Shown here: positions 1-64,000 of the stretch, in pieces
Layout of the letters: every line of letters begins with the position of its first letter
Numbering within the stretch: the first letter of the stretch is position 1
Assembly: GCA_016839585.1 (NCBI GenBank)
Contig: JAEOTZ010000023.1
Span: forward strand, 29,370 to 93,369
Direction: 5' to 3'
Source of the DNA: Promethearchaeota archaeon
Lineage (GTDB): Archaea; Asgardarchaeota; Lokiarchaeia; Sigyniarchaeales; SOKP01
Length of the DNA: 64,000 nucleotides
Translations under genes and position numbers: made by a program
The notes under the pieces: generated by a model
Told to the model about the DNA's origin: nothing
Database searches by the model: none
The model's input: the letters and a program-made list of their open reading frames with translations, nothing else

Positions 1-468
1 TATAAAAATAGTTGTATTTCCTTCAATAATCTTAACACCAGGAGCTGTACCTACAGTGTTAGGTAAAGGAGTGGATCCTTGAGGGAGAAAAGCCATTTTT
101 TCCCTCTCTTTCGTCATCCCTTCAAGTTTTAACAGTCCTTTTTCATAAGCACGCTCATAAGTTTTCTTGATAGCTTTATATGCATGTTGATTTAACTCTA
201 ATTCTCTATTTAAACCTTTTGCGATTCCAGTTAAAGTCATATCGTCAAAAGTAGGTCCTATACCTCCTGAAGTTATAATTATATCTGGTTTACGTTTTAG
301 AATATCTTGCAATGTACTTGATATTATATCTACTTCATCCCCTATTGTTGTTATTCTTTTAATTTTATGACCAAACTTAGTAATTCTTTTCGCCATCCAA
401 TTAGAGTTCGTATCTTGAGTTTTTCCAATAAGGATTTCATTTCCAATCATTAGAAGTTCAATATCCAT
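1..468 (-). CDS. CinA-like/molybdopterin-binding domain protein (partial, runs off window start)
   Basis: Manual translation from ATG 468: MDIELLMIGNEILIGKTQDTNSNWMAK...TIGDEVD...ITSGGIGPTFDDMT...NTVGTAPG, the MoCF_biosynth/CinA N-terminal signature. Confidence 0.88.
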   Translation of the reverse strand, partial: MDIELLMIGNEILIGKTQDTNSNWMAKRITKFGHKIKRITTIGDEVDIISSTLQDILKRKPDIIITSGGIGPTFDDMTLTGIAKGLNRELELNQHAYKAIKKTYERAYEKGLLKLEGMTKEREKMAFLPQGSTPLPNTVGTAPGVKIIEGNTTIFI

Positions 469-610
469 AAGTTCATCATCACACAAAAATAACAATCTAA
501 GTTAGTAAAATTAAATACTCAATTTCAAATTATCATTCTTCTAAGTTTAATTTAAAAAATTTGATATTCTATAAATCTTTTATACAATTAAATAAAAGAT
601 ACTGAAAATT

Positions 611-1147
611 TTGATAGAAATTGATGACGCAGGAACGGGGGATCTTGTAGGAGATGCATTTATTGGCCTCCTAAGAAAAGAGACCGGGAAATTAATTTTT
701 AGAACCTTACCGGTTGAGCTATTTAAGGGAGATAATTGGAAAAACAAACTACCTTTTAAAATTGTAGTTGACTTAGTTAAAGAGGGGCTGAAAGAATTAA
801 ATTTCAATAAAAACAGTGAAATGATAAAAATTTGTAGGGGAAATATTTTTAATCAAGTAAGAGCTTATTTTATAGAAGAGGGAATAAATTATGAAAATTC
901 TATAGTAGAAGGAAAATTACAGGATGCTGTAGAAAACAAATTAATTACTCATCTTAGAGAAGACTTAGGAGTTAGATCTAGAAATCTGACAACTAAAAGT
1001 GGAGCAAAAAGATTTTTTATTTTATTTAATTGGGTTTGTTATGATTTTTTCAATAGAGAAAAATATGTAAAGTCAGGTTTTAAGAAATGGAATACAGTCT
1101 GGAGAGATCGAGCTATTGAAAAAAATAAAAAAATAAAAAATTCATAA
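611..1147 (+). CDS. Hypothetical protein with RNase HII-like N-terminal motif
   Basis: IEIDDAGTGDLVG resembles RNase HII GIDEAGRGPxxG; remainder is divergent. Confidence 0.55.
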   Translation: MIEIDDAGTGDLVGDAFIGLLRKETGKLIFRTLPVELFKGDNWKNKLPFKIVVDLVKEGLKELNFNKNSEMIKICRGNIFNQVRAYFIEEGINYENSIVEGKLQDAVENKLITHLREDLGVRSRNLTTKSGAKRFFILFNWVCYDFFNREKYVKSGFKKWNTVWRDRAIEKNKKIKNS

Positions 1148-1330
1148 TATAGTATTAGCTCTAAATCGAAGGATAATTATTGAATTTAAGGACTATCACT
1201 TTTTAAGAATCAATAGCTTTTCTATAATAATATTTAAATACTGGGGTTTAATAATTAATAGTGATCAATAATTATCAGTTGATATTAGAAATCATTAAAG
1301 AAAAAATAAAGTGGTGAATCTCCAATTAGC

Positions 1331-3658
1331 ATGCGAAATATTGGGTCTCCTCCTTCTAAAAAAAAATTTATCGGAGCTTTAACATTATTAGCTCTTGGTT
1401 TTGCTTTGATACCGACCGGTTTTCTGCTTAATGATTTTATTCAAACTGAAATTGATAAAGGTATTGCTGATGAAATTCGAATACCTGAACTGGATGACTC
1501 AGGTTATGATGAATGGATATCAAATGATTATCCAAGTGCCATTCCTATGTACAGAAAATTTTATATGTGGAATTTAACTAATCCTATTGAGTTTCTTATG
1601 GGAAAGAAACCAGAGCTTGAAGAGATTGGTCCTTATACTTTCCGGGAATATACAACAAAATATAATGTGAGTTTTAGTGCCAATATGGATGAGGTAACCT
1701 ATAAACAATACCCAACATATATATTTCAGCCTGATATGTCTGCTCCCTTATGCTCTCTGGATGATAATATTATAAACATAAATCCTGCCTATTTAGGAGT
1801 TCTGGAATTAGCAGGAAATGAGGAAAATCTAATTAAAGCCATGTTTCCAACTGTTCTTTCAGAAGTGAAAACCCTATTTGGAGAAGAATTAAATGTAACT
1901 CTAGGAGAACTTTTGACTAATGAAGGAATTTATAACATGCTCGTAGGGGCTTTGTATGACATACTTAGCGATTTATTTTCTGGACTTCTTGGTGATGGGG
2001 CGATAAACCTAACTGCTACATGGATAGTTGATTTTCTTACTACATACATCGTACCGTTAGAAGATCTGGTGGAATTTATGGATGATGCGATGCCTAGTGC
2101 TGAAGCAATTTTCTTTGCGGAATGGGCAATTGATTATTTTCCTGAAGTTCAAGTGGATTTATCTATTTTATTTGGACATATATTAGAAGTAATAAGCGAT
2201 CTTGTTGATTTTATTATTGATCTCATTTTCTTTTGGGATGTTTTACACTTATTTGATGCTATTAAGGATGCTCTACATGAAGAACTTATGAATATGTTTG
2301 AAGAGTTGTTTACTGAATCTCCAGTAGCAGAATTAATTGGAGGACTCTTTGCGGATTTGATCCGAAGTCTAGGCGCTAAAATGGTTGATGAGGAAGGTAG
2401 CGAGACGGGTGAAGGGGTTGATATTGATGGTCGAGAACCCTATAATTTTCCAGGTCCAAGTTCTGATCTAAATATCATTAATCGTAGTGAAGCCGGTGAA
2501 TCTGGAATCACTCAGGAGCAATGTCAAGCTCTTTGGGATCAGAACAACCCAAACTCACTTCTTGGTATGGATGTACAGGTTAATCCGATATGGTTTGAAG
2601 CATTAGCAGGAATTGAAGAAAGTAAAATATTCTTAATGAATGCATTTTATTTAAATGAAACTCAACTAGATTTAATTTTGAATTGGATTGATACTAGTTT
2701 AACTGGATGGCAAAAAAATATTTGTGAATATTCGATAAAAGATTGGAATAGCGGTTTACTTACTACTCGTACTGTCGAAGAATGGCTCTTCACAGCTGTT
2801 GACAATTTAGTAAATGAACAAAACCCTGCAAAAGCAAAAGTAGGGTTTTTTGACAATTGCTTTTCTGAAACTGAAGCGGAAGCTGAGGATATGAAAAGTT
2901 TTACCGTAAATACAGGTAAAAATGATATTAATAAAGTCTGTGAGATTGTTAAATATGATGGTAAGGAAAATATTACTGTTTGGGAAGAAGAAGAAATTGT
3001 TCAAGGTACAGCGGGTACTCAATTCGCACCGGGGGTTTCTAAAAATAACCCTCTTTATGTCTTCATAACTGATTTATTAAGAGCAGTAGAGATTATCTAT
3101 ACTGAAACTACTAGTATTTATGATATTGAATTATATAGGTTTGAAATATCGGAAGAGACCTTTAAAGTTAACCCAAAATACTACCAATCCATTGAAGGGT
3201 TAGCTAATATGACAGTAGATCAAGGAATTCCTGCTTTCTTAAGTAAACCTCATTTTCTTGATGCAAGTAGCTATCTGAAAGATTCTGTGACTGGTTTAGA
3301 TCCCAATAAGGCAGAACATGACACTTATCTTGATATTGAGCCTTTAACGGGCGCTGCAATGAATGCAGCTGAAAGAATACAGATTAATTTTCTGGTTAAT
3401 CAAACTGATAAATGGTATATAAACTGCTGGGAAGGCATGATGCCTATTGTTTGGCTTGAATTTGGTGGACAAATAACAGAAAATCTAGCAAATAAATTCA
3501 AAAATTTGGTTTATACCGCTCAAAATCTAAGTGAAAATCTGTTCTATGGATGTATTAGTATTGGGGCTACCCTGATTATTCCTGGTGTGATTTTTACAAC
3601 AACACAGAATAGAAAGCGATTAAACGTTAAAAAACAAAAATTATCACAAAGCGTTTAA
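1331..3658 (+). CDS. CD36/scavenger receptor class B (LIMP-2/croquemort-like) membrane protein
   Basis: N- and C-terminal TM helices; FYMWNLTNP..KPELEEIGPYTFRE, GTAGTQFAP, LSKPHFLDA, HDTYLDIEPLTG, RIQIN, MPIVW motifs in CD36-family order. Confidence 0.9.
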   Translation: MRNIGSPPSKKKFIGALTLLALGFALIPTGFLLNDFIQTEIDKGIADEIRIPELDDSGYDEWISNDYPSAIPMYRKFYMWNLTNPIEFLMGKKPELEEIGPYTFREYTTKYNVSFSANMDEVTYKQYPTYIFQPDMSAPLCSLDDNIININPAYLGVLELAGNEENLIKAMFPTVLSEVKTLFGEELNVTLGELLTNEGIYNMLVGALYDILSDLFSGLLGDGAINLTATWIVDFLTTYIVPLEDLVEFMDDAMPSAEAIFFAEWAIDYFPEVQVDLSILFGHILEVISDLVDFIIDLIFFWDVLHLFDAIKDALHEELMNMFEELFTESPVAELIGGLFADLIRSLGAKMVDEEGSETGEGVDIDGREPYNFPGPSSDLNIINRSEAGESGITQEQCQALWDQNNPNSLLGMDVQVNPIWFEALAGIEESKIFLMNAFYLNETQLDLILNWIDTSLTGWQKNICEYSIKDWNSGLLTTRTVEEWLFTAVDNLVNEQNPAKAKVGFFDNCFSETEAEAEDMKSFTVNTGKNDINKVCEIVKYDGKENITVWEEEEIVQGTAGTQFAPGVSKNNPLYVFITDLLRAVEIIYTETTSIYDIELYRFEISEETFKVNPKYYQSIEGLANMTVDQGIPAFLSKPHFLDASSYLKDSVTGLDPNKAEHDTYLDIEPLTGAAMNAAERIQINFLVNQTDKWYINCWEGMMPIVWLEFGGQITENLANKFKNLVYTAQNLSENLFYGCISIGATLIIPGVIFTTTQNRKRLNVKKQKLSQSV

Positions 3659-3751
3659 TCATATTTATATTCCATCTATCAAAGATTAATATATAAATGT
3701 TGCTTTTGAAAGTTAATGAATTATAACTGAACAATTCTTAATAGGTGTATA

Positions 3752-4453
3752 ATTCTTACGGTTAATAAAAAAAATACTATTGATCATGAATTTGTAATTT
3801 TAGAGAGTATTAGGGATAACCCTGGAGGAGTTACAGCTTCAGATATAGCTAAAATTACAAAATTCTCAAGAAATACTGTTTCTAAATATGTTCGCAGCCT
3901 TGAGGTTACAAATCAAATATTTAGTAAAAAAGTTGGTGCTTATAAATTATATTTTGCCGTGGAAAAGAGGTATATTCCATTCGAAACTGCTATTTCATAC
4001 TACAAAGCACTTTTATCAAAAATTAAAAAACACTTCCCAGATACAGAGGAAATAGCAAAAAAAATCGGAAGAGAGGCTGTTAAAGATATAAAATTTACAT
4101 TTGGACCCAGCATTTATAAACAATTAAAAAGCATAAAAGATCATCCCATTTCAAGAATACACTTAGAAAGTTTCAAAAGTTATTACTCTGCTTATGATAT
4201 TTTTCAACCCAATATCGATATTTCCATTTTAAAAATAGATCCAGAAGGTAAAAAAGCAACTTATAGATTTAAAAATTCTGTCTTTTTAGAAAATTCTGAT
4301 GAGTTTATATATCATCTTTATATTATGTGTGGGATTAGTGAAGGAATACTTAATAGAGTATTAAAAACAGAAGTATCATGTGAAATTGAGCAAATTTTTA
4401 TTTCTGATAATAAAGAGGACTCTTTTTTTGATCTAAAAATTAAAATAAAATAA
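3752..4453 (+). CDS. Winged-HTH transcriptional regulator with V4R/H-NOX-like C-terminal domain (start uncertain, non-canonical)
   Basis: Frame is open from 3731. ILESIRDNPGGVTASDIAKITKFSRNTVSKYVRSLE...KKVGAYKLYF lies upstream of the track's GTG 3959. C-terminus has AKKIGRE...CGISEGIL. Confidence 0.75.
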   Translation: MLTVNKKNTIDHEFVILESIRDNPGGVTASDIAKITKFSRNTVSKYVRSLEVTNQIFSKKVGAYKLYFAVEKRYIPFETAISYYKALLSKIKKHFPDTEEIAKKIGREAVKDIKFTFGPSIYKQLKSIKDHPISRIHLESFKSYYSAYDIFQPNIDISILKIDPEGKKATYRFKNSVFLENSDEFIYHLYIMCGISEGILNRVLKTEVSCEIEQIFISDNKEDSFFDLKIKIK

Positions 4454-4465
4454 ATTTTCAGCAAG

Positions 4466-4567
4466 ATGAAAATTGTTATATTTGCCCCTCACCCTGATGA
4501 TGAAATTTATGGTTGTAGTGGGAGTATATTAAAATGGATGGAAGAGGGTAAATATTATAATATTTAA
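4466..4567 (+). pseudogene. N-terminal stub of a PIG-L/LmbE-family deacetylase
   Basis: MKIVIFAPHPDDEIYGCSGSILKW followed by a stop after 33 aa. Confidence 0.8.
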
Positions 4568-4584
4568 TTAGACGATATTTATTA

Positions 4585-5265
4585 TTACTTTATAGTTGTA
4601 CCACAATCTGGACAAATTTTTGTTTTAGCAGGTAATTCAGCACCGCATGCAAAGCAAATTACTTTATTATTATCTTTAGGTTGTTCAAGTTCAATTTTGC
4701 CTTGATTTTGAGTTTGGCCATTTTCTCCTTTTTTTGGTGTAAAAATACTCATATCTATATCCTTTTTTAATACTTTTTTCACATAGTTATTATCATGGGG
4801 AGTAATTATTTCAAAATCCTTTTTAGGTTGAATTTCCTTAAACCCATCAGGTAAATTCTTGAGTTCAGAATCCTCTACAAATTTCACATCTTTTACTTCA
4901 ATTACTTTACTTACTTCCTCGCCATCAGTTAAAAAATCTTCACTATAAGATTCTTCAGAACTTATAGCATCAATTATTTCTTGATCTGGAGTCTCCTCTA
5001 CTTTAGGTTCAATCTCTTCACCTGATAAATCCTCTATGATTTTTCCTGATTTTAGATTTTTTATGTGTTGAACTAGTCCTTCAGTTTTCTTGATAAGCAT
5101 ATTTTTAAAAGAAAAATCTAAATTTCGGGATTTTGAAAATCGGAGAATCATTTCAGATATCTCTACCCATAATTTTATAGCTGCAGTTATCTCATTACTT
5201 TTTTCAAGACTCTTTGCTATTGCTATTTTAGTGCCGAGCTCTTTATTAAATTTCGCAATATCCAT
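4585..5265 (-). CDS. MIT-like domain protein with C-terminal zinc ribbon
   Basis: N-terminal three-helix pattern AKSLEKSNEITAAIKLW...LIKKTEGLVQHIKNLK; acidic linker; CFACG..CPDCG. Confidence 0.7.
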   Translation of the reverse strand: MDIAKFNKELGTKIAIAKSLEKSNEITAAIKLWVEISEMILRFSKSRNLDFSFKNMLIKKTEGLVQHIKNLKSGKIIEDLSGEEIEPKVEETPDQEIIDAISSEESYSEDFLTDGEEVSKVIEVKDVKFVEDSELKNLPDGFKEIQPKKDFEIITPHDNNYVKKVLKKDIDMSIFTPKKGENGQTQNQGKIELEQPKDNNKVICFACGAELPAKTKICPDCGTTIK

Positions 5266-5420
5266 TATGGAATCTCTCTTTTATTCTATAAAATGCAAAA
5301 TTAACAAATAAATTCTTCCTATTAAATTTTTATCTGATTATACAAAAATTCAAATTTAAAATCCCTATTAGATTATTAAGAATGCTTTCTATCTATACTA
5401 AAATGTCTATATACTATTAA

Positions 5421-7316
5421 TTGATCATGTCAATAAGTCCATTTTCTTCCAATGAAATACAAAATTTAATGGAATTTATTCAAAAAAATGGATGGAATAT
5501 AGAAGGAATTATTGAAAACTTCTTCCGATACAGTATAAAGAAAAAGAAATTAGTTTTATTTACGATAAAATTTCCAGTCACTTTACCCTTAAGGATTAAT
5601 GTTCCGTTTGAAATTGTTAGTTTTCGTATTTCTCTTGCGTTCCAATTATGGCATTTAAACCAACATATCTATAACACAATTCTTTATTTAATGAAAACAT
5701 TAAGGAATTTAGCGTTATCCTTGACTATGGAACATAAATTTCCAATTGAGGGAAAACAACAACAGGTTATAGATTTATTAAATTTAATTTTACCTGAAAT
5801 AATAAACAATGAAAATGAAAATACATGGTTAAACCGAATTCGGATCTCATTAATGAATAAAAGAGATCAATTAAAAGATTATATACCTGAGAAACTTAAG
5901 AGTTTAGTTGAAGTTTTAAGAAATTCAGGATTAGAACCTACTTTCAAGCAGCCCTGGGAATTAAGAAAGGGTGTTCCTAAAATTAGAACCTCTGAGACTT
6001 TATTTTTTTCAAATGAAGAAGATTTTAATGAATTTTTTATATTGGAAAAGGGATATTATACTTATTTCAAAGATATTGCATATAATAAATTCTATATAAG
6101 AAGCGCATTTGATAGTTACACACCTTATATTTTAAATGATTTATTTAATGATATTCCTGATTTCAAATTAGAATTGTTTATAGAAAATTGGATCAAATTT
6201 TCTAGAATAATTCTTAATTCTATATTAGAAATTCTTTCACAAGGAAATATAAATCAACATGAATTTATACAATTCAGGCCTGAGAAAGAATTAATTGATA
6301 ATATTGAAAATTTTATTTCAGAAAAGAACAATTTTCCATTTTCTGCGTTACGCTATGAAAGTTTTATAGCAAAAGAGGTATTTCCTATTCATACTGACTT
6401 ATTAAATAAACCTCCTACTAATTTTGAAGTAATAGAAACCATGAATCATTATACAGCAGCTGAGGAATTAATAAAAAACTATCGATTTGAAGAAGCTACT
6501 AACATTTTCAATGAATCTCTTAAAGTTTTTAATAAAAATCAACAAAAAAAGATTGTTGTTTCAATCTTGTTGAAATTAAGAAATATAGCAATTCTATTAG
6601 ATCAACGAGATGCAGCTCTCAATTATTTACAAAATGCTTTTGGAGTTGCTAAATCAGGAGAAGTTCCTATAGAATATATAATTAAAATCCATTATAAATT
6701 AGGAAAAACACATTATAGAAGGAAAGATTTTGAAAAATCTTTAAATCATTTTAAAATTATAACTAATTTCTTGAAAAGCGAAGATGTTACTCTAAATAAA
6801 GAAGAATATATAGGTATGGCCTATCTTTATATTGGATTAATTAATTCAGAGCAAAATAATATCGTTGAATCCAAAACCAATTTTAAAAAAGTAATAGAAT
6901 TGAGTAAAAATTCAAATAAAATTAAATTAAAATATTACCTCCTTCGTGCAATTCAATTAAAGAACAGAGGAAATTTATCTCAAGCTCAAAAATTATTGAA
7001 TGTCGCTATTAACGATGTTGGATTTGATTTTGGCGATGATAGTTATCGGAATATTTTAATGGATCTAATTCTTGAATTAGCTGAATTTTATATTCATTAT
7101 AGAAAAGATTCAAAAAAAGCATTCTATTTGTTGAATAAAATGCAGAATCATCTTTCTTTTAAGGAAGTAAACAATATACGTAGATCAGTTCGCTGGAACT
7201 TGTTAATGAGCGATTATTATAATATTATTGCTAGGGACAGTAAAAATTCTCAATTTTATTTAAAACAGAGCCAGAAACTTAAAGCTCAATTAAGAACAAT
7301 AGGAATAATAGAATAA
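5421..7316 (+). CDS. TPR-repeat protein
   Basis: C-terminal half has TPR-like helices (IHYKLGKTHY..FEKSLNHF; AYLYIGLIN..ESKTNFKKVI). Confidence 0.7.
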   Translation: MIMSISPFSSNEIQNLMEFIQKNGWNIEGIIENFFRYSIKKKKLVLFTIKFPVTLPLRINVPFEIVSFRISLAFQLWHLNQHIYNTILYLMKTLRNLALSLTMEHKFPIEGKQQQVIDLLNLILPEIINNENENTWLNRIRISLMNKRDQLKDYIPEKLKSLVEVLRNSGLEPTFKQPWELRKGVPKIRTSETLFFSNEEDFNEFFILEKGYYTYFKDIAYNKFYIRSAFDSYTPYILNDLFNDIPDFKLELFIENWIKFSRIILNSILEILSQGNINQHEFIQFRPEKELIDNIENFISEKNNFPFSALRYESFIAKEVFPIHTDLLNKPPTNFEVIETMNHYTAAEELIKNYRFEEATNIFNESLKVFNKNQQKKIVVSILLKLRNIAILLDQRDAALNYLQNAFGVAKSGEVPIEYIIKIHYKLGKTHYRRKDFEKSLNHFKIITNFLKSEDVTLNKEEYIGMAYLYIGLINSEQNNIVESKTNFKKVIELSKNSNKIKLKYYLLRAIQLKNRGNLSQAQKLLNVAINDVGFDFGDDSYRNILMDLILELAEFYIHYRKDSKKAFYLLNKMQNHLSFKEVNNIRRSVRWNLLMSDYYNIIARDSKNSQFYLKQSQKLKAQLRTIGIIE

Positions 7317-7328
7317 TAAAAAGAGAAA

Positions 7329-7535
7329 TTACTTACGCTTGTAGGAGGCACGTTTTGCGCCAAGACTATCTTGTTGACCCCCAAAACGGCCATTTATAAA
7401 TCTAGCAGCATATAACTCTCTAAATCGCATCCTTGGAGGTTTCTTCTTTTTTGCATTTACTCCTGATCGCTCAATTTTCGGAGTCTGCATCTTAACTTTT
7501 CCCGCTTTTGTTAATGAACCATGAGAACCCGGCAT
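7329..7535 (-). CDS. rps30e: 30S ribosomal protein S30e (eS30)
   Basis: HGSLTKAGKVKMQTPK signature; AGGAG SD upstream. Confidence 0.95.
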   Translation of the reverse strand: MPGSHGSLTKAGKVKMQTPKIERSGVNAKKKKPPRMRFRELYAARFINGRFGGQQDSLGAKRASYKRK

Positions 7536-7723
7536 TATTATTAAACTCCTTATTTTAAGTTTTATATGATTTATACTATAATATTATCAATTAATTAAAA
7601 CTCTTAAATTTTGTCATTTTTAATAAAAAATCTAAAGATCGGACTCCAAATTCTTTATTATTTCATCTAAAATTTAATATTTGTAATAAAATTCTATTTT
7701 AAATTAAAAATTGGGAAACGTCT

Positions 7724-7885
7724 ATGTCATATAATGAAAAAAAACAAGAAAATAGTACTTCAGAAAATAAAATAGAAAAAATTTTATATGGTGTTAATGA
7801 TAATGTTTGTTTTGCATGCGGAGAAAAGATTAAACGTAACACTATGGTATGTCCTTATTGTAAAACTAAAATTAAATTAGGATGA
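7724..7885 (+). CDS. Small zinc-ribbon protein (53 aa, not in ORF track)
   Basis: ATG 7724 to TGA 7885: ...VCFACGEKIKRNTMVCPYCKTKIKLG. Confidence 0.7.
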   Translation: MSYNEKKQENSTSENKIEKILYGVNDNVCFACGEKIKRNTMVCPYCKTKIKLG

Positions 7886-7901
7886 AACTAAATAAAATAT
7901 T

Positions 7902-8396
7902 ATGACCCATCGAAATATTCGAAGAAAGCAACTTATTAGTATATGGGTTTTGGTTATTGTCATATTTACTATTTTATCCGTTGTTTTATCGCTTGTACTT
8001 GATTCATATATATGGTGGATCTTAATACCGATTGCATTTCTTTTAATTGCTACATTTCAAGCTATGTCTCACTTTTTTTGGATCGCTGAAAAAACTTGCC
8101 CTAGATGTAATGTTCCAACAAGTATATATTCAGAATTCTGCAGAAATTGCGGGTTAAAATTGTTACATAGATGTCCTTCATGTAGGAAATACTTAAGCAC
8201 TGAAAGGCAATTCTGTGATAGTTGTGGGTATGAGTTTAAATATATTGAGGAAGAAAAGGAACCTTTTAAATATGAAGTACTAGAAGAGGGTACTCCTGCT
8301 CCACAAAAGCCAAACTTTTGTACTACTTGCGGTGCTAGAATAAAAAGCGAAGAAGAAATTAAATATTGTGAAATGTGTGGAGCAAAAATCGAATAA
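7902..8396 (+). CDS. Membrane protein with double/triple zinc ribbon
   Basis: Two TM helices followed by six CxxC pairs. Confidence 0.8.
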   Translation: MTHRNIRRKQLISIWVLVIVIFTILSVVLSLVLDSYIWWILIPIAFLLIATFQAMSHFFWIAEKTCPRCNVPTSIYSEFCRNCGLKLLHRCPSCRKYLSTERQFCDSCGYEFKYIEEEKEPFKYEVLEEGTPAPQKPNFCTTCGARIKSEEEIKYCEMCGAKIE

Positions 8397-8411
8397 GTAT
8401 CTATCTTTTAC

Positions 8412-8981
8412 TTAAGTTTTTTTATTCCTAAATAAAAATGATAATCCAATCCATAAAAATAGATAAACTAGATAATTTCTTATAAATACTGATAAATCTT
8501 CTCCATAATATGCTAATTTTAGGAAATATACAGAAAATAACCAAATTGTATTCAAAAGAATAATAAAAGGCGCAAATTTCTGCCTTAATGTTTCTTTCTT
8601 TTTCCAAATTAAATAAATACTAAGTAATAAAGGTATTAGATGTATATAATCATAGAAAAGAAAGATAAAAAAAAATTCATATGATACAATTATTCCTAAT
8701 GGGGCTAATGAATATACTAAGAAATTATTTAAATACGGATTGTCATGATAAATCAGCCATGCTATTGAAAGAGAGAAGTACCATTGACTTATTGTAAAAA
8801 TCACTATATTAACTCCCTCATCTCCATGTTGCCTAACTCCATGCTGAAATGTGTCTAATGGTTGCCACCAATAAGGTATTAAAAATTGAAATAGTAAAGA
8901 TATTATGGTGGCAATCGCAACTTGAATTAATGTTATAGACTCTAAGCTTAAATTATTGAGCTTAATTGGAAACTTTAGCAT
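8412..8981 (-). CDS. Hypothetical integral membrane protein
   Basis: About six hydrophobic segments. Confidence 0.7.
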   Translation of the reverse strand: MLKFPIKLNNLSLESITLIQVAIATIISLLFQFLIPYWWQPLDTFQHGVRQHGDEGVNIVIFTISQWYFSLSIAWLIYHDNPYLNNFLVYSLAPLGIIVSYEFFFIFLFYDYIHLIPLLLSIYLIWKKKETLRQKFAPFIILLNTIWLFSVYFLKLAYYGEDLSVFIRNYLVYLFLWIGLSFLFRNKKT

Positions 8982-9034
8982 TTAGTCTTTAAATTTTTGA
9001 GTTTATATTACTCTTACTAATTAATAGATATATT

Positions 9035-9397
9035 TTAAAATCCTTTAGTACCAAATTTTCCCGGTGTAAGGTTATAAGGAGGAGATTCATATCCACAAGC
9101 AGAACATAATCGTTTTCTTTATTTCTCTTTTCTTTTTTTTTTTAACTTTTTTTTTGATTCTGAGATTTTAAATCTTAATTTAGCAATTTCTTCATCTTTT
9201 GTTTTAATAATTTCTTTTAATTCATTTATTATTAATCGCTGCTTGTCCACTTTATCCTGCAAATCTTTTACTAAAGCATTAAGAGGAGATTTAGATTTTA
9301 AATCTTCTATTCTAATAACAGATGAAGTTGGTTTTATATTAGTTAATTTTTCAAAATGTTGTTGAAGCTCTATGTTTTCTTTTCTTAAAAAACTCAT
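9035..9397 (-). pseudogene. Coiled-coil protein, probably degraded (in-frame stops)
   Basis: The 92-aa coiled-coil ORF is bounded by TAA codons with coding-like sequence in frame on both sides (TLESDLILKD* before; RKRLCSACGYESPP...KGF* after). Confidence 0.4.
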
Positions 9398-9426
9398 TTA
9401 ATCTTTCAATATTAGGTCTGATTCTA

Positions 9427-10092
9427 ATGTTAATTAGTTCAAGCGGAATTTTCATTGTCATGCCCTTAATGGCTTATTTACGTGATTCTATTTTACCAAA
9501 AAAATATCCAAATATAACAGATCCTGAAGGGATCATAATGCTAAAGGAATTATTAGAAATGAAAGAGGTAAAAGATTATACACGGTATTTACATTATGCA
9601 AAGCACAAGAATGTTCTTAAAATCGCCCATAGAATTGAAAAGAAATTTAATATAAAGCTTCATTATAAATGGGGAAGACTAGCAGGAGAAATAAAAAATG
9701 GAATAGATGATAAAATCAGTGAGATACTAGGGTATAAAAACTATAAAGATTATTGGGAAAATCATGGAATTCTAAAGAGTTTTTGCCCCGTTGAAGTGGA
9801 ATATGACTTCTCGAAAAACTCCAGCCTCCCCATTAAAAAAGTATATCCTTACAGAAAGAAAAGATATAAACCTGAAGCTTTAGAAGATCCTAGATTATTT
9901 AAAAAAGAAATGGAGTTAATAAAGATAGATAAAATTGCATCAAAATATTATAAAAAAGGTAAATATAAAGAAGCTTTAAAATGGTATGAATTAAAACTGA
10001 ATGTTCTGCTGGAAATTAGAGAACTTGAGCATCCTGATGTTCTAAAACTTAAAGAAAAAATTGAAAATCTAAAAATGCATGAGGATCTTTAG
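9427..10092 (+). CDS. Hypothetical protein with C-terminal TPR
   Basis: IASKYYKKGKYKEALKWYELKL..LEHPDV is TPR-like. Confidence 0.6.
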   Translation: MLISSSGIFIVMPLMAYLRDSILPKKYPNITDPEGIIMLKELLEMKEVKDYTRYLHYAKHKNVLKIAHRIEKKFNIKLHYKWGRLAGEIKNGIDDKISEILGYKNYKDYWENHGILKSFCPVEVEYDFSKNSSLPIKKVYPYRKKRYKPEALEDPRLFKKEMELIKIDKIASKYYKKGKYKEALKWYELKLNVLLEIRELEHPDVLKLKEKIENLKMHEDL

Positions 10093-10191
10093 CGTAAAGT
10101 ATGCAGCATACAATATTCAATGGTTATATTATTCAAAATTAGAATAAACATTTTAATCACTCATGAACATATTCTATCTCATTTCTTCTTT

Positions 10192-11169
10192 TTATGAGAC
10201 ATTAATTTGGTTTAAAGCATTTTCGCTTATTTTCTGGTATATGCTATTCTTTAAGTTAATAGTTCCCTCATATCCCTTATATAAATCAATCTCTTTAATA
10301 TCCGAATTTTCGATGAATGTATCCTGACAAGATCCAAATTTTAAAAACTTCACTGTATTAGATATTATTCTTATATCTGAACAAAATTTTAGATGAAATG
10401 ATTTTGAAAAAGTACAATCTTCAAGAATCACATGTTTACTGTCAAATAATTTTATTTTTTTCAAAGTTAGGTTTTTAAAAATAACATAATACCTATTATG
10501 ATACAACGTTAAATCTTTTAATTTTGCTTTTTTTATATTGGGATTATCAATTACAATAGGATCTTTTTTTGTTCCACTTCCTCTACACTCAATATCCTTT
10601 AAAATATTTCCATATAATGAACTAAATGTAGATACAGCAAATGAATCTGTTGTTTTCTTTAAAGGTTTTTGAATTTCTAAGATCTCTTCAATCCAAGGGT
10701 GATCAATATTCTCAAGATAATTTCCCCTACTTAAATTATCTGAATCAAAAAATAAATCCCAATAACAGTTTTTAAATTTGTTATTATAGCATTTATATAA
10801 TTTAAATTCCGTATCGAATCTTGAGTCTTTTAATAGACAGTTCCGACATTCGATCAGATTAATGAAATTACTTTCACAGTTGTCAATCGTTATATCAGTA
10901 CAATTATAGAAAAATAAAGATCGGAGGATACAGTTTTTCATATAAATATTTTTACAGTACCCTAATACTATAGAATTAAGGTGACAATTTTCAATAATTA
11001 TAAACCTTTTAGATTCCAATATTTCAAAATCATTAGGGATACTCGATGAAGAATCAATTATAAATGGATCTTCTTTAACACCTGTACCTCTGCATTCCAC
11101 CTCAAATTCTTCAAATCTTAAAGGTTCTCCACTCCTTTTATATATGCCTTTCCTTAATTTAATTTTCAT
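10192..11169 (-). CDS. Right-handed beta-helix-like repeat protein, paralog A
   Basis: Two GxGxKxDPxxID motifs, each followed by xxCxNIxIxNC coils. Confidence 0.7.
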   Translation of the reverse strand: MKIKLRKGIYKRSGEPLRFEEFEVECRGTGVKEDPFIIDSSSSIPNDFEILESKRFIIIENCHLNSIVLGYCKNIYMKNCILRSLFFYNCTDITIDNCESNFINLIECRNCLLKDSRFDTEFKLYKCYNNKFKNCYWDLFFDSDNLSRGNYLENIDHPWIEEILEIQKPLKKTTDSFAVSTFSSLYGNILKDIECRGSGTKKDPIVIDNPNIKKAKLKDLTLYHNRYYVIFKNLTLKKIKLFDSKHVILEDCTFSKSFHLKFCSDIRIISNTVKFLKFGSCQDTFIENSDIKEIDLYKGYEGTINLKNSIYQKISENALNQINVS

Positions 11170-11275
11170 AATGGATTCTATTCTTTACACTTTTAATTTT
11201 CTTTTACTATAAGAACTTTTAATTCTTGAATTAATTTTATTTTTACTAATTAATCAAAGAAAAGTAGTAAAATTA

Positions 11276-11290
11276 GAAAAAAATATAAAT
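11276..11290 (+). promoter_or_regulatory. Putative BRE/TATA promoter of tRNA-Trp
   Basis: AGAAAAAAATATAAA about 32-46 nt upstream of the tRNA 5' end; AT-rich background lowers specificity. Confidence 0.4.
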
Positions 11291-11344
11291 TTCATACATT
11301 CTTTATCAAATTAATCTCTATGGGGACTTGGTGTAGCCCGGTAG

Positions 11345-11375
11345 ATTGTGAAGCGATTGTGGCTTCAATTCCGAA
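11345..11375 (+). other. tRNA-Trp intron 1 (D-arm, about position 22/23)
   Basis: Internal hairpin TGAAGC/GCTTCA; relaxed BHB CGGT-AG^A...TCCG-AA^C; boundaries could shift by 1-2 nt. Confidence 0.7.
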
Positions 11376-11390
11376 CACAGCAGGCTCCAG

Positions 11391-11419
11391 ATCCTACAAG
11401 CAAAAGCTGTTCCGTGGAC
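11391..11419 (+). other. tRNA-Trp intron 2 (canonical 37/38)
   Basis: CTCC-AG^A...GTGG-AC^A; removal restores a 7-nt anticodon loop. Confidence 0.85.
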
Positions 11420-11440
11420 ACCTGTCGGTCGGGGGTTCAA

Positions 11441-11472
11441 TATGGTGCGCCTGCATCGCGCTCCATGATCAC
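11441..11472 (+). other. tRNA-Trp intron 3 (T-loop, 58/59)
   Basis: GTTC-AA^T-ATGG..CCAT-GATC-AC^A; removal restores the TTCAAAT loop. Confidence 0.82.
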
Positions 11473-11654
11473 ATCCCTCAGTCCCCATTCTTTTTCCATT
11501 TATAATTTGAGAATTTACCATTGAATTAGAATTGATTTATTTTTGGGGATTTTATAGTCCTAATATTCTATAGATAAGCTATAACTACTCAACTGGTATT
11601 TTTAACTATCAAATTTAGTTGAGTTTAAAAAATTTATAGTAAAACAACAATTAT

Positions 11655-11867
11655 ATGTTTATTATTCAGATTTTTTTCATTTTAACTCTTTTATTAGTTC
11701 TTCTTACTGGAATCTTCTTTGTATTCAAGAAGAAAGAATATAAAGCAAGAAAATTAAAACTTATTATTATTTTTTTAATGTTTATCTCTCTATTAGAGTT
11801 TTTTTTGAATTTAGATAAATATATTTCTTCAGAATTTCTCAGAAAGTATGTATCTAAACAATTTTAA
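11655..11867 (+). CDS. Small two-TM hypothetical protein
   Basis: 70-aa ORF with two hydrophobic helices; short overlap with the convergent gene. Confidence 0.35.
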   Translation: MFIIQIFFILTLLLVLLTGIFFVFKKKEYKARKLKLIIIFLMFISLLEFFLNLDKYISSEFLRKYVSKQF

Positions 11868-12891
11868 TCGCTGGTATTGATTCCTTTTTTATCTTTTTGT
11901 AGGTACAATTTCTTAAAGTGATGGGTTCTCCGAAACTTTGATACATATCAATTATTTTAATTTTTGAACCTTCCGGTATATATCCTTTATATATTTCAAT
12001 CTCTTGAATATCTGAATTTGCGATGATGGTGTCTTGGCATGCACCAAATTTTAACTTCTTAATGAACGCAAAGTTTATTTTTATATCCGCACAGAATTTT
12101 AACAAGCACAATTTTGAGATATTACAATTTTCCAGAGTTATGTGCTTTGTATCGTACAACTTTAAGAATTTCAAATCAAAGTTCTTAAAGATAACATAGT
12201 CTCTTTTACAAAATAGTTCTATTTCTCTCACATCCAGATCTTTTAACTTATGATTATCTATTATGTACGGGTTCTCTTTAGTGCCAGATCCAATGCACTC
12301 AACTTCTACAATAGATGAGCGTGCATTTATTGAATAGGAACATTTGCTTTTTAAACCTGGTTTTTTAATTTCCTCAAATGCATCTTTAGTTGGATTAAAC
12401 AGAGTCCCGCTAAAATCACAATTTTCGAATTTGTTTTCCCTACAATATTTTTCATGAACAGTAAAAAAATTCCAAAATTCACAATTTATAAATGTATTAT
12501 GAGAGCACTTGTATAAACGAATTAGTTCCTCAGTTACGGAATCTTTCACCAAACAATTTTGATTACCAAACCATCTTAGAAAATAAATACGAGAATCCTC
12601 AATGGTTAAATAGTTACAATCCACCATCATCAAAGAGGTAAACCTACAATTTTTCATTACAATATTTTTGGTGTGTCTTAGAGTTAACAACTTTATATCT
12701 AGATCTTTTATGACAATATAAAGTTCTGATTCAACAATATCAATATTTCCTTCCGGAAAAATCGATGAGGAGTCAATGGTAGCGGGATCATCCTTAGTTC
12801 CAGAACCTTTGCATTCTATTTCAAATTCTTCAAATTTTGTCGGTTCACCTGTCCTAAAACTATAACTTCCATTTCTTACTTTAATAATCAT
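11854..12891 (-). CDS. Right-handed beta-helix-like repeat protein, paralog B
   Basis: Colinear with 10192-11169 (FEEFEIECKGSGTKDDP; KLKFGACQDT); GGAGTGA SD. Confidence 0.72.
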   Translation of the reverse strand: MIIKVRNGSYSFRTGEPTKFEEFEIECKGSGTKDDPATIDSSSIFPEGNIDIVESELYIVIKDLDIKLLTLRHTKNIVMKNCRFTSLMMVDCNYLTIEDSRIYFLRWFGNQNCLVKDSVTEELIRLYKCSHNTFINCEFWNFFTVHEKYCRENKFENCDFSGTLFNPTKDAFEEIKKPGLKSKCSYSINARSSIVEVECIGSGTKENPYIIDNHKLKDLDVREIELFCKRDYVIFKNFDLKFLKLYDTKHITLENCNISKLCLLKFCADIKINFAFIKKLKFGACQDTIIANSDIQEIEIYKGYIPEGSKIKIIDMYQSFGEPITLRNCTYKKIKKESIPAIKIV

Positions 12892-13022
12892 TTAAATCAC
12901 TCCTCAATTGAGATTTTTTAATTATAAAAGAGCTGTGTTTATTTTTTTATAATCTGTAATTATTGTTATTTCAATAAGTTATTATATGCATAAATTATTG
13001 ATAAATTTGTATATGTGTATTT

Positions 13023-13445
13023 CTAAACCGTCTTTTTTTTGTTTTTTCTATCATATAACCATTGTCCAATATGAGCAGTGCTGATTATAGAAACTTGAAT
13101 TATCAAATATAGTCCGAGATATATCGTTTTAGGAGAATTTGCGAGAAAAACGATTAAAAATCCAATTATGAGCAAATTTATTATTATCCAAGTAAATCCT
13201 GTATTTTCAATAGTAATTTTTCTATAGAGTTTCTTAAACTGAGTAGTATAATAATATAATAAAATGATTAGTAAACCTAAACCTACAATGAAAAAATAAA
13301 TTCCAAAAAACAAAACAATGAAAATTTTAGATAAAGATACTCCATAGGTAGTTATTGAGGCACTAAAGCAAATTAAACTCAATAGAAAAAAGAAAACCAT
13401 GAAAAGGTAAAAATTGCGACAAAATTTCCTTTTAGCAAATAACAT
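13023..13445 (-). CDS. Hypothetical four-TM membrane protein
   Basis: Four hydrophobic segments. Confidence 0.55.
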   Translation of the reverse strand: MLFAKRKFCRNFYLFMVFFFLLSLICFSASITTYGVSLSKIFIVLFFGIYFFIVGLGLLIILLYYYTTQFKKLYRKITIENTGFTWIIINLLIIGFLIVFLANSPKTIYLGLYLIIQVSIISTAHIGQWLYDRKNKKKTV

Positions 13446-13476
13446 TTTCTTTTTTTTTCCCTTTTATCTTCTTCAA

Positions 13477-14007
13477 TCAATCAGTTCTTTTTTTTATTAA
13501 GATGTCATATAGATCAGGGATTTTATCACTTACTAATCCCCCTAATAAAGCAAAAATACCTGTAAAAAAAAGGAAAATACACGGAATTAACTCCTTGAAA
13601 GTAAGCAAATTACTATAAAATAATTCAAAAAATAATAAAACTCCATTAAATAAACCATAACTTATTCCTATAATAAGTCCTGTCTCTCGAGGATTAAATT
13701 TATTACTGATAGAACTTCTTAATCTTTTTCCGATATATATTAAATGTAAAGCAAATAATAACCGCCAGCTGAGATATAACATAATAGGTGAGAATGCTAG
13801 GGCGTAATATATTCCATTTATAAAAGTAGAAATAGCAGATATAAAAAGAAATGCAATACTAACTGAAAAAAAGAATAAAGCGATTTTTGTTCTTTTTTTA
13901 TTTAATTTACTTTTTGTTCTTTTTTTGTATAAAGTTTCAGCACGGTACATTTTATCTATTTTGGATTCAATATGTTGATTTAATGCTCTTCTATATGCTG
14001 CTTTCAT
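13477..14007 (-). CDS. Hypothetical membrane protein
   Basis: Basic N-terminus MKAAYRRALNQHIES plus about four TM segments. Confidence 0.6.
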   Translation of the reverse strand: MKAAYRRALNQHIESKIDKMYRAETLYKKRTKSKLNKKRTKIALFFFSVSIAFLFISAISTFINGIYYALAFSPIMLYLSWRLLFALHLIYIGKRLRSSISNKFNPRETGLIIGISYGLFNGVLLFFELFYSNLLTFKELIPCIFLFFTGIFALLGGLVSDKIPDLYDILIKKRTD

Positions 14008-14035
14008 ATTAATTTAATTTTTTTCGAATTAATTA

Positions 14036-14647
14036 CTAATTATATTTACAATATTTACCCATAAATCTGGCAATATTCCATCCAATCCTTGTACAAGCTT
14101 CTCTTTTTCCCCTGTATATCGTAAATTTTTTAGTTGTATTTAAGACAAAAGATAATTTATAAATAGGATCATCTATGTATCTATGATCTTTTTTGACAAT
14201 AAGTGATTTTATATCATCAAATTTGAAGGTACTTGATTTTTTTTTATGAGTAAAGGATTTATGAAATTTAATTATTTGAGTTAATTTATCAATTGTTAAT
14301 TCTCGTTTTTGTTTTTTATAATACAAGTAATTTCCTATTAAAGGTAAGAAATATAGAAGAAAAGAAAACGAGAAAATTATAAGTAATGATAAGAAACTTA
14401 TCGAAAAACCTGATATAATTGAAAGTGAAAATAATGAAATAGTAAAAATTCCTGTAATAAGAATTACACGATCTCTATAAAGTCGTGAAAGATCAGATAA
14501 AACATATAATATCTTTAATTTATCCTTTTGTTTTAGTATGGAACAATCTTGTATAATCTTCTCATAGCGAAGAGTTTTAGGTATTGAATCCGATTCAATT
14601 TGTTGTTTTAATGCCCGCCGATACGAGGCTTTCATTTTATCGTACAT
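14036..14647 (-). CDS. Hypothetical membrane protein with possible bacterial-PH-like C-terminal domain
   Basis: MKASYRRALKQQIES, two TM helices, then ELTIDK..FKFDDIKSLIV beta-rich tail. Confidence 0.6.
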   Translation of the reverse strand: MYDKMKASYRRALKQQIESDSIPKTLRYEKIIQDCSILKQKDKLKILYVLSDLSRLYRDRVILITGIFTISLFSLSIISGFSISFLSLLIIFSFSFLLYFLPLIGNYLYYKKQKRELTIDKLTQIIKFHKSFTHKKKSSTFKFDDIKSLIVKKDHRYIDDPIYKLSFVLNTTKKFTIYRGKREACTRIGWNIARFMGKYCKYN

Positions 14648-14660
14648 TTATAAAATCTTT

Positions 14661-14697
14661 ATATATTTATATATATTTACATATATTCATATATACT
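14661..14697. repeat. Imperfect 10-bp tandem repeat (ATATATTTAT-like, about 3.7 copies)
   Basis: atatatttat atatatttac atatattcat atatact, directly upstream of the 14647 start. Confidence 0.55.
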
Positions 14698-14777
14698 AGA
14701 TTATTTAAATGTAGTGATAATCAGCTCAAATAGAAAGATTTTGTAAGATCTATTATCTTAAATTTCCATTATTAAAC

Positions 14778-15161
14778 TTATTTAATCTTATGGGAGAGTT
14801 TGTGGACGATCCACCATTTATTATTGATTTTCATCAGGTTAAAATAGTCAATATATCCAACTTCCTCGCATTCAATCTTGAGCTTAACGGCAGCATTATT
14901 ACCTGTAACATCAACGTTGTAAAATTCAGTCATCCAGTTTAAGTTTATGTTTGCTTTTTCTGGGTCGTACCATGATAAATATTCTGCTTTATCAACTATT
15001 TTCAGTTGATTATTTTGATCAAACAGAAAAAATTTCCATTCATCATGCAAAATATTTTTATATAGTTCAGGATCACTTCTAACGTGGCCTTCATGGTAGT
15101 AATCCATAATAACTTTTTTTATAGTTTCTATTTCAGATTCTTCACTACTTTCATTCGACAT
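14778..15161 (-). CDS. NTF2-like/putative lumazine-binding family protein
   Basis: IKKVIMDYY..G..; VDVTGNNAAVKL; YIDYFNLMKINNKWWIVHK. Confidence 0.85.
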   Translation of the reverse strand: MSNESSEESEIETIKKVIMDYYHEGHVRSDPELYKNILHDEWKFFLFDQNNQLKIVDKAEYLSWYDPEKANINLNWMTEFYNVDVTGNNAAVKLKIECEEVGYIDYFNLMKINNKWWIVHKLSHKIK

Positions 15162-15277
15162 TAATTCTTAAAAATTTCTATAATTCTTAACATTTATTAG
15201 AACAATTCAAAAAGAAGTTAAAAAAATCTAGTGAATGAGTAACCTCATTAGAAAAAAAATCAGATTTTGCATTTAAT

Positions 15278-15310
15278 AAAATATGAAAATTAACCTTGTT
15301 TTCATATTTT
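15278..15310. repeat. Perfect 12-bp inverted repeat with 9-nt spacer
   Basis: AAAATATGAAAA-TTAACCTTG-TTTTCATATTTT. Confidence 0.7.
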
Positions 15311-15462
15311 TCATCTCTATCCATTAGATTTCTTTAATAATCTTGCTCATGTCATCTAAAATTAAAGATCTTAATGAAAACTGATTATATATTGTCGATT
15401 TATTTTTTTTTTATTTTTGAAAGAAATTGAAAGAAAAAAAAGTAAAAAATTAAAAAAAAATT

Positions 15463-16212
15463 TTAGCTAATTTCTGTACCACATAAAGCGCAAAAATTTC
15501 CTAACGCAGATAATTTTACTCCACAATTTGGGCAAAATTTGATTTTTCGTTCAAGGTTGTTTACTGGTTGAGGTTTAGGTAAGGCTGTTTGCAGTTCTGA
15601 AGATTCTGGAGCGTCATAAGTCGATAATTTGTTTAATGTTGCGAGCATAAAATATCCTTTCACTTGATAGATAAAGCCGATGATTGCCGGGACGATTAAA
15701 AACCATAATGAGCTTAAGAGCGTACCTGTTTTTAGTTTATCGCACCCCTTAATTGCCTCTTCAGATATATCAGCTGGAAACATCTTAAAATTATTCTTAA
15801 AAAATATTTTCAGATTTTTCCACGCTTTCATTTCAGCTGCCACACCTACATATATTAACACTAACCCTGATATCATAAGAATTATAGGTAAATAGAGCGA
15901 GATATAGATAGGGAATGAGGTTGAGAAAAAGAAAAAGAAAAAAATGTTAACAACTCCGGTGATCAAGACGACCATACCACATATTCTTGATATAAATCCT
16001 CTGATGTATTTTGAGCGAAACTCATGTAACAATGAGTTATTTAAAGTGTAATTTGCCCTTTTAAGGCACCCCATCGCAATGAAAACAAAAATCATTGCTA
16101 TCAAACCAGCTATTCCTGCGGTGATGCTTACAATCGTTAAAATTGCAGCAACTCGAAAATATTTCCCACTTTCATGGAATTCTTTTCTAACACCTATATT
16201 TGACATTCTCAT
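15463..16212 (-). CDS. Membrane protein with C-terminal zinc ribbon
   Basis: Four to five TM segments; FCPNCG..FCALCG. Confidence 0.75.
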   Translation of the reverse strand: MRMSNIGVRKEFHESGKYFRVAAILTIVSITAGIAGLIAMIFVFIAMGCLKRANYTLNNSLLHEFRSKYIRGFISRICGMVVLITGVVNIFFFFFFSTSFPIYISLYLPIILMISGLVLIYVGVAAEMKAWKNLKIFFKNNFKMFPADISEEAIKGCDKLKTGTLLSSLWFLIVPAIIGFIYQVKGYFMLATLNKLSTYDAPESSELQTALPKPQPVNNLERKIKFCPNCGVKLSALGNFCALCGTEIS

Positions 16213-16436
16213 TTTCGCATTTTAATTTTTAGGTATTTAATATATTCATCTCAAAGATGATTGATTAATTAACGGGAGTCCATTAATTGCAAATAGAACA
16301 GATTGTTGCTTTTTGAAGAAGTAAATCTCAACTATGGAATTTTAATCAAATTAGATTTATAGATTATTACAGTAAAGTTATAATATACTTAAAAATCTCT
16401 AAAATTAAAAAAAAAATAACAAGAGAATAAGATCAC

Positions 16437-16823
16437 ATGATAGTAATTATAGCGGCAATTTTACTGATTATCTTGTTCATTATAATGAGTGTATTTCAAT
16501 TTTTACTCGTATTGGGTTTACCGTTAGGCCATTTAGCTTATGGAGGGAAGTATAAAAAACTCCCTAAAAAGTTAAGAATTATGAGCGTAGTCGCAATTGG
16601 GATTTTCATTTTTAGTTCAATAATCGTATTAGAACGAGTAGAACTAATAAAGATATTTAATAATCCTATGGTTTCTTTAGTTATAGTTTGGATATTAGCT
16701 GTTTATTTTACTCTTGGTGTGTTAATGAATATGATTTCAAGAAGTAAATGGGAAAAACGAATAATGACCCCTATTGCAATAGTTATTACATTATGTTGTT
16801 TTATAGTTGCAATCTTTGCTTAA
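16437..16823 (+). CDS. Conserved small integral membrane protein
   Basis: FQFLLVLGLPLGHLAYGG...N..SRSKWEK..MTP pattern. Confidence 0.75.
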   Translation: MIVIIAAILLIILFIIMSVFQFLLVLGLPLGHLAYGGKYKKLPKKLRIMSVVAIGIFIFSSIIVLERVELIKIFNNPMVSLVIVWILAVYFTLGVLMNMISRSKWEKRIMTPIAIVITLCCFIVAIFA

Positions 16824-16886
16824 AAGATAAATTGAAAATCAATTTCAGGGATTAAAGAAAAAGTTTTAGATGACAAAGTTTTCTAT

Positions 16887-17183
16887 TTAAGTATATGAAT
16901 AGAACTTAAATTGGATATTCTTTTTTTCAAGCCATTCTCTAAATTCTGTGTCGCTTTTAAAACTTTCTTTTATTAAATGTAATAAAACTTCAGGAATATT
17001 CTCTGATTTTACCGTTAACCAATATTCGTGATCATAATCTCCAAAAAATTCTTTTACTGATTGCCCAAAATCGTATCCTGAAAGGACTAGATCACCATTA
17101 TCATTTATTTCAGCAATAAGGCTATGAGTTTCGTTTTCTTTAGTTTTATAATCGTAAATTATAATTTTTTTCACGTGAATCAC
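16887..17183 (-). CDS. Hypothetical protein
   Basis: Intact ORF with GGTGA SD; GDLVLSGYDFG..FFGDYDHEYW. Confidence 0.65.
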   Translation of the reverse strand: MIHVKKIIIYDYKTKENETHSLIAEINDNGDLVLSGYDFGQSVKEFFGDYDHEYWLTVKSENIPEVLLHLIKESFKSDTEFREWLEKKNIQFKFYSYT

Positions 17184-17317
17184 CCATTATATGGAGAGTT
17201 AATTCTTCTTTTTTTAATTATTATAGATATTTTGCTTTTTTGGATTATTTCTTTTTATATATTTTTTTATACTATTAATTCGAAATATATTTTATCAAAT
17301 CAATATATTATTATCGA

Positions 17318-17797
17318 TTGAAAATGGAAAAGAGTATGGGTATTGATCTAGGTAATCTGAAAATAAATCATATATGTTATATTTATAAGGATGTTGAAAA
17401 ACAAGCAAAAATTATGGAATCTCTTTTTAACATGCCAAAATTCATTTTTTCTGAAGATCTTGACCATCCAGCTAAATATCGGGGCAAGGATACAAAATTT
17501 TCTTTAAAATTAGGAATGAGTCGATGCTTCAATGTGCAAATCGAACTTTTTCAATGGATTGAAGGTGATTGTGTTTATAAAGAATTCATAGACGCTAAAA
17601 GAGAAGGAATTCATCATTTTGGTGTTCTTGTTGATAAATTACAGGATTATATTACTGAATTTCAAAATCAAGGTATAGAAGCATTACAAACTGGTACATT
17701 TCCACCTAGCCTAAAATATGCTTACATGAATACTGAGAAAATTTTTGGAGTAATAATAGAATTTATAGAAATAATTGAAAGGAAAAGAAGAAAATAA
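17318..17797 (+). CDS. VOC/glyoxalase family protein (methylmalonyl-CoA epimerase-like)
   Basis: INHICY..KDVEK; QIELFQ; EGIHHFG; YAYMNT..GVIIEFIE. Confidence 0.88.
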   Translation: MKMEKSMGIDLGNLKINHICYIYKDVEKQAKIMESLFNMPKFIFSEDLDHPAKYRGKDTKFSLKLGMSRCFNVQIELFQWIEGDCVYKEFIDAKREGIHHFGVLVDKLQDYITEFQNQGIEALQTGTFPPSLKYAYMNTEKIFGVIIEFIEIIERKRRK

Positions 17798-17840
17798 GAT
17801 TCCTGCTTTCCTTTTTTGGATTTATTTTGAAGAAATATTT

Positions 17841-17862
17841 TCGTGAAAGCCCGATTTCACGA
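17841..17862. repeat. 8-bp inverted repeat (hairpin or operator)
   Basis: TCGTGAAA-GCCCGA-TTTCACGA, 44 nt downstream of the VOC gene. Confidence 0.6.
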
Positions 17863-18110
17863 TCTTTATGATATTACATATTGATAAATTCGTTTTTTAG
17901 GAGAAAATTTGTAATTGAAAACAAAATTAGATTGAAAAATTGACAATTTATACTTTTCTTAAAATAACCTTCTGGAAGTAAGTGAATTTGTTAAAATTTT
18001 TCAATTTCGTAATTAAAAATAAGTATATACTTATCAAACATAACAATTCATTTAATTAGAGTGAATTTTTATCTCAATATTGAGGTATTTTTAATTGGAG
18101 GTGAATATGT

Positions 18111-18302
18111 ATTAATATAGATTGGAAATTATTTAAGAGAACATATCCATATATTTGTGATAAATGTGGATATTTTCATTGGGAATACAAGACTGTTTGT
18201 GAAGGATGTGGAAGGCAAAATACGATTAGGAAAATCACTAAAAAAGATTGGAAAAAAGCACATTTATTAGATAAAATGGAGATACAAAGTTCTTCAGTTT
18301 GA
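18111..18302 (+). CDS. Small zinc-ribbon protein with inferred ATT start (not in ORF track)
   Basis: GGAGGTGA SD, 6 nt, then ATT; (M)NIDWKLFKRTYPYICDKCGYFHWEYKTVCEGCGRQNTIRK...; in-frame TGA at 18102 precedes it. Confidence 0.75.
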   Translation: MNIDWKLFKRTYPYICDKCGYFHWEYKTVCEGCGRQNTIRKITKKDWKKAHLLDKMEIQSSSV

Positions 18303-18390
18303 AATCCAATCAATAGACATAAAGTAACAAAAAAAATAAAGCAATTTGTCAAATATTAATATTAATAGAAAAAAATATTTCTTCTAAGAT

Positions 18391-18768
18391 ATGTATAAAA
18401 TTGAAAAAATAGGGAAAAATCACATTTATATAAAGGTACTTGGAACTTTTCCTCCCTCCGTTGCTAAAAATTTTATTAAAGATTTTGAAGAAAGAACAAA
18501 AGGATTTACAAATTATTCCGTAATTATAGATGGATTAGATTTTATACTACTTAATCTTAAATCTTTTGAGATTATATTAGATTTCCTTAAAAAAAATAAT
18601 GATAGATTAGTGAGATCAGCCTATGTTGTTGCAGATAATCCTGTTTTAGATAAAGAAGCTCAAATTTTATTAGAAAGAGCAAAGTCTCCAAAAAGAAAGA
18701 TTGTTACTAGTCTAGATGAAGCAAAGGAATGGATTGGAATTGAAGATATAATAGTTAAGAGAGATTAA
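18391..18768 (+). CDS. STAS/SpoIIAA-like (SEC14-related) small protein
   Basis: IYIKVLG..YSVIID..LVRSAYVV..IVTSLDEAKEWI. Confidence 0.65.
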   Translation: MYKIEKIGKNHIYIKVLGTFPPSVAKNFIKDFEERTKGFTNYSVIIDGLDFILLNLKSFEIILDFLKKNNDRLVRSAYVVADNPVLDKEAQILLERAKSPKRKIVTSLDEAKEWIGIEDIIVKRD

Positions 18769-18785
18769 CTTTTCTCAATCATTCT

Positions 18786-19586
18786 TTAATTAATATTTAA
18801 TCTTTTCTTACATAATTCAATTGCCTTCGGATTTTTATCTACACCTAGCCAATTCCTATTTAGTTTTTTGGCTACTACTAATGTAGTTCCTGAGCCACAA
18901 AAAAAATCAGCAACAATATCCTCTTCATTTGAGGATGCTAAAATAATTCTCTCAAGTAATTTTTCTGGTTTTTGTGTTGGATATCCAAAATACTCTTTTG
19001 ACCTTGTCCTTGTTTGATAAGAATATATATCATTCCAAACATCACCAATCACATTTCCCGGTTTTTCATCTAAATATTGACGTCCTCCACGTCTTTTTCT
19101 ATATAGGCGACCATCTTCATCCTTATATCTAAACATTTTTTGAATATAATCTTCTTTATATGGTTTATATAGCTTATTGAACGTGTAATTGTCTGATTTT
19201 GTATAAAATAAGATTGTGTCATGTTGTCTTACCCATCCTTTTACTTGACTCTTAAAGCCAGATACACTTCCAACATTCCAAACAATTTCTCTACGAAAAT
19301 GTTTCCTTTTAAAGATGTTATCACACATAGGTTTTAAGTCAAACACAGCATTGTTATCACAATGCAAATAGAAACTACCTGAATGTTTAAGAACACGATA
19401 TATTTCCTTAATTCGTGGTTTCATAAAATCTAAATAATCATCTACCGAAACCCATAAATCAGAGAATTCTTTATAATCCACACCACTATAGAATGGAGGA
19501 TCAATGTAGATTAAGTCAATTAAATCAGAATTCATATTTCTTAAGAAATCCAAATTTTCTGCTAAGTAGACTGTGTTTAACTTCAT
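18786..19586 (-). CDS. Site-specific DNA methyltransferase (N6-A/N4-C, beta class)
   Basis: DLIYIDPPF precedes YPTQKPEKLLERII and VADFFCGSGTT. Confidence 0.93.
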   Translation of the reverse strand: MKLNTVYLAENLDFLRNMNSDLIDLIYIDPPFYSGVDYKEFSDLWVSVDDYLDFMKPRIKEIYRVLKHSGSFYLHCDNNAVFDLKPMCDNIFKRKHFRREIVWNVGSVSGFKSQVKGWVRQHDTILFYTKSDNYTFNKLYKPYKEDYIQKMFRYKDEDGRLYRKRRGGRQYLDEKPGNVIGDVWNDIYSYQTRTRSKEYFGYPTQKPEKLLERIILASSNEEDIVADFFCGSGTTLVVAKKLNRNWLGVDKNPKAIELCKKRLNIN

Positions 19587-19624
19587 ATGAGAATTAAATA
19601 GAACTGAACATTAATAAGATTATT

Positions 19625-20023
19625 ATGAAGAAGGAAAGATTAAATAAGAATTTCTTGGCTGATCTTAAAGATTATGATTTTTTAAAAATAAAAGAAAATA
19701 AGATATATTTAGTTGGTTCTATTCGTTTTAGAGAATATTTTATTAAAATTGAGTCTATCCTTCAGATAACCCATAAAAAACTGGTGAATATCTGTTCAGT
19801 GGACGGTTTATTGAATAAAGAGAAATTTTCAAATGAGGAATGGGATAAATTACAAAAAATTGCATTAAGAAAATTACATGATCAAGAAGCAATATTGGTA
19901 CTTGATATAAATAATTATATTGGAGAACAGTCGAGGGAAGAAATTGACTATTTTAAGAACAAATTAAAAAAACCTATATATTTTCTTTCAGAATTAAACT
20001 TAAAATTATATAAAAATCAATAA
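19625..20023 (+). CDS. Nucleoside 2-deoxyribosyltransferase-like fold protein
   Basis: IYLVGSIRF...AILVLDINNYIGEQSREEIDY..KKPIYF. Confidence 0.5.
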   Translation: MKKERLNKNFLADLKDYDFLKIKENKIYLVGSIRFREYFIKIESILQITHKKLVNICSVDGLLNKEKFSNEEWDKLQKIALRKLHDQEAILVLDINNYIGEQSREEIDYFKNKLKKPIYFLSELNLKLYKNQ

Positions 20024-20121
20024 TTTAAGCAACTCGATATTTTTTAAAGATTTAACTCAATAATAATTACAATCTAATAAATTGTAAAATTTAAGTAAAA
20101 TATTAAGGGTTATATACAATA

Positions 20122-21096
20122 ATGGAATTGTTCCAAATTTTTTGGGACGATCAAAATAAACTTTTTTTAGAATTTAAAAAGAATAAGGAGGAAAAGCAAT
20201 TATTCCTTCCTGAAAATATAAAACGCTTAAATCTACAATTTGAAATTTTAAAACAAGAAATCTTCTATAAAGAACCACCCTATTTAATTTCCATCAAAAA
20301 GTTATTTCATTCAAAAGAAGCTTTATCTTTTGCAATTGATTTAGATTTGATTAGCACTCTTGAGAATCTTCAAATTAAGATATTGCGTTTAGTAATATTT
20401 TTATATTCAGGTCAACGTATTGAATATTCTTTGGAGGAGATGTTTAAAATGTCAGAAATCTCAATTAATGAGGACTGTTATGTAGGATACGAGATTGAAA
20501 ATTTAGACCCAAATAAAAATCTAAAAGGCACTTTTACTCAAGAAAAAATCTATGAAGAAATCAAAACAGAATATACTAAATATGAACAAAAAAGAACTAT
20601 TGTATATGAAAAGAAAGCTTTTGAATCCATTCCTAAAAACAATTCACTGATTTCAATGATCAGTGAAAGTAATAAGACATTAAAGAATATTGAAGAGCAA
20701 TTAAAAAATCTAACAGTAGTCTTAAAAAATGGGAGTTTTACCAATCAACAGTATCTTCCAGCTCCTCCTGTTATTAAAAGAAGTCAAGAAATAGGTATTG
20801 AAAGAATAAAACAACCATATTCAAAAGATGGCTTAATCCAAAGTGGAGTATCTTCAGCTAAAATATTAGTAATTAAAGAAATGAAATCGGTTTTTAAAGA
20901 AAGTATTGAAAAAAATAATGGATTTAGTATAAAAGATATTTTAAAACCTATGAGTGATGAAGAGCTTAAGAGTTTAATCCTAGATGAAAAACAATTAGAG
21001 GAAAAAGAAGAAGAAGCTATTAAGAATCAAATAAAACGATTAGAGAAACATAAAAAAAAAGAACTATCCTTAGAAAAATTAAAAAAACCTAAGTGA
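20122..21096 (+). CDS. Hypothetical coiled-coil protein
   Basis: Long intact ORF; coiled coil, short Pro-rich patch, charged C-terminus. Confidence 0.65.
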   Translation: MELFQIFWDDQNKLFLEFKKNKEEKQLFLPENIKRLNLQFEILKQEIFYKEPPYLISIKKLFHSKEALSFAIDLDLISTLENLQIKILRLVIFLYSGQRIEYSLEEMFKMSEISINEDCYVGYEIENLDPNKNLKGTFTQEKIYEEIKTEYTKYEQKRTIVYEKKAFESIPKNNSLISMISESNKTLKNIEEQLKNLTVVLKNGSFTNQQYLPAPPVIKRSQEIGIERIKQPYSKDGLIQSGVSSAKILVIKEMKSVFKESIEKNNGFSIKDILKPMSDEELKSLILDEKQLEEKEEEAIKNQIKRLEKHKKKELSLEKLKKPK

Positions 21097-21238
21097 ATTT
21101 CGGAATTTTGCTTTAATTTAAAATAAAATCGAAATTATTTAGATTAAATGTATCATAAATAAATACTTATAAATCTTTTATTGCTTTCCAATATTAAATT
21201 ATAATTAAAGCTTGTTTATTCAATCGAGGTTAAAAAAA

Positions 21239-22015
21239 ATTTTATTAAATTACTTCATAGGAACAGCGGGAAGTGGAAAGTCTACACTTACCGGTGATTT
21301 AAAACACTATATTTCAAATCGAAACCCTGAAGTTTCAGTTATTACAATTAATTTGGATCCTGGAGTAAGAGTTATTTCTTACGCTCCTGATATAGATATC
21401 AGGGATTTCATTGTTCTTGAGGAAGTTATGGAAAAATATGGATTAGGTCCTAACGGAGCGATGATATTGGCTTCTGATTTAATGGTTAATTATCTAGATG
21501 ATATTAAGGATGAGATAGACGAGTTTAATCCAGATTGGATTTTAGCAGATACAGCAGGCCAGTTAGAACTTTTTGCGTTTCGTGAAACAGGCCCATTGAT
21601 TGCTAGTGCATTAGGATTTGGATCCATTCAAAGATCTGTAAGCTTTCTTTTTGATTCTAACTTTGTACTCAGACCAAATGGTTTTATTTCAACATTACTT
21701 CTAGCTGCTTCTGTACAATTTCGATTTAGAAGAATCCCTCAAATTAATGTTCTTTCTAAAGCAGACTTATTAGATGAGGATCAGATAGATATGATTGTTA
21801 ATTGGAGTCAAGATTTTAAAGCATTGGAAGAATCTACAAGTGAACGAGAAGGTGGATTAATTAGAGAATTGTCAATGAATTTATCAGAAGTTTTTCTTCA
21901 AATGGGATCAACTGCAGAACTAATACCTTGTAGTACAAAAGAAGAACATGGTCTTGATCTATTATTTGGATATTTACAAAGAGTTTTTGATTCTGATAAA
22001 TCAAAATATTATTAA
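21239..22015 (+). CDS. GPN-loop GTPase (start probably ATT 21239; track gives TTG 21212)
   Basis: GTAGSGKST, NLDPG, YGLGPNG, DTAGQLELF, LSKADLL; GAGGT SD upstream of ATT. Confidence 0.92.
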   Translation: MLLNYFIGTAGSGKSTLTGDLKHYISNRNPEVSVITINLDPGVRVISYAPDIDIRDFIVLEEVMEKYGLGPNGAMILASDLMVNYLDDIKDEIDEFNPDWILADTAGQLELFAFRETGPLIASALGFGSIQRSVSFLFDSNFVLRPNGFISTLLLAASVQFRFRRIPQINVLSKADLLDEDQIDMIVNWSQDFKALEESTSEREGGLIRELSMNLSEVFLQMGSTAELIPCSTKEEHGLDLLFGYLQRVFDSDKSKYY

Positions 22016-22078
22016 TACCTTAAGATATAAGTAAAGCACAATTATTTTAATTTAGTATAAGATCATTCTCTACGAAAA

Positions 22079-23176
22079 ATGAAAATAATAGGTCCAATAG
22101 CCGGCATAGGCTCAAGACTTCGCCCATTTACGTTAAGCAAGCCAAAGGCTTTTATAAGAGTAGCTGGTAAAACAGTCCTGGATCACATCTTAGATAAATT
22201 CACAAATACATTTGATTCGGAAACTGAATTAATCCTAATCGTTGGATACAAGAAAAGACAAATTATTGATTATATTAAAAAAAATTATAGCGATAAATTT
22301 AAACTTACTTTTATCGAGCAAGTCCCTCGCGGCTATAAGGAGGATATTCCATATTATTGGGGCCTTGGAGAAGCTGTATACCTAGCACATAAAAGATTTA
22401 AAAAGCAGGAATTCAAATCCAATGAAGATGATAAAAGAGCAGGATCTTTGATTTTTCTAAGTGATATGATCCCAATTGTCGAATATTCATACTTAATGTA
22501 TCGGTATTATGAATCGGACGTAGATGGTATCATTACTGTTATAGAAGTTCCTAAAGAAGATGCAATTTCATACGGTGTCGTAACTATTGATGAGAATTCA
22601 ATTATAAGAAGATTAGTCGAGAAACCAAAAGAATTTGTATCAAATTTAGCTATTGCTGGCATTTATGCTTTTTCAAATTCTGCTACACATGCGCTTTTTA
22701 GAAATATTAAAAAATATCTAAATAATAGAAAAGAGAATTCAAAAGAAATATATTTAACAGAAAGTCTTCAAGATTTAGTAAATAGTGGATATAAAATTGC
22801 TGCTGTTAATCTAAAGCAAGGTATTTTGGACTTTGGACGTCCTTCAGAAGTGTTAAATGGAAATAAATATCTTTTAGAACAAAATTCCATTAAAAAAGAG
22901 GATTTCCAATCATTAAATATTACTATAGATAAGTCATTCATAAAGAATCCTATACATCTTGGCAAAAATACAAATATTGTAAATTCAGTTATTGGACCGT
23001 ATGTATCTATAGGGAAAAATTCATTCATACAAAATTCAATTTTAAGAAATTGCGTTATTGAAGAGAGTGTAAAGTTGAAAAATATCATTACAGAAAATTC
23101 AATCATAGGAAGTAATGTGAAAGTTGAAAATATAAGCCAATCAGGTTTAATTATCGGTGATAAAAGTATCTTTTAG
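22079..23176 (+). CDS. Sugar-phosphate nucleotidyltransferase (glucose-1-phosphate thymidylyltransferase-like, long form)
   Basis: AGIGSRLRPFT..PK; YGVV; LVEKP; AIAGIY; C-terminal left-handed beta-helix. Confidence 0.9.
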   Translation: MKIIGPIAGIGSRLRPFTLSKPKAFIRVAGKTVLDHILDKFTNTFDSETELILIVGYKKRQIIDYIKKNYSDKFKLTFIEQVPRGYKEDIPYYWGLGEAVYLAHKRFKKQEFKSNEDDKRAGSLIFLSDMIPIVEYSYLMYRYYESDVDGIITVIEVPKEDAISYGVVTIDENSIIRRLVEKPKEFVSNLAIAGIYAFSNSATHALFRNIKKYLNNRKENSKEIYLTESLQDLVNSGYKIAAVNLKQGILDFGRPSEVLNGNKYLLEQNSIKKEDFQSLNITIDKSFIKNPIHLGKNTNIVNSVIGPYVSIGKNSFIQNSILRNCVIEESVKLKNIITENSIIGSNVKVENISQSGLIIGDKSIF

Positions 23177-23318
23177 ATAATCAATTTAAACAGAAAATTT
23201 GAGAATTATTATATTTTATAGTTAAATATTAAAGATAAAAAGATTAAAATACTAATTAATAGTAATAAGATTTTGAATAAATTAGAAATTTAATTAAATA
23301 TGGTTTTGATGAGTTAAG

Positions 23319-24725
23319 ATGCCTTTTAATATTGCATTTGATATAGCACATAAACCAAGGGGTAGAATCGATGAAAACCTCACTGAACTTCGAGATTATT
23401 TAAATACAAATGATTTTGTATGTTATAACTTTTTAGAAGCACCAATAACAGAAGAATCTTTAATGCCATATGATATCTTAGTATTTGTATGCCCTGATTT
23501 TGCAAAGATATCTCCTTTAGAAATTACTGAGATTATAAACTGGATTAAAAATGCTGGCGGAGGTTTATTATTATTATCTCATGCTGGTGGTGATAGAGGT
23601 CGCAATAGTAATTTATCTGAAATTTCTGAACAATTTGGTATTGCTTTTGAAAATGATCAAGTTTTGGATGAAACTATTAATTTAGGCATTGAGAATATAC
23701 CAAAAATCTCTACCTTCAATATTCCCCATCCTATAACAACTGAAATCTATTCATTATGCTATCGCTCTGGATGCTCACTTACGATTATCGGTGGTGGTGC
23801 TTTTTCAATAGCCGATTCCAATGAAACTTCTGAACCATTTTCTTGTCCTTTGATTTGTGTTTCTGAATCAGAATATGGTAGAGTTTGTTGTATTGGAAGT
23901 TATGAAATTTTTAGAGATAAAGTTGGAGGTGGCTTTCAATGTGATCAACACCCAGATTTAGCTTTGAATATTTTTAAATGGCTAGTTTCTGATTATCGAA
24001 TGGACTTAAGATCAAGTGGTCAAATTCCTGTTCCCTCACCTGATATCCCTAGTGGTTCAACTCAGGTAGCGGAACCATTGGATACAACTGCTAAATCTAC
24101 CTCAACTACTAAACGAGCTATTGATATTGATTTTTCAATGAAAATTTATAAGAAAAGTGAATTAATGGAACTATTAAAAATCTTTCAAAATCAAATAAAT
24201 ACAATAAAAAATACGATTGATAAATTGATAAAAACAACTGAAGCGTCAGAAAAAGAGATTATTGAACTTACTGAGACTAAGACTTCCAAGATACCTTCAC
24301 AAACTCAAGAGTTTGTTCCAGATGCTCAAATTTCAGAAGAAACTGAAAAGCAAGATTATATCAAACTGGGGGAACAAGGAGAGCCAACTCTAACTGCTTT
24401 ACCTCCAAAACCGGGGACACTAAAAACAGACCAAGATTTTATAGGATTACCTTTAGTTGATGATGAATCTAAGATTTCTTTAAAACCTGCTCCTAAACTT
24501 AAAAAGCAATCCAAAGCAAAATCAATTAAAGAATTAAGAGAAGAAAAGAAAGGATTAGTAACCAAAGTAGATTCTGTTGAAAATTTAATGAAAATTATTG
24601 ATAATAAACGCGATAGTGGAAAAATAGATGATGAATCTTATATTAAGCAATCAAAAAGATTACAAGCAGATTTAAAGAAAGCTAAAAAGAGGATGGCATC
24701 AATCGATAAACTTTTGAAAAAATAA
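23319..24725 (+). CDS. GIFT (GldG/IFT52-like) domain protein with C-terminal coiled coil
   Basis: IAFDIAH; PITEESLMPYDILVFVCP; GGGLLLLSHAGGD..SNLSEISEQFGIAFEND; HPIT; GRVCCIGS; N..LALNIFKWL-type terminal helix. Confidence 0.72.
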   Translation: MPFNIAFDIAHKPRGRIDENLTELRDYLNTNDFVCYNFLEAPITEESLMPYDILVFVCPDFAKISPLEITEIINWIKNAGGGLLLLSHAGGDRGRNSNLSEISEQFGIAFENDQVLDETINLGIENIPKISTFNIPHPITTEIYSLCYRSGCSLTIIGGGAFSIADSNETSEPFSCPLICVSESEYGRVCCIGSYEIFRDKVGGGFQCDQHPDLALNIFKWLVSDYRMDLRSSGQIPVPSPDIPSGSTQVAEPLDTTAKSTSTTKRAIDIDFSMKIYKKSELMELLKIFQNQINTIKNTIDKLIKTTEASEKEIIELTETKTSKIPSQTQEFVPDAQISEETEKQDYIKLGEQGEPTLTALPPKPGTLKTDQDFIGLPLVDDESKISLKPAPKLKKQSKAKSIKELREEKKGLVTKVDSVENLMKIIDNKRDSGKIDDESYIKQSKRLQADLKKAKKRMASIDKLLKK

Positions 24726-24810
24726 TATTTTAAGGTTTATATTTTTAGATTAAATTTCTTATAGAAGAAAATAGTGAAAAAAAGGGCGATAACACACTCT
24801 TTTAATGATA

Positions 24811-25230
24811 CTATTTAATAATATCTGTTATAAAACACGTTTCCATAATTTTAACTCCCCCAATTCGGGAGATTTTTTCCTCAATTAATGGATTAAATTG
24901 TTCAATTGAAGGGATTTCCACCTTTATAAATAATCCACAATCGCCGCTAAGTCTCCAAATATCTGTAATTTCCTCAATTCCTATTAATCCTTTTAAAATA
25001 TTTTTAATCTCTTTAAAGTTAGGTTCGATTTTTACAGTAGCTCGGGTTTTAGGTTTTGAATCTATATTATATTCAATTGTAAATTTTTTAATGACTCCTT
25101 CTTCTATTAAATTCTTGACTCTTCTTCTTACTGTTGCTTCTGTTTTCCCTACATTTTCAGAAATGTCGTTATACGACATTCTCCCGTCATCTTTTAATAA
25201 TTCTAATATTTTTAAATCTACTATATCCAT
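24811..25230 (-). CDS. Lrp/AsnC family transcriptional regulator
   Basis: MDIVDLKILELLKDDGRMSY..TVRRRVKNL..GVIKKF; RAM domain LSGDC. Confidence 0.93.
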   Translation of the reverse strand: MDIVDLKILELLKDDGRMSYNDISENVGKTEATVRRRVKNLIEEGVIKKFTIEYNIDSKPKTRATVKIEPNFKEIKNILKGLIGIEEITDIWRLSGDCGLFIKVEIPSIEQFNPLIEEKISRIGGVKIMETCFITDIIK

Positions 25231-25527
25231 TGTCGGTATATTCTTTTTTGATTATTTGATTATTAAATATGATAAATTATTTATTAAATTTTTTCTTTTT
25301 TGTTATCAAATTTTTAATTTCGTTTTTGAGAAAATTAATTTTGTTAAAAAATATTAATAAGGGTTTAACAAACTATAAAAATAAATTTATCAATCTATAA
25401 ATAATCCACTAAGATATTTTAATATTCGATAAAATTATTGTATAATGATTGAAAACTATTGTATAATTAGAAGTTATAAATTAATTGATGATAAATTTCA
25501 ATAACTTTAAAAATGTATATTTAAATT

Positions 25528-25838
25528 ATGAGTAATCTTTTTCTAGGTTTAGACTGTTCAACTCAAAGTTTAACTGGATTAATAATAGATTATGATTCTA
25601 GTAAGGTTTTATTTCGATATAATATAAATTTTGAAAAGGATCTCCCTCACTATAATACAAAAAATGGTACTATTATATGTGAAGATAAAAAAGTTGTTCA
25701 TTTTTATCCGCTGATGTGGGTTGATGCATTAGAATTGTTATTTTCTAGATATATAAAAAATTTGAAGCGTTTGCTCTTAGGAATCGAAAAAATCCTGAAA
25801 ATAAACGTATAGAATTTATAAAAAAGCATTTTTCATAA
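25528..25838 (+). pseudogene. Xylulokinase (FGGY) remnant with a large deletion
   Basis: LFLGLDCSTQS...FEKDLPHYNTKNG..PLMWVDALELL N-terminus only; FGGY kinases are normally around 500 aa. Confidence 0.75.
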
Positions 25839-25887
25839 GAATATAAATGAAAAAAAAATAAAAAAACAAACTATTGTTAATTCTCGA

Positions 25888-28443
25888 CTATTTTCGTTTA
25901 GTTAGTAGTAGCCATATAGTAAAAAGAGCGCTTATAGCAAGGAGTACACTTCCACTAATAATAAAACTCATAAAATAAATATTACCGATTTCATCGTGAT
26001 TTAATGGTAATCCTGATTCTTCTTGTAATAAACTAAGAGCAAAATTATCACGAATAAAATTTAACCAATCTAAAATTGCATCCATTTGATCATTATTTAA
26101 ATCAAGGGCATTTTTTAAATAATTATATGTACTGGATACTTTCATTGCTTTAAACCATTTTGGAAATCCTAAATGGTTAGTGAGCGCTAAATCATTAAGA
26201 TCATTAGTGTGAAAAGGAATCCAAATTGTAGTAGGAGACCAAAGTATTTCTGCTACTTCTTTAGTAATATTTGTAGATGTTGGGATACCCACTTCCCAAC
26301 CATCAAGCGAATCAACCCCTATTATTAAAGATGCACCGGGATCCAGTCCCTCCTTGAATAATGAACCATTTGTCCATTGACGATAAAATTCAAAGACTGT
26401 TAAATCTTCCAACGTATAATACTCTGGAAGGTGTGTAATTGGATGCTCATAAGCTGTAGCAATCTCAACCATGTTTGGGACTACAATATTCTTAAATGTG
26501 GTAAATAACCAATTAGTTATCATGTTGAATTGAGTATTATTAAGTTGAAAAATATTCATTAATTCTGCTTGTACAGTTGGATTTACCTCATATGCTTCAA
26601 TCCATTTTAAAAGTCCATCTTTATTGATAAATGCTGATTTATTATACTCGTCAAAGAGAGCAGTAGCTGTAGATAGTGAAATATTACTTGGAGTTGGAAC
26701 GCCCACTTCAAATCCTTTAGTTCCACTTCCAAATGGATCCAGATCTAACCCACTACTATCTACAGTTCCATTAGCCCATTGCATTAAAATTACAACAGGT
26801 GCATATTCCAATGGTGTAACATTTTCTCCTTGGAAATTTAAGTAAGTAAATAAAATTGGTACAATAATTAGTCGAATTGTATTGAATATCCATCTATAAA
26901 ATTGGCTGTGAGTGGTATTATAAATTAAAAATTCATCCATATTAAAAGTTGCATTTAATTCATTTTGCGCTGTTATATCTCCCTTATAAGCATCAAACCA
27001 TTTTTTAATTCCACTTTCATTCACAATTGAATGTGAATTACTTGGATCCCATAAATCTTGAACTGTACTATTTATAATATTAGACGCATCAGGAATACCT
27101 AATTCCAGACCTTTTTCTTCGACTGCCGCAACTATATCTCTGATTAAATAATCGCTTATATATTCTCCTAATGGTAGAAGTTGATCATTCCACGTAGCAT
27201 TGTATGTAGTTTCCATCAAAGTTCTGGTTCCAATATCTATAATAGCTAAATCATAAAGAACCATCCATTTTACTAGACCAAGACCAACTGATAATTGAGT
27301 CAACAAACCAGGGGAATCAAGATAACCATCAAGTAATCGTTCTTGAGCAGTAGAAGTATAATTTAAACTGTACGTAACATTACTCACATGCTCCGATACT
27401 CCCTTAAGAGTGGATGAGATATTAGTTTGTACTGTATAATTATTGAAAAACCATTCTCTTGCAAGGGTTTCATTATCTTCTGTATATAATTTTATCTCTC
27501 TTATTGTTTTAGAGATATAGTAAGCTCCTACTATGCTTTTCATCTCAAACTCAAGTTCTTCGAGAATATCTTCTAAATTTAATCCACTTGGGTAATAAGA
27601 GCCATTTGTCCATTGACTATAAAATACTGAATTCGCATAAGTTTCTATATCTAAAGGTTCATATTCCTTTTTAACAATCTCAGGCCAAAGAAATGTAGTG
27701 ATATAAGCCGATACGTTTTGGAGTTGTTTAGAATTCCAAGAACAATTATAAACTAATTCCATTGTACTTCTTGAACCAGGATCAACTTCTGCATCAGCAT
27801 AAAAATCTAACCATTCTATAAGACCTACACCAGTCTCAAGATCAGTAAGTATTCCTGGATAGTCAGTATCTCCCAGCGTATACCCATACAATATTTTAGA
27901 AGACGTACTAGATGAATAGTTAAGACTTACTGTCCCACCCATCATACGCTCCGAAATTCCTTCTATTGCAGTAGAAAAATCATCTTGAAAAGTATAATTA
28001 TTGAAAAATTGGTTTCTGGCGTTATCCCAAGTACTACTGTTATAGATCGTTAAATTAGCTATTGCGTTATAAATAATATTAGCAGCTCCTGTGCTATTTA
28101 TTATTAAAGGTAATTTCTTAAGAGTTCTGTTTTGAAGGATTAATAGAGTATCAGGAATGGCTTCAACTTTAACCACATCATCAGAAATATTTGGTGCTAA
28201 CATATTTCGGATTCCATCAAGAACTTCAGGAATTCCTAAACCAAGAAATTGGGATTCTATTTCAGGAAGAACTTCTTCTTGAATTTGTAAAAGTGTATTC
28301 GGAATTTCAGCATAAACTTCGTTTCTAATATATCCATTTATTAATGCCCCAACGGGCATCAATCCTAAACTAAAAGCTATTGCAAGTACCGAAATGTATA
28401 GTTTTGCTTTAGATAGCATAATAAATATTTTGAATTGTTTCAT
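25888..28443 (-). CDS. Two-TM membrane glycoprotein built from repeats related to the CD36 insertion region
   Basis: TM at both ends; three copies each of QW(T/A)NG..G L and G(L/F/W)E(L/V)G(I/V)P..SNI...W; many N-x-S/T sequons. Confidence 0.75.
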   Translation of the reverse strand: MKQFKIFIMLSKAKLYISVLAIAFSLGLMPVGALINGYIRNEVYAEIPNTLLQIQEEVLPEIESQFLGLGIPEVLDGIRNMLAPNISDDVVKVEAIPDTLLILQNRTLKKLPLIINSTGAANIIYNAIANLTIYNSSTWDNARNQFFNNYTFQDDFSTAIEGISERMMGGTVSLNYSSSTSSKILYGYTLGDTDYPGILTDLETGVGLIEWLDFYADAEVDPGSRSTMELVYNCSWNSKQLQNVSAYITTFLWPEIVKKEYEPLDIETYANSVFYSQWTNGSYYPSGLNLEDILEELEFEMKSIVGAYYISKTIREIKLYTEDNETLAREWFFNNYTVQTNISSTLKGVSEHVSNVTYSLNYTSTAQERLLDGYLDSPGLLTQLSVGLGLVKWMVLYDLAIIDIGTRTLMETTYNATWNDQLLPLGEYISDYLIRDIVAAVEEKGLELGIPDASNIINSTVQDLWDPSNSHSIVNESGIKKWFDAYKGDITAQNELNATFNMDEFLIYNTTHSQFYRWIFNTIRLIIVPILFTYLNFQGENVTPLEYAPVVILMQWANGTVDSSGLDLDPFGSGTKGFEVGVPTPSNISLSTATALFDEYNKSAFINKDGLLKWIEAYEVNPTVQAELMNIFQLNNTQFNMITNWLFTTFKNIVVPNMVEIATAYEHPITHLPEYYTLEDLTVFEFYRQWTNGSLFKEGLDPGASLIIGVDSLDGWEVGIPTSTNITKEVAEILWSPTTIWIPFHTNDLNDLALTNHLGFPKWFKAMKVSSTYNYLKNALDLNNDQMDAILDWLNFIRDNFALSLLQEESGLPLNHDEIGNIYFMSFIISGSVLLAISALFTIWLLLTKRK

Positions 28444-28709
28444 ATAAATTTTACCACATATATTTCTTCTGTTATTGATTTTTCAAACAGTTTGACCATG
28501 GTATGAAAAAGTTAGAAAATTTAATTCAATGAGAAACCTTATTACTGGTAGATTTTAATAAATGACAATATAAAGCGCATTTTGGAAGATCTATACTTAT
28601 GATTGACTTTATTTTGAGATATTAAACCTAAAGATTCAAAAAAATTTAATTGAAAATTTTGATCTATCTATTAAATAAAAAAAAACTTTTTTATTGATTT
28701 TTAATTAAA

Positions 28710-29291
28710 ATGATTAATATGAAGGAAATCGAAAATTTGAGGTTTTATGTCCCATTAGTTTTTGTAGCTAATATTTTTCTAGGACCCATATTTAATTTCT
28801 TGATGTTTTTTTACAGAAAAATCCCTAATAGCTATATGTTTTTTAATATTTCCGATTTTCAGTTTGCAGATATCATGGCGGTAACATTTATCTTGTTTAC
28901 GTTTATATTTTTAATAACATATAATTTTTCAGAAAAAATTAATAATGAACTAGCAATTTCTCTCTGTTTAATTATAATTGGTTTTAATTGTATTTATGCT
29001 GCTTTCGCTACAACCTGGTTAATTTACTTAATAACATTTATCATTATCGGAGCAACTGCAGGATTCATAACACCAAAAATTATTGATCTGATGGGTGATA
29101 TTGCTAGAAATAAAAAGAAAAAAAGATATCATCTCTTTTTTATACCCATATGCATTATAATTTGGATATTTATTTATGGTATCATTTTTGAAGTTATAGG
29201 GATGTTATCATGGAGAATTTTATATATTATCATCGGTATAACTAACATTTTATCGTCACCATTAATAATTTTCTATAAAGGACTTGAATAG
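28710..29291 (+). CDS. Six-TM membrane protein, half-MFS-like
   Basis: Six hydrophobic helices; LSWRILYIIIG is like the MFS GWR motif. Confidence 0.55.
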   Translation: MINMKEIENLRFYVPLVFVANIFLGPIFNFLMFFYRKIPNSYMFFNISDFQFADIMAVTFILFTFIFLITYNFSEKINNELAISLCLIIIGFNCIYAAFATTWLIYLITFIIIGATAGFITPKIIDLMGDIARNKKKKRYHLFFIPICIIIWIFIYGIIFEVIGMLSWRILYIIIGITNILSSPLIIFYKGLE

Positions 29292-29559
29292 ATAAATAAA
29301 ACCTTAGAATTTCTAAAAGAATAAAAAAATTATTTAATTGCATTTTTTTATTCATTATTAAACTATGTAAAAATTACAATGAAAGTTCTAATTTCCTTCT
29401 TTTTGAGAAATTTGCACTTAAAAAAATAATATTAATATTATTAATAATATTATATTATTGCATAGAAAATATGCTTAAATACATTCTAAATATTATTTTA
29501 ATATAATTTATACAGAAAATTTCTTAAACCTCTTAAAATTATAAAAAAATGGTAAGGTA

Positions 29560-30357
29560 ATGTCAAAAGAAATTCCTGAAAATGTGAAAGAATCCTTAAG
29601 ATCAATAGGACTTACGGATTATGAGATCTCAATATATTTAACTTTAATAAGCAAAGGACCTATGGATGCTCGGGAATTATCAGAAGCGTCAGGTGTGCCC
29701 TACTCCCGTATATATAACATCCTCACACAGCTGGAAAAAGAAAAGTTGTGGATAATTAAAGAGGAAGCAAGCCGTCCATCGCGCTATTTTGCCAAATCGC
29801 CTGATGAGGCTCTGATTATTGCAAAGAAACAATTTAATGATAATTTTGATGATCACTCAAATAAAATTATCCATTCATTAACTCCAATTTATCAATCTCA
29901 CGATACTCCTATTAAAATTGCTCTATATGTTCATAGGGGCAGAGATGTATGTATTAATAGGGCATTAGCATTATTAAATTTAGCAAAAACATCTGTTTAT
30001 ATAGTTACTACTGATCAGGAATTTTTAGATGTATTTTATGATGATATTAAAAAAGCAAGAGCTCGAGGTGTTACAAATTTAAAGCTTTTAATTGAAGATA
30101 AAGCTTTACAAGATGAAAAATTCAGAAAAACATTAGAACAATATAAGGAATTATGTGAAATTCGTTCACGAGACCAAGTTTTTGGAAGTGCTATTGTAAT
30201 GGATGAAGGAGAAGATGCATTCATTATTCTTTCTAAGGGTTTCTTTCCAAAAAAAATGTCTTATTTTGGTATAGTGACTGACCATATCGCCTTTGGACCT
30301 TCTGCTAACTATTATTTTAGTTATTTATATAAAACAGCTAAGGAAGTAAATCTGTAG
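29560..30357 (+). CDS. TrmB family transcriptional regulator
   Basis: LRSIGLTDYEISIYLTL..ARELSEASGVPYSRIYNIL..RPSRYFAKSP. Confidence 0.93.
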   Translation: MSKEIPENVKESLRSIGLTDYEISIYLTLISKGPMDARELSEASGVPYSRIYNILTQLEKEKLWIIKEEASRPSRYFAKSPDEALIIAKKQFNDNFDDHSNKIIHSLTPIYQSHDTPIKIALYVHRGRDVCINRALALLNLAKTSVYIVTTDQEFLDVFYDDIKKARARGVTNLKLLIEDKALQDEKFRKTLEQYKELCEIRSRDQVFGSAIVMDEGEDAFIILSKGFFPKKMSYFGIVTDHIAFGPSANYYFSYLYKTAKEVNL

Positions 30358-30475
30358 TTCATTTTGAAAAAAAATTAAAACTTTTTTTGATTAGATGTCA
30401 TTTATACTCTGTAAACACTTCCAATAACAATGTTAAAATAATAGGATAAAAAATTTAATTTTTTGAAATATAGCA

Positions 30476-30925
30476 TTATTTTAAGAAAGTTCTTTTTCCC
30501 AAATAAATAAAAAGCTCAGATAATTCAAAAAGAGTCATTGGCATTATTACTCGTGCCATACTAGTACGAAGTTCTTCTTTATCTTTACCAGCAAGTATAA
30601 GGTTTCTTATATCCTCAACATAATCATCCATATTTAAGAATAATATTTCGATTTTATCAACACCCGTTAATTCCTCTATATCTTTATCCAAATGTTCCTC
30701 AACTTGATTAAGCAACCCTAATTTTAATTTTGGGCTTAGATCATATTTAGTAATAAGACGGTTCATTTCCTCAATTATAATGTTTAAAGATAAATTCCAA
30801 TCTGCATTTTCTTTATATTTGGGAATTAAAACTTCGCTGATAATCACCTCATAAAGAGTAGTTGGCGCTTTCTTGTCAAAATCAATTTCCATGCCATTTC
30901 TTAATTGGATCTTTTTAATTTCAGA
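30476..30925 (-). CDS. Hypothetical protein (start about 30928, ATG after GAGGT SD; track gives 30940)
   Basis: Intact helical ORF. Confidence 0.6.
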   Translation of the reverse strand, partial: SEIKKIQLRNGMEIDFDKKAPTTLYEVIISEVLIPKYKENADWNLSLNIIIEEMNRLITKYDLSPKLKLGLLNQVEEHLDKDIEELTGVDKIEILFLNMDDYVEDIRNLILAGKDKEELRTSMARVIMPMTLFELSELFIYLGKRTFLK

Positions 30926-31189
30926 CATCTTAAACCTCAATTAAAATGGTAAATTATGATAATACTTATTAATTAATGGACTTAGTTCTAATAAATATTT
31001 GTGTTAATGAATATTTTTACATTATAAAAAATTTGAAATATCTTCTTCTTAGTGCTTAAGAAATAAGCAAAACAGAATTAGTATTAGATATAGAGGTTAA
31101 AATCTGTATTAAATAAATTAATTTAGTAGTAAATATTATTGAATTTCAACATACTAAAATTAATTAAATACCTTAAGATGTCTTGAATT

Positions 31190-32329
31190 ATGAATAAATT
31201 TGAAAGAGCCCAAAAAATACTTAAAGAAATTAATGGAGACGGTTGGCTGATTGTATGTAATGAAGATAGTGATATTAACTCTAAATTCTTATTAGGTGTT
31301 GAGTCTCATGCTCTTCACTTTATTTTCGTATCTACTGATGGACACCATAAAGTTCTTCCTGTAGAAATGGAAGCGAATATGATTCGAAAATCTCTCGGAT
31401 CCAAAGGTATAAATGCTGAAGTAATATCCTATAACACCTTAAAGGACTTAATTTCAAAATTAAAACCAATAATCAACAGACCGAAAATTGCGCTCAATTT
31501 TGGAGAAAATATTCTTGATCCTGATGGAACTCCTTATGCTGATTATCTTCAAGTTGGAGCCTTTTTTGCTATTAAAAAAATAAACCCTAATACAAAATTT
31601 ATTTCAGCTGCCCCTATAATTTATGGGCTTAGAAGTCAAAAATCATCAGAAGAGTTAAAAGATCTACGTAATGTCTGTAAAGCCACAATTGAAATATTAG
31701 AAACTATTCCAAATTGGGTCAAAGTTGGAATGACAGAAAAAGAAGTTATGGCTAAACTAGAATATGAATATTCAAAATTAGGAAAGCCTTCTTTTCCTGC
31801 TATAATAGCTACTGGAATACATTCAGCAGACCCACATCATAATACCTCAACTAAAAAAATTGAACCTGGAGTTCTTTTAATTGATACTGGAATGCAGATC
31901 GATGAGATGTGTTCTGATATAACCTGGACTTTTTGGATTGGCAATGAGCCACCAGAGGATTTTATACAAGCATATCAAACATTATATGAAGCTAAGGAAA
32001 TAGCTAATAAATACTATATAGCGAATACTCCTAATCATATACCGGCAAAAGAGTGCCGTAAATACTTAAGTGAAAAAGGTTATGATCATGAAAAACTTTT
32101 CTTTCATGGCTTAGGACATTCTCTTGGATTTGAAGCCCATGATATTGGTTCAAGAATAGGCTGGAAAGTATCGGAACACCATATACTTAAGGAAAATATG
32201 GTATATACTAATGAACCAGGATTATATTGGCTTGATAAATGGGGTATTAGATTGGAAGATGATGTAATTATCGGAAAAGATAAATGTGAACAAGTTACTT
32301 CCGTTTCTAAAGAACCAATTGTAATTTAA
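31190..32329 (+). CDS. M24 family Xaa-Pro peptidase
   Basis: PHH, LIDTG..CSDITWT, HGLGHSLG..HD, TNEPGLY..GIRLEDDV. Confidence 0.93.
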   Translation: MNKFERAQKILKEINGDGWLIVCNEDSDINSKFLLGVESHALHFIFVSTDGHHKVLPVEMEANMIRKSLGSKGINAEVISYNTLKDLISKLKPIINRPKIALNFGENILDPDGTPYADYLQVGAFFAIKKINPNTKFISAAPIIYGLRSQKSSEELKDLRNVCKATIEILETIPNWVKVGMTEKEVMAKLEYEYSKLGKPSFPAIIATGIHSADPHHNTSTKKIEPGVLLIDTGMQIDEMCSDITWTFWIGNEPPEDFIQAYQTLYEAKEIANKYYIANTPNHIPAKECRKYLSEKGYDHEKLFFHGLGHSLGFEAHDIGSRIGWKVSEHHILKENMVYTNEPGLYWLDKWGIRLEDDVIIGKDKCEQVTSVSKEPIVI

Positions 32330-32447
32330 CTAGTGAACAAAAATAGATTTCAAAAATAATTAATCTATCTTTCTTTAAAATTAAGATTATTTATTAATTT
32401 AAGTCAAATCGAATATAAGTCAATCAATTAACAGATTTTATTTATAG

Positions 32448-32639
32448 TTATCTTCTTTCAGTTATTACGTCAACTTCAGATATTGGAATATAAACTAGAT
32501 TATTATACTTATTCTCAAGTACTATAACTTCATCATCAATAATAGATTGAATTATCCCCGCAAATTCTCGACTTTGATTTCTTACATAAATGTATACTTC
32601 TTTTTGTACTAACTTCTCAATTAAAGACTTTGGAATCAT
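32448..32639 (-). CDS. Sm/LSm-fold small protein
   Basis: 63 aa; LIEKLVQKEVYIYVRN..EFAGII..VIVLE..LVYIPISEVDVI fits Sm1/Sm2 spacing. Confidence 0.7.
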   Translation of the reverse strand: MIPKSLIEKLVQKEVYIYVRNQSREFAGIIQSIIDDEVIVLENKYNNLVYIPISEVDVITERR

Positions 32640-32710
32640 AATAAACCATTATTTAATATTTATTTATCACTTAAAATTATTTCTTAATTTTTTTATATTA
32701 ATTTTTCATT

Positions 32711-32886
32711 AGAAACAAAGAAGTAGGTAAAAACCGGAATCCATGATACAGTAAAAATTTTAAAAAGAGGAGACGTATTTATCTAATAACAGGGTTAAGG
32801 GTTGAGGTATTTTACCGATTTCTCGGCATTAGGTATAAGAATATATTTTGCTATCATGGCATTCCGATCTTTATGTGTTCTTACAT
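32711..32886 (-). ncRNA. Candidate structured ncRNA, about 175 nt
   Basis: 21-bp long-range helix (32852-32873 with 32728-32748) whose G-U pairs work only in minus sense; internal GCCGA-GAAA-UCGGU GNRA hairpin; TATA-like box upstream. Confidence 0.55.
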
Positions 32887-32907
32887 ATAAAATATGTGCT
32901 TATCTAG

Positions 32908-32924
32908 TATTTAAAAATTTCCTT
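32908..32924 (-). promoter_or_regulatory. Putative BRE/TATA for the candidate ncRNA
   Basis: Minus strand AAGGAAATTTTTAAATA, about 25-30 nt upstream of the structured region. Confidence 0.45.
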
Positions 32925-33005
32925 TTTTTTCACTTGAAAAAAATGACAAAAAAAGATATCTAAATTTAAGCTGAAATTTTAAATTTTCAATGAAAGTATA
33001 AATAA

Positions 33006-33896
33006 TTATACTCGTTTTAGTTTTTTAACAATATAATATTTGTTAAAATCTATTTTTCTTTCTTTTATTAAATCTAATATCGATTGTAAAATAAAGAATT
33101 TTCCATATTTCTCATTGAAGCGCTTAATAACTATTTTTATTAACTTATTATTATTATATGATTTAAAATTACAATATTGATTTATTGAACAACTTCTCTG
33201 CTTCTTAAATAATATTCTACAATTATTACAGTTTTTTTTCGTCTTTTTTATAACAAAATTAAAAATTGAATTTTTTAAAACACTTTTAATGCTTTTATCA
33301 TAAAACCTTGCTATCTTGAAACCGTTGTATTTTACACATAAGAGATTCCAACTTGGAATTAGACAAAAATTTGCATTTCGTATAAAATAGCTATCATATT
33401 TTGCGGTAAACATTCTCCGATATTTCTTGTTTGAGGAATATGAGAAATGTAGAGCAAACGGAGTAGAAATTATTAATTTTTGTCTTGAAGAGTTAAGGTT
33501 AACATAATACACTCTCCCACCATATATTTTGTGTAAAAAATATTCAGCAGTACTAATTCTAATTTTTTTATCATCTTTAGGAACCTTTGGTGAGGCTACA
33601 CAATTTCCTTCACCATGTAATATCCATAATACATAAACCCCCTTTTTATTATAATCTTCAGTTCTTTTAATGATTTCTTTTACCGATATATTAGAATTTT
33701 GAACTTCTATTACAATTTCTTGTCCAGAATGAAGTTTAAAGTAAATATCTGCTCTTCTATTGTTGAAATACTTTTCAAGAGATTTTTCTCTTACATTCTT
33801 ATCTTCTTCTGAGATAGTTTTATATAATAAATATTTAATTGCTTTATGCTGCCAGGACTCGGAACTAGAACTTTCAAATAAAAGAGATTTATTCAA
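33006..33896 (-). CDS. CoiA-like PD-(D/E)XK nuclease
   Basis: ESWQHKAIK; EKYFNNRRADI; IVIEVQNSNIS; RTEDYNKKGVYVLWI. Confidence 0.82.
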   Translation of the reverse strand: MNKSLLFESSSSESWQHKAIKYLLYKTISEEDKNVREKSLEKYFNNRRADIYFKLHSGQEIVIEVQNSNISVKEIIKRTEDYNKKGVYVLWILHGEGNCVASPKVPKDDKKIRISTAEYFLHKIYGGRVYYVNLNSSRQKLIISTPFALHFSYSSNKKYRRMFTAKYDSYFIRNANFCLIPSWNLLCVKYNGFKIARFYDKSIKSVLKNSIFNFVIKKTKKNCNNCRILFKKQRSCSINQYCNFKSYNNNKLIKIVIKRFNEKYGKFFILQSILDLIKERKIDFNKYYIVKKLKRV

Positions 33897-34087
33897 TTTA
33901 CCCTTTCATCATATTAGATTTGTATTGTATAAAAATACCACGGTGTCGTTAATAAAAATAGACAGTAATTTAAATTACTAGATTATGATATCAAATTTTT
34001 CTTTAAATATCTTTAAAATATCTATATTAAAAATATTAAAAATCAACGAACTGTGAGCTATTAAAAATAATTAATGATAAAATAATT

Positions 34088-34798
34088 GTGAGAATCATGA
34101 CTAATACGCATAGCCAAAGTTTTTTTGGGCAGTCTACTGGATTAACAATCCAGAGTTCATCAAAAACAGAGCCTTTTATCTTCTTGAAATGTATTAAGAA
34201 AAAAGGGGATGGAACATGGGAAAAACCCTCTAAAAATGAAGGTAAAACAGTTAAATGTAATCTAGACGAAATTGTAATGATATTGCAGGTTTTAAAACGA
34301 AAAACCAAATCTTGGTCTAGTTATCATGATTTTAATAATGTTAAAACTCAGATATCATTTCAATGGGAGGAAGGAAAAGAAGAAAAAATATGGATAAATA
34401 TTGGAAATTATTCCAAGATGATGAATTTTGCACAAGTTGAGATATTTAGATTGCTGTTAGAACATATTTTAAAAGAGAAAATTAAATATGCCACTTCCTC
34501 TAGAATTTCTGTTGTAAAGGACAAATCAAAAAAGATTGAAATAAATAATGCTACTGATATCGAAGTGAATCCTGATATTTCAAACAAGAAAAATTCAAAA
34601 ATTATTGAAACTAGTCAAATAGAAGGTAATATTGAAGCGGAGACTAAAAATGCCTTACTTATCAATTTTAATAATGGTAATGAAATATGGATTCCAAAAT
34701 CAATCATAAGATCCCAAAATAACCTGAATAAAGATCTAACTCAAACATTTCTTATTGATACATGGTTTTTAAAGAAGAATAACTTGTCTTATATTTAA
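34088..34798 (+). CDS. Hypothetical protein, possible nucleic-acid-binding (PC4/Whirly-like N-terminus, small beta-barrel C-terminus)
   Basis: Beta-rich duplicated fold pattern; C-terminal EAETKNALLINF..EIWIPKSII. Confidence 0.55.
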   Translation: MRIMTNTHSQSFFGQSTGLTIQSSSKTEPFIFLKCIKKKGDGTWEKPSKNEGKTVKCNLDEIVMILQVLKRKTKSWSSYHDFNNVKTQISFQWEEGKEEKIWINIGNYSKMMNFAQVEIFRLLLEHILKEKIKYATSSRISVVKDKSKKIEINNATDIEVNPDISNKKNSKIIETSQIEGNIEAETKNALLINFNNGNEIWIPKSIIRSQNNLNKDLTQTFLIDTWFLKKNNLSYI

Positions 34799-34979
34799 TT
34801 AAGCCAGTGATTTATCAGAAAGGATTTAATAAATATTGAAATATAAAATTTTCTTTGTTTTCTAGTAATTTTTTTACAGATAATCATTTATATAATGAGT
34901 TTTATTATATGCTTTAACTAAAATCGTTAAAAATTAAGAAAATAAAATTTAAAAATAAAGTAAATAAAAGTGAAATTAA

Positions 34980-35279
34980 ATGGGGTTTAAACCAAAGCTT
35001 CCAAAAGCTCCAAAAGTAGGAAAATTAGATCCTGAATTAGTTAATAAAATTCCTGGAATAATTGAGGAAGTACTTGCTAAGATTCTTGAAGAAGAATCAT
35101 TAGGAGAAGCCGTCGAATCAGAGATTAAAGAAAAAATTCACGGAGCAGTTATGGAAAGATTAGAACCACAACTTGAAGATAAAATAGTAGAAAAATTAGC
35201 TGATAAAGCAGTAGAAAAAGCAATTGATAAAGCTTGGGACAAAATAAAGCAAAAAATAGCAGAAAAGATGGAAAAATAA
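34980..35279 (+). CDS. Small helical hypothetical protein
   Basis: 99-aa ORF, amphipathic and E/K-rich. Confidence 0.65.
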   Translation: MGFKPKLPKAPKVGKLDPELVNKIPGIIEEVLAKILEEESLGEAVESEIKEKIHGAVMERLEPQLEDKIVEKLADKAVEKAIDKAWDKIKQKIAEKMEK

Positions 35280-35339
35280 ATTATTTTAATCTTTAACTTA
35301 CTTTTTCTTTTTTTTATTAACATTATCAATTTTCTAGAT

Positions 35340-36530
35340 TCAAGCTTTAGTTAAACTTGGTAAGTATTTTTCTTCACAAATTTTGATTAGAGAATTGTTA
35401 TAATCTAACATTTTTTTTGCTACTTCAGGATATTTTAGTAGCAAGAGTTCTGTTTTATCATTTCGATCCCATAATAGATATGGAGTATCTTCATAGGGAA
35501 CTTGTTCCTTAATTTCCTTTATCCAGCTATCTGGTAACTTATTTTCTAAATCAATATCGAGCATCTTCGCTAAAAACAACGTCCAAGCCCGTGGTACAAC
35601 GGTTATTAAATATCCACCTCCACCTACAGCGACCCACTTATTTTGGCAATAATTTCTTGAACAAGTTTTTATAGTTTGAGCAATATCCCTATAGATAGAA
35701 ATGGAAAAACCCATTTGGGTTAGAGGGTCATTAAAATAAGTATCTACACCAAGTTGTGTAAATAATATATCTGGAGAATAAGCTTCTAGGATCTTAGGAA
35801 TCGTCCTTCGAAATAATTTCATAAACATTTTATTGCTAGTATCTGGTAGTAAGGGAAAATTTAATGAATAACCTTTTCCTTTTTCATCACCTATTTCATT
35901 TACATCTCCACTTCCTGGAAATAAATATTTTCCGCTTTGATGATATGATACAGTTAGAACCTTTGGATCATTATAAAACAACCATTGAACACCATCTCCG
36001 TGGTGGCAATCTATATCAAGATAAGCGATTCTTATATCCTTTTTTAAAGTTTTTAAATAGTGTATAGCTACAGCAATATCATTAAAAATACAAAACCCTG
36101 ATGCCTTACTTTTTTGAGCGTGATGCAATCCACCTGCGGGATTAAAGGCAATAGTAAAATTTTCGTCATTCCATACTTTGTCTGCTGCTATAATACTGGC
36201 TCCACATATTAATGCTGAAGCTTCATACATTCCTTTAAAAATGGGGTTATCTCCTGGCCCTAAACCATAGATATAAGGGTGAATTGTACTTTCATTAGGA
36301 TTTTTACTTAATTTTTTAACAATTTCGATATATTCAGATGAGTGAACTCTTTCTAATTCTTGTTTAGTTGCTAAACGAGGAGAAAATATTTCTAATATTG
36401 GATTATCTAACAGATGTAACTTCTCCATAAGACTATATGTTAATTTAAGTCTTAAAGGTCTTAATGGGTGTTCTTTTCCAAAGTTGTATTTTTGATATTC
36501 ATCAGTATATATGAGACCGACTTTAATCAT
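35340..36530 (-). CDS. Histone deacetylase superfamily protein (AcuC-like)
   Basis: HPLRPLR; GGLHHA; ASGFCIFND; YLDIDCHHGDG; FPGSG; GGGGY. Confidence 0.95.
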   Translation of the reverse strand: MIKVGLIYTDEYQKYNFGKEHPLRPLRLKLTYSLMEKLHLLDNPILEIFSPRLATKQELERVHSSEYIEIVKKLSKNPNESTIHPYIYGLGPGDNPIFKGMYEASALICGASIIAADKVWNDENFTIAFNPAGGLHHAQKSKASGFCIFNDIAVAIHYLKTLKKDIRIAYLDIDCHHGDGVQWLFYNDPKVLTVSYHQSGKYLFPGSGDVNEIGDEKGKGYSLNFPLLPDTSNKMFMKLFRRTIPKILEAYSPDILFTQLGVDTYFNDPLTQMGFSISIYRDIAQTIKTCSRNYCQNKWVAVGGGGYLITVVPRAWTLFLAKMLDIDLENKLPDSWIKEIKEQVPYEDTPYLLWDRNDKTELLLLKYPEVAKKMLDYNNSLIKICEEKYLPSLTKA

Positions 36531-36820
36531 GATGTTTAAAATTGTACTTTCAATTAATTCTTTGAAAATAATTTTATAAAAATAATCTTTGTTAAATAAT
36601 AAATTTTGAAAAAATAGGCATAAAGATAAAAAAAACGTTTATAAACTCTGAATTTTATAATAATTATAATAAAAAATCGAACTTATGAAAGATTTTTGTC
36701 GTCTTAGCGATATATCAAGGTATTTGAATTTAGTGTATCATTTATATTATCAGAATATCATAAAGAAAAATATATTTAAATGTGAATAGTTCATTCAAAA
36801 TTATTCTATAGCAAAAAAGC

Positions 36821-37375
36821 ATGAGTGTCAACTTTCGAAAATTCATAACGCGAGTCGGTGAACAGTCTGAATTTAAGCCATTAAAAAACCGGTTGCTCAA
36901 TTATTTAAAGAAAGAGAGCGAAAATAAATATAAGAATTACCCAAGGCTTTTAGAATTAATGAAAAATTATTGGCCATTATATAAAGAACGGTCACGTATC
37001 TCTCACCTTTTAAAAGATCATTATGAAGAAATTTTTACTTTCTACTTAAATACATTCTTTTATTTTCGAAAGAGAGGATTATCATTCTCAGAACCTGAAG
37101 CACCAACACCAGTAGATTTCAAATTAGTTTTTTCATATCACTATAATAATAAAGAGATTGAAGTTATTGAAGATGTCACAAAGGAATTGAAGATTGAGGC
37201 CAGTACAGATTCTATTCTAAAGAGAATTTTTATTTTTACAATAAGTTCGTTTGGTTTTATGATTGAACAAATATTTGAACGTCCTTTTGCCTTTCAATTT
37301 TTTGATATTAACGCAAATCCCCTCCCTAATGGTGAATGGGAAGTAGTAGCAGTGATTTCAGGAAGAGAGCAATAA
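36821..37375 (+). CDS. Hypothetical protein
   Basis: Intact 184-aa ORF. Confidence 0.65.
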   Translation: MSVNFRKFITRVGEQSEFKPLKNRLLNYLKKESENKYKNYPRLLELMKNYWPLYKERSRISHLLKDHYEEIFTFYLNTFFYFRKRGLSFSEPEAPTPVDFKLVFSYHYNNKEIEVIEDVTKELKIEASTDSILKRIFIFTISSFGFMIEQIFERPFAFQFFDINANPLPNGEWEVVAVISGREQ

Positions 37376-37392
37376 CTAATATTAAATTGATT

Positions 37393-37689
37393 TTAAGGTA
37401 GCAAAAAGATTTTCTGCATTTTTTTTTTAATGTTTTCAACTTGTTTTGTTAAAGCAACAATTGCGGAGTTTAAATTTTGGAGCATATTTAGATCATTTTT
37501 TAGAAAATCAGTTATTACCTTAAGATTTTCAAATGTTTCTGTTGAGTTTATTACATTCTGTTGTTTTAAGTAATTATTTAAAATATTTTTTACCTCATAG
37601 AGTTCTCTTTCTCTTATTTCTTGAAAATCATCGAACTCCTCTAACCCACCATAAACATAATTTAATTCTTCTTTTTTTTTCCTCTTCAT
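37393..37689 (-). CDS. Hypothetical coiled-coil protein
   Basis: Intact ORF with GGAG SD, co-oriented with the upstream gene. Confidence 0.6.
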   Translation of the reverse strand: MKRKKKEELNYVYGGLEEFDDFQEIRERELYEVKNILNNYLKQQNVINSTETFENLKVITDFLKNDLNMLQNLNSAIVALTKQVENIKKKMQKIFLLP

Positions 37690-37723
37690 AATGCTCCCAA
37701 TATTCTTTTAAAAAATTAACCTA

Positions 37724-38152
37724 TTACTCTTTACTTAGAAATGAACTTAAATCCATAAGATCATCTCCTCTTTTAACTTGAATCTTACCTTTTATCCCCT
37801 TTACTTTACGTTCTAAATATATTATCGCATCAACAGGAATCTTTCTCGGAACACCACCTCTCTTCCTAATTATAGCTAATAAGTAATCGATATTTTGTAT
37901 TACATCTGGACTTATTATTTCATTATAAACATTATGATAAATATGAGGTTCCTTATTTTTTAGATTATTTAAATAAGAATAAGCATCGGGACTCAGAACA
38001 AGTTTTAATACAAAATCTACTTTTTCTGAGATTGAGATAATTTTTTCTTGGACAACTTCTTGTTTCTTCTTAGCTTCCATTAAAGCTTTCAATTTCCTTA
38101 AGCGTATCTTTTCTAATTCGTGTTGATCAAGATCTTTATTATTGTTATTCAT
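37724..38152 (-). CDS. PDCD5/TFAR19-like dsDNA-binding protein
   Basis: ELEKIRLRKLKALM...VLKLVLSPDAYSYLNNLK..P; C-terminal KIQVKR. Confidence 0.75.
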   Translation of the reverse strand: MNNNNKDLDQHELEKIRLRKLKALMEAKKKQEVVQEKIISISEKVDFVLKLVLSPDAYSYLNNLKNKEPHIYHNVYNEIISPDVIQNIDYLLAIIRKRGGVPRKIPVDAIIYLERKVKGIKGKIQVKRGDDLMDLSSFLSKE

Positions 38153-38233
38153 TGGGGTTTTTTTCCTTGATTTTTATTCAAGTGATACTTACTCCAGCAT
38201 TATATTTTATAATATCTCTCAAATGAAGAAAAA

Positions 38234-38359
38234 TGGTCCCCTCTGCCGGCCTCGATCCGGCGACCGCTCGGTTTCGGCTGACGTATTGTCATAGGTGGTA
38301 CACCTCATTACGCGATATAATCTACAGCCGAGCACTCTTCCAGTCTGAGTTAAGAGGGG
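38234..38359 (-). tRNA. trnY: tRNA-Tyr(GTA) with a 49-nt intron and encoded CCA
   Basis: CCCCTCT TA ACTC AGACTGGAA GAGT G CTCGG CTGTAG^A CCGAG CGGTC GCCGG ATCGAGG CCGGC AGAGGGG A CCA; C1-G72 identity pair. Confidence 0.95.
38273..38321 (-). other. tRNA-Tyr intron (37/38)
   Basis: Removal restores the 7-nt anticodon loop; relaxed BHB CTGT-AG^A...GCCG-AA^A. Confidence 0.88.
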
Positions 38360-38609
38360 TTTGATTTTTAAAATTAATAATAATTTAATTAATATATTTT
38401 TTTCGATTTTTACACGAAATTATAGAATCTTAAAGTAAAATACTTCATTTAGAGTTTTGCTTAAAATTATAAAATGCATTCTATTAGTTTTATATCAAGT
38501 ATTTTAATTCTGCTTAAATATTGCATAAAGAAAATGATAATACGTAAAACATCAAATTTTTGTTTTTGAATAAAATTATCAAAAAAAGAAAAAATAAACT
38601 TATTTTTAT

Positions 38610-39151
38610 TTAATCCATGGCGTATTTTTTCGTCCAAGCTGCTGCTTTAGCCTCGAATTTCTTCTGAGCACGAAAATATTGCTCACCTGCTTCATGATTC
38701 AATGGGTCGCCTGGATTGAAAAAGGGAGGTTCAACATGCATCATACCTTTTAATGCTTCTATGATATTAGTTAAAGTTTTACTTGGTGTCCACCCACTTG
38801 CCCCAGTCGATGCGTCAACTTTACCTACAAGGTCTGGATTAATTAAGTCAAGACATATATTTAACTTCCCTGGAGGGATAGAACTATCTATATTAGGATG
38901 CCACATGAGTGTCACAGCGTACGCATAAGGGGGTTGGAAAGGGTAATTTTCCAGAATGGAGACAACTATAGTCCACATTTTTCTGGGAATTTTATTTCAA
39001 AAACGAATTTTCCATCTGCGTAAGGAGTTCCTTTTTTACCAATAATAGTTAACCGTAAATGGTCAATTGAACGCCCCCAAGGTTCTAAAATAACGGAAGG
39101 TTCGTTCTTATACGCCTCTATAGCCTCAGTATAATCTGTCTCTTCTCTCAA
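38610..39151 (-). CDS. Ubiquitin-conjugating enzyme E2, two exons (39151-38981 and 38948-38610), 169 aa when spliced
   Basis: GTPYADGKFVFEIKFPE|NYPFQPP..WHPNID..IC*LDL..WTP..L..II..L..P..DPLNHEA; TTG start 6 nt after GGTGA. Confidence 0.92.
38949..38980 (-). other. Putative BHB-type mRNA intron, 32 nt
   Basis: CCAG-AA^A-AATG-TGGAC-TATAGTT-GTCTC-CATT-CTGG-AA^A; contains an in-frame TAG and its length is not a multiple of 3. Confidence 0.85.
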
Positions 39152-39316
39152 AATATTTCACCATTGCTTTTTTGTTAAAGGTTTTTAGCAAATCACCTTA
39201 AATAAAGGAATTTTATTAGATTATATCTTAAATTAATAAAAGGTTTTGTAATTAATTAATATATTTTAAAATAAGTATTTTAGATCATCTTAATTTTTCT
39301 TTTCTATAAGATTTCC

Positions 39317-42292
39317 CTAGTATTTATTATTATTTTGAAAATATCTATCCTCAATCTCTTCATAAGATAATCCTTCATCCTTAAATATTCGTTCGCAAAT
39401 TTCTTCAACCATATCCCAGCGAACTTCACCATTTTCTCTCAAAACACTTTTATAATTAAATTTCTCCAATAAAATTATTTCAGGTCTCATACCAAGAATT
39501 AAATTTTCTTTTGCAATTTTTTTTCTAAGAAGTCTTTTTGTTTCTTTATATGTGAGTCTAGACTTTTCGACAAATAAGTGTGAAATTTTCTTAAAATGAT
39601 TACTCATATAAGAATAAGAATAACCACATTTAGAGGCAATATCTGTCAATGTAATACTTTCATCTATTATCCAAAGAACCCAATCATTAATTGTATACCC
39701 TCTTAATTCACTTCTTAGCTCATTTAGATATTCTCCAATCCTAGACCAATCTAACTTATTTAATTTAACAAGCCTCTTCAAATCATTAAATTGAGCCCCC
39801 TTATACCAATCCTTAAGATTATCCAATAATGCTACTATAGATCTCCTAACAGCTAGACTAATCTCAACTGTATTATAATCATTGACATCCTTTATTAAGC
39901 CTTCAACAACAGGTCTAAAAATAATATCTTGTAAAATCATTAAACCACCCCAAATATCACTGAGTCTATTTTGAATAATATCTTCAGTATATAGCTTTTT
40001 ATATGCTCTTGTAAGAAGATCTGAGATTTCTGGAATATTAAAGCCTAAAGAAACAAGGGCTACTAAATCAAATAAAGGAACATCATAGATTAACGTCTTT
40101 AGACCGGAGCCTCCTCCTCCCGGGACCATATTAAGACCATTTGGATAAACAGTTCCTATAACTTCCTTCCCATTTACAAAATGTACATAATGTGTTGTAA
40201 ATTCGTGTTCAAGTTCTAAAGTAGTCTTTAAATCATCAACTCTTGCTAAATCTCTTTGCGTAAAGTAATTCAATATAATAGTATAGTAAACTCTCATTAA
40301 TATAGATGCATAGACATTATAATTCTTACTTTTAATCTCTCTAAGCTTAATCTCCAAATCTTTAAAATCATTTAATTGTTTATTTTTAATATATCTAAAA
40401 CCACTTGTTAAAACATATTTTTTAATTAAATCGAATTCTAATCTTAAAGCCAAAAGAATAGCTTGTCTAAAATATGGCATTTTCTTAATATTTCCTCTTT
40501 TATTGAATTGAACTATAGTGTTCATTATGTGGTTGATAAATCTTCTACTCTTCGAATGTGTATAGCCAATATATGGCAAATCTTTAAATTTTTGTAACTT
40601 ACACTCAAACAAGTAAATTATATATCTTCTTCTTTTCTTTACATCATTATGTATATTTAAATAATCTTCAATACCTTGCTTTATTAAATTAAACTTACTT
40701 TCTAATACCGCTCTGGATATTTCTATTAAACTTTCATATATATTTTCTCCTTTATGTTCTTTAGAAATTTGATTTAAAATACGATTATATGCTATTAACT
40801 CAACTAAATCGTCAATATTTTTTCGGTTATCAATCTCTTTTTCCTCTGAGTAGAAACATGATTTTTCTTTTTTGAGTAGCTCCCAATTAAAGTTATAATT
40901 AGCGAGATCTTGAATAATAGCTAGTTCTATTTTTAAATGATTCGATTTTTTAGTTCTGGTGTGAGTAATTTTGTAAATAGTATTTATTAGGTTTTGTAGA
41001 AATGATAGAAAGTTTTCTCTATAGAGCATATCAGATTTCAATTTGGCTTGTAATTTTTCATACTCCTTTTGAAATTCTTCTAGAGAGAGGTTATAAAACT
41101 TCTTTAAAAATTCTGGTTTAATTTTTTTTTCTCCTAAAATTTCATCTAAAATCTCACTTGCTAATCTTAGGTTATCAGTGGGATTCAATTTTCTGGGATC
41201 AGATTGTAGTGGAGTTAAATTTAGGGATGATTCAAGAACATAGTGAATAATTCTACTTAGAATCAGTGTTAAATTGAGCCTCAAATAAGGTGAATAATTA
41301 GTATCATTTTCAAAAAGTGCACTTACTTTTAATTCTTCAGCAATTAATTTTTGAAATCCTCTGAGTTTAGAGGAATAACCTTTACTATATGTTAATTTAT
41401 AGATTAGTTTTATTAATGAGCAGACATGGTCAATAAAGCTTTCCCGGTAAACCCAATCGATTTCGAGGTCCTTTCTTAGGCTTCTATATGGTTTAGAGAA
41501 ATTTCTCTTGAAATCATAATTTAGAACTAACGCTGTTATATCTTTAGCAGTGTTTAATGTATATTGCTTAGTCAATTCATTTTTGCTGTGCTTTAAATCT
41601 AAGATGTACCCCGGAGCTGTGATAATTCTATATATTTTTCTACATATTAGTATTGATAAAGAGTAGGAGAATGAGTTTTTAGTTTTAGCATTGATTTTAA
41701 ACCCATATTTTTCTTTTAATTTTTTCACAGCTTTCTGATTATATTTGGTGAGATTGGAGACTTCATAATCTCCATTAATTAATCTAAAAACAAATTTGAT
41801 ATTCTGTATAAAATAAGGCATATAATTGGATTGATTTTTTTTCTTCTTTTTTAAGCCTGAATGGAATTTCTCAAAATAATTTTCAATCTTCTTCTTTGAG
41901 GTTTTAGTCAATAATTCAGCACTATCGGAAGGAAGGGAAAGAGATAATAATAGCTTTCGTAGTTTTTTAGCAAGTTTGAATATCTGCGATTGTTTAAGAT
42001 CCTCTTGGTGCTTTAAAAGTGTCATGATTGAAAAATTAGCTTTCAGCAATTCATAAATCTTCTGATAGGTAAGATTTCTAATTTCTTGGCTTAATTCTTC
42101 AGTAATATAAGAAAATCTCATTATATTCTGTTCTAGTTGTGATTTTTCTTGATTTTGTGCATATACAGAACTATTTAGAGCACCACAAAATTCACAATAT
42201 ATAGGTTTATTGTCTATTTGATTGTGTTTTATAGGTTCACCACATTCTTCACAAGTCAAATTAGATTTGGTATCAGAGGAACTTTTAATCAT
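39317..42292 (-). CDS. Multidomain protein: Zn ribbon, three helical repeats, GIY-YIG-like nuclease, HTH-like tail
   Basis: CEECG..CEFCG; YIIYLF..YIGYT..RRFINH..LELE..YPNGLNMVPGG; ITLTDIASKCGYS. Confidence 0.7.
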   Translation of the reverse strand: MIKSSSDTKSNLTCEECGEPIKHNQIDNKPIYCEFCGALNSSVYAQNQEKSQLEQNIMRFSYITEELSQEIRNLTYQKIYELLKANFSIMTLLKHQEDLKQSQIFKLAKKLRKLLLSLSLPSDSAELLTKTSKKKIENYFEKFHSGLKKKKKNQSNYMPYFIQNIKFVFRLINGDYEVSNLTKYNQKAVKKLKEKYGFKINAKTKNSFSYSLSILICRKIYRIITAPGYILDLKHSKNELTKQYTLNTAKDITALVLNYDFKRNFSKPYRSLRKDLEIDWVYRESFIDHVCSLIKLIYKLTYSKGYSSKLRGFQKLIAEELKVSALFENDTNYSPYLRLNLTLILSRIIHYVLESSLNLTPLQSDPRKLNPTDNLRLASEILDEILGEKKIKPEFLKKFYNLSLEEFQKEYEKLQAKLKSDMLYRENFLSFLQNLINTIYKITHTRTKKSNHLKIELAIIQDLANYNFNWELLKKEKSCFYSEEKEIDNRKNIDDLVELIAYNRILNQISKEHKGENIYESLIEISRAVLESKFNLIKQGIEDYLNIHNDVKKRRRYIIYLFECKLQKFKDLPYIGYTHSKSRRFINHIMNTIVQFNKRGNIKKMPYFRQAILLALRLEFDLIKKYVLTSGFRYIKNKQLNDFKDLEIKLREIKSKNYNVYASILMRVYYTIILNYFTQRDLARVDDLKTTLELEHEFTTHYVHFVNGKEVIGTVYPNGLNMVPGGGGSGLKTLIYDVPLFDLVALVSLGFNIPEISDLLTRAYKKLYTEDIIQNRLSDIWGGLMILQDIIFRPVVEGLIKDVNDYNTVEISLAVRRSIVALLDNLKDWYKGAQFNDLKRLVKLNKLDWSRIGEYLNELRSELRGYTINDWVLWIIDESITLTDIASKCGYSYSYMSNHFKKISHLFVEKSRLTYKETKRLLRKKIAKENLILGMRPEIILLEKFNYKSVLRENGEVRWDMVEEICERIFKDEGLSYEEIEDRYFQNNNKY

Positions 42293-42450
42293 TTTATTCC
42301 TATTGTAGAAATTAATTTCGAGTTAGTTTCACAATAATTCTGTTATTTATTTATAAACAAAAAAAAAAAAAACTTACAAAAAAGTCCATTTTCCTTTAAA
42401 TATAACTAACAAATAGGTGATTAAACAAAAAATAATCATAAAATAGGAAA

Positions 42451-43079
42451 ATGGTCAGCATGAAAAGGAATAAAACTATTGTATTGGTATTAATGGCTAT
42501 AGTACGATAAATAGCCAAATCATTGATTCTATGTGGTATAACTTAAATAACACTTCCATTAATCAGACGTTCTCAGGATTTACTGGTATAATAAATTCAA
42601 GTATATGGGATCAATTTACTGAAGGGAATATCACAATCACATTTTATGCAAATGATACCTTGGGTTATATAGGTTCTGCTGAAGTATTAGTTGAGAAAGA
42701 TACAACATTTCCTATAATAATTATAAACTCACCAATGAATCATGATGTTTTTGCTACGGAATCCCCTAATTTTAACGTTACCATAATAGAAAAGAACCTT
42801 TTATACTCTTGGTATACAATAGAAGGCATAGCAGGAACCTTTCCGTTTTCAGGATTAACAGGTACAATCGACCAAGATGCATGGGATGATGCCCCTGAAG
42901 GAGAAATTACTATAACCTTTTATGCTCAAGATAGAGCAGGGAATATAGAGAGTGAAAGTGTTGTTGTCATGAAAAATATCCCTTCAAAACCAGTAATTCC
43001 AGGATACAATCTATTCTTTCTGTTTGGGATTCTATCAGTTTCAATAATCCTTATAAACAAAAAATTAAAAAAATCTTAA
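42451..43079 (+). pseudogene. Internally deleted surface protein with Ig-like repeat and Loki-CTERM-like sorting tail
   Basis: Signal-peptide stub MVSMKRNKTIVLVLMAIVR* is out of frame with a C-terminal part holding about 1.5 Ig-like repeats (ITITFYANDTLG/ITITFYAQDRAG) and IPGY-TM-KKLKK. Confidence 0.7.
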
Positions 43080-43267
43080 ATTCTAATTTCCTTTTATCAT
43101 TTATTTTTATTTAACTTCTTCTCATAGGGATAAAATGTGGAGGTATTCAGAATTATTTTTTTCTTAGCCTTTTATTAATAGAAAGTTAAGTTAATTCCAA
43201 ATAATTTCCCAAAGACTTAATTTTTCTAGTAAATTTATTTTCTTACTAGTTTTATTGAATTATCATA

Positions 43268-43897
43268 ATGTATAACAACATGAAAAAATTCCCATTTAAA
43301 GGAAAAAAGGTTATCATATTCGATTTGGATGGAACAATCGTAAGATTATCAGCAGATTGGAATTCATTGAAAAATATGATAGAAGAAAATTATGTGGAGA
43401 TTTATGGAGAAAGAGGTGAGTTTAATAGAATTTCTGCTTACCTTAATGATATAGTTGATAAGAAAGATGAAATGAATCTGAAAAAGTTTTTCAATATTAT
43501 CAAACGTTATGAACTTGAAAACATTAAAGAGACCCAACCAATTGAAGAAACTCTTTTCTTTATTAAGAATAAAGAAAAATTTGGTGTAGAAAAGGGAACA
43601 AAATTAGCAATCCTATCTCTTAATACAAGAACTACAATTTTAGAATCTTTAAAATTAGTGAGCTTAATGGAACAAATAGATTATATTATTGGAAGAGAGG
43701 ATGTAAGAAAATGGAAACCAAATCCCGAGGGTCTTTTTAAAATTCAAGATCACTACAAGATTAAGAAAGAAGAAATGATATTTTTTGGAGATTTACAAAA
43801 CGATATTCAAACTGGTGAAAGAGCAGGAATAGATACCTTTTTCATCGATGACCTAATAAATCTTGTAAAAATTTATAAGAAAAACCGAAATATTTAA
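43268..43897 (+). CDS. HAD-superfamily phosphatase
   Basis: IFDLDGT; LSLN; KPNPEG; FGDLQND..AG. Confidence 0.92.
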   Translation: MYNNMKKFPFKGKKVIIFDLDGTIVRLSADWNSLKNMIEENYVEIYGERGEFNRISAYLNDIVDKKDEMNLKKFFNIIKRYELENIKETQPIEETLFFIKNKEKFGVEKGTKLAILSLNTRTTILESLKLVSLMEQIDYIIGREDVRKWKPNPEGLFKIQDHYKIKKEEMIFFGDLQNDIQTGERAGIDTFFIDDLINLVKIYKKNRNI

Positions 43898-43901
43898 AGA
43901 T

Positions 43902-45488
43902 TTACATAAATGTAATTACGACATTATATTTTTTTATTTCTGATTCTACTAAAGCTTTGCCTAAAGGGCTTAAAGTCACAATTCCATTGCTTTTTATTTT
44001 TAAAGTAGTCAATTTTACATTAGGATCCTTCATTGAAGGTATATAAGGATTCCAATATATTTCTTTTGTCATTGGGTTGGTGATCATCCATAATTCTGGA
44101 TCTAATTTATATCCCGTTATCTCCATAGCTTTAAAAACATAACCAACATCAGCATCAAAAGGAACTACAATTTGTACGTTCTCTTCACCTTCAATTTTTC
44201 CGCAAGCTAGGCAATCTTCTCGTTTCATAATATTTAAATGGTCAAATTGACCATAAATACCATTATAGTTTACATATGGAGGATCCATCGGAGGACCGAT
44301 GTTTCTTCCTTTAATTCTAAATAAAAGCTTTAAAGCCTCTTGAGATTGTATACTAGAGATAACTGAGCTAACTGATTGTATGGCAGCGATTTTATTACCC
44401 AAAATATTTTCCATTTCTTCAAATTTGTAATCTGGTCCGAACGTTTCTTTTATATTTTTCTTCCATTCTTCTATTTCTTCTTCGGATAAAAGCTTTCTTT
44501 TCTCTGGAGGCACATTTTCGTCAAACACTCTTTCCCTTAATTTGTACAGTTCCTCTTCGGCTAATTCTTTCAATTTAATAACTTCATCGTTTAAATTAAG
44601 ATCAGGTTTATGACCAAACTTTTTTTCAAATTCTACTTCTGCTTTAATAACGCAATGATTCCTATTCCGTGGTAACCCTTTTAAGGTACAAGCAGCAACT
44701 AATTTATCATCAGCAGGAGGAATTGGAACTAGACATCTATAACAAGGTGTGATATTTAATAATCTAGGAGCATATTCTTTTTCAAAAACATTTTCAATTT
44801 CTTTTCTAACTTTTTTTTTAACAGGTTCAATTATCTCTTTTTTTATTCGCTCGATTCGATCTTCTAATTCTTCTATTCTTTTCATTGCCGCAAAATATTC
44901 AGGTAATTCAGTTTCATTGATCTCCCATAACTTAGATTCTACTAGGTTATCAATTTCACTCTCTCTATCTTTGTATTGTAAACCAGATCCTTCAGGAATC
45001 ACAATCTGAACGTGACCTTCGAAACCTACAGTCCCTCCCTCAACCATTAGTTTTTTCAATCTCAAGCAAATTTTATTCAAATCTAGTCGTGCATTAAAGT
45101 TATCTAAAGCAGCGATAACTACATCTGCCTCTTCATATACAGACATAGGTAATTTTTGGAGCTTTTCAAAATAATAGTCAACTTTCAAGTATGGATTTAT
45201 TTCTTTCAATCTCTCCGCCGCAACTTCAGCTTTCGGTCGTCCTTCATCTCCTGGTTTAAATAACATTTGACGTGATAAATTCGATGTTTCAATAGTATCT
45301 AAATCCACAAGAATCAGTTTGCCAATGCCCATCAGAGCGAAATCTTTAGCAATTTCACAGCCTAAAGCCCCTACTCCAATAATTAGGATACAACCATCAT
45401 CTAATATGTCTTGAGACCAACCATCTATTAATTGTTGCCTCGCAAACATACGAGATTTAAAAAAGTCTTTATTTTTTTGTTCTATCAT
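43902..45488 (-). CDS. Ubiquitin-activating enzyme E1-like (ThiF/UBA)
   Basis: GVGALGCE; DLDTIETSNLSRQMLF; LDNFNAR; PCYRC; catalytic ACTLKGLPRNRNHC; CLACG; UFD-like C-terminus. Confidence 0.92.
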   Translation of the reverse strand: MIEQKNKDFFKSRMFARQQLIDGWSQDILDDGCILIIGVGALGCEIAKDFALMGIGKLILVDLDTIETSNLSRQMLFKPGDEGRPKAEVAAERLKEINPYLKVDYYFEKLQKLPMSVYEEADVVIAALDNFNARLDLNKICLRLKKLMVEGGTVGFEGHVQIVIPEGSGLQYKDRESEIDNLVESKLWEINETELPEYFAAMKRIEELEDRIERIKKEIIEPVKKKVRKEIENVFEKEYAPRLLNITPCYRCLVPIPPADDKLVAACTLKGLPRNRNHCVIKAEVEFEKKFGHKPDLNLNDEVIKLKELAEEELYKLRERVFDENVPPEKRKLLSEEEIEEWKKNIKETFGPDYKFEEMENILGNKIAAIQSVSSVISSIQSQEALKLLFRIKGRNIGPPMDPPYVNYNGIYGQFDHLNIMKREDCLACGKIEGEENVQIVVPFDADVGYVFKAMEITGYKLDPELWMITNPMTKEIYWNPYIPSMKDPNVKLTTLKIKSNGIVTLSPLGKALVESEIKKYNVVITFM

Positions 45489-45585
45489 ATTTAAATTAAG
45501 AGTTTATGATTAAAATATTATAATTTTGTAAATAAAATTAGTAATTATTTTTAAAAGAAATTAGAATCTCTAATAAAATTTTATT

Positions 45586-48500
45586 TTATTTTTTCTTTTT
45601 TTTAGCAACTTCTTTAAGCATCTTTTTTATATCATCAACTTTTTCTCTTTCTTTAGCACTTTTTAGTTCTTCTACTTTCTTTCTCTTTTCATCCTCTTTT
45701 TTTGCCAATTCTGCAAAAAGATCTTCTTTTAATTGAATTAAACCTCCCATTTTCTTGCTAAAGTCTTGTGCTTGTTTCTTGATTTGAATTTTTTGTTGTT
45801 CTGCTTCAGTTCTTTGTTTTTTTCTTCGTTCTTCGATTAAAGTAATTACATCACCCGCTAAATCTCCAACTTCTGCTATAGTTTGTTGCAACTCAGACTC
45901 TTTTTGTATCCTCTGAGACTCCTCTAAAGATTTTTGCTTTTCTAATTGTTCATAAATTATTTGAATCCTTAAATCTTCTTTTTTTACTCGGTCTTCTAAT
46001 ATCTTTGTGTTTTTTATTTCATTTTGAATATACTTTACTTCCTCATCCCAACCAATTTCTCTGAATTTTTCAATCGCCAAATTAAAATTCTCATAGGATT
46101 GGTCAAAATCATGATATGCTGCCCATTTCTTTCCTTCATCAATTAAATTTAAACCTTCATCTCTTAATCTATCTGCTTGTTCTCTCTTTAAGTATAACTC
46201 TCTATATTGCCTTAGTTGTTCTTGTTTTAATTTTTCTTGTTCTATACGTCTTCTTCTTACTTCCTCTTGAAATAATATATATTCATTTTGTCTTTGTAAT
46301 CTAGCTTGTTCTTCTAATCTTTTCCTTTCAATGAAATTTGCTTTCTCTAGCTGTAAATCATTAATTAAATCGTTCAAATGGGTGATTTCAGGTTGCCAGC
46401 CGATATTTTCTGTTAAAAAGTCTCTGGCTTGAGTATATAATGCTATTGCGGAATCATAATCGGGAGAATGTCCTTTTAGGTGACTTTGAGCTTTTTCTAA
46501 AAGTGAATAAGCAGCTTCTCTTTGGTTCATTTGTTCCTGAATAACTCTCTCCCTTTCTTGAAGTGCTAATTGATGAGCTATTTTCTTTTCTTTTTCTTGT
46601 CTTTGTCTTTCTTCAATAATTGCTTGTAATTGTCTTTCTTCTTCTAATCTTTCTAACTCCCTTTGAAATTTTAATGGTTCTGTCTGTTCTTTTTGTTTTT
46701 TAAGTTCTGTAATCTTAGATATCATATTTTCAATAGATTTGGTTGGAAATTGTAATTGATTTAATAATAAACCAGCCTTTCTATAACTTTCTAATGCACC
46801 ATTATAATCTAATCTTTTTGAAGCATTTTCAGCTTCATCTAAAATCTTAAATGCTTCTTGTTTTCTTTTTTCTAAGATTCTTTTCCTTTCTTCGATTTCT
46901 AATATTTGAATTTGTTTTGATTTCAAACGATCTTTCTCACTATTGATACTTTCAGCAATTTTCCTTTGGAATTCTCGTTCTTCTCTTTCTTTTTGAATTG
47001 CCAGCTCTAATTCATTCTGTTTTTCTAGTTGATGTTCTTTTTTCTTCTCTTGAACTTTATGAATCATTTCTCTTATAGATTCAGTTGGGAATTGAATTTC
47101 GTTCAAAATTATTTCAGCATTACGGTAATATTCAAGGGCTTTATCATACTGTCCATTTTTCATAAAAATCTCTGCTTCTTCTAAAAGATTGAATGCATCC
47201 TCTTTTCTCTTTTCCATATAAACATATAATTCTCTCTGCTTCACAAGCTGCTGTTCTTTTGATTTCCTAATCTTATCTTTTATTTTTAACCGTTCATTAA
47301 TAACTTGTAGGAATAAAAATTCTTCTCTCTCTTTTTTAATTTGGTTTTCAAATAGTTTTTGTTTCCTTAAATTTTCTTCTTTTAGTTTATCCTGGATTTT
47401 TTGAATCATTTCCTTAACTGCAACTGTCGGAAATCTAATTTCATTTAAAATTAATTCAGCCTGACGATATTTTTCGATAGATTGCTCATAATTGCCTTGA
47501 TTTAATAAATTTTCTCCTATATCCATTATTTCAAAAGCCTCTTTCTTACGATTTTCCATGTAGAGTTTTAAATCTTCTAATTTTTGAATATCGATTTTTT
47601 TTGCTTGAATCCTTTCTTTTTCTTTTTGTAAATACTCAGTAACTTTCATTTGGAATTGTTCTTCTTCTTTTTGCCTCTTAATGACTATTTCCTGCTCTAA
47701 TTGTTTGTCTTTTTCTGTTTCTAATTTTCGATGTTTTACTGTTTGAATTGTTTCTTGTAACACTCTCAGATATTCACTTGTCCATCCAATTTCCCTTAAA
47801 ATTTCTATTGCTTTTTGATAATTTTCTATTGAATTATTAAATTTTTTTTGAGTGAGTAATAGATCTCCTTCCTCAATTAAATTGAAAGCATTTTCTTGCT
47901 TAGCTAAATTATGTGCGGATATAATTCTTTGTGTTTCTAAGAGTTCTTGTTGTTCTAATGCTTTAACTCTTTCAAATTCTCTCCGACGTTTAATTTTTTC
48001 TATAAAAGCATAATCTGCTTTCTCTTTTTCAATTTCCATTTGTAAGGTTTTCTGTCTTATTAAATCCTTTTCCTTCCTTTTGCTTTCAATATCCTTTATA
48101 GCTCTTTGAATTACAGGGATTTCTTCATTCCATTGTATTTGAGCAAAAATATTTGCCACCTTATGATATAATTCAATAGTATTGTCTAAGTTACCTTGAG
48201 ACAGTAGCTCATGCGCTTTATCCAACAAATTAAATGCTTCTTCTTTTCTCTTTTCTCGATGGGCTAGTTCTTGTTCTCTTTCTCTAAATGCAATCTCTTT
48301 CTGTTTTAATTTATCACGCTGAGCTTTCATCATCGTAGAAATTTGATCTTGAAAATCTTTATCTTGCTTTTCTCGCTCTAGAGTTTTCTGTAATTCACTT
48401 TGTTTCTCTAATTCTGTTTCACGTTTCTTAGTTTCAATTTCAAAAATCGAATTTTGTATCAAGCTAACTTCCTCATCCCATTTTATTTCGGTAAATATTT

Positions 48501-51500
48501 TTACTGCTTTATGGTATAATTCAATTGCTTCATCAAATCCTCCTTGTTGAATGTAGTTTTGTGCTTTCTCTAATAAATCAAATCCATCTTTCTTTCTATT
48601 TTCAGCAAATAACTTAAAATTTTCTTGTTCTTTCACCATTTTTTGCTTAGCTTTCATTTTTTCTCCTTCTATTTTCAATTTTTCAGAAATTTCTCGTTGA
48701 AATGTGAGATCTTCTTGTTGCTTTCTAATCCTTGTTTCGAATTCCTTTTGTTTAGCAAGATCATCATCTCTATTCTTTTGTTGAACTTTTTGAATCATTT
48801 CTCTAATAGACCTTGTTGAAAAGCCGACCTCATTTAAAAGTAATTCGGCTTGACGGTATTTTTCAGTGGATTGTACATATTGATTTTGGTTTAACAAATT
48901 TTCGGCTTCATCCATTAATTTAAATGCTTCTTCTTTACGATTTTCTATTTTCTCTATTAACTCTTCTCTCCTTTGAATTTCAAATTCTTTTCTCTTGAAC
49001 CTCTCTTTTTCTTTTTGAATAGAGGTTGAAATTTTTGTTTGGAATAATTCTTCTTCTTTTTGTCTCTTAATTAGTAATTCTTGTTCTAATTGCTTTTCTT
49101 TTTCTCTTTCTCGTTTTCTTGTATTTATAGCCTGAGTAGTCTCTTGTAGCAATTTCAAATATTCATGGGTCCACCCTATTTCTGTCAAAATCTCTATTGC
49201 TCTCCTATAATTTTCTGTAGCTTTATCGAAATTTTCTGCTTGAAGCAAAATATCAGCATCACCGATTAATTTAAAGGCACTTTGTTGTTTAGTTAGATAT
49301 TTTGCTGAAATTTCTTTTTGTTGTTTAATAATCTCTGCTTGTTCCATTTCTTTTGCTAATTCTCTTTCTCTCTGTCTCTTAATTTTCTCTACAAATGCTC
49401 TGTTAACGATTTCTTTTTCAATCGACTTCTGTATTTCTTTTTGCTTTAAAATCTCATTTTCCCTAATTTTGTTTTTAATGTCTTGAATCGCTTTTTGGAT
49501 TATTGGAATTTCATCAATCCATTGAATTTCTGCAAAAATGTTAGCAGCATCATAATAAATCTCAATTGCATAATCTAACTTAGCTTGAGAAATGAGATTT
49601 TGGGCTTTATCTAATAAATAGAAAGCCTCTTCTTTTCTTTTCTCGCGATGAGCAACCTCTTCTTCTCTTTCTCTTAAAATTATCTCTCTTTGTTTTAATT
49701 TATCTCGTTGAGTTTTCATAATTTTAGTAATTTTATCTTGAAACTCCTTTTCTTGTTTTTCTCTCTCAAGAGTAGTTTGTAATTCTATTTGTTTTTTTAT
49801 TTCAGCTTCACGTTTTCTATTTTCAATCTCAATAATAGAATTCTGAATCAAACTTATCTCATTATGCCATTGAGCATCTGCGAAAAAATTCATTGTATAC
49901 TGAAGTATTTCGATTGCATTATCAAAATCTCCTTGTTTTACATGGTCTTGCGCCTCTTCTAAAAGAATAAAACCTGCTTTTCTTTTATCTTCTTGCTCTT
50001 TTAATTCTTCCTCATGTTTTCTCAACGCTATCTCTTTTTTTCTTAATTTTTCACGTTCTACTTGTAATTGTTTAGTAATTTGTCTTTGAAATTCTTCTTC
50101 TTTTTTATGTCTCTCTATTGTTTCTTGGAACTTTTTCTGTTGGATATCAAGTTGTTTCCTTCTTAATTGTTCTATTTCATTAATAGATTTTTCAATTAAT
50201 GGTATCTCATCAACCCACTGAATTTCAGCAAAAATTTTTCCCGCATTTTGATACGCATTAATAGCATTGTCAAAATCTCCTTGTGTAATATAATCGTGAG
50301 CATCATCCATATAATTGAAAGCAACGTTTTTGCGTTGTTCTCTATATTGTATTTCAGCATCTTTTTCTTTCAATTCAATTTCTTTTTGTTTTAATCTTAC
50401 TCGTTCTTTATCTATCTGTTTAGAAATTTTTCTCTGAAATTCTAACTCTTGTTCTTTTCTTTCTTTGATGCCTCTTTGCTCTTCTTGTTGTTTTTTAAGC
50501 TGAAATTGCTTAATCTTACGAACATTAGTTATAGTAGTCTTTATTGTGCCGATATAATGTTCCCATCCTGCCCCTAACTCTTTAAGCATTTCTAAAGCAT
50601 TTTGATATTCATTTATTGCTTTCTCAAAATCTTTTTCTTCTTGTAATATTTTATCTGCTCTCTCTAATATTGTAAAAAACTCATTTTCTTTCTTTTCTTT
50701 TTCTTTTCGCTTTTCTTCAAGTTCTCTTCTCCTAAGCTCTAAATCTTGAGTAGATTGCAATAATTGTTCTTGTTGTTTTAAAGAGATCGATTCTTGAAGT
50801 TGCTTTAGTTGACCTTGTCTTCTTTCCTTTAATTGGTCTGATTTTTGTTCTCCTTTCTGTTTTTCTTTGACATCATTTATTAGATTAATGATAGGCTGAA
50901 TATAAGCATCCCATTCTATTGATTTAAGCATTTCTATTGCTTGATTAAACATTTGGTTTGCTTTATCGTAATTTTTATCCCTTTCAAACATTTTTCCAAT
51001 ATCTATTAGATTAAACGCCTTAGTTTGAATTTCCTCTTCTTGTTTCTTTTTCTCTTCAAATTCTGTTAAATTTTGCTTTTTTAATTCTGCTTCTGAAGTT
51101 ATACTCGGTTGTTTTGACTCCGCTTTACTCTTGATTGCCTCGGAATCTTTTGCTTGTTGGGCTTGAAATTTCTGAAAGTTTTTACGATCTATTTTAAGCT
51201 TTTCAATTATTATTTTAATATTACGGGTTTGTTCGGTCCAACCAATAGAGTTTAATAATTCGACAGCCCTTTCGTAATTCAGTATTGCATTATCGAATTT
51301 TTTCTTTTGTTCATATAATTTTCCTTTATCAATAAGTGCAAATGCTTCATTTTGTATTTCTTCCTCTCGTTTTTTCATTGCTTTATAAGTTTCTATTCTT
51401 TCAATTTTTTCAGGAGTTGCTTTTTCTCCAAACATACTCACAATTTGAGGTTGCTCTTCTGGTTTTTCTCGAATATATTGTTGAGAAGATTCTAATTCTT

Positions 51501-51951
51501 TTTGCCGAACTATCTTTTTCTCCTGCTCTATATTATCGGAGATAATCTTAATATTTGTGTTTAAGTTGTTTAATTGAGTATTAGACCAACCTGCTTGAGT
51601 TAGAAGGGCTATAGCTGAACTATATTGTTTGATAGCATCCTCAAAAAAACCATCAGATTCTAATTTTTTTGCTCCATCTAATAACGCAAATGCTTGGTCT
51701 TGTAATTGCTCAATTTGAGTTTGTGCTTGAGTATATTGATATAATTTGTCTTGTTTGAGATAATTATTTAATTCTTGAATTCTATCATAAATATCTTGAA
51801 TTCTATGTGTTAAATATCCACTTTGCTTAAGGAGTTCACCTGCTTTTTCGTAATTTACAATCGCTTTCTCTACATTCCTTTCCTCTTCAAGTTTTTGAGC
51901 TAATTCTAGCAAATTTAAGGCTTCTTGAGCTAAATTTTCAGGATTTTGCAT
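45586..51951 (-). CDS. Giant repeat protein (18 MIT/TPR-like helical units separated by E/K/R/Q-rich helices)
   Basis: Unit AFxLLxxA..F(D/E)xAIxxYxxAxxIxxEIxW counted 18 times at about 116-aa period. Confidence 0.85.
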   Translation of the reverse strand: MQNPENLAQEALNLLELAQKLEEERNVEKAIVNYEKAGELLKQSGYLTHRIQDIYDRIQELNNYLKQDKLYQYTQAQTQIEQLQDQAFALLDGAKKLESDGFFEDAIKQYSSAIALLTQAGWSNTQLNNLNTNIKIISDNIEQEKKIVRQKELESSQQYIREKPEEQPQIVSMFGEKATPEKIERIETYKAMKKREEEIQNEAFALIDKGKLYEQKKKFDNAILNYERAVELLNSIGWTEQTRNIKIIIEKLKIDRKNFQKFQAQQAKDSEAIKSKAESKQPSITSEAELKKQNLTEFEEKKKQEEEIQTKAFNLIDIGKMFERDKNYDKANQMFNQAIEMLKSIEWDAYIQPIINLINDVKEKQKGEQKSDQLKERRQGQLKQLQESISLKQQEQLLQSTQDLELRRRELEEKRKEKEKKENEFFTILERADKILQEEKDFEKAINEYQNALEMLKELGAGWEHYIGTIKTTITNVRKIKQFQLKKQQEEQRGIKERKEQELEFQRKISKQIDKERVRLKQKEIELKEKDAEIQYREQRKNVAFNYMDDAHDYITQGDFDNAINAYQNAGKIFAEIQWVDEIPLIEKSINEIEQLRRKQLDIQQKKFQETIERHKKEEEFQRQITKQLQVEREKLRKKEIALRKHEEELKEQEDKRKAGFILLEEAQDHVKQGDFDNAIEILQYTMNFFADAQWHNEISLIQNSIIEIENRKREAEIKKQIELQTTLEREKQEKEFQDKITKIMKTQRDKLKQREIILREREEEVAHREKRKEEAFYLLDKAQNLISQAKLDYAIEIYYDAANIFAEIQWIDEIPIIQKAIQDIKNKIRENEILKQKEIQKSIEKEIVNRAFVEKIKRQRERELAKEMEQAEIIKQQKEISAKYLTKQQSAFKLIGDADILLQAENFDKATENYRRAIEILTEIGWTHEYLKLLQETTQAINTRKREREKEKQLEQELLIKRQKEEELFQTKISTSIQKEKERFKRKEFEIQRREELIEKIENRKEEAFKLMDEAENLLNQNQYVQSTEKYRQAELLLNEVGFSTRSIREMIQKVQQKNRDDDLAKQKEFETRIRKQQEDLTFQREISEKLKIEGEKMKAKQKMVKEQENFKLFAENRKKDGFDLLEKAQNYIQQGGFDEAIELYHKAVKIFTEIKWDEEVSLIQNSIFEIETKKRETELEKQSELQKTLEREKQDKDFQDQISTMMKAQRDKLKQKEIAFREREQELAHREKRKEEAFNLLDKAHELLSQGNLDNTIELYHKVANIFAQIQWNEEIPVIQRAIKDIESKRKEKDLIRQKTLQMEIEKEKADYAFIEKIKRRREFERVKALEQQELLETQRIISAHNLAKQENAFNLIEEGDLLLTQKKFNNSIENYQKAIEILREIGWTSEYLRVLQETIQTVKHRKLETEKDKQLEQEIVIKRQKEEEQFQMKVTEYLQKEKERIQAKKIDIQKLEDLKLYMENRKKEAFEIMDIGENLLNQGNYEQSIEKYRQAELILNEIRFPTVAVKEMIQKIQDKLKEENLRKQKLFENQIKKEREEFLFLQVINERLKIKDKIRKSKEQQLVKQRELYVYMEKRKEDAFNLLEEAEIFMKNGQYDKALEYYRNAEIILNEIQFPTESIREMIHKVQEKKKEHQLEKQNELELAIQKEREEREFQRKIAESINSEKDRLKSKQIQILEIEERKRILEKRKQEAFKILDEAENASKRLDYNGALESYRKAGLLLNQLQFPTKSIENMISKITELKKQKEQTEPLKFQRELERLEEERQLQAIIEERQRQEKEKKIAHQLALQERERVIQEQMNQREAAYSLLEKAQSHLKGHSPDYDSAIALYTQARDFLTENIGWQPEITHLNDLINDLQLEKANFIERKRLEEQARLQRQNEYILFQEEVRRRRIEQEKLKQEQLRQYRELYLKREQADRLRDEGLNLIDEGKKWAAYHDFDQSYENFNLAIEKFREIGWDEEVKYIQNEIKNTKILEDRVKKEDLRIQIIYEQLEKQKSLEESQRIQKESELQQTIAEVGDLAGDVITLIEERRKKQRTEAEQQKIQIKKQAQDFSKKMGGLIQLKEDLFAELAKKEDEKRKKVEELKSAKEREKVDDIKKMLKEVAKKKKK

Positions 51952-52163
51952 TTTAATATTAATCCTTTTATACTTAATTTAAAAAATAATCTATTTTGAT
52001 AAACAATCTTTTTTATTACGTTAAACTAAGTAATTAAACTTTTTATATTGTTATAATTATTTTAACTAGATTATTAAAAACGATAAAGGTTCTTAAATTT
52101 CCGAGAAAATTTATCTCATTTATAATTTTATAAATTTTAATCTACTAAGAAAGGGAGAAAAGC

Positions 52164-54104
52164 ATTAATAAAATAATTATTGATATTGAACCCATTTCCA
52201 GAAGAATTCACTATTTGGATGATAAACCAATATATGACCTTTTTTTGAAATTAAATTTGCCAATTAGATCCATATGTGGTGGCTTAGGTACATGCGGAAA
52301 ATGTAAAGTCTTAATTCAGAAAGGCAGTGAGTATTTAAATCAGGTAACTAACGCAGAAAAGAAATTTTTAAGCAACGAAGATCTTGAAAGTGGATATAGA
52401 TTAGCATGTCAAACTAAAATTAATGCTAAATATATAGATATTTTACAAGAGCTTAAACCGCCTCATTTTCGTATTTTCTTACCTAGTGAACTATTATTTG
52501 AAGATTTCAATATTCTAACTTTTGGAATTAGGAAAAAAACTGTCTTAAATCCAGCAATAAAAAAATTTTTTCTTGATATTAAAAAACCAACATTAGATGA
52601 GCCTATTCCTGATTTTGAAAGGGTAATTGCTGAAATAATTGCTAAAGATAATACTATTAAAGAAGATCAAATTGAAATTGATTTTAATTTAATAAATCAA
52701 CTACCTAATATTTTAAGAGAGAATAACCATAAAATTACTCTAACTTTATGGAATGATAATGAGATTATAGAATGTGAACCTAATGACACAACAGAAAATA
52801 ACTATGGCATTGCATTTGATATTGGAACAACTACAATTGTAGGATATTTAGTCAATCTAGATAATGGAAAAGTCTATTCATTAGCTTCAAAACTAAATAG
52901 CCAAACGGCTTATGGAGAAGACGTAATCACACGTCTTTCTTTTATTAAAAATGATCAAAAAGGGCTACAAAAGTTAAATTTAGCTGTTTTAAATGACTTA
53001 AATAATATCATTTCAAAAGTTTGTGAAAAGAGCAAAATTAAATCTTCCCAGATTTATGAAGCTACCATTGTTGGGAACTCAGTTATGCACCATATTTTTT
53101 TAAATTTGGATCCAATAAATATTGGATTGAGTCCTTATATCCCTGTAATTCAAAAAGGGATGAATATAAAGGCCAGAACTTTAAATTTAAAAATATCTAA
53201 AAATGGATATGTATATATAGTACCAATAATTGCAGGATTTGTTGGAGCAGACACCGTTGGTGTAATTTTATCATCAAATATTAACTCACAGAAAGATCTT
53301 ACTTTAGCTATTGATATAGGAACCAATGGGGAAATTATTTTAGGAAATCGTAAATTCTTAGCAACAGGGTCGTGTGCAGCTGGTTCTGCTTTAGAAGGAG
53401 CACATATTAGTGATGGAATGAGAGCTGCTGCTGGGGCTATAGATACTATAAAAATCGATCCTCAAAATTTTGATGTTTCCTACAGCACAATTAAAAATAA
53501 AAAGCCAATTGGTATTTGTGGTTCTGGTTTAATTGATGCTATAGGAGAGATGTTAAGATCAAAAATTCTTACAAGGAGTGGTAATTTTGACAAAGAATTC
53601 ATTGATCAAGGGAGAATTCTTAGAAGAAATAATAATATTGAGTTCATAATAGCTAAAAGAGAAGAAACATCTATTGGAAAAGAAATCAAAATATCTCAGA
53701 ATGACATAAGGCAAATACAAATGGCAAAAGCAGCCTTTTATTCTGGTACTAGACTTATATTAAAGCATTTAGATACTAAACTAGAAATAAAACGAGTATT
53801 TTTGGCGGGTGCTTTTGGTAATTATATTAATAAATATAATGCAAAATTTATTGGAATGATTCCAGATATTTCAGATGAAAATATTTTTCAAATCGGGAAT
53901 GCTGCTGGAACTGGCGCTCAATCCCTCTTATTGAACAAAGATTTAAGAGAAAAGGTTAAAAAATTATTAAAAAAAATCCAATATATTGAGATCGCTACAA
54001 AAGAAGAATTTCAAAAAGAATTTACAGATGCCATGTACTTTCCTCACTTTAATCTTGAACTTTTCCCTACTCTGAAAGAATATAATAACATTCCAAAAAG
54101 ATGA
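52164..54104 (+). CDS. ASKHA ATPase with N-terminal 2Fe-2S domain (RACo/DUF4445, corrinoid reactivation); ATT start inferred
   Basis: CGGLGTCGKC..RLACQ; AFDIGTTT; DIGTNGE; CAAGSALEG; GICGSG; LAGAFG; GNAA. Confidence 0.92.
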   Translation: MNKIIIDIEPISRRIHYLDDKPIYDLFLKLNLPIRSICGGLGTCGKCKVLIQKGSEYLNQVTNAEKKFLSNEDLESGYRLACQTKINAKYIDILQELKPPHFRIFLPSELLFEDFNILTFGIRKKTVLNPAIKKFFLDIKKPTLDEPIPDFERVIAEIIAKDNTIKEDQIEIDFNLINQLPNILRENNHKITLTLWNDNEIIECEPNDTTENNYGIAFDIGTTTIVGYLVNLDNGKVYSLASKLNSQTAYGEDVITRLSFIKNDQKGLQKLNLAVLNDLNNIISKVCEKSKIKSSQIYEATIVGNSVMHHIFLNLDPINIGLSPYIPVIQKGMNIKARTLNLKISKNGYVYIVPIIAGFVGADTVGVILSSNINSQKDLTLAIDIGTNGEIILGNRKFLATGSCAAGSALEGAHISDGMRAAAGAIDTIKIDPQNFDVSYSTIKNKKPIGICGSGLIDAIGEMLRSKILTRSGNFDKEFIDQGRILRRNNNIEFIIAKREETSIGKEIKISQNDIRQIQMAKAAFYSGTRLILKHLDTKLEIKRVFLAGAFGNYINKYNAKFIGMIPDISDENIFQIGNAAGTGAQSLLLNKDLREKVKKLLKKIQYIEIATKEEFQKEFTDAMYFPHFNLELFPTLKEYNNIPKR

Positions 54105-54350
54105 AATCAAATCACCTAATTAACTCGAATTTAAGATATTATTCTACGTTTTTACTGTTTTAGTTAGAATATATAGAATACTTTTTTAATGATTAGAATT
54201 CCATTTCACTTTATGTAAAAGTATTTAAATTTTTAATTTATTTAATCTTTAATTTAATTTGTGTAATAAAATTAAATAAATTCTTAAATATCATTTACAA
54301 TAATAATTTATATACAAAATTAAAAATATCAATATAAATAATTGTGATCA

Positions 54351-54881
54351 GTGATGTCAAGTTTTAAGCTAAAAGTTCTATTAACTGGTGCCGCGGCTGT
54401 AGGTAAAACATCACTCGTTCAGCGCTTTATAAAGAATAGATTTCAAGCAAATTATAAATTAACTGTAGGTGTTGATATTTTAACTAAAGATGTTGAATTT
54501 CGACAAGGGGAAATTGCTACATTAAGCATTTGGGATATAGGTGGACAACAAAGATTTGAATTTATACGTAGCACATTTTATAAAGGGGCCGCGGGGGCAT
54601 TATTAGTCTTTGATTTAACAAGGGAACAAACATATACAGAAACTAGAAAATGGCTCACAGAAATCCGTCAATTTGCAGGAGAGAATATCCCCTTTGTATT
54701 AATTGGAAATAAAGCTGATTTGATTGAAGATGTAGGAATAGTCATTGATCGTAATGATGCAAGATCATTTGCCGAAAATGAGGGTAGTATTTATATAGAA
54801 ACTTCGGCAAAAACAGGTGTAAGTGTAGATGAGGCATTTACTGAACTTACTGGTCGAATTATTGATTCCAGAACTCAATAA
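54351..54881 (+). CDS. Rab-like small GTPase
   Basis: GAAAVGKTS, TVGVDI, IWDIGGQQRF, FYKGAAGALLVFD, NKADL, ETSAK; no C-terminal prenylation Cys. Confidence 0.95.
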   Translation: MMSSFKLKVLLTGAAAVGKTSLVQRFIKNRFQANYKLTVGVDILTKDVEFRQGEIATLSIWDIGGQQRFEFIRSTFYKGAAGALLVFDLTREQTYTETRKWLTEIRQFAGENIPFVLIGNKADLIEDVGIVIDRNDARSFAENEGSIYIETSAKTGVSVDEAFTELTGRIIDSRTQ

Positions 54882-55013
54882 TTGATTTTATCTTTTTCTT
54901 ACTAAAATGATTTTAAAAATAACTATAAACTACTTCAGGATCTAATTAAATCCCTCTTTACAATAGAATTTATTAAGATATAGACCTTTAGATAAAAAAT
55001 TAAAAATCATTGA

Positions 55014-56441
55014 TTAATCTTCAAATCTAGTTGTGTCTAAAATTTCATAAAGATCATCGTGTATTAAATTAATCGCGTCTATTAGATTTTCTTTTTCTAC
55101 AACTATAGAAAGACTTAAATCTTCAGTACTTTGAGTTAAAGCCTTAACATGAATATTTTTCTTATCTAAAGCTTGAAAAATTAAAGCTTTAGTAATATTT
55201 TCTAAAATTTTTGTACCTGTAATGTTTATAATAGCAACATCTTCAAAATTAATTTCAAAAAAGTGTGAGAAGTATTCAGATTTATTTAAAGCATCAATTG
55301 CTTTTTTTGAATCCTCTCTTTTTACTATAAATGAAGTATTAATTTCTGAAGCACTTTGGGCAACTAATGATACACTAATATTATTTTTACTCATTACTTT
55401 AAAAATCTTAGCTAAAACTCCTGGAACATCAACTAAACTTCCGGAAGAAATGGTAATTACAACAGCATCTTCCACAGCAGAAAGTCCTTTTATTTGATCT
55501 TTATCAGAGAATTCAGAAATTTTAGTGAAATCAACTTTTTCTAATGGTTTATCAAAATTTCTGATTTCTAAAGGGATTTTACTTTTTTCTATCGCTTCTA
55601 AGCATTTTGGGTGGAGAATTTTAGCACCAAAATTTGCGATATGTTTTGCTTCATTGTAATCTAAATTTCTAATTAGTGAGGATTCGGGTGTAAATTTTGG
55701 ATTTATTGCCAATAAACCATCAACATCTTTCCATAAAATAACTTTAATATCTTTATCGTCTCCCATTTCATAAAGTGAATGTGCTATAATAGTTGCTGTA
55801 TAATCTGATCCACCTCTACCTAAGGTTGTGATATAACCTATTTTATTTCTTCCTATATAACCTGTTAAACAGATAATAGTATCTTTTCTTGGGTTCTCTA
55901 ACAAAGGAATTAATAACCTTTTAATTCGTGAATTTGTTAATTCATACAGGGGGTAGGCATTATTAAATTCATCATTTGTTATAATAATTTTATTTGCTGG
56001 TACGAATACTGAATCAATCCCATTACTTAAGAGATATTGATTAAGTATAAATGTTGAGAAGAATTCACCAAAGCTTAAAACATAATCTTTATAATAAGGT
56101 TCTAAACCAAATTCTCTTATATCAGCAAAAGTATCTTCTAACTCACTTAATTTATCATCTATCCATTCTTTAACTTTACTATAATGTTCAGAATCTTCTG
56201 AAAATATTTGCTCAACTATATCTATATGCTTTTTTTCGATCAAAGCTACATTTTTATCCACTTCTATAGGATCTTCCAAATTTTCAGCTGTTTTCTGAAG
56301 TAAATCAGTTACCCCTGAAAATGCTGAAGCAACAAATATTTTTTTTGACTTGTTATAAATGCCTATAATTTTGAGAATATTTTTAAAAGAATGTCTATCA
56401 ATTAAACAGGAACCCCCAATCTTCATAATAACAATTGTCAT
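55014..56441 (-). CDS. lysC: Aspartate kinase
   Basis: MKIGGS; VASAFSGVTDLL; TTLGRGGSDYTA; KDVDG; FGAKILHP; two ACT domains. Confidence 0.93.
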   Translation of the reverse strand: MTIVIMKIGGSCLIDRHSFKNILKIIGIYNKSKKIFVASAFSGVTDLLQKTAENLEDPIEVDKNVALIEKKHIDIVEQIFSEDSEHYSKVKEWIDDKLSELEDTFADIREFGLEPYYKDYVLSFGEFFSTFILNQYLLSNGIDSVFVPANKIIITNDEFNNAYPLYELTNSRIKRLLIPLLENPRKDTIICLTGYIGRNKIGYITTLGRGGSDYTATIIAHSLYEMGDDKDIKVILWKDVDGLLAINPKFTPESSLIRNLDYNEAKHIANFGAKILHPKCLEAIEKSKIPLEIRNFDKPLEKVDFTKISEFSDKDQIKGLSAVEDAVVITISSGSLVDVPGVLAKIFKVMSKNNISVSLVAQSASEINTSFIVKREDSKKAIDALNKSEYFSHFFEINFEDVAIINITGTKILENITKALIFQALDKKNIHVKALTQSTEDLSLSIVVEKENLIDAINLIHDDLYEILDTTRFED

Positions 56442-56548
56442 AATAAAAATTCCGAATAAATCGATTCTCTATTAAGTATTATTATTCTAAACTTTTTTTC
56501 ATTATGAAATTAGGTTCTTATAATAATATAAATTAATTCTTTATGAGC

Positions 56549-58525
56549 CTAATCATTTAAAAGTTTTTGTAATCCTTGAATTTCATCATCGATTTTCTTT
56601 TCTAAAAGAACTAATTTACTTTTCTTTTCATTGAGTTCATCAGCAGTAATTTCTCCTGTAAGTTCTTTCATTTCAAAATCTAAGGACATCTTAGAAACGT
56701 TTGCCTTTTTTATCTTTAAATCTAATAAGGCCTTCTTCAAGTTTTCTTTTTGTTTATTATCCATAATTGGAGCAAGTTGTGGAGTTTCTAAAATTTTCTG
56801 AGAAAGTGTTTCGGGAACATCTGATTTAGGGATTTTTAAGGTTTCTAATTGCTGGTTAGATATTGTTGGTACTTGAGTCTGTTTTTGAACACTTGTTTTA
56901 GGAATTTCTGGTGGGATTACAGGCTTTTTTACTTTTATAGGTTCTTGGGCAATTTTAGGAGCAGTAGCACTTGGAACTATAGTTGGACTTATTTTTGGTT
57001 TTCCATTAAATAATTGAGTTGGTGAAACAGGTACTGGTGCCTTAAATGGCTCTACATTTTTAACATGCCCATATGGAGACGTTTTTAATTTATTTTTTGC
57101 ATCTTTAGGTACAAATTCTACTGACTTTGGTCTTTGTTTAATCATAAAATCTTTTGGGTCTAATTTTAAACCCATATCCTCTTGTGCAATTTTAGGTGTT
57201 TTTTGCTTTTTAGGAGGAATGAATGCTGGTTTAGGTGCTTCTGGTTTCTTAGGAGGTGGTGTTACTGGTGGTTTAGGCACTTCTGGCTTTTTAGGGGGTG
57301 GTGTTACTGGTGGTTTAGGCGCTTCTGGCTTCTTAGGAGGTGGTGATACTGGTGGTATAGGTGCTTCTGGCTTCTTAGGGGGTGGTGATACTGGTGGTTT
57401 TGGCGCTTCTGGCTTCGGTATAACTGCTGGTTTTCTAGGAGTATCAGTCTCTAGTGGTGTTGCTGGTGTAGGTTGTGGTGCGCCCACCTTTTGTAGCATG
57501 GATTTAATCTTTTGTGCTTTTTCAAAAAATTCTCTTCCTAGTGAGTCATCTCCTAATTCAATACATAGATCACTTATTTTCTCGAATAAAAATGCTGCTT
57601 TATCGAAATCAGCAGATTCTAATGCTTTAACTGCATCCTCTGTTAATTTATCTCTTTCTAGAAGTGGTTTTAATAAAGGCGAAACCTCAGCACTCATATC
57701 TAAAATATCTGCTATAATTTGGATCATTTTATCTCTATTAACACTATCCTTAGCGATCATGGAATATGACTTTAAGCCGAGAATTTTTTCCATTTGAGAG
57801 GGATTTATAGCATTATCTAAATCCTGCTTATTTCCTATTACAGCGGTATGAGCATGTGGCGCTTGTTCTTTTATTAATTCTAAGAAGAATTTGCTTTTTT
57901 CTACATTTTCTAATGTAGAATCAGTTACTAATAGTACGGCGTCACTTCCTTTAATAAAATTATTCCAAAGGTAACTAAATTGTTCTTGTCCAGCAAAGTC
58001 CCAAAGATGAAAATGTAATTTGCCAATTTTTATTGTAGCGATATCTCCTGTTATTGTTGGTATGTGTTGCATAGGAATTTCTTCAGCTTTAATCAATCTT
58101 GTAATTGTTGTTTTTCCAACTCCAGAAAAGCCAACGAGAGAAATTTTAGGTCTTAAATTTCTATGAATAGAATCTATTGTAGGATCAAAAACTTCAAATG
58201 TTTTAGCATCAAATCTATGTTGTAAAATATCTTCAAATAGGTTTAAGAATTCTTTTTTACATCTTATTAATTCTTTCTTTATATTATCAAAATTATCAGT
58301 TAAACCAGTCACAAACAGAAAAATTAATTCCATCTCTTTTTCAGTTATATATGATACCCTAAATTTGAAATAATCATGATATTGAATCTTGTTTCCTCCT
58401 CTGCCAAAAGCATCATCCATGATTTCTGAAACAAGTGTATTAAAAATTTCTTCTTTTAATGCTTTACCAAAATGTCTGTAATATAAAAGTTCATTACCTT
58501 TATATATGTATACTTGTCTTAAAAT
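56549..58525 (-). CDS. Longin / Arf-like small GTPase / MIT-like / Pro-rich / coiled-coil fusion protein; ATT start inferred
   Basis: (M)LRQVYIYKGNELLYYRHF longin-like strands upstream of track ATG 58420; GFSGVGKTT, WDFAGQ, NKQD; C-terminal GEIT helical hairpin. Confidence 0.88.
   Translation of the reverse strand: MLRQVYIYKGNELLYYRHFGKALKEEIFNTLVSEIMDDAFGRGGNKIQYHDYFKFRVSYITEKEMELIFLFVTGLTDNFDNIKKELIRCKKEFLNLFEDILQHRFDAKTFEVFDPTIDSIHRNLRPKISLVGFSGVGKTTITRLIKAEEIPMQHIPTITGDIATIKIGKLHFHLWDFAGQEQFSYLWNNFIKGSDAVLLVTDSTLENVEKSKFFLELIKEQAPHAHTAVIGNKQDLDNAINPSQMEKILGLKSYSMIAKDSVNRDKMIQIIADILDMSAEVSPLLKPLLERDKLTEDAVKALESADFDKAAFLFEKISDLCIELGDDSLGREFFEKAQKIKSMLQKVGAPQPTPATPLETDTPRKPAVIPKPEAPKPPVSPPPKKPEAPIPPVSPPPKKPEAPKPPVTPPPKKPEVPKPPVTPPPKKPEAPKPAFIPPKKQKTPKIAQEDMGLKLDPKDFMIKQRPKSVEFVPKDAKNKLKTSPYGHVKNVEPFKAPVPVSPTQLFNGKPKISPTIVPSATAPKIAQEPIKVKKPVIPPEIPKTSVQKQTQVPTISNQQLETLKIPKSDVPETLSQKILETPQLAPIMDNKQKENLKKALLDLKIKKANVSKMSLDFEMKELTGEITADELNEKKSKLVLLEKKIDDEIQGLQKLLND
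57228..57417 (-). repeat. 42-bp (14-aa) coding tandem repeat KPEAPKPPV(S/T)PPPK, about 4.5 copies
   Basis: Visible in both the translation and the DNA (gcttctggcttcttaggaggtggtgatactggtgg...). Confidence 0.9.
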
Positions 58526-58565
58526 AGCAATTCACCAAAATAATTAAATTATAATTTTATATGGA

Positions 58566-59057
58566 TCAATCGGAAATAAATTTTACTAGATCTTTAATAA
58601 TTGAATATTTATCTTGTTTAATTTGTTCTCTTTCTAATGTCTCTTCGATTTTTGAGATTTCTTTGGAAAAATCGAATACTGTAAATTTTTTAATTTCTTT
58701 CTCTTTAGAGCTTTCACTTAATTTTTTTAAAAATACACTGATACTTGGCATAAACTTTGCTAAATTTACATTTAAATCTAGTTTTGATATTAAAATTAAT
58801 TCTTCACTAAAAGAAAATAAATAATTATACTTCTGGGCTTCTAGAGCAAATGAATTGATTCGGTTTAACTTTAACTCATTAGCAATTTCTTTAGAACTTG
58901 CAATTAAAGAAATTATTTTTTGTGGAATGACTTTTCCTTTAGCAAATTCTTTAATTAAAGAATTTAACACTATTCCATACTTATTTGCTATAGCACATTC
59001 AGCATTTAAATCAGATTTAAGTTGAGAGATAATTTCCTCGTAATTAATTTGAATCAT
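58566..59057 (-). CDS. Roadblock/LC7-like protein
   Basis: Helix-CAIANKYGIVL-helix-three strands-helix layout; directly upstream of the GTPase fusion. Confidence 0.55.
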   Translation of the reverse strand: MIQINYEEIISQLKSDLNAECAIANKYGIVLNSLIKEFAKGKVIPQKIISLIASSKEIANELKLNRINSFALEAQKYNYLFSFSEELILISKLDLNVNLAKFMPSISVFLKKLSESSKEKEIKKFTVFDFSKEISKIEETLEREQIKQDKYSIIKDLVKFISD

Positions 59058-59167
59058 TATTGAGAGATGTTGTTTCTTAATAAATAATGTAAAATTATTT
59101 ATTTATATTTATTTAAAAATTAAGCTCTATAAAATAAGATTTTAATCAAACTCAATAGCATATTAGA

Positions 59168-59956
59168 TTGAAAATATTTAGATCTCATTTTACGGAAAAA
59201 GAGTCTGATATAACAATTATTTCAGAATCGAAAAATGCGATATTAAGAGCAAAAGAAGCGTTCTATTATCATAGAAATAATTTAGAAAAATTTATATTAG
59301 AAAACAATGATTTTCTTATTTCTTTTTCTCCAGTAACGGTTAAAACTGATTTAAAAATTATTAATTTGATGGCAAATGCAGCTGGTATCTGCAATGTAGG
59401 ACCAATGGCAACAGTGGCAGGAGCTTTTGCAGATCTAATGTTAGAATCTATGAAAGTTAAGGATGAGAATGATTCTATTGCTGTTAAGATCGCACTTGTT
59501 GAAAATGGCGGTGAAATTGCTATTGAATCTGAAAAACCTATGAAAATAGCACTTTATGCCGGATTTAATGAATTAAATTTAAACTTGGGATTTTTAATTA
59601 AAAAGCATGATTGCCCCATAGGAATTGCTACAAGTTCTGCAACAATAGGTCATGCAATTAGTCTTGGTCAAGCAGATGTAGTTACAATCTTTGCAGAAAA
59701 TGCCACTTTAGCAGATGGAGCTGCTACAGCGATCGGAAATGTAGTGAAGGGAAACGATATTGAAGGATCTATAAAGAAAGGCTTAGATGCTGTTAATGAT
59801 GTTGATGGTGTATTTGGTGCCTTTATTTACAGGGAAGGTAAAATTGGGCAAATAGGAAAAATCCCTCAATTAATAAAAATTGAAGGAAATACAACAACAA
59901 TATTGAAAGAAAAAATTGAAGATTATTTTCCAAATGATTTTGAGTTTATTAAATAA
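59168..59956 (+). CDS. UPF0280/ApbE-like protein
   Basis: VGPMATVAGAFAD; VENGGEI; IATSSATIGHAISLG.AD..ADGAATAIGN. Confidence 0.92.
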   Translation: MKIFRSHFTEKESDITIISESKNAILRAKEAFYYHRNNLEKFILENNDFLISFSPVTVKTDLKIINLMANAAGICNVGPMATVAGAFADLMLESMKVKDENDSIAVKIALVENGGEIAIESEKPMKIALYAGFNELNLNLGFLIKKHDCPIGIATSSATIGHAISLGQADVVTIFAENATLADGAATAIGNVVKGNDIEGSIKKGLDAVNDVDGVFGAFIYREGKIGQIGKIPQLIKIEGNTTTILKEKIEDYFPNDFEFIK

Positions 59957-62228
59957 CCCAAAATGTAGGTGTTTCCTCTCCATTCTCAGTCATTGAAGAA
60001 CAAATCTTATTTAAATAATCCAGAGTATAATATCTTTCTTCTTCTTCCTCCGTCAACTGCCCAAACAACTCAAAATCCTTATTAATTATATAAATCCCAT
60101 CAAATATTATATAAACATCCGTGTTATACTCTCTCTTTATTTCTTTTAAAATATTTGTACCATTTTCATTAAAATGGTTATCTGGGGGAAATAAATCAAT
60201 ATCATATTTCAAGAAATAATCTGTTTCATTATAAAGAAGAGCTTCACTTCTATTGTCAAATGGATAATCATAATATTTAAAAATATAACTCCAACCGAAT
60301 TCTGAAATAATTACATTTCTATTAGAAGTATAACGAGAGTACCATCTGATATTAGATACATCTCTTCTCTTTACATTGAAAACTTCAAACGCAATAGATT
60401 CATAAAAATAAGTGGAAAATAATGAAAAGGATACTATAAATAAAATTAATATTTTCAATTTTATGGCTCTTATGGAACCAATCTTAATCAGTTTATAAAT
60501 ATATGACACAAATCCAATCACAATAGCAGGAGGAATTAAATATAAAATTCTCTGCCAAATCATATTGCTTAAAAATAAGATATTAAAAATAAAACCCGCG
60601 GCTAAAAGAACCAAAAGACCTACAGCCCATAAAAACAATGGCTTTCCTTTTGGTTTTTTTTGATATAATAAAAAACCCCAGATTGCAAAAGAACTAATAA
60701 TTAGGATTTCAGCAACATAAAAGATATTTACTATATGAAAATTAAACCAAAAGAGGTTTGCTATTAAAAAAAGAAGAGTAAACGAGATCGTTATGCTAAA
60801 TATTAGTGGAATTATTATTTTATCTTCTATTTTCTTATAATATCTACTTCTTTTCCCTGTTATTATTAATTTGTAACTTCCTTTTGTGAAAATAATTGAT
60901 TTTTGTACCATCCATAAAAAAAATATTCCTACTATTCCTCCCATGATTGCGCCTAAAATAAGTAATTGAATTGGAAAATCAAATGAAATAAAAAACCTAT
61001 AATGACCAGAGCCTATACCAAATAAGTTTAAAATGAAAAATATACCAATTAATCCACATAGAAATATAAAATCAACTCCCCGTCTATAATCTTTTATAAA
61101 ATATAAAAAATATAACCATAAAAAGGAAATTAATAAAACCATAGATGTAACAACATGCGTAAGAACAGCGCTAATAAAAATTAAGATTATTAGAATGTAA
61201 AATAAAAACATATCTTTTAAAATAAGGTTTTTAGAGGGTCGTTCGGGTTGAATAAAATCCTGCAATCTTACATATAGAAGAAAGAAAATTGCTAGGCATT
61301 TGATTAGAGCTGAGCCGGATGGCCAATATTGAAGCATCATATTAGTAAAACCTAATGAAGAAAATTCTAATATAAATACACCAAAAATAGCTAAGTTTTT
61401 ATTTCTGAAGATTCTCATGAGAATATTATAAAATATTAAGGCGGATACAAAAAATGTATAAAAAACAAAATATCTTGGAATTAGCAAATGATTTATTCCC
61501 GAAAAAAAATAAATCACAGCTCCAAATATATTTAAACCCATAGTTCCATGATATCCTTCTAAAGGTAAAAAATTAATGTCAGTTATTATTCTACTATTAA
61601 GAGCATGGAGCCATGGATCTGTCCCTCCAAAATAGCTAACTTTAAAAATGTTTAAGATGCAGACTAAGAATATAAAAAATATTAATAAAAGGGAATTAAC
61701 AGAAATTAGCTTTTTAAAGTAGTTAAATAAAGAAAAATTAATTAAATTTCGATTACTTTGTATTGACGATATCTCACTTCTAAGAAATTTATATGGCCCA
61801 TTTTTAAATTCAGAGTAAAAAATATAAAATATTATCGGAAAGAATAAAATAATTATTGCACAAAAGAAAAAAGTCCCGGTTAAAGGAACTCCAAACCAAT
61901 AACCAATATATCCTATAAAGATATAGAAAACTGAATTAATAATAATAGTCAAACTCAGTTTCTCTAAAAAATTAAAAGATTTTTCTTTAAAAATAATAAA
62001 AAAAATGGGATAAGTAGGTAAGAATAGTATGGTAAAAATTGTACTAAAAGCAATTGCTATTTGATAAATGAAACCCAACAGGAACATATCCGATATTCCA
62101 ATAATTTCATCAATATTAACTAACTTAAGAAGGATAATTACTAAAGATATTAAAGAAAGAATGAAAATAAATAAATTCTTTCTGGATTTGACCTTAAAAA
62201 TTATTTGATTCAATCTAAGCCTATTCAT
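59949..62228 (-). CDS. Polytopic membrane protein, probable GT-C-fold glycosyltransferase-like
   Basis: More than 15 TM segments; GTDPWLH motif in the first large external loop; soluble C-terminal domain. Confidence 0.6.
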   Translation of the reverse strand: MNRLRLNQIIFKVKSRKNLFIFILSLISLVIILLKLVNIDEIIGISDMFLLGFIYQIAIAFSTIFTILFLPTYPIFFIIFKEKSFNFLEKLSLTIIINSVFYIFIGYIGYWFGVPLTGTFFFCAIIILFFPIIFYIFYSEFKNGPYKFLRSEISSIQSNRNLINFSLFNYFKKLISVNSLLLIFFIFLVCILNIFKVSYFGGTDPWLHALNSRIITDINFLPLEGYHGTMGLNIFGAVIYFFSGINHLLIPRYFVFYTFFVSALIFYNILMRIFRNKNLAIFGVFILEFSSLGFTNMMLQYWPSGSALIKCLAIFFLLYVRLQDFIQPERPSKNLILKDMFLFYILIILIFISAVLTHVVTSMVLLISFLWLYFLYFIKDYRRGVDFIFLCGLIGIFFILNLFGIGSGHYRFFISFDFPIQLLILGAIMGGIVGIFFLWMVQKSIIFTKGSYKLIITGKRSRYYKKIEDKIIIPLIFSITISFTLLFLIANLFWFNFHIVNIFYVAEILIISSFAIWGFLLYQKKPKGKPLFLWAVGLLVLLAAGFIFNILFLSNMIWQRILYLIPPAIVIGFVSYIYKLIKIGSIRAIKLKILILFIVSFSLFSTYFYESIAFEVFNVKRRDVSNIRWYSRYTSNRNVIISEFGWSYIFKYYDYPFDNRSEALLYNETDYFLKYDIDLFPPDNHFNENGTNILKEIKREYNTDVYIIFDGIYIINKDFELFGQLTEEEEERYYTLDYLNKICSSMTENGEETPTFWVI

Positions 62229-62242
62229 ATTTCTTAGTTAAT

Positions 62243-63214
62243 TTAATTAATTTTTAAATTAACGTTATACTTTTTACAATACCATATAAAATAATCTCTT
62301 AAACCTTGTTCCTGATCATATTCCGGTTGAAATCCAATTATTTTTTTAGCTTTAGAAATATCAGCGTAACTGTGTAAAATATCACCTGGTCTAGGATCAG
62401 TATAAATTAGTTTTAAATTCTTTTTATCTGTAAGGTTTAGAATTAATTTTGCAAGATCATTCAAAGTTATTGGAGAACCGGCGCCCACATTTAAAATCTC
62501 TCCTGAAACATCATATTCAGCAGCCATTAAATTTGCTTGGACCACATCTTTAATATATGTAAAATCTCTTGATTGTTCGCCATCACCAAATATTATCAAA
62601 TCTTCATTATTAATGATTCTTCCCAACCAAATTGCAATAACACCACTATATGGAGAATCCTTTTGCCTTGGACCAAAAACGTTGAAATATCTTAATGATA
62701 ATGTCTTTAATCCATAAACCTGGTGGAATGCCTGCATATATGCCTCACATGCTAATTTTGATACTCCATAGGGAGAGATTGGTAATCTTGGCATATCTTC
62801 TTTTTTTGGTAAGGTAGGTGTATCACCGTATACAGAAGAACTTGAAGCAAATATAATTTTTTCTACATCTTTTTTTCTAGCAGCATTTAATAAATTTAAA
62901 GTGCCATTTACATTGACATCATTGCAAGATTCTGGCATTTTTACTGATTGAGGGACACTAGTGAATGCTGCTTCATGAAATACAATATCAATATCTTTTA
63001 AAATATCTAATAAAAAGTTTATATCTCTTATATCTCCCTTATGAAATTGAAAGTTTTTATTTTTCAAAGCTTCTTCTAAGTTTTCAATCCTACCGTTAAA
63101 TAGATTATCTAAACCAATTACTTCTGCTCCAATTTCTAATAATTTATCTGTTAAATTACTTCCTATAAAACCAGCGGCTCCAGTAACTAAGACATTTTTA
63201 TCTTTAAGTTTCAT
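62243..63214 (-). CDS. NAD-dependent nucleotide-sugar epimerase/dehydratase (SDR)
   Basis: VTGAAGFIGS; ASSSSVYG; SPYGVSK; LRYFNVFGPRQ; GDGEQSRDF. Confidence 0.95.
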   Translation of the reverse strand: MKLKDKNVLVTGAAGFIGSNLTDKLLEIGAEVIGLDNLFNGRIENLEEALKNKNFQFHKGDIRDINFLLDILKDIDIVFHEAAFTSVPQSVKMPESCNDVNVNGTLNLLNAARKKDVEKIIFASSSSVYGDTPTLPKKEDMPRLPISPYGVSKLACEAYMQAFHQVYGLKTLSLRYFNVFGPRQKDSPYSGVIAIWLGRIINNEDLIIFGDGEQSRDFTYIKDVVQANLMAAEYDVSGEILNVGAGSPITLNDLAKLILNLTDKKNLKLIYTDPRPGDILHSYADISKAKKIIGFQPEYDQEQGLRDYFIWYCKKYNVNLKIN

Positions 63215-63359
63215 TGGTATTTCAACAATAAAATTAAATTATTTACTTTTTATTAAAAAAATCTTATTTTTTTATTAAATTATATTTTATCATAAAAAAT
63301 TTCATATCATATAAAAATGTTCATAAAAAATATATTTTTATTGATAATTATTAAGTTCC

Positions 63360-63833
63360 TTAATCCAAATCATTTAAATATCTCATAAATCCTTCTTTAT
63401 ATTCTTTTGGACTCTTACTTGGTCTTTTTAATTCTGATCTTGAATGAATTTTAATTTTTATTAATATTAAAAATGGGCCTTCTCGATTTTTAATTTTATC
63501 AATCAATTTTAATAAATCTTCGATGTTTTCAACTATAACACCCCATTTATAATTTGATGCTAAAGCAATATTTACAAAGTCAACATTAGATGAATTAGTT
63601 GGTTGACCACCAGTAGATTCATGAGCTTCATTATCTATAATAATATGAACAAAGTTAGAAGGTGAATATTTTCCTATTGTTGTAAAAGCCCCCATTTGCA
63701 TAATAGCTGCGCCATCTCCATCAATTACTATCACTCTTTGTTTTGGTTTGTGTAGCGCGATACTTAATCCTATCGAGCTGGCACACCCCATAGAACCAAT
63801 ATTATAAAAATTTTTATGATGATCTTGACCAGA
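63360..63833 (-). CDS. TPP-binding C-terminal part of phosphonopyruvate (or sulfopyruvate) decarboxylase, 5'-truncated
   Basis: SGQDHHKNFYNIGSMGCASSIGLSIAL..IDGDGAAIM..DNEAHESTGGQPT; upstream frame runs into foreign-looking sequence and a TGA. Confidence 0.8.
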   Translation of the reverse strand, partial: SGQDHHKNFYNIGSMGCASSIGLSIALHKPKQRVIVIDGDGAAIMQMGAFTTIGKYSPSNFVHIIIDNEAHESTGGQPTNSSNVDFVNIALASNYKWGVIVENIEDLLKLIDKIKNREGPFLILIKIKIHSRSELKRPSKSPKEYKEGFMRYLNDLD

Positions 63834-64000
63834 TCGGCAATCCCGAAACCTGCACCGAGGCTTTTTATTTCATCCCGGGTTTTAACGGTACACCTGGCCA
63901 GATGAGGTTCGGCCTGCCTAGCCTGATTAAAAAATTCGGCAACAACATATTTATGAAAAGCCTTTACCTGGAAGAATTCTCCAGTAGGCGTCCAACCTGG
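63815..64000 (+). other. GC-richer foreign coding fragment (probable chimeric junction or insertion)
   Basis: Abrupt GC rise; open plus frame YDDLDQIGNPETCTEAFYFIPGFNGTPGQMRFGLPSLIKKFGNNIFMKSLYLEEFSSRRPTW with C/G-ending codons. Confidence 0.65.

Follow-up and report, generated by a model that had tools for sequence, protein, structure and literature searches.

A CD36-family protein of a Loki-type Asgard archaeon with an expanded apex partly shared with protist long forms

A stretch of 64,000 nucleotides (hereafter the window, meaning the whole stretch analysed) was found to carry an intact gene for P0001. This protein, from a Loki-type Asgard archaeon, is confirmed as a genuine member of the CD36/scavenger-receptor-class-B family. 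The protein bears a large helical insert at the apex of its ectodomain, and part of this insert is homologous to the head of long-form CD36 proteins from protists. As a whole, the evidence is best explained by a genuine Loki-type CD36 with a ligand-binding head and a lipid conduit, representing a long-form CD36 that would have existed at or before the origin of eukaryotes, a reading that we regard as probable rather than secure.

CD36-type receptors are central to eukaryotic lipid uptake, lysosome biology and engulfment. No paper describing an archaeal CD36 was found in the literature searched, and the survey published for the family is limited to Eukarya (PMC10715195). Because the Asgard gene is intact and its head is partly homologous to that of protist long forms, the family reaches into the archaeal relatives of eukaryotes. 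The proteins common to both groups thereby gain a membrane receptor linked to lipid handling, and P0001 is a concrete protein for testing how Asgard archaea take up lipids or exchange them with their surroundings or partners.

Results

An intact CD36-family gene

The gene and its parts are as follows (aa, residues of P0001).

1331..3658, + strand: whole gene for the CD36-family protein P0001, 775 aa plus stop codon (open reading frame, Pfam, LIMP-2 match, dN/dS)
1367..1435, + strand: transmembrane (TM) helix 1, aa 13-35 (Kyte-Doolittle peak 2.0; long helix 10-49 in the AF2 model)
1436..1795, + strand: CD36 core, N-terminal part, aa 36-155 (first Pfam stretch, LIMP-2 alignment, conserved columns)
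1796..2488, + strand: acidic, helix-rich stretch of the apex insert, aa 156-386 (composition, model, alignment with protist long forms)
2489..2710, + strand: apex module of ~70 aa, aa 387-460 (jackhmmer, BLASTP, hhalign)
2711..3535, + strand: CD36 core, C-terminal part (beta-barrel), aa 461-735 (second Pfam stretch, LIMP-2 alignment)
3539..3601, + strand: TM helix 2, aa 737-757 (hydropathy peak 2.0; helix 717-774 in the model)

The reading frame starts with ATG and has no internal stops. An earlier note, made from the sequence alone, had called its product a CD36/LIMP-2 homologue, and the Pfam CD36 model (PF01130) bears this out with a match of E 1.8e-98 and 330.5 bits (cut-off 26.5). The match falls in two stretches, an N-terminal part at approximately profile positions 3-172 and a C-terminal part at 123-462, so that profile positions 3-462 are covered. 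By sequence, P0001 also matches LIMP-2 (E 5.5e-43) over aa 40-152 and 449-730. The predicted fold overlays LIMP-2 and CD36 near-completely (370/390 aligned; VIA-align model range 44-727), as the structural comparison suggested in that note would have it, and on this model P0001 has the asymmetric beta-barrel ectodomain of the solved CD36 members.

The two terminal TM helices and the ordered CD36 motifs noticed previously were both recovered. Hydrophobic helices lie at either end of the protein, each with a short basic cytosolic tail (aa 1-12 before TM helix 1 and aa 758-775 after TM helix 2), giving the hairpin topology of the family with a large ectodomain; under the positive-inside rule, the ~700-aa middle part should face outward. 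The N-terminal core contains the NLTN and GPY motifs (pLDDT 86-97) and the C-terminal core the TG, R584, PHF, EP.TG and Q.N motifs (pLDDT 89-97). In an alignment of Asgard, eukaryotic long-form and eukaryotic short-form proteins, 25 columns are at least 80% conserved with the same residue in all three groups, and the motifs kept throughout include N81/T83/N84, G100-P101, T528-G529, R584, P640, E670-P671, G674, Q684, N686 and P705. Ectodomain disulfide bridges, a trait that does not define the family, have been described for mammalian and insect SR-Bs (PMC10715195), but the metazoan framework has no counterpart in P0001: none of the Cys columns is conserved in all three groups, and the sole column to reach 50% Cys is Asgard-only. 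Comparison with three orthologues (dN/dS 0.16-0.22) shows that the gene evolves under purifying selection.

Genomic context and origin of the DNA

Three further features of the window bear on the locus and on the apex module.

611..1147, + strand: upstream flanking gene P0256, 178 aa, no family, used as locus marker (syntenic in the genus)
3959..4453, + strand: P0255, a conserved soluble neighbour of 164 aa, possibly V4R-like (adjoins CD36 in related loci)
25888..28443, - strand: related 851-aa two-TM protein with three apex-module copies and no CD36 core (BLASTP, module matches)

The contig is Asgard DNA. In the literature searched, the family had been described only from eukaryotes, which would favour a eukaryotic gene or a binning error as the source, but the probability of either is negligible. 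The uninterrupted gene stands among Asgard-type genes, including those for an Arf-like GTPase, a ThiF/E1-like protein, an MIT-TPR giant and RACo, GC content is uniform at 25-33% over the 64 kb, and the 3.45-Mb source genome is 99% complete with 2.2% contamination. Several independent Asgard assemblies have an orthologue of P0001 at this locus, and the contigs that carry homologues, of up to 504 kb, are named Promethearchaeota, Heimdallarchaeota, Hodarchaeales and Kariarchaeaceae at NCBI. Contamination, a concern of the earlier note, is thus excluded by the surrounding genes and by the synteny seen in sister genomes; genome quality and the homologue contigs also refute it.

P0255 adjoins CD36 in six of the seven Loki-family loci, and in genomes lacking CD36 its orthologue adjoins a two-TM protein of the module family. 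In one sister genome (G216), P0256 and the P0255 orthologue are immediate neighbours without an intervening CD36 gene, which constitutes an empty site. P0255 is possibly a V4R-like protein: its ESM Atlas feature score to V4R (PF02830) clusters is 0.93, with no Pfam or PDB profile match to this family. A Pfam search of P0255 and P0256 gave nothing above threshold, a PDB profile search with P0255 homologues gave no match, and no tRNA or Rfam matches occurred in the 64-kb window.

An apex insert shared in part with protist long forms

Between the two halves of the core lies the acidic helical insertion of roughly 300 aa that had been noticed previously (aa 156-448; net charge -47, Leu 14%, all-helical in the model). 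The insertion stands as described, but it is not Asgard-specific, being partly homologous to the apex of protist long forms. Likewise, animal members of the family are shorter, as had been said, although insert-bearing forms of 740-820 aa also occur in protists.

The acidic part (aa 156-386) comprises nine helices, the motif EWA.DYFP at aa 264-271 and, at aa 357-385, a conserved loop rich in Gly and Asp; the helices at 152-356 were modelled with pLDDT 64-93. Folded alone from seven sequences, the insert reached pLDDT 47, too low for the model to be used, and an ESM Atlas search with it returned weak CD36 clusters only (0.78). The apex module that follows has the pattern SGIT..C.ALWD...W[FI].A...F.L..TQL..IL.W.

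We compared P0001 with long forms from Phalansterium, Cavostelium, Luapelamoeba, Balamuthia, Rigifila, Diphylleia and Stygiella. Like P0001, these have a two-TM hairpin, a CD36 barrel, a total length of 740-820 aa and an apex expansion of ~270-300 aa at the same site (the alpha4/alpha5 position); their cores are ~30% identical to that of P0001. The spacer between the core halves, 296 aa in P0001 and 250-290 aa in the protist long forms, falls at the same site in both, and hhalign alignments are colinear. The first insert helix and the EWA.DYFP/WANxT motif align with the protist long forms, and jackhmmer found the module to be common to long-form CD36 from three eukaryotic supergroups (Amoebozoa, CRuMs and Discoba) and to two-TM proteins of the Loki order. 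The module matches the Phalansterium protein at E 3e-6 in BLASTP, and comparison of profiles A4 and A2 by hhalign gave 98.5% (E 2.3e-15), one of the two profiles having been built mostly from non-CD36 Asgard proteins. As a negative control, short-form CD36 proteins gave no match to the module.

These comparisons show, at the level of sequence, that part of the insert (one helix, the WAN-type motif and the ~70-aa module) is homologous to the head of the protist long forms (LmpA-type), and by the same measure the apex insert is no archaeal peculiarity. The shared module challenges the published view that apex expansions arose independently and many times. The heads also differ: that of P0001 includes additional acidic helices, at aa 190-256 and 272-385, absent from the protist proteins, which in turn carry ~140 aa after the module that are absent in Loki forms. 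The vertebrate receptors LIMP-2/SCARB2 (4F7B, 4Q4B), CD36 (5LGD) and SR-BI are shorter by ~300 aa; their apex consists of three helices and lacks the module.

Heimdall-type CD36 proteins (P0061 of Heimdallarchaeota, P0067 of Hodarchaeales and P0085 of Kariarchaeaceae) belong to the same clan as P0001 and have an insert at the same site. Their inserts are mostly far larger (560-1170 aa, in proteins of up to 1648 aa), with smaller ones in P0085 (~134 aa) and P0064 (~250 aa), and their loci lack the P0255 neighbour. P0061, P0067 and the CD36 genes of the f14, f15 and f17 genomes each contain one copy of the module; none was detected in P0085.

The module also occurs outside CD36. The 851-aa protein in the window has a TM helix at either end and matches P0001 aa 391-455 in BLASTP (E 1e-5 and 8e-5); no Pfam family was found in it, and its 61 homologues all come from sources named Asgard or metagenomic. 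The many non-CD36 Asgard carriers might suggest that the module was born in Asgard archaea. This reading was rejected: stand-alone module proteins occur only in the Loki order, the f14, f15 and f17 genomes having the module solely within CD36, and such proteins therefore do not show where the module originated.

Distribution and phylogeny

Among 400 Asgard genomes, CD36 genes were detected in 28, which belong to Loki-type and Heimdall-type lineages. Two single-contig genomes of the same genus as the source (G006 and G022) gave no match. For the ACFE/ACFF MAG series, the class names given by NCBI (Hodarchaeota, Hermodarchaeota, Thorarchaeota) were disregarded as taxonomic evidence, since they are attached to proteins that share 81-88% identity with the Loki-type P0001. 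The patchy distribution and the empty site in G216 are as compatible with gain and loss as with old ancestry.

In an unrooted tree, the Loki-type and Heimdall-type copies form one clan on a deep eukaryotic branch (support 88/91 for the Asgard clan, 99/95 for Loki and 95/80 for Heimdall-type); the backbone is weak (66/85). When protist long forms are included, as the earlier note had suggested, the Asgard sequences remain a clan of their own outside every sampled eukaryotic clade. A placement scan, performed by regrafting on a fixed backbone under a site-homogeneous model with eight long or unlabelled rows left out, retained 7 of 111 branches. The best attachment (pAU 0.85) was the deep branch that separates the short forms plus the Balamuthia pair from the remaining long forms, and positions within the sampled amoebozoan and CRuMs clades were rejected. 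In fast IQ-TREE searches under constraints, likelihoods differed by 20-95 units even where the best tree already satisfied the constraint; these differences represent search noise and were discarded.

On the most economical reading, a long-form CD36 was already present when eukaryotes originated or earlier, with vertical descent from an Asgard ancestor somewhat more likely than ancient transfer. That a long form with a module-bearing head was present in the Asgard lineage ancestral to eukaryotes and was inherited vertically is a proposal that we make tentatively. The gene might instead have passed from an early or stem protist with a long-form CD36 into Asgard archaea and then spread among the Heimdall-type and Loki-type lineages, and eukaryotes would not have inherited it from archaea. 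This we consider doubtful. It would suit a family confined to so few of the Asgard genomes and present in all eukaryotic supergroups (PMC10715195), as well as the presence/absence polymorphism at a conserved locus inside one genus; moreover, midpoint rooting puts the Asgard clan on the long-form side, and a root between short and long forms would place it within eukaryotic diversity. The clan nevertheless lies outside all sampled eukaryotic clades, with placements inside those of Amoebozoa and CRuMs rejected, its two subclades mirror two named Asgard lineages, and its preferred attachment point is that expected for an outgroup.

If vertical inheritance is true, the last eukaryotic common ancestor possessed a CD36 with an enlarged head, and the three-helix apex of animal CD36 and LIMP-2 would be a later reduction, the opposite of what has been hypothesised (PMC10715195). 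Phagocytosis would in that case be younger than a type of receptor associated with lipid uptake and engulfment.

Proposed function

LIMP-2, CD36 and SR-BI carry lipids through a tunnel within the barrel. By analogy, we infer that P0001 is a surface receptor or a lipid conduit: at the cell surface, a ligand or particle would bind to the helical head, and hydrophobic cargo would move along the predicted barrel to or from the membrane. The apex is the ligand-recognition site in the CD36 family (PMC10715195), and LmpA and LmpB of Dictyostelium function in uptake of bacteria and phagosome maturation (PMC11552500). The Dictyostelium discoideum proteins LmpA, LmpB and LmpC are tied to the long forms compared here via the published survey (PMC10715195) and not by our sequence comparison. 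Protist long-form proteins act in endolysosomal and phagosomal membranes (PMC11552500), whereas such compartments are not known in this archaeon.

An outward direction of transport is conceivable, with P0001 handing membrane lipids or lipid-linked glycans to the envelope, vesicles or protrusions in the manner proposed for LmcA from Mycobacterium smegmatis (7N3V; PorA/PF11271, Actinobacteria), but we judge it quite improbable. The similarity to LmcA is remote (12% identity; E 0.04, not significant) and too distant to align reliably, and the Pfam PorA score of 13.7 bits falls below the cut-off of 29.5, which places P0001 outside that family. In addition, LmcA is anchored differently and is without the apex helical bundle, and no envelope-biogenesis genes adjoin P0001.

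P0001 might also act mainly as a recognition receptor that binds partner cells, particles or viruses through its acidic head, the barrel being only a stalk that transports no lipid. Constraint within the protein is strongest in the head (dN/dS 0.11-0.15 for the insert versus 0.16-0.22 for the whole gene), its module recurs in two-TM surface proteins that have no barrel, and members of the family are also particle receptors in animals and Dictyostelium (PMC11552500). We nonetheless think recognition without transport unlikely, as the barrel fold is conserved nearly residue by residue and keeps its invariant motifs, which would not be expected of a mere spacer.

Sequence and predicted fold of an archaeal CD36 protein

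The window protein P0001, a 775-aa member of the CD36 family, carries an apex insert between the two halves of its core:

1331-3658 (+): CD36-family gene P0001, one uninterrupted 775-codon reading frame starting at ATG

In the Pfam search proposed by the earlier note, the protein matched the CD36 family (PF01130) with an E value of 1.8e-98 and 330.5 bits (cut-off 26.5); this match is split in two and jointly covers profile positions 3-462. Solved structures of LIMP-2 (E 5.5e-43) and CD36 (E 1e-39) were retrieved with the sequence alone and likewise aligned in two pieces, at residues 40-152 and 449-730. Hydropathy places membrane helices at aa 13-35 and 737-757, with short basic tails either side, and the insert (aa 156-448) has a net charge of -47 and 14% leucine. 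Based on the open frame, the Pfam match, hydropathy and insert composition, the description first read from this gene, a CD36 homologue with terminal membrane helices and an acidic insert, therefore holds in the sequence. The ectodomain contains 10 sequons for N-glycosylation, compared to 5.1 ± 2.0 expected from shuffling.

We built an AlphaFold2 model from 34 homologues (mean pLDDT 88.3, pTM 0.76), in which pLDDT is 86-97 in the cores and 64-93 in the insert. The insert is modelled as wholly helical, with nine helices at residues 152-356, a loop and then short helices at 395-471. The overlay on LIMP-2 that the earlier note proposed as a check gave a match, with LIMP-2 and CD36 as the top Foldseek matches (E 3e-27, target TM 0.83-0.86). 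Across Asgard sequences and eukaryotic sequences with the apex expansion (long forms) or without it (short forms), 25 alignment columns are conserved, each with one shared residue in ≥80% of sequences. None of the columns conserved across these three sets is a cysteine, and the disulfide framework of metazoan members thus has no counterpart in the window protein. The loop at aa 357-385 (window 2399-2485), which lies between the helical bundle and a ~70-aa apex module (aa 387-460), is acidic, rich in Gly, Asp and Pro (consensus G.GVDIDGR.PYN.PG) and almost invariant across Loki-type CD36 proteins; metal binding by this loop is conceivable.

Archaeal source of the DNA and patchy distribution

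Eukaryotic contamination, a concern raised by the earlier note, was excluded by gene context, uniform GC, genome quality and synteny. The source genome (3.45 Mb) is 99% complete with 2.2% contamination, GC across the whole window is 25-33%, and Asgard-typical neighbours include an Arf-family GTPase, a ThiF/E1-like enzyme, a large MIT/TPR protein and RACo. Eukaryote-like genes in the window are as follows:

23319-24725 (+): protein with an IFT52 GIFT-domain match
43902-45488 (-): ThiF/E1-like protein
45586-51951 (-): MIT/TPR protein, 2121 aa
56549-58420 (-): Arf/Roc-family GTPase, 623 aa

The gene order from the upstream flank gene P0256 through CD36 to the downstream neighbour P0255 and onward is repeated in three sister genomes, whose CD36 orthologues are 71-92% identical to the window protein. 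Pairwise dN/dS between the window gene and the sister-genome orthologues is 0.16-0.22, so the gene evolves under purifying selection; constraint on the insert (0.11-0.15) is no weaker than on the cores. The published survey of CD36 proteins is restricted to Eukarya, with no mention of archaea (PMC10715195), and no description of an archaeal CD36-family protein turned up in our full-text literature search. The window protein extends the known CD36 family to a new domain of life.

A word-indexed search identified 47 long relatives (471-1033 aa) and two short forms at E ~1e-30, with exclusively Asgard source names and some contigs reaching 504 kb. Among 400 Asgard genomes, 28 scored above the CD36 model cut-off, 19 of them among the 134 in the window's family and the rest in four further families within the phylum; representatives outside the window's family bear the NCBI names Heimdallarchaeota, Hodarchaeales and Kariarchaeaceae. 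The gene is also variably present within the window's genus, and one locus (L039, G216:C33:5013-8495) is an empty site where only ~330 nt separate the flank-gene orthologues and CD36 is missing. Given this distribution and the within-genus polymorphism, CD36 is patchy in Asgard archaea and subject to gain or loss. In two genomes (G219 and G004, loci L053 and L056) only the last 44-64 residues of the P0255 orthologue remain. Some Loki-family genomes have two CD36 genes, which are in tandem in one case (L027, G268:C33:2863-5310 and 5824-8526) and ~15 kb apart in another (G278:C4). The NCBI labels of one MAG series (tags ACFE.. and ACFF..) vary among Hodarchaeota, Hermodarchaeota and Promethearchaeota for proteins 81-92% identical to the window protein, and its class labels look unreliable.

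An insert shared with protist long forms

The CD36 match is split in nearly all full-length Asgard genes, indicating an insert at a common position in nearly all of them. Heimdall-type inserts are mostly 560-1170 aa, with two much shorter. In four Heimdall-type proteins of 1333-1648 aa (P0061, P0063, P0065 and P0067) the apex insert spans 870-1170 aa, three- to fourfold the length of the window protein's insert, and has one detectable module.

We searched 1.84 billion cluster representatives exhaustively with HMMER and obtained 3,607 relatives. Among the best 150 of these, ~500-aa proteins had a spacer of near zero between the core halves, and a large group of 740-820-aa proteins had one of ~250-300 aa. 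Exact look-up assigned many of the latter to eukaryotes: Stygiella (Discoba), Rigifila and Diphylleia (CRuMs) and the amoebozoans Phalansterium, Cavostelium, Luapelamoeba and Balamuthia. Inserts are likewise present in the proteins of Entosiphon (625 aa) and Pygsuia (743 aa), with no module detected in either. By BLASTP, the window protein aligns with the Phalansterium protein over the cores and the insert start up to residue 212, and again at window residues 376-469 with Phalansterium residues 232-321 (E 3e-6).

Profile-profile comparison of 35 Asgard with 26 long-form sequences (named eukaryotes and unlabelled relatives clustering with them) gave a colinear alignment at 100% probability. Three insert elements aligned, namely a helix following the NINPAY motif, an EWA.DYFP / WANxT motif and the ~70-aa module; the Asgard and the long-form inserts both have additional, unshared segments. 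In the decisive test, a module profile made from eight copies, seven of them from Asgard proteins without a CD36 core, matched long-form alignment columns 235-304 (probability 98.5%, E 2.3e-15) and failed to match the short-form alignment used as negative control (probability 0.9%). A three-helix bundle has been proposed as the ancestral apex, with expansions arising on many separate occasions (PMC10715195). The common module argues against an independent origin in Asgard archaea and the protist lineages named.

Direction of descent

All trees were built from core columns only. FastTree (149 rows), a quick IQ-TREE run and a full IQ-TREE search (LG+C20 PMSF, 97 rows) agreed on a Loki-type clade (99/95) and a Heimdall-type clade (95/80), together forming one Asgard clan (88/91). 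The full search also drew the very long Entosiphon branch into the Asgard clan, probably an artefact. Short forms made a weakly supported clan (66/85) and long-form eukaryotic groups an unresolved comb.

We then fixed the eukaryotic backbone, removed eight long or unlabelled rows, regrafted the Asgard clade on each of 111 branches and compared the trees by AU test (LG+F+G4). Seven branches survived, all of them stems. Placements inside the Phalansterium/Cavostelium clade (p ≤ 0.006), on the Luapelamoeba-clade stem (p 0.0004), on the CRuMs-pair stem (p 0.023) and inside the Luapelamoeba clade or CRuMs pair (p ≤ 0.002) were rejected; the nesting within one eukaryotic clade that the earlier note had considered was not found. 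The best attachment (pAU 0.85) is a deep branch between the short forms plus a Balamuthia long-form pair and the remaining long forms, which is where an outgroup would be expected to attach. If the root lay there, long forms would fall on either side of the first eukaryotic split and the expanded head would thus be ancestral. As the tree is unrooted, Asgard archaea may also have acquired CD36 from an early or stem eukaryote through an ancient transfer.

The module outside CD36

The window genome has one module copy in its CD36 protein and three in an 851-aa protein. Sequence features suggest a family of surface proteins with two terminal membrane anchors, two to three modules and no Pfam match, each member having a membrane helix at either end:

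Window 25888-28443 (-): 851-aa protein, three modules
Window genome C54:37351-38928 (-): L058, ~530 aa, two modules
Window genome C40:7779-9377 (+): L059, ~530 aa, two modules

The 851-aa protein has 61 homologues, all with Asgard organism names except one labelled just "subsurface metagenome", and none contains a Pfam family. The module-profile search found 72 non-CD36 carriers, all named as Asgard. In the genome search, stand-alone copies occurred only in the Loki order (81/134, 5/14 and 1/4 genomes of its three families). Genomes of families f14, f15 and f17, taken to be Heimdall-type lineages, had one module match each, located inside the CD36 gene in both with listed coordinates. An Asgard origin of the module, based on the non-CD36 carriers, was consequently dropped: their expansion is a Loki-order feature and uninformative on the direction of transfer.

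Proposed function and the neighbour P0255

The acidic head, which is under constraint, sits at the ligand-recognition end of the protein. By analogy with LIMP-2, CD36, SR-BI and Dictyostelium LmpA/LmpB, the head, exposed at the cell surface, would capture a ligand or particle, and hydrophobic cargo would be handed to or from the membrane by the barrel, a combination to which we give roughly an even chance. The main alternatives are a role purely in adhesion or recognition, and delivery of lipids outward.

Only one neighbour is conserved beyond the genus:

3959-4453 (+): P0255, 164 aa

ESM Atlas, which uses language-model features, puts P0255 among clusters of V4R (0.93), a domain for which binding of small hydrophobic molecules is predicted; neither Pfam nor PDB profile searches supported V4R, and a V4R-type small-molecule-binding domain is therefore a lead only. 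Of seven Loki-family loci, six have P0255 adjoining CD36, with its orientation differing between loci; P0255 was not found beside CD36 in Heimdall-type loci. In seven genomes of the genus without detected CD36, its orthologue adjoins a divergently transcribed two-TM protein of the module family, as does a second copy in G017, with a gap of ~340 nt in the loci checked (pairing loci L036, L037, L038, L040, L043, L044, L045 and L057). P0255 thus pairs with module-bearing surface proteins in general.

What the first reader, a model, noticed from the sequence alone, without database searches (positions are those of the whole stretch)
38610..39151. Ubiquitin E2 gene split by a tRNA-type (BHB) intron: candidate mRNA splicing switch in an Asgard ubiquitin system
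Seen: the E2 lies in two frames. The 32-nt insert (38980-38949, minus) sits inside the conserved FPE-NYP motif. It folds as central helix CCAG/CTGG (4 perfect bp), a 3-nt AAA bulge, inner helix AATG/CATT plus GGAC/GTCT, and a second AAA bulge. Cutting after the 2nd nt of each bulge gives TTC CCA GAA|AAT TAC CCT = FPENYP and one 169-aa ORF with HPN and the catalytic Cys. The unspliced RNA stops at an intronic TAG after 61 aa. The outer exon-exon helix does not pair, so the motif is relaxed. A flanking GAAAA repeat makes the boundary ambiguous by a few nt, but the product is the same. Known: EndA cuts BHB bulges at these positions and RtcB ligates; archaeal mRNA introns are rare, with crenarchaeal cbf5 the classic case. 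Inference: EndA/RtcB splicing may gate ubiquitin conjugation, analogous to tRNA-ligase-dependent HAC1/XBP1 splicing. I do not know of this being described for an Asgard E2.
Basis: partly seen in the sequence, partly recalled or inferred. Interest (0 to 1): 0.95.

Follow-up and report, generated by a model that had tools for sequence, protein, structure and literature searches.

The report
Spliced tRNA-type mini-intron in Asgard E2
A 32-base insert that breaks the ubiquitin-conjugating (E2) gene of a Loki-type Asgard archaeon is a tRNA-style intron that public RNA data show precisely removed, one of many such mini-introns in these E2 genes, but nothing indicates it works as a regulatory switch.

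Summary
Observation confirmed. On the minus strand a UBC-fold E2 gene is split at 38949-38980 by a 32-nt insert. Both halves hit Pfam UQ_con and meet at profile position 56.

The insert has canonical bulge-helix-bulge (BHB) geometry: CCAG/CTGG helix, two AAA bulges each 3' of its helix strand, an inner hairpin, and no outer helix. Cutting after the 2nd bulge base gives FPE|NYP and an intact 169-aa E2.

Support:
- Metatranscriptome contigs from two studies skip exactly these 32 nt with no flank mismatch, while DNA runs hold the unspliced form.
- A motif-free survey found 22 inserts (21-39 nt) at 7 sites in orthologous Loki E2 genes, up to five per gene. 21 obey the same cut rule, with compensatory changes in the exon-intron helix.
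- dN/dS is 0.027.
- The genome encodes an (alpha-beta)2 EndA with the broad-specificity loop, and RtcB.

The "splicing switch" idea is unsupported. The intron is missing from 31 of 36 congeneric species, only spliced RNA was seen, and a separate Ub-E1-E2 operon is intact.

This scan had already noted E2 BHB introns on other genomes and other mRNA mini-introns in this genome. No paper on this was found; cbf5 and one Haloferax 5'UTR are the documented precedents.

The parts
38981..39151 (-). E2 exon 1 (TTG start at 39151; codons 1-57, ending ...F P E)
   Evidence: Pfam UQ_con profile 15-56, E 1.7e-6. The spliced alignment to ortholog P0002 places the break at aa56/57.
38949..38980 (-). 32-nt BHB mini-intron. 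It contains the in-frame TAG that ends the unspliced 61-aa ORF, and an ATG that opens the 122-aa ORF 38610-38978.
   Evidence: Sequence. Motif-free spliced alignment and BHB register. RNA contigs of runs X9 and X17 skip 32 nt here, with a 5-nt positional ambiguity.
38610..38948 (-). E2 exon 2 (N Y P F Q P P ... HPN ... catalytic Cys in NICLD ... stop TAA)
   Evidence: Pfam UQ_con profile 56-139, E 6e-14. It is 97% identical to the full-length 172-aa ortholog P0001.
38983..38986 (-). Central helix H, 5' strand CCAG (exonic: part of the Pro and Glu codons)
   Evidence: Pairs 4/4 with CTGG at 38951-38954. Pair probabilities are 0.76-0.97.
38951..38954 (-). Central helix H, 3' strand CTGG (intronic)
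38980..38982 (-). Bulge 1 (AA|A). The predicted 5' cut lies between 38981 and 38980.
   Evidence: A cut after the 2nd bulge base restores the frame.
38948..38950 (-). Bulge 2 (AA|A). The predicted 3' cut lies between 38949 and 38948.
38955..38979 (-). Inner helix h' and loop: AATG-T-GGAC / loop TATAGTT / GTCT-C-CATT
   Evidence: MFE and centroid fold. Pair probabilities are 0.6-0.97 for three of the four h' pairs scored; the pair next to the bulge competes with an alternative register.

Best explanation
The E2 gene is functional and carries a 32-nt archaeal bulge-helix-bulge intron of the relaxed HBh' type (no exon-exon outer helix).

Proposed mechanism:
- In the pre-mRNA the last exon-1 bases CCAG pair with intronic CUGG. 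The intron hairpin stacks on this helix, leaving two AAA bulges.
- The organism's heterotetrameric (alpha-beta)2 splicing endonuclease EndA cuts after the second base of each bulge.
- RtcB joins the exons and probably circularises the intron.
- The product is ...F-P-E|N-Y-P... and a 169-aa E2 with HPN and the catalytic Cys.

Splicing is most likely constitutive housekeeping imposed by an intron gained recently in this lineage. It is one member of a dynamic population of 21-39-nt mini-introns that recur at a few sites of Lokiarchaeial E2 genes and occur in other mRNAs of this genome.

Shown here: anatomy, frame restoration, RNA lacking the 32 nt, presence of the enzymes, comparative rule and covariation, purifying selection.
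Inferred: that EndA and RtcB are the acting enzymes, the exact cut positions within the 6-position ambiguity, and constitutive rather than regulated splicing.
For: 1. Anatomy and frame. The Pfam halves meet at profile position 56. Canonical-register BHB, and a spliced 169-aa ORF.

2. RNA. Contigs from two metatranscriptome studies skip 32 nt at 38946->38979 with 5 nt of slack. X9 is 151 nt and X17 is 161 nt, and neither has a mismatch in its flanks. No RNA contig covers the insert. DNA runs X1-X4 hold 94-100% of the 31-mers of the unspliced stretch. The nearest intron-less relative differs at 48 of 510 CDS positions, so the RNA contigs are not from it.

3. Comparative. A motif-free protein-guided alignment found 22 distinct inserts at 7 codon sites in orthologous E2 loci. 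21 have a 4/4-paired H helix exactly where a cut after the 2nd bulge base restores the frame. The null rate is 3.5%; P is about 2e-21 for the first 15 of 16. Four different introns share the window's site (the window, L002, L003/L157/L295, L383), with unrelated inner stems that still pair.

4. Covariation. At the VE|PP site the exon-intron helix is paired in 28 of 28 cells, and 2 of 4 pairs show changes on both sides (C-G to U-A, G-C to A-U). Slid controls pair 0-64%.

5. Selection. dN/dS is 0.027 against the nearest ortholog (exon 1 0.052, exon 2 0.018). 43 of 48 differences are at third codon positions.

6. Enzymes. There are two EndA paralogues. One aligns end to end with the Aeropyrum pernix catalytic subunit 3P1Z_B, including the loop segment with KPR. 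In my reading of the ORF sequences, not from an alignment, the other has Tyr where the catalytic His should be. There is one RtcB. The literature says Asgard EndA is (alpha-beta)2 with the L1 loop, and that this type cuts non-canonical motifs (PMC5829648).

7. A thioredoxin gene of the same genome is split the same way by a 25-nt insert: Pfam halves 17-63 (E 5.9e-8) and 68-87 (weak, E 0.043, below the Pfam cut-off).
Against: - The outer helix of the strict hBHBh' motif is absent.
- The fold alone is only marginally better than shuffles (z -1.94).
- The RNA evidence is two short, low-depth contigs (depth 2-3.1) from libraries that were not checked for DNA carry-over.
- A 5-nt direct repeat (GAAAA) flanks the hairpin. 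This is the context in which reverse transcriptase can skip a hairpin, or in which an intron-less allele could arise.
- The tool did not report whether the joined form also exists in DNA runs (table 5b).
- No biochemical data exist for this organism's EndA.
Confidence: 0.85

Rival explanations
1. Regulated splicing switch. The intron is removed only under some conditions, so that EndA/RtcB activity gates production of active E2 and hence ubiquitin-like conjugation, by analogy with HAC1/XBP1.
For: Unspliced RNA would give a dead 61-aa product. The intron sits in the conserved FPxxYPxxPP motif. The machinery is shared with tRNA maturation. Nothing tested here rules out condition-dependent efficiency.
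Against: - Only the spliced form appears in the two RNA runs that cover the site.
- 31 of 36 species of the genus have an uninterrupted E2, so the intron is not a conserved regulatory element.
- Other lineages carry 1-5 introns at other sites of the same gene.
- At least one unrelated gene of this genome is split likewise.
- An intact Ub-E1-E2 operon exists elsewhere.
- No dedicated sensor nuclease is implied.
Confidence: 0.08
2. Broken gene or assembly artefact. The 32 nt are a disabling insertion (pseudogene) or a mis-assembly. The RNA contigs come from an intron-less allele, from DNA carry-over, or from reverse-transcriptase skipping between the GAAAA repeats.
For: The gene is frameshifted as it stands. 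The junction is flanked by a 5-nt direct repeat (both = 5). The RNA contigs are short and shallow.
Against: - Four DNA runs hold the insert-containing words.
- The exons are under strong purifying selection with no other lesion.
- The insert has the exact BHB register, which random inserts show 3.5% of the time.
- 21 other inserts in orthologues obey the same rule, with compensatory changes.
- A genuinely decayed copy looks different: L121 has small frame-shifting gaps (the aligner and 16 nt), in-frame stops and no BHB.
- Neither RNA run shows any unspliced contig.
Confidence: 0.04
3. Translational bypass. Ribosomes take off at the GAA codon ending exon 1 and land on the GAA 32 nt downstream, as in phage T4 gene 60. 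This would give the same FPE-NYP protein without RNA splicing.
For: Matching GAA codons precede both boundaries, and a hairpin lies between them.
Against: - The 32 nt are missing at the RNA level.
- No stop codon follows the take-off codon directly.
- In my reading of the junctions, most other E2 inserts lack matching take-off and landing codons yet keep the BHB register, for example CTCC AT|T ... GGAG AA|A in L001 and L047.
Confidence: 0.02

Closest known systems
cbf5 pre-mRNA intron of Crenarchaeota (Watanabe 2002; Yokobori 2009, PMC2738675)
   Same: A BHB-type intron inside an archaeal protein-coding sequence. It is removed by the tRNA-splicing endonuclease and ligase, occurs in organisms with (alpha-beta)2 EndA, and shows lineage-specific presence and absence.
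   Different: cbf5 has one intron at one site, inherited from the ancestor of two orders with secondary losses. Here the host gene is an E2 in an Asgard archaeon. The intron is sporadic within a genus. Orthologues carry introns at 7 sites and up to five per 510-nt gene.
BHB intron in the 5' UTR of Haloferax volcanii HVO_1309 mRNA (PMC7714728)
   Same: An mRNA substrate of the archaeal splicing endonuclease. That paper states that cbf5 was the only other additional BHB intron reported up to then.
   Different: It lies in an untranslated leader and is cut by an alpha'2 enzyme that needs the strict motif. The E2 intron interrupts the coding frame and lacks the outer helix.
Multiply interrupted tRNA genes of Asgard archaea and Thermoproteales (bioRxiv 10.64898/2026.10.13.758758; PMC5829648)
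   Same: Same motif, same enzymes, many non-canonical positions, repeated independent gains, and a broad-specificity EndA with the L1 loop. A tRNA-Tyr gene with a 49-nt intron lies about 250 nt downstream of this E2.
   Different: Those substrates are tRNAs, where the mature fold supplies part of the motif. Here the exon half of the helix is constrained by codons. The tRNA preprint does not mention mRNA.
HAC1/XBP1 unconventional mRNA splicing in eukaryotes
   Same: Spliceosome-independent excision of a short frame-shifting intron from an mRNA, with exon joining by a tRNA ligase (RtcB in metazoans).
   Different: There the cut is made by the stress sensor IRE1 at paired stem-loops and is regulated. 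Here the expected nuclease is the housekeeping EndA and no regulation is shown. The resemblance is in outline only; this is not a member of that system.

Membership tests
Archaeal BHB (tRNA-type) intron | 4-bp central helix flanked by two 3-nt bulges on opposite strands, each bulge 3' of its helix strand | tested here: met
   CCAG/CTGG with AAA and AAA bulges. Pair probabilities 0.76-0.97.
Archaeal BHB (tRNA-type) intron | Cuts after the 2nd base of each bulge give the functional mature RNA | tested here: met
   Gives FPE|NYP and a 169-aa ORF. The Pfam halves meet at profile position 56. The same rule holds for 21 of 22 inserts in orthologues.
Archaeal BHB (tRNA-type) intron | Inner helix h' closing the intron | tested here: met
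   4 + 4 bp hairpin in the MFE and centroid folds.
Archaeal BHB (tRNA-type) intron | Outer helix h between the exons (strict hBHBh' form) | tested here: not met
   0 bp adjacent to the bulges. It is therefore the relaxed HBh' form, which needs a broad-specificity EndA.
Archaeal BHB (tRNA-type) intron | Host encodes a splicing endonuclease able to cut relaxed motifs, and an RtcB ligase | tested here: met
   Two EndA paralogues. The alpha-like one matches A. pernix 3P1Z_B over its full length, including the loop with KPR. By my reading of the ORF sequences, the beta-like one lacks the catalytic His. One RtcB. Enzyme-type properties are from PMC5829648.
Archaeal BHB (tRNA-type) intron | Intron absent from mature RNA | tested here: met
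   Two RNA-run contigs from two studies skip the 32 nt with no flank mismatch. Caveats: low depth and no DNA control for the joined form.
Archaeal BHB (tRNA-type) intron | Helix maintained by compensatory change | tested here: met
   At the VE|PP site of orthologues, 2 of 4 H pairs show changes on both sides and 100% of cells are paired. At the window's own site H_A is CCAG in three introns and TCCC/GGGA in a fourth.
Archaeal BHB (tRNA-type) intron | Cleavage by EndA in vitro, 2',3'-cyclic phosphate ends, circular intron | not testable with these tools
   Needs enzyme assays or raw-read searches for the back-spliced intron.
UBC-fold ubiquitin-conjugating enzyme (E2, PF00179) | UBC domain with the HPN motif and a catalytic Cys | tested here: met
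   Both halves are above the Pfam cut-off. HPN and NICLD are present, at columns invariant in 15 orthologues.
Regulated unconventional splicing switch (HAC1/XBP1-like) | Intron conserved in orthologues; spliced and unspliced pools that shift with condition; dedicated sensor nuclease | tested here: not met
   Intron absent from 31 of 36 congeneric species. Only spliced contigs seen. Dependence on condition could not be tested.
Intron paired with a free-standing homing endonuclease (collaborative homing) | Nuclease gene next to the intron-bearing gene; nuclease and intron present or absent together | tested here: inconclusive
   - The 991-aa ORF 165 nt upstream has only a sub-threshold GIY-YIG match (E 0.026).
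- Its paralogues carry LAGLIDADG_3.
- Relative G061 lacks both the intron and this ORF at the locus.
- The neighbours of other intron-bearing E2 genes show no nuclease domain.
- Two paralogues adjoin uninterrupted genes.

The most novel reading that the evidence does not exclude
The E2 intron belongs to a mobile population of BHB mini-introns that are gained and lost repeatedly in Asgard protein-coding genes, at least partly by DNA-level spread assisted by neighbouring free-standing homing-endonuclease-like genes.

In this window the intron-bearing E2 lies in a segment that is inverted relative to a close relative. The segment is more diverged than its flanks (85-87% against 95-96%) and sits next to a multi-copy 991-aa ORF, absent from that locus in the relative, whose family carries LAGLIDADG or GIY-YIG-like domains.

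If true, archaea closest to eukaryotes would have intron-rich, polymorphic protein genes serviced by the tRNA-splicing machinery, together with a mechanism for intron dispersal.
Probability: 0.15. Interest if true: 0.9.

Novelty: new variant of a known kind. Interest (0 to 1): 0.8.

Why it matters
In the papers I could search, splicing of archaeal mRNAs by the tRNA machinery is documented for cbf5 in Crenarchaeota and for one Haloferax 5' UTR.

Here an Asgard archaeon shows it in a eukaryote-signature gene (a ubiquitin E2), with RNA-level evidence. The same gene in related lineages holds up to five such introns at recurrent sites. This matters in three ways:

- Gene callers split or truncate real Asgard genes. 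Many database entries for this E2 are such fragments.
- It gives a tractable system for asking how introns are gained, kept and lost in coding sequence when half of the splice motif is made of codons.
- It shows that, in the closest prokaryotic relatives of eukaryotes, protein genes can tolerate multiple spliceosome-independent introns. That bears on scenarios for the origin of split genes and on the ancestry of tRNA-ligase-dependent mRNA splicing.

It does not, on present evidence, reveal a new way of regulating ubiquitination.

Tried and rejected
- The default tRNA scan and Rfam (gathering threshold on the whole window; E-value mode on 38100-38620) found nothing. ARAGORN with introns allowed then found tRNA-Tyr.

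- A loose DNA pattern (CCAGAA...CTGGANAAYTAYCC) scanned against genome and metagenome contigs returned almost only chance matches and used two scans. Only L157 and L295 were relevant. A motif-free exon pattern found L157 and L383.

- My genome-wide, decoy-controlled scan for ORF-fusing BHB inserts had little power.
  - Structure plus open frames alone: 868 real against 900 decoy, and 80 against 92.
  - GC-rich helices: 570 against 475.
  - With reciprocal-stop and coding-potential filters: 39 against 19, and 7 against 0.
  - A consensus-bulge version: 50 against 39, and it even dropped the E2 intron itself.
  - The scan recovered the thioredoxin and dnaG candidates but cannot give a census. 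Two top candidates (C10, C58) were gene junctions.

- No second copy of the intron sequence exists in the genome.

- No co-conversion signature was seen: differences from the nearest ortholog are not concentrated near the intron site.

- The 991-aa ORF has no homologue beside the other E2 loci. The large ORFs beside the E2 genes of L001, L003 and L122 show only HTH hints.

- L121 looks like a decayed copy, and L124 is masked by N.

- RNA run X18 carried only relatives (intron-less or spliced forms, 3-9 mismatches). X8, probably DNA, stops at 38985. Neither is used as evidence.

- Parts of the window without RNA cover say nothing.

Full report
**What is in the sequence**

On the minus strand an E2 gene starts with TTG at 39151. 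It reads 57 codons to ...F-P-E, and then runs into 32 extra bases (38980-38949) that shift the frame and bring a TAG. The second part, 38948-38610, continues N-Y-P-F-Q-P-P through HPN and the NICLD cysteine to a TAA.

Pfam UQ_con matches the first piece at profile positions 15-56 and the second at 56-139. Nothing of the domain is missing or duplicated.

The insert and its flanks read, 5' to 3': CCAG AA|A AATG T GGAC TATAGTT GTCT C CATT CTGG AA|A. On both strands the order is helix, then bulge. That is the two-fold symmetry of the archaeal bulge-helix-bulge motif. Cutting after the second base of each bulge removes exactly 32 nt and yields a 169-aa protein. A GAAAA repeat lets the boundary slide over six positions without changing the product. 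No exon-exon outer helix forms, so this is the relaxed HBh' form.

The hairpin is the minimum-free-energy and centroid fold, but it is only modestly better than shuffles (z -1.94). It persists in 70-230-nt contexts with H-pair probabilities of 0.76-0.97.

**RNA and DNA evidence**

Seven DNA runs hold at least half of the sampled 31-mers of 38560-39200. Four of them, from one study, hold 94-100%; three of these four may be the source sample. The insert is therefore in the DNA.

I laid four runs filed as metatranscriptomic on the region; one of them (X8) is probably DNA. Contigs from two different studies join 38946 to 38979, a skip of 32 nt with 5 nt of positional slack. X9 is 151 nt and X17 is 161 nt, and neither has a single mismatch in its flanks. 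No RNA contig covers the insert.

The nearest intron-less relative differs at 48 of 510 coding positions, so these contigs come from the window's own population.

Caveats:
- The contigs are shallow (depth 2-3.1).
- The libraries were not checked for DNA.
- The tool did not report whether the joined form occurs in DNA runs.
- A hairpin between short direct repeats is a context where reverse transcriptase can skip.

**The same gene elsewhere**

Most orthologues are uninterrupted 169-aa proteins, including 31 of 36 species of the same genus. But many database "proteins" are fragments that end or start in odd sequence at a few fixed places.

I fetched those contigs and aligned a reference E2 protein to the DNA with a dynamic programme. 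It allows any 12-80-nt gap and knows nothing about RNA structure. It found 22 distinct inserts of 21-39 nt at seven codon sites:

| Site | Loci |
|---|---|
| FPE\|NYP | the window, L002, L003/L157/L295, L383 |
| PP\|YA | L001, L047, L383, L385 |
| WH\|PN | L001 |
| GA\|SG | L001, L002, L120 |
| GM\|MH | L001 |
| VE\|PP | L003, L122, L123, L079, L384, L386, L387 |
| AG\|EQ | L001, L002 |

One contig, L001, has five inserts in a single 510-nt gene. For L002 the AG|EQ insert was identified by reading the sequence, because it lies at the contig end and the aligner did not reach it.

In 21 of the 22, the four exon bases that lie two bases upstream of the 5' boundary pair 4/4 with the four intron bases that lie two bases upstream of the 3' boundary. 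This is the register the cut rule demands. Random insert positions in the same genes do so 3.5% of the time, sliding included. That gives P of about 2e-21 for the first 15 of 16.

The four introns at the window's site have different inner stems that all pair. The window and L003 introns are recognisably related; those of L002 and L383 are not.

At the VE|PP site a synonymous His-codon change in the exon (CAC to CAT) is matched by G to A in the intron. A second pair changes G-C to A-U. All 28 cells are paired, 2 of 4 pairs are compensatory, and slid controls pair 0-64%.

A truly decayed copy, L121, looks different: small frame-shifting gaps (the aligner and 16 nt), in-frame stops and no BHB.

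**Is the gene alive, and are the enzymes there**

Against the nearest orthologue dN/dS is 0.027 (exon 1 0.052, exon 2 0.018), and 43 of 48 differences are at third positions.

The genome (3.45 Mb, 99% complete) has two EndA paralogues and one RtcB. One EndA aligns over its full length with the catalytic subunit of the Aeropyrum pernix heterotetramer (3P1Z_B, E 7e-36), including the loop segment with KPR. In my reading of the two ORF sequences (no alignment was made for this position), the other has Tyr in place of the catalytic His, as expected of a structural beta subunit.

[quoted passage not shown] This fits an intron with no outer helix.

A tRNA-Tyr gene with a 49-nt intron lies about 250 nt downstream on the same strand.

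**Switch or housekeeping**

Nothing supports condition-dependent splicing.
- The intron is sporadic within the genus.
- Other lineages have introns elsewhere in the gene.
- A thioredoxin gene in this genome is split the same way. A 25-nt insert was recovered by my own scan, with Pfam halves 17-63 and 68-87, the second a weak hit (E 0.043, below cut-off). A 40-nt dnaG candidate also came up, but Pfam could not confirm it as one split gene.
- The canonical Ub-E1-E2 operon on contig C61 is intact.

This E2 belongs to a second, conserved E2-HAD-E1 neighbourhood without a ubiquitin gene.

My decoy-controlled genome scan was too noisy for a census. Earlier notes of this scan list further candidates in this genome and E2 introns in other genomes. 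I treat those as leads only.

**Context that may bear on origin**

A relative, G061, is 95-96% identical to the window on both flanks. It has an intron-less E2 in the opposite orientation directly before the HAD gene. In the window the E2 is inverted, and about 3.9 kb lies between it and HAD that is absent from that locus in G061. The E2 and tRNA segment is only 85-87% identical.

The extra DNA encodes a 991-aa ORF ending 165 nt upstream of the E2.
- Its first 490 residues recur in two other ORFs of this genome and at two other G061 loci.
- One paralogue and a more distant relative carry LAGLIDADG_3 domains.
- That distant relative ends 218 nt before another candidate mini-intron.
- The 991-aa ORF itself has only a sub-threshold GIY-YIG match (E 0.026).

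However, two paralogues adjoin intact genes, the neighbours of other intron-bearing E2 genes show no nuclease domain, and there is no co-conversion gradient. I rate it a lead at about 15%.

**Comparison with what is known**

The mechanism is that of the crenarchaeal cbf5 mRNA intron (PMC2738675). PMC7714728 (2020) states that cbf5 was the only additional BHB intron reported until its own Haloferax 5'-UTR case.

Five full-text searches found no paper on BHB introns in Asgard protein genes. A 2026 preprint on Asgard tRNA introns does not mention mRNA.

What is new is the host gene and lineage, the RNA evidence, and the regime: small, polymorphic, recurrent, and up to five per gene. The likeness to HAC1/XBP1 is in outline only.

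**Verdict**

The intron reading is strongly supported (0.85). The switch reading is unsupported (0.08). I class it as a new variant of a known kind, with interest 0.8.

Noticed in passing
window 38234-38359 (-): tRNA-Tyr(GTA) gene with a 49-nt intron in the anticodon loop, about 250 nt downstream of the E2 on the same strand. The default tRNA scan and Rfam missed it; ARAGORN found it only with introns allowed. The region is conserved next to the E2 in L295 and G061. I could not settle the exact splice register (36/37 or 37/38).
   Followed up: partly
window 39317-42292 (-): 991-aa ORF ending 165 nt upstream of the E2. It has an N-terminal zinc ribbon, a sub-threshold GIY-YIG match at residues 557-595 (E 0.026), and a C-terminal HTH. 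Residues 1-490 are 79-86% identical to two other ORFs of this genome (C75, 907 aa; C78, 978 aa with LAGLIDADG_3), and part of it matches two other loci of relative G061. It looks like a multi-copy, modular, nuclease-like gene family.
   Followed up: partly
window 38233-43170 compared with G061:C18:56594-61004: Relative G061 is 95-96% identical on both flanks. It has the E2 in the opposite orientation, intron-less and directly before the HAD gene. The window has an inverted E2, and about 3.9 kb of extra DNA lies between it and HAD. The E2 and tRNA-Tyr segments are only 85-87% identical. G061 in turn has about 3.2 kb of extra DNA beside the tRNA. This is a rearrangement hot spot next to a tRNA gene.
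   Followed up: partly
L001:71-718: An orthologous E2 on a 2.4-kb metagenome contig carries five inserts (31, 30, 21, 30 and 29 nt) in one 510-nt gene. Four are canonical BHB. The fifth (GM|MH) has a 9-bp hairpin but no central-helix pairing; instead an exon-exon helix GCATG/CATGT flanks it.
   Followed up: partly
G000:C25:15416-15440 (+), locus L367: Thioredoxin gene split by a 25-nt BHB insert (GGCG AA|A ... CGCT AA|A). Pfam Thioredoxin matches profile 17-63 before the insert and 68-87 (weak, E 0.043) after it.
   Followed up: partly
G000:C61:45771-45810 (-), locus L368: Candidate 40-nt BHB insert (GGCC AG|A ... GGCT AA|A). Removing it joins ...DIVGAIFGQ to TEGLL... upstream of a Toprim domain (DnaG-like). 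The 44-aa first exon has no Pfam hit.
   Followed up: partly
window 43902-45488 (-) and 43268-43897 (+): A 528-aa ThiF-family (E1-like) gene and a HAD hydrolase gene. E2-HAD-E1 is a conserved neighbourhood in many relatives, with no ubiquitin gene nearby. The genome's Ub-E1-E2 operon is elsewhere (C61:139101-141209).
   Followed up: partly
window 38610-38978 (-): The intron contains an ATG in the frame of exon 2, giving a 122-aa ORF (MWTIVVSILENYPF...). Gene callers report this ORF instead of the E2. L002 has the same feature, L003 does not, so it is probably chance.
   Followed up: no
G000:C89:92542, C89:93552 (+) and C49:2604 (-): Three near-identical 18-nt segments (CAGG AA|N ..GTTTCTCTA CTTG AG|G) came up in the BHB scan inside glycine/alanine-rich repetitive frames. 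It is unclear whether they are tiny introns or part of a repeat protein.
   Followed up: no
L003:669-2477 (-) and L122:1174-2589 (-): Two intron-bearing E2 genes from different contigs each have a large ORF tail to tail with them, where intron-less loci have the HAD gene. The two ORFs are 45% identical to each other. They show only helix-turn-helix hints and are not related to the window's 991-aa ORF.
   Followed up: partly
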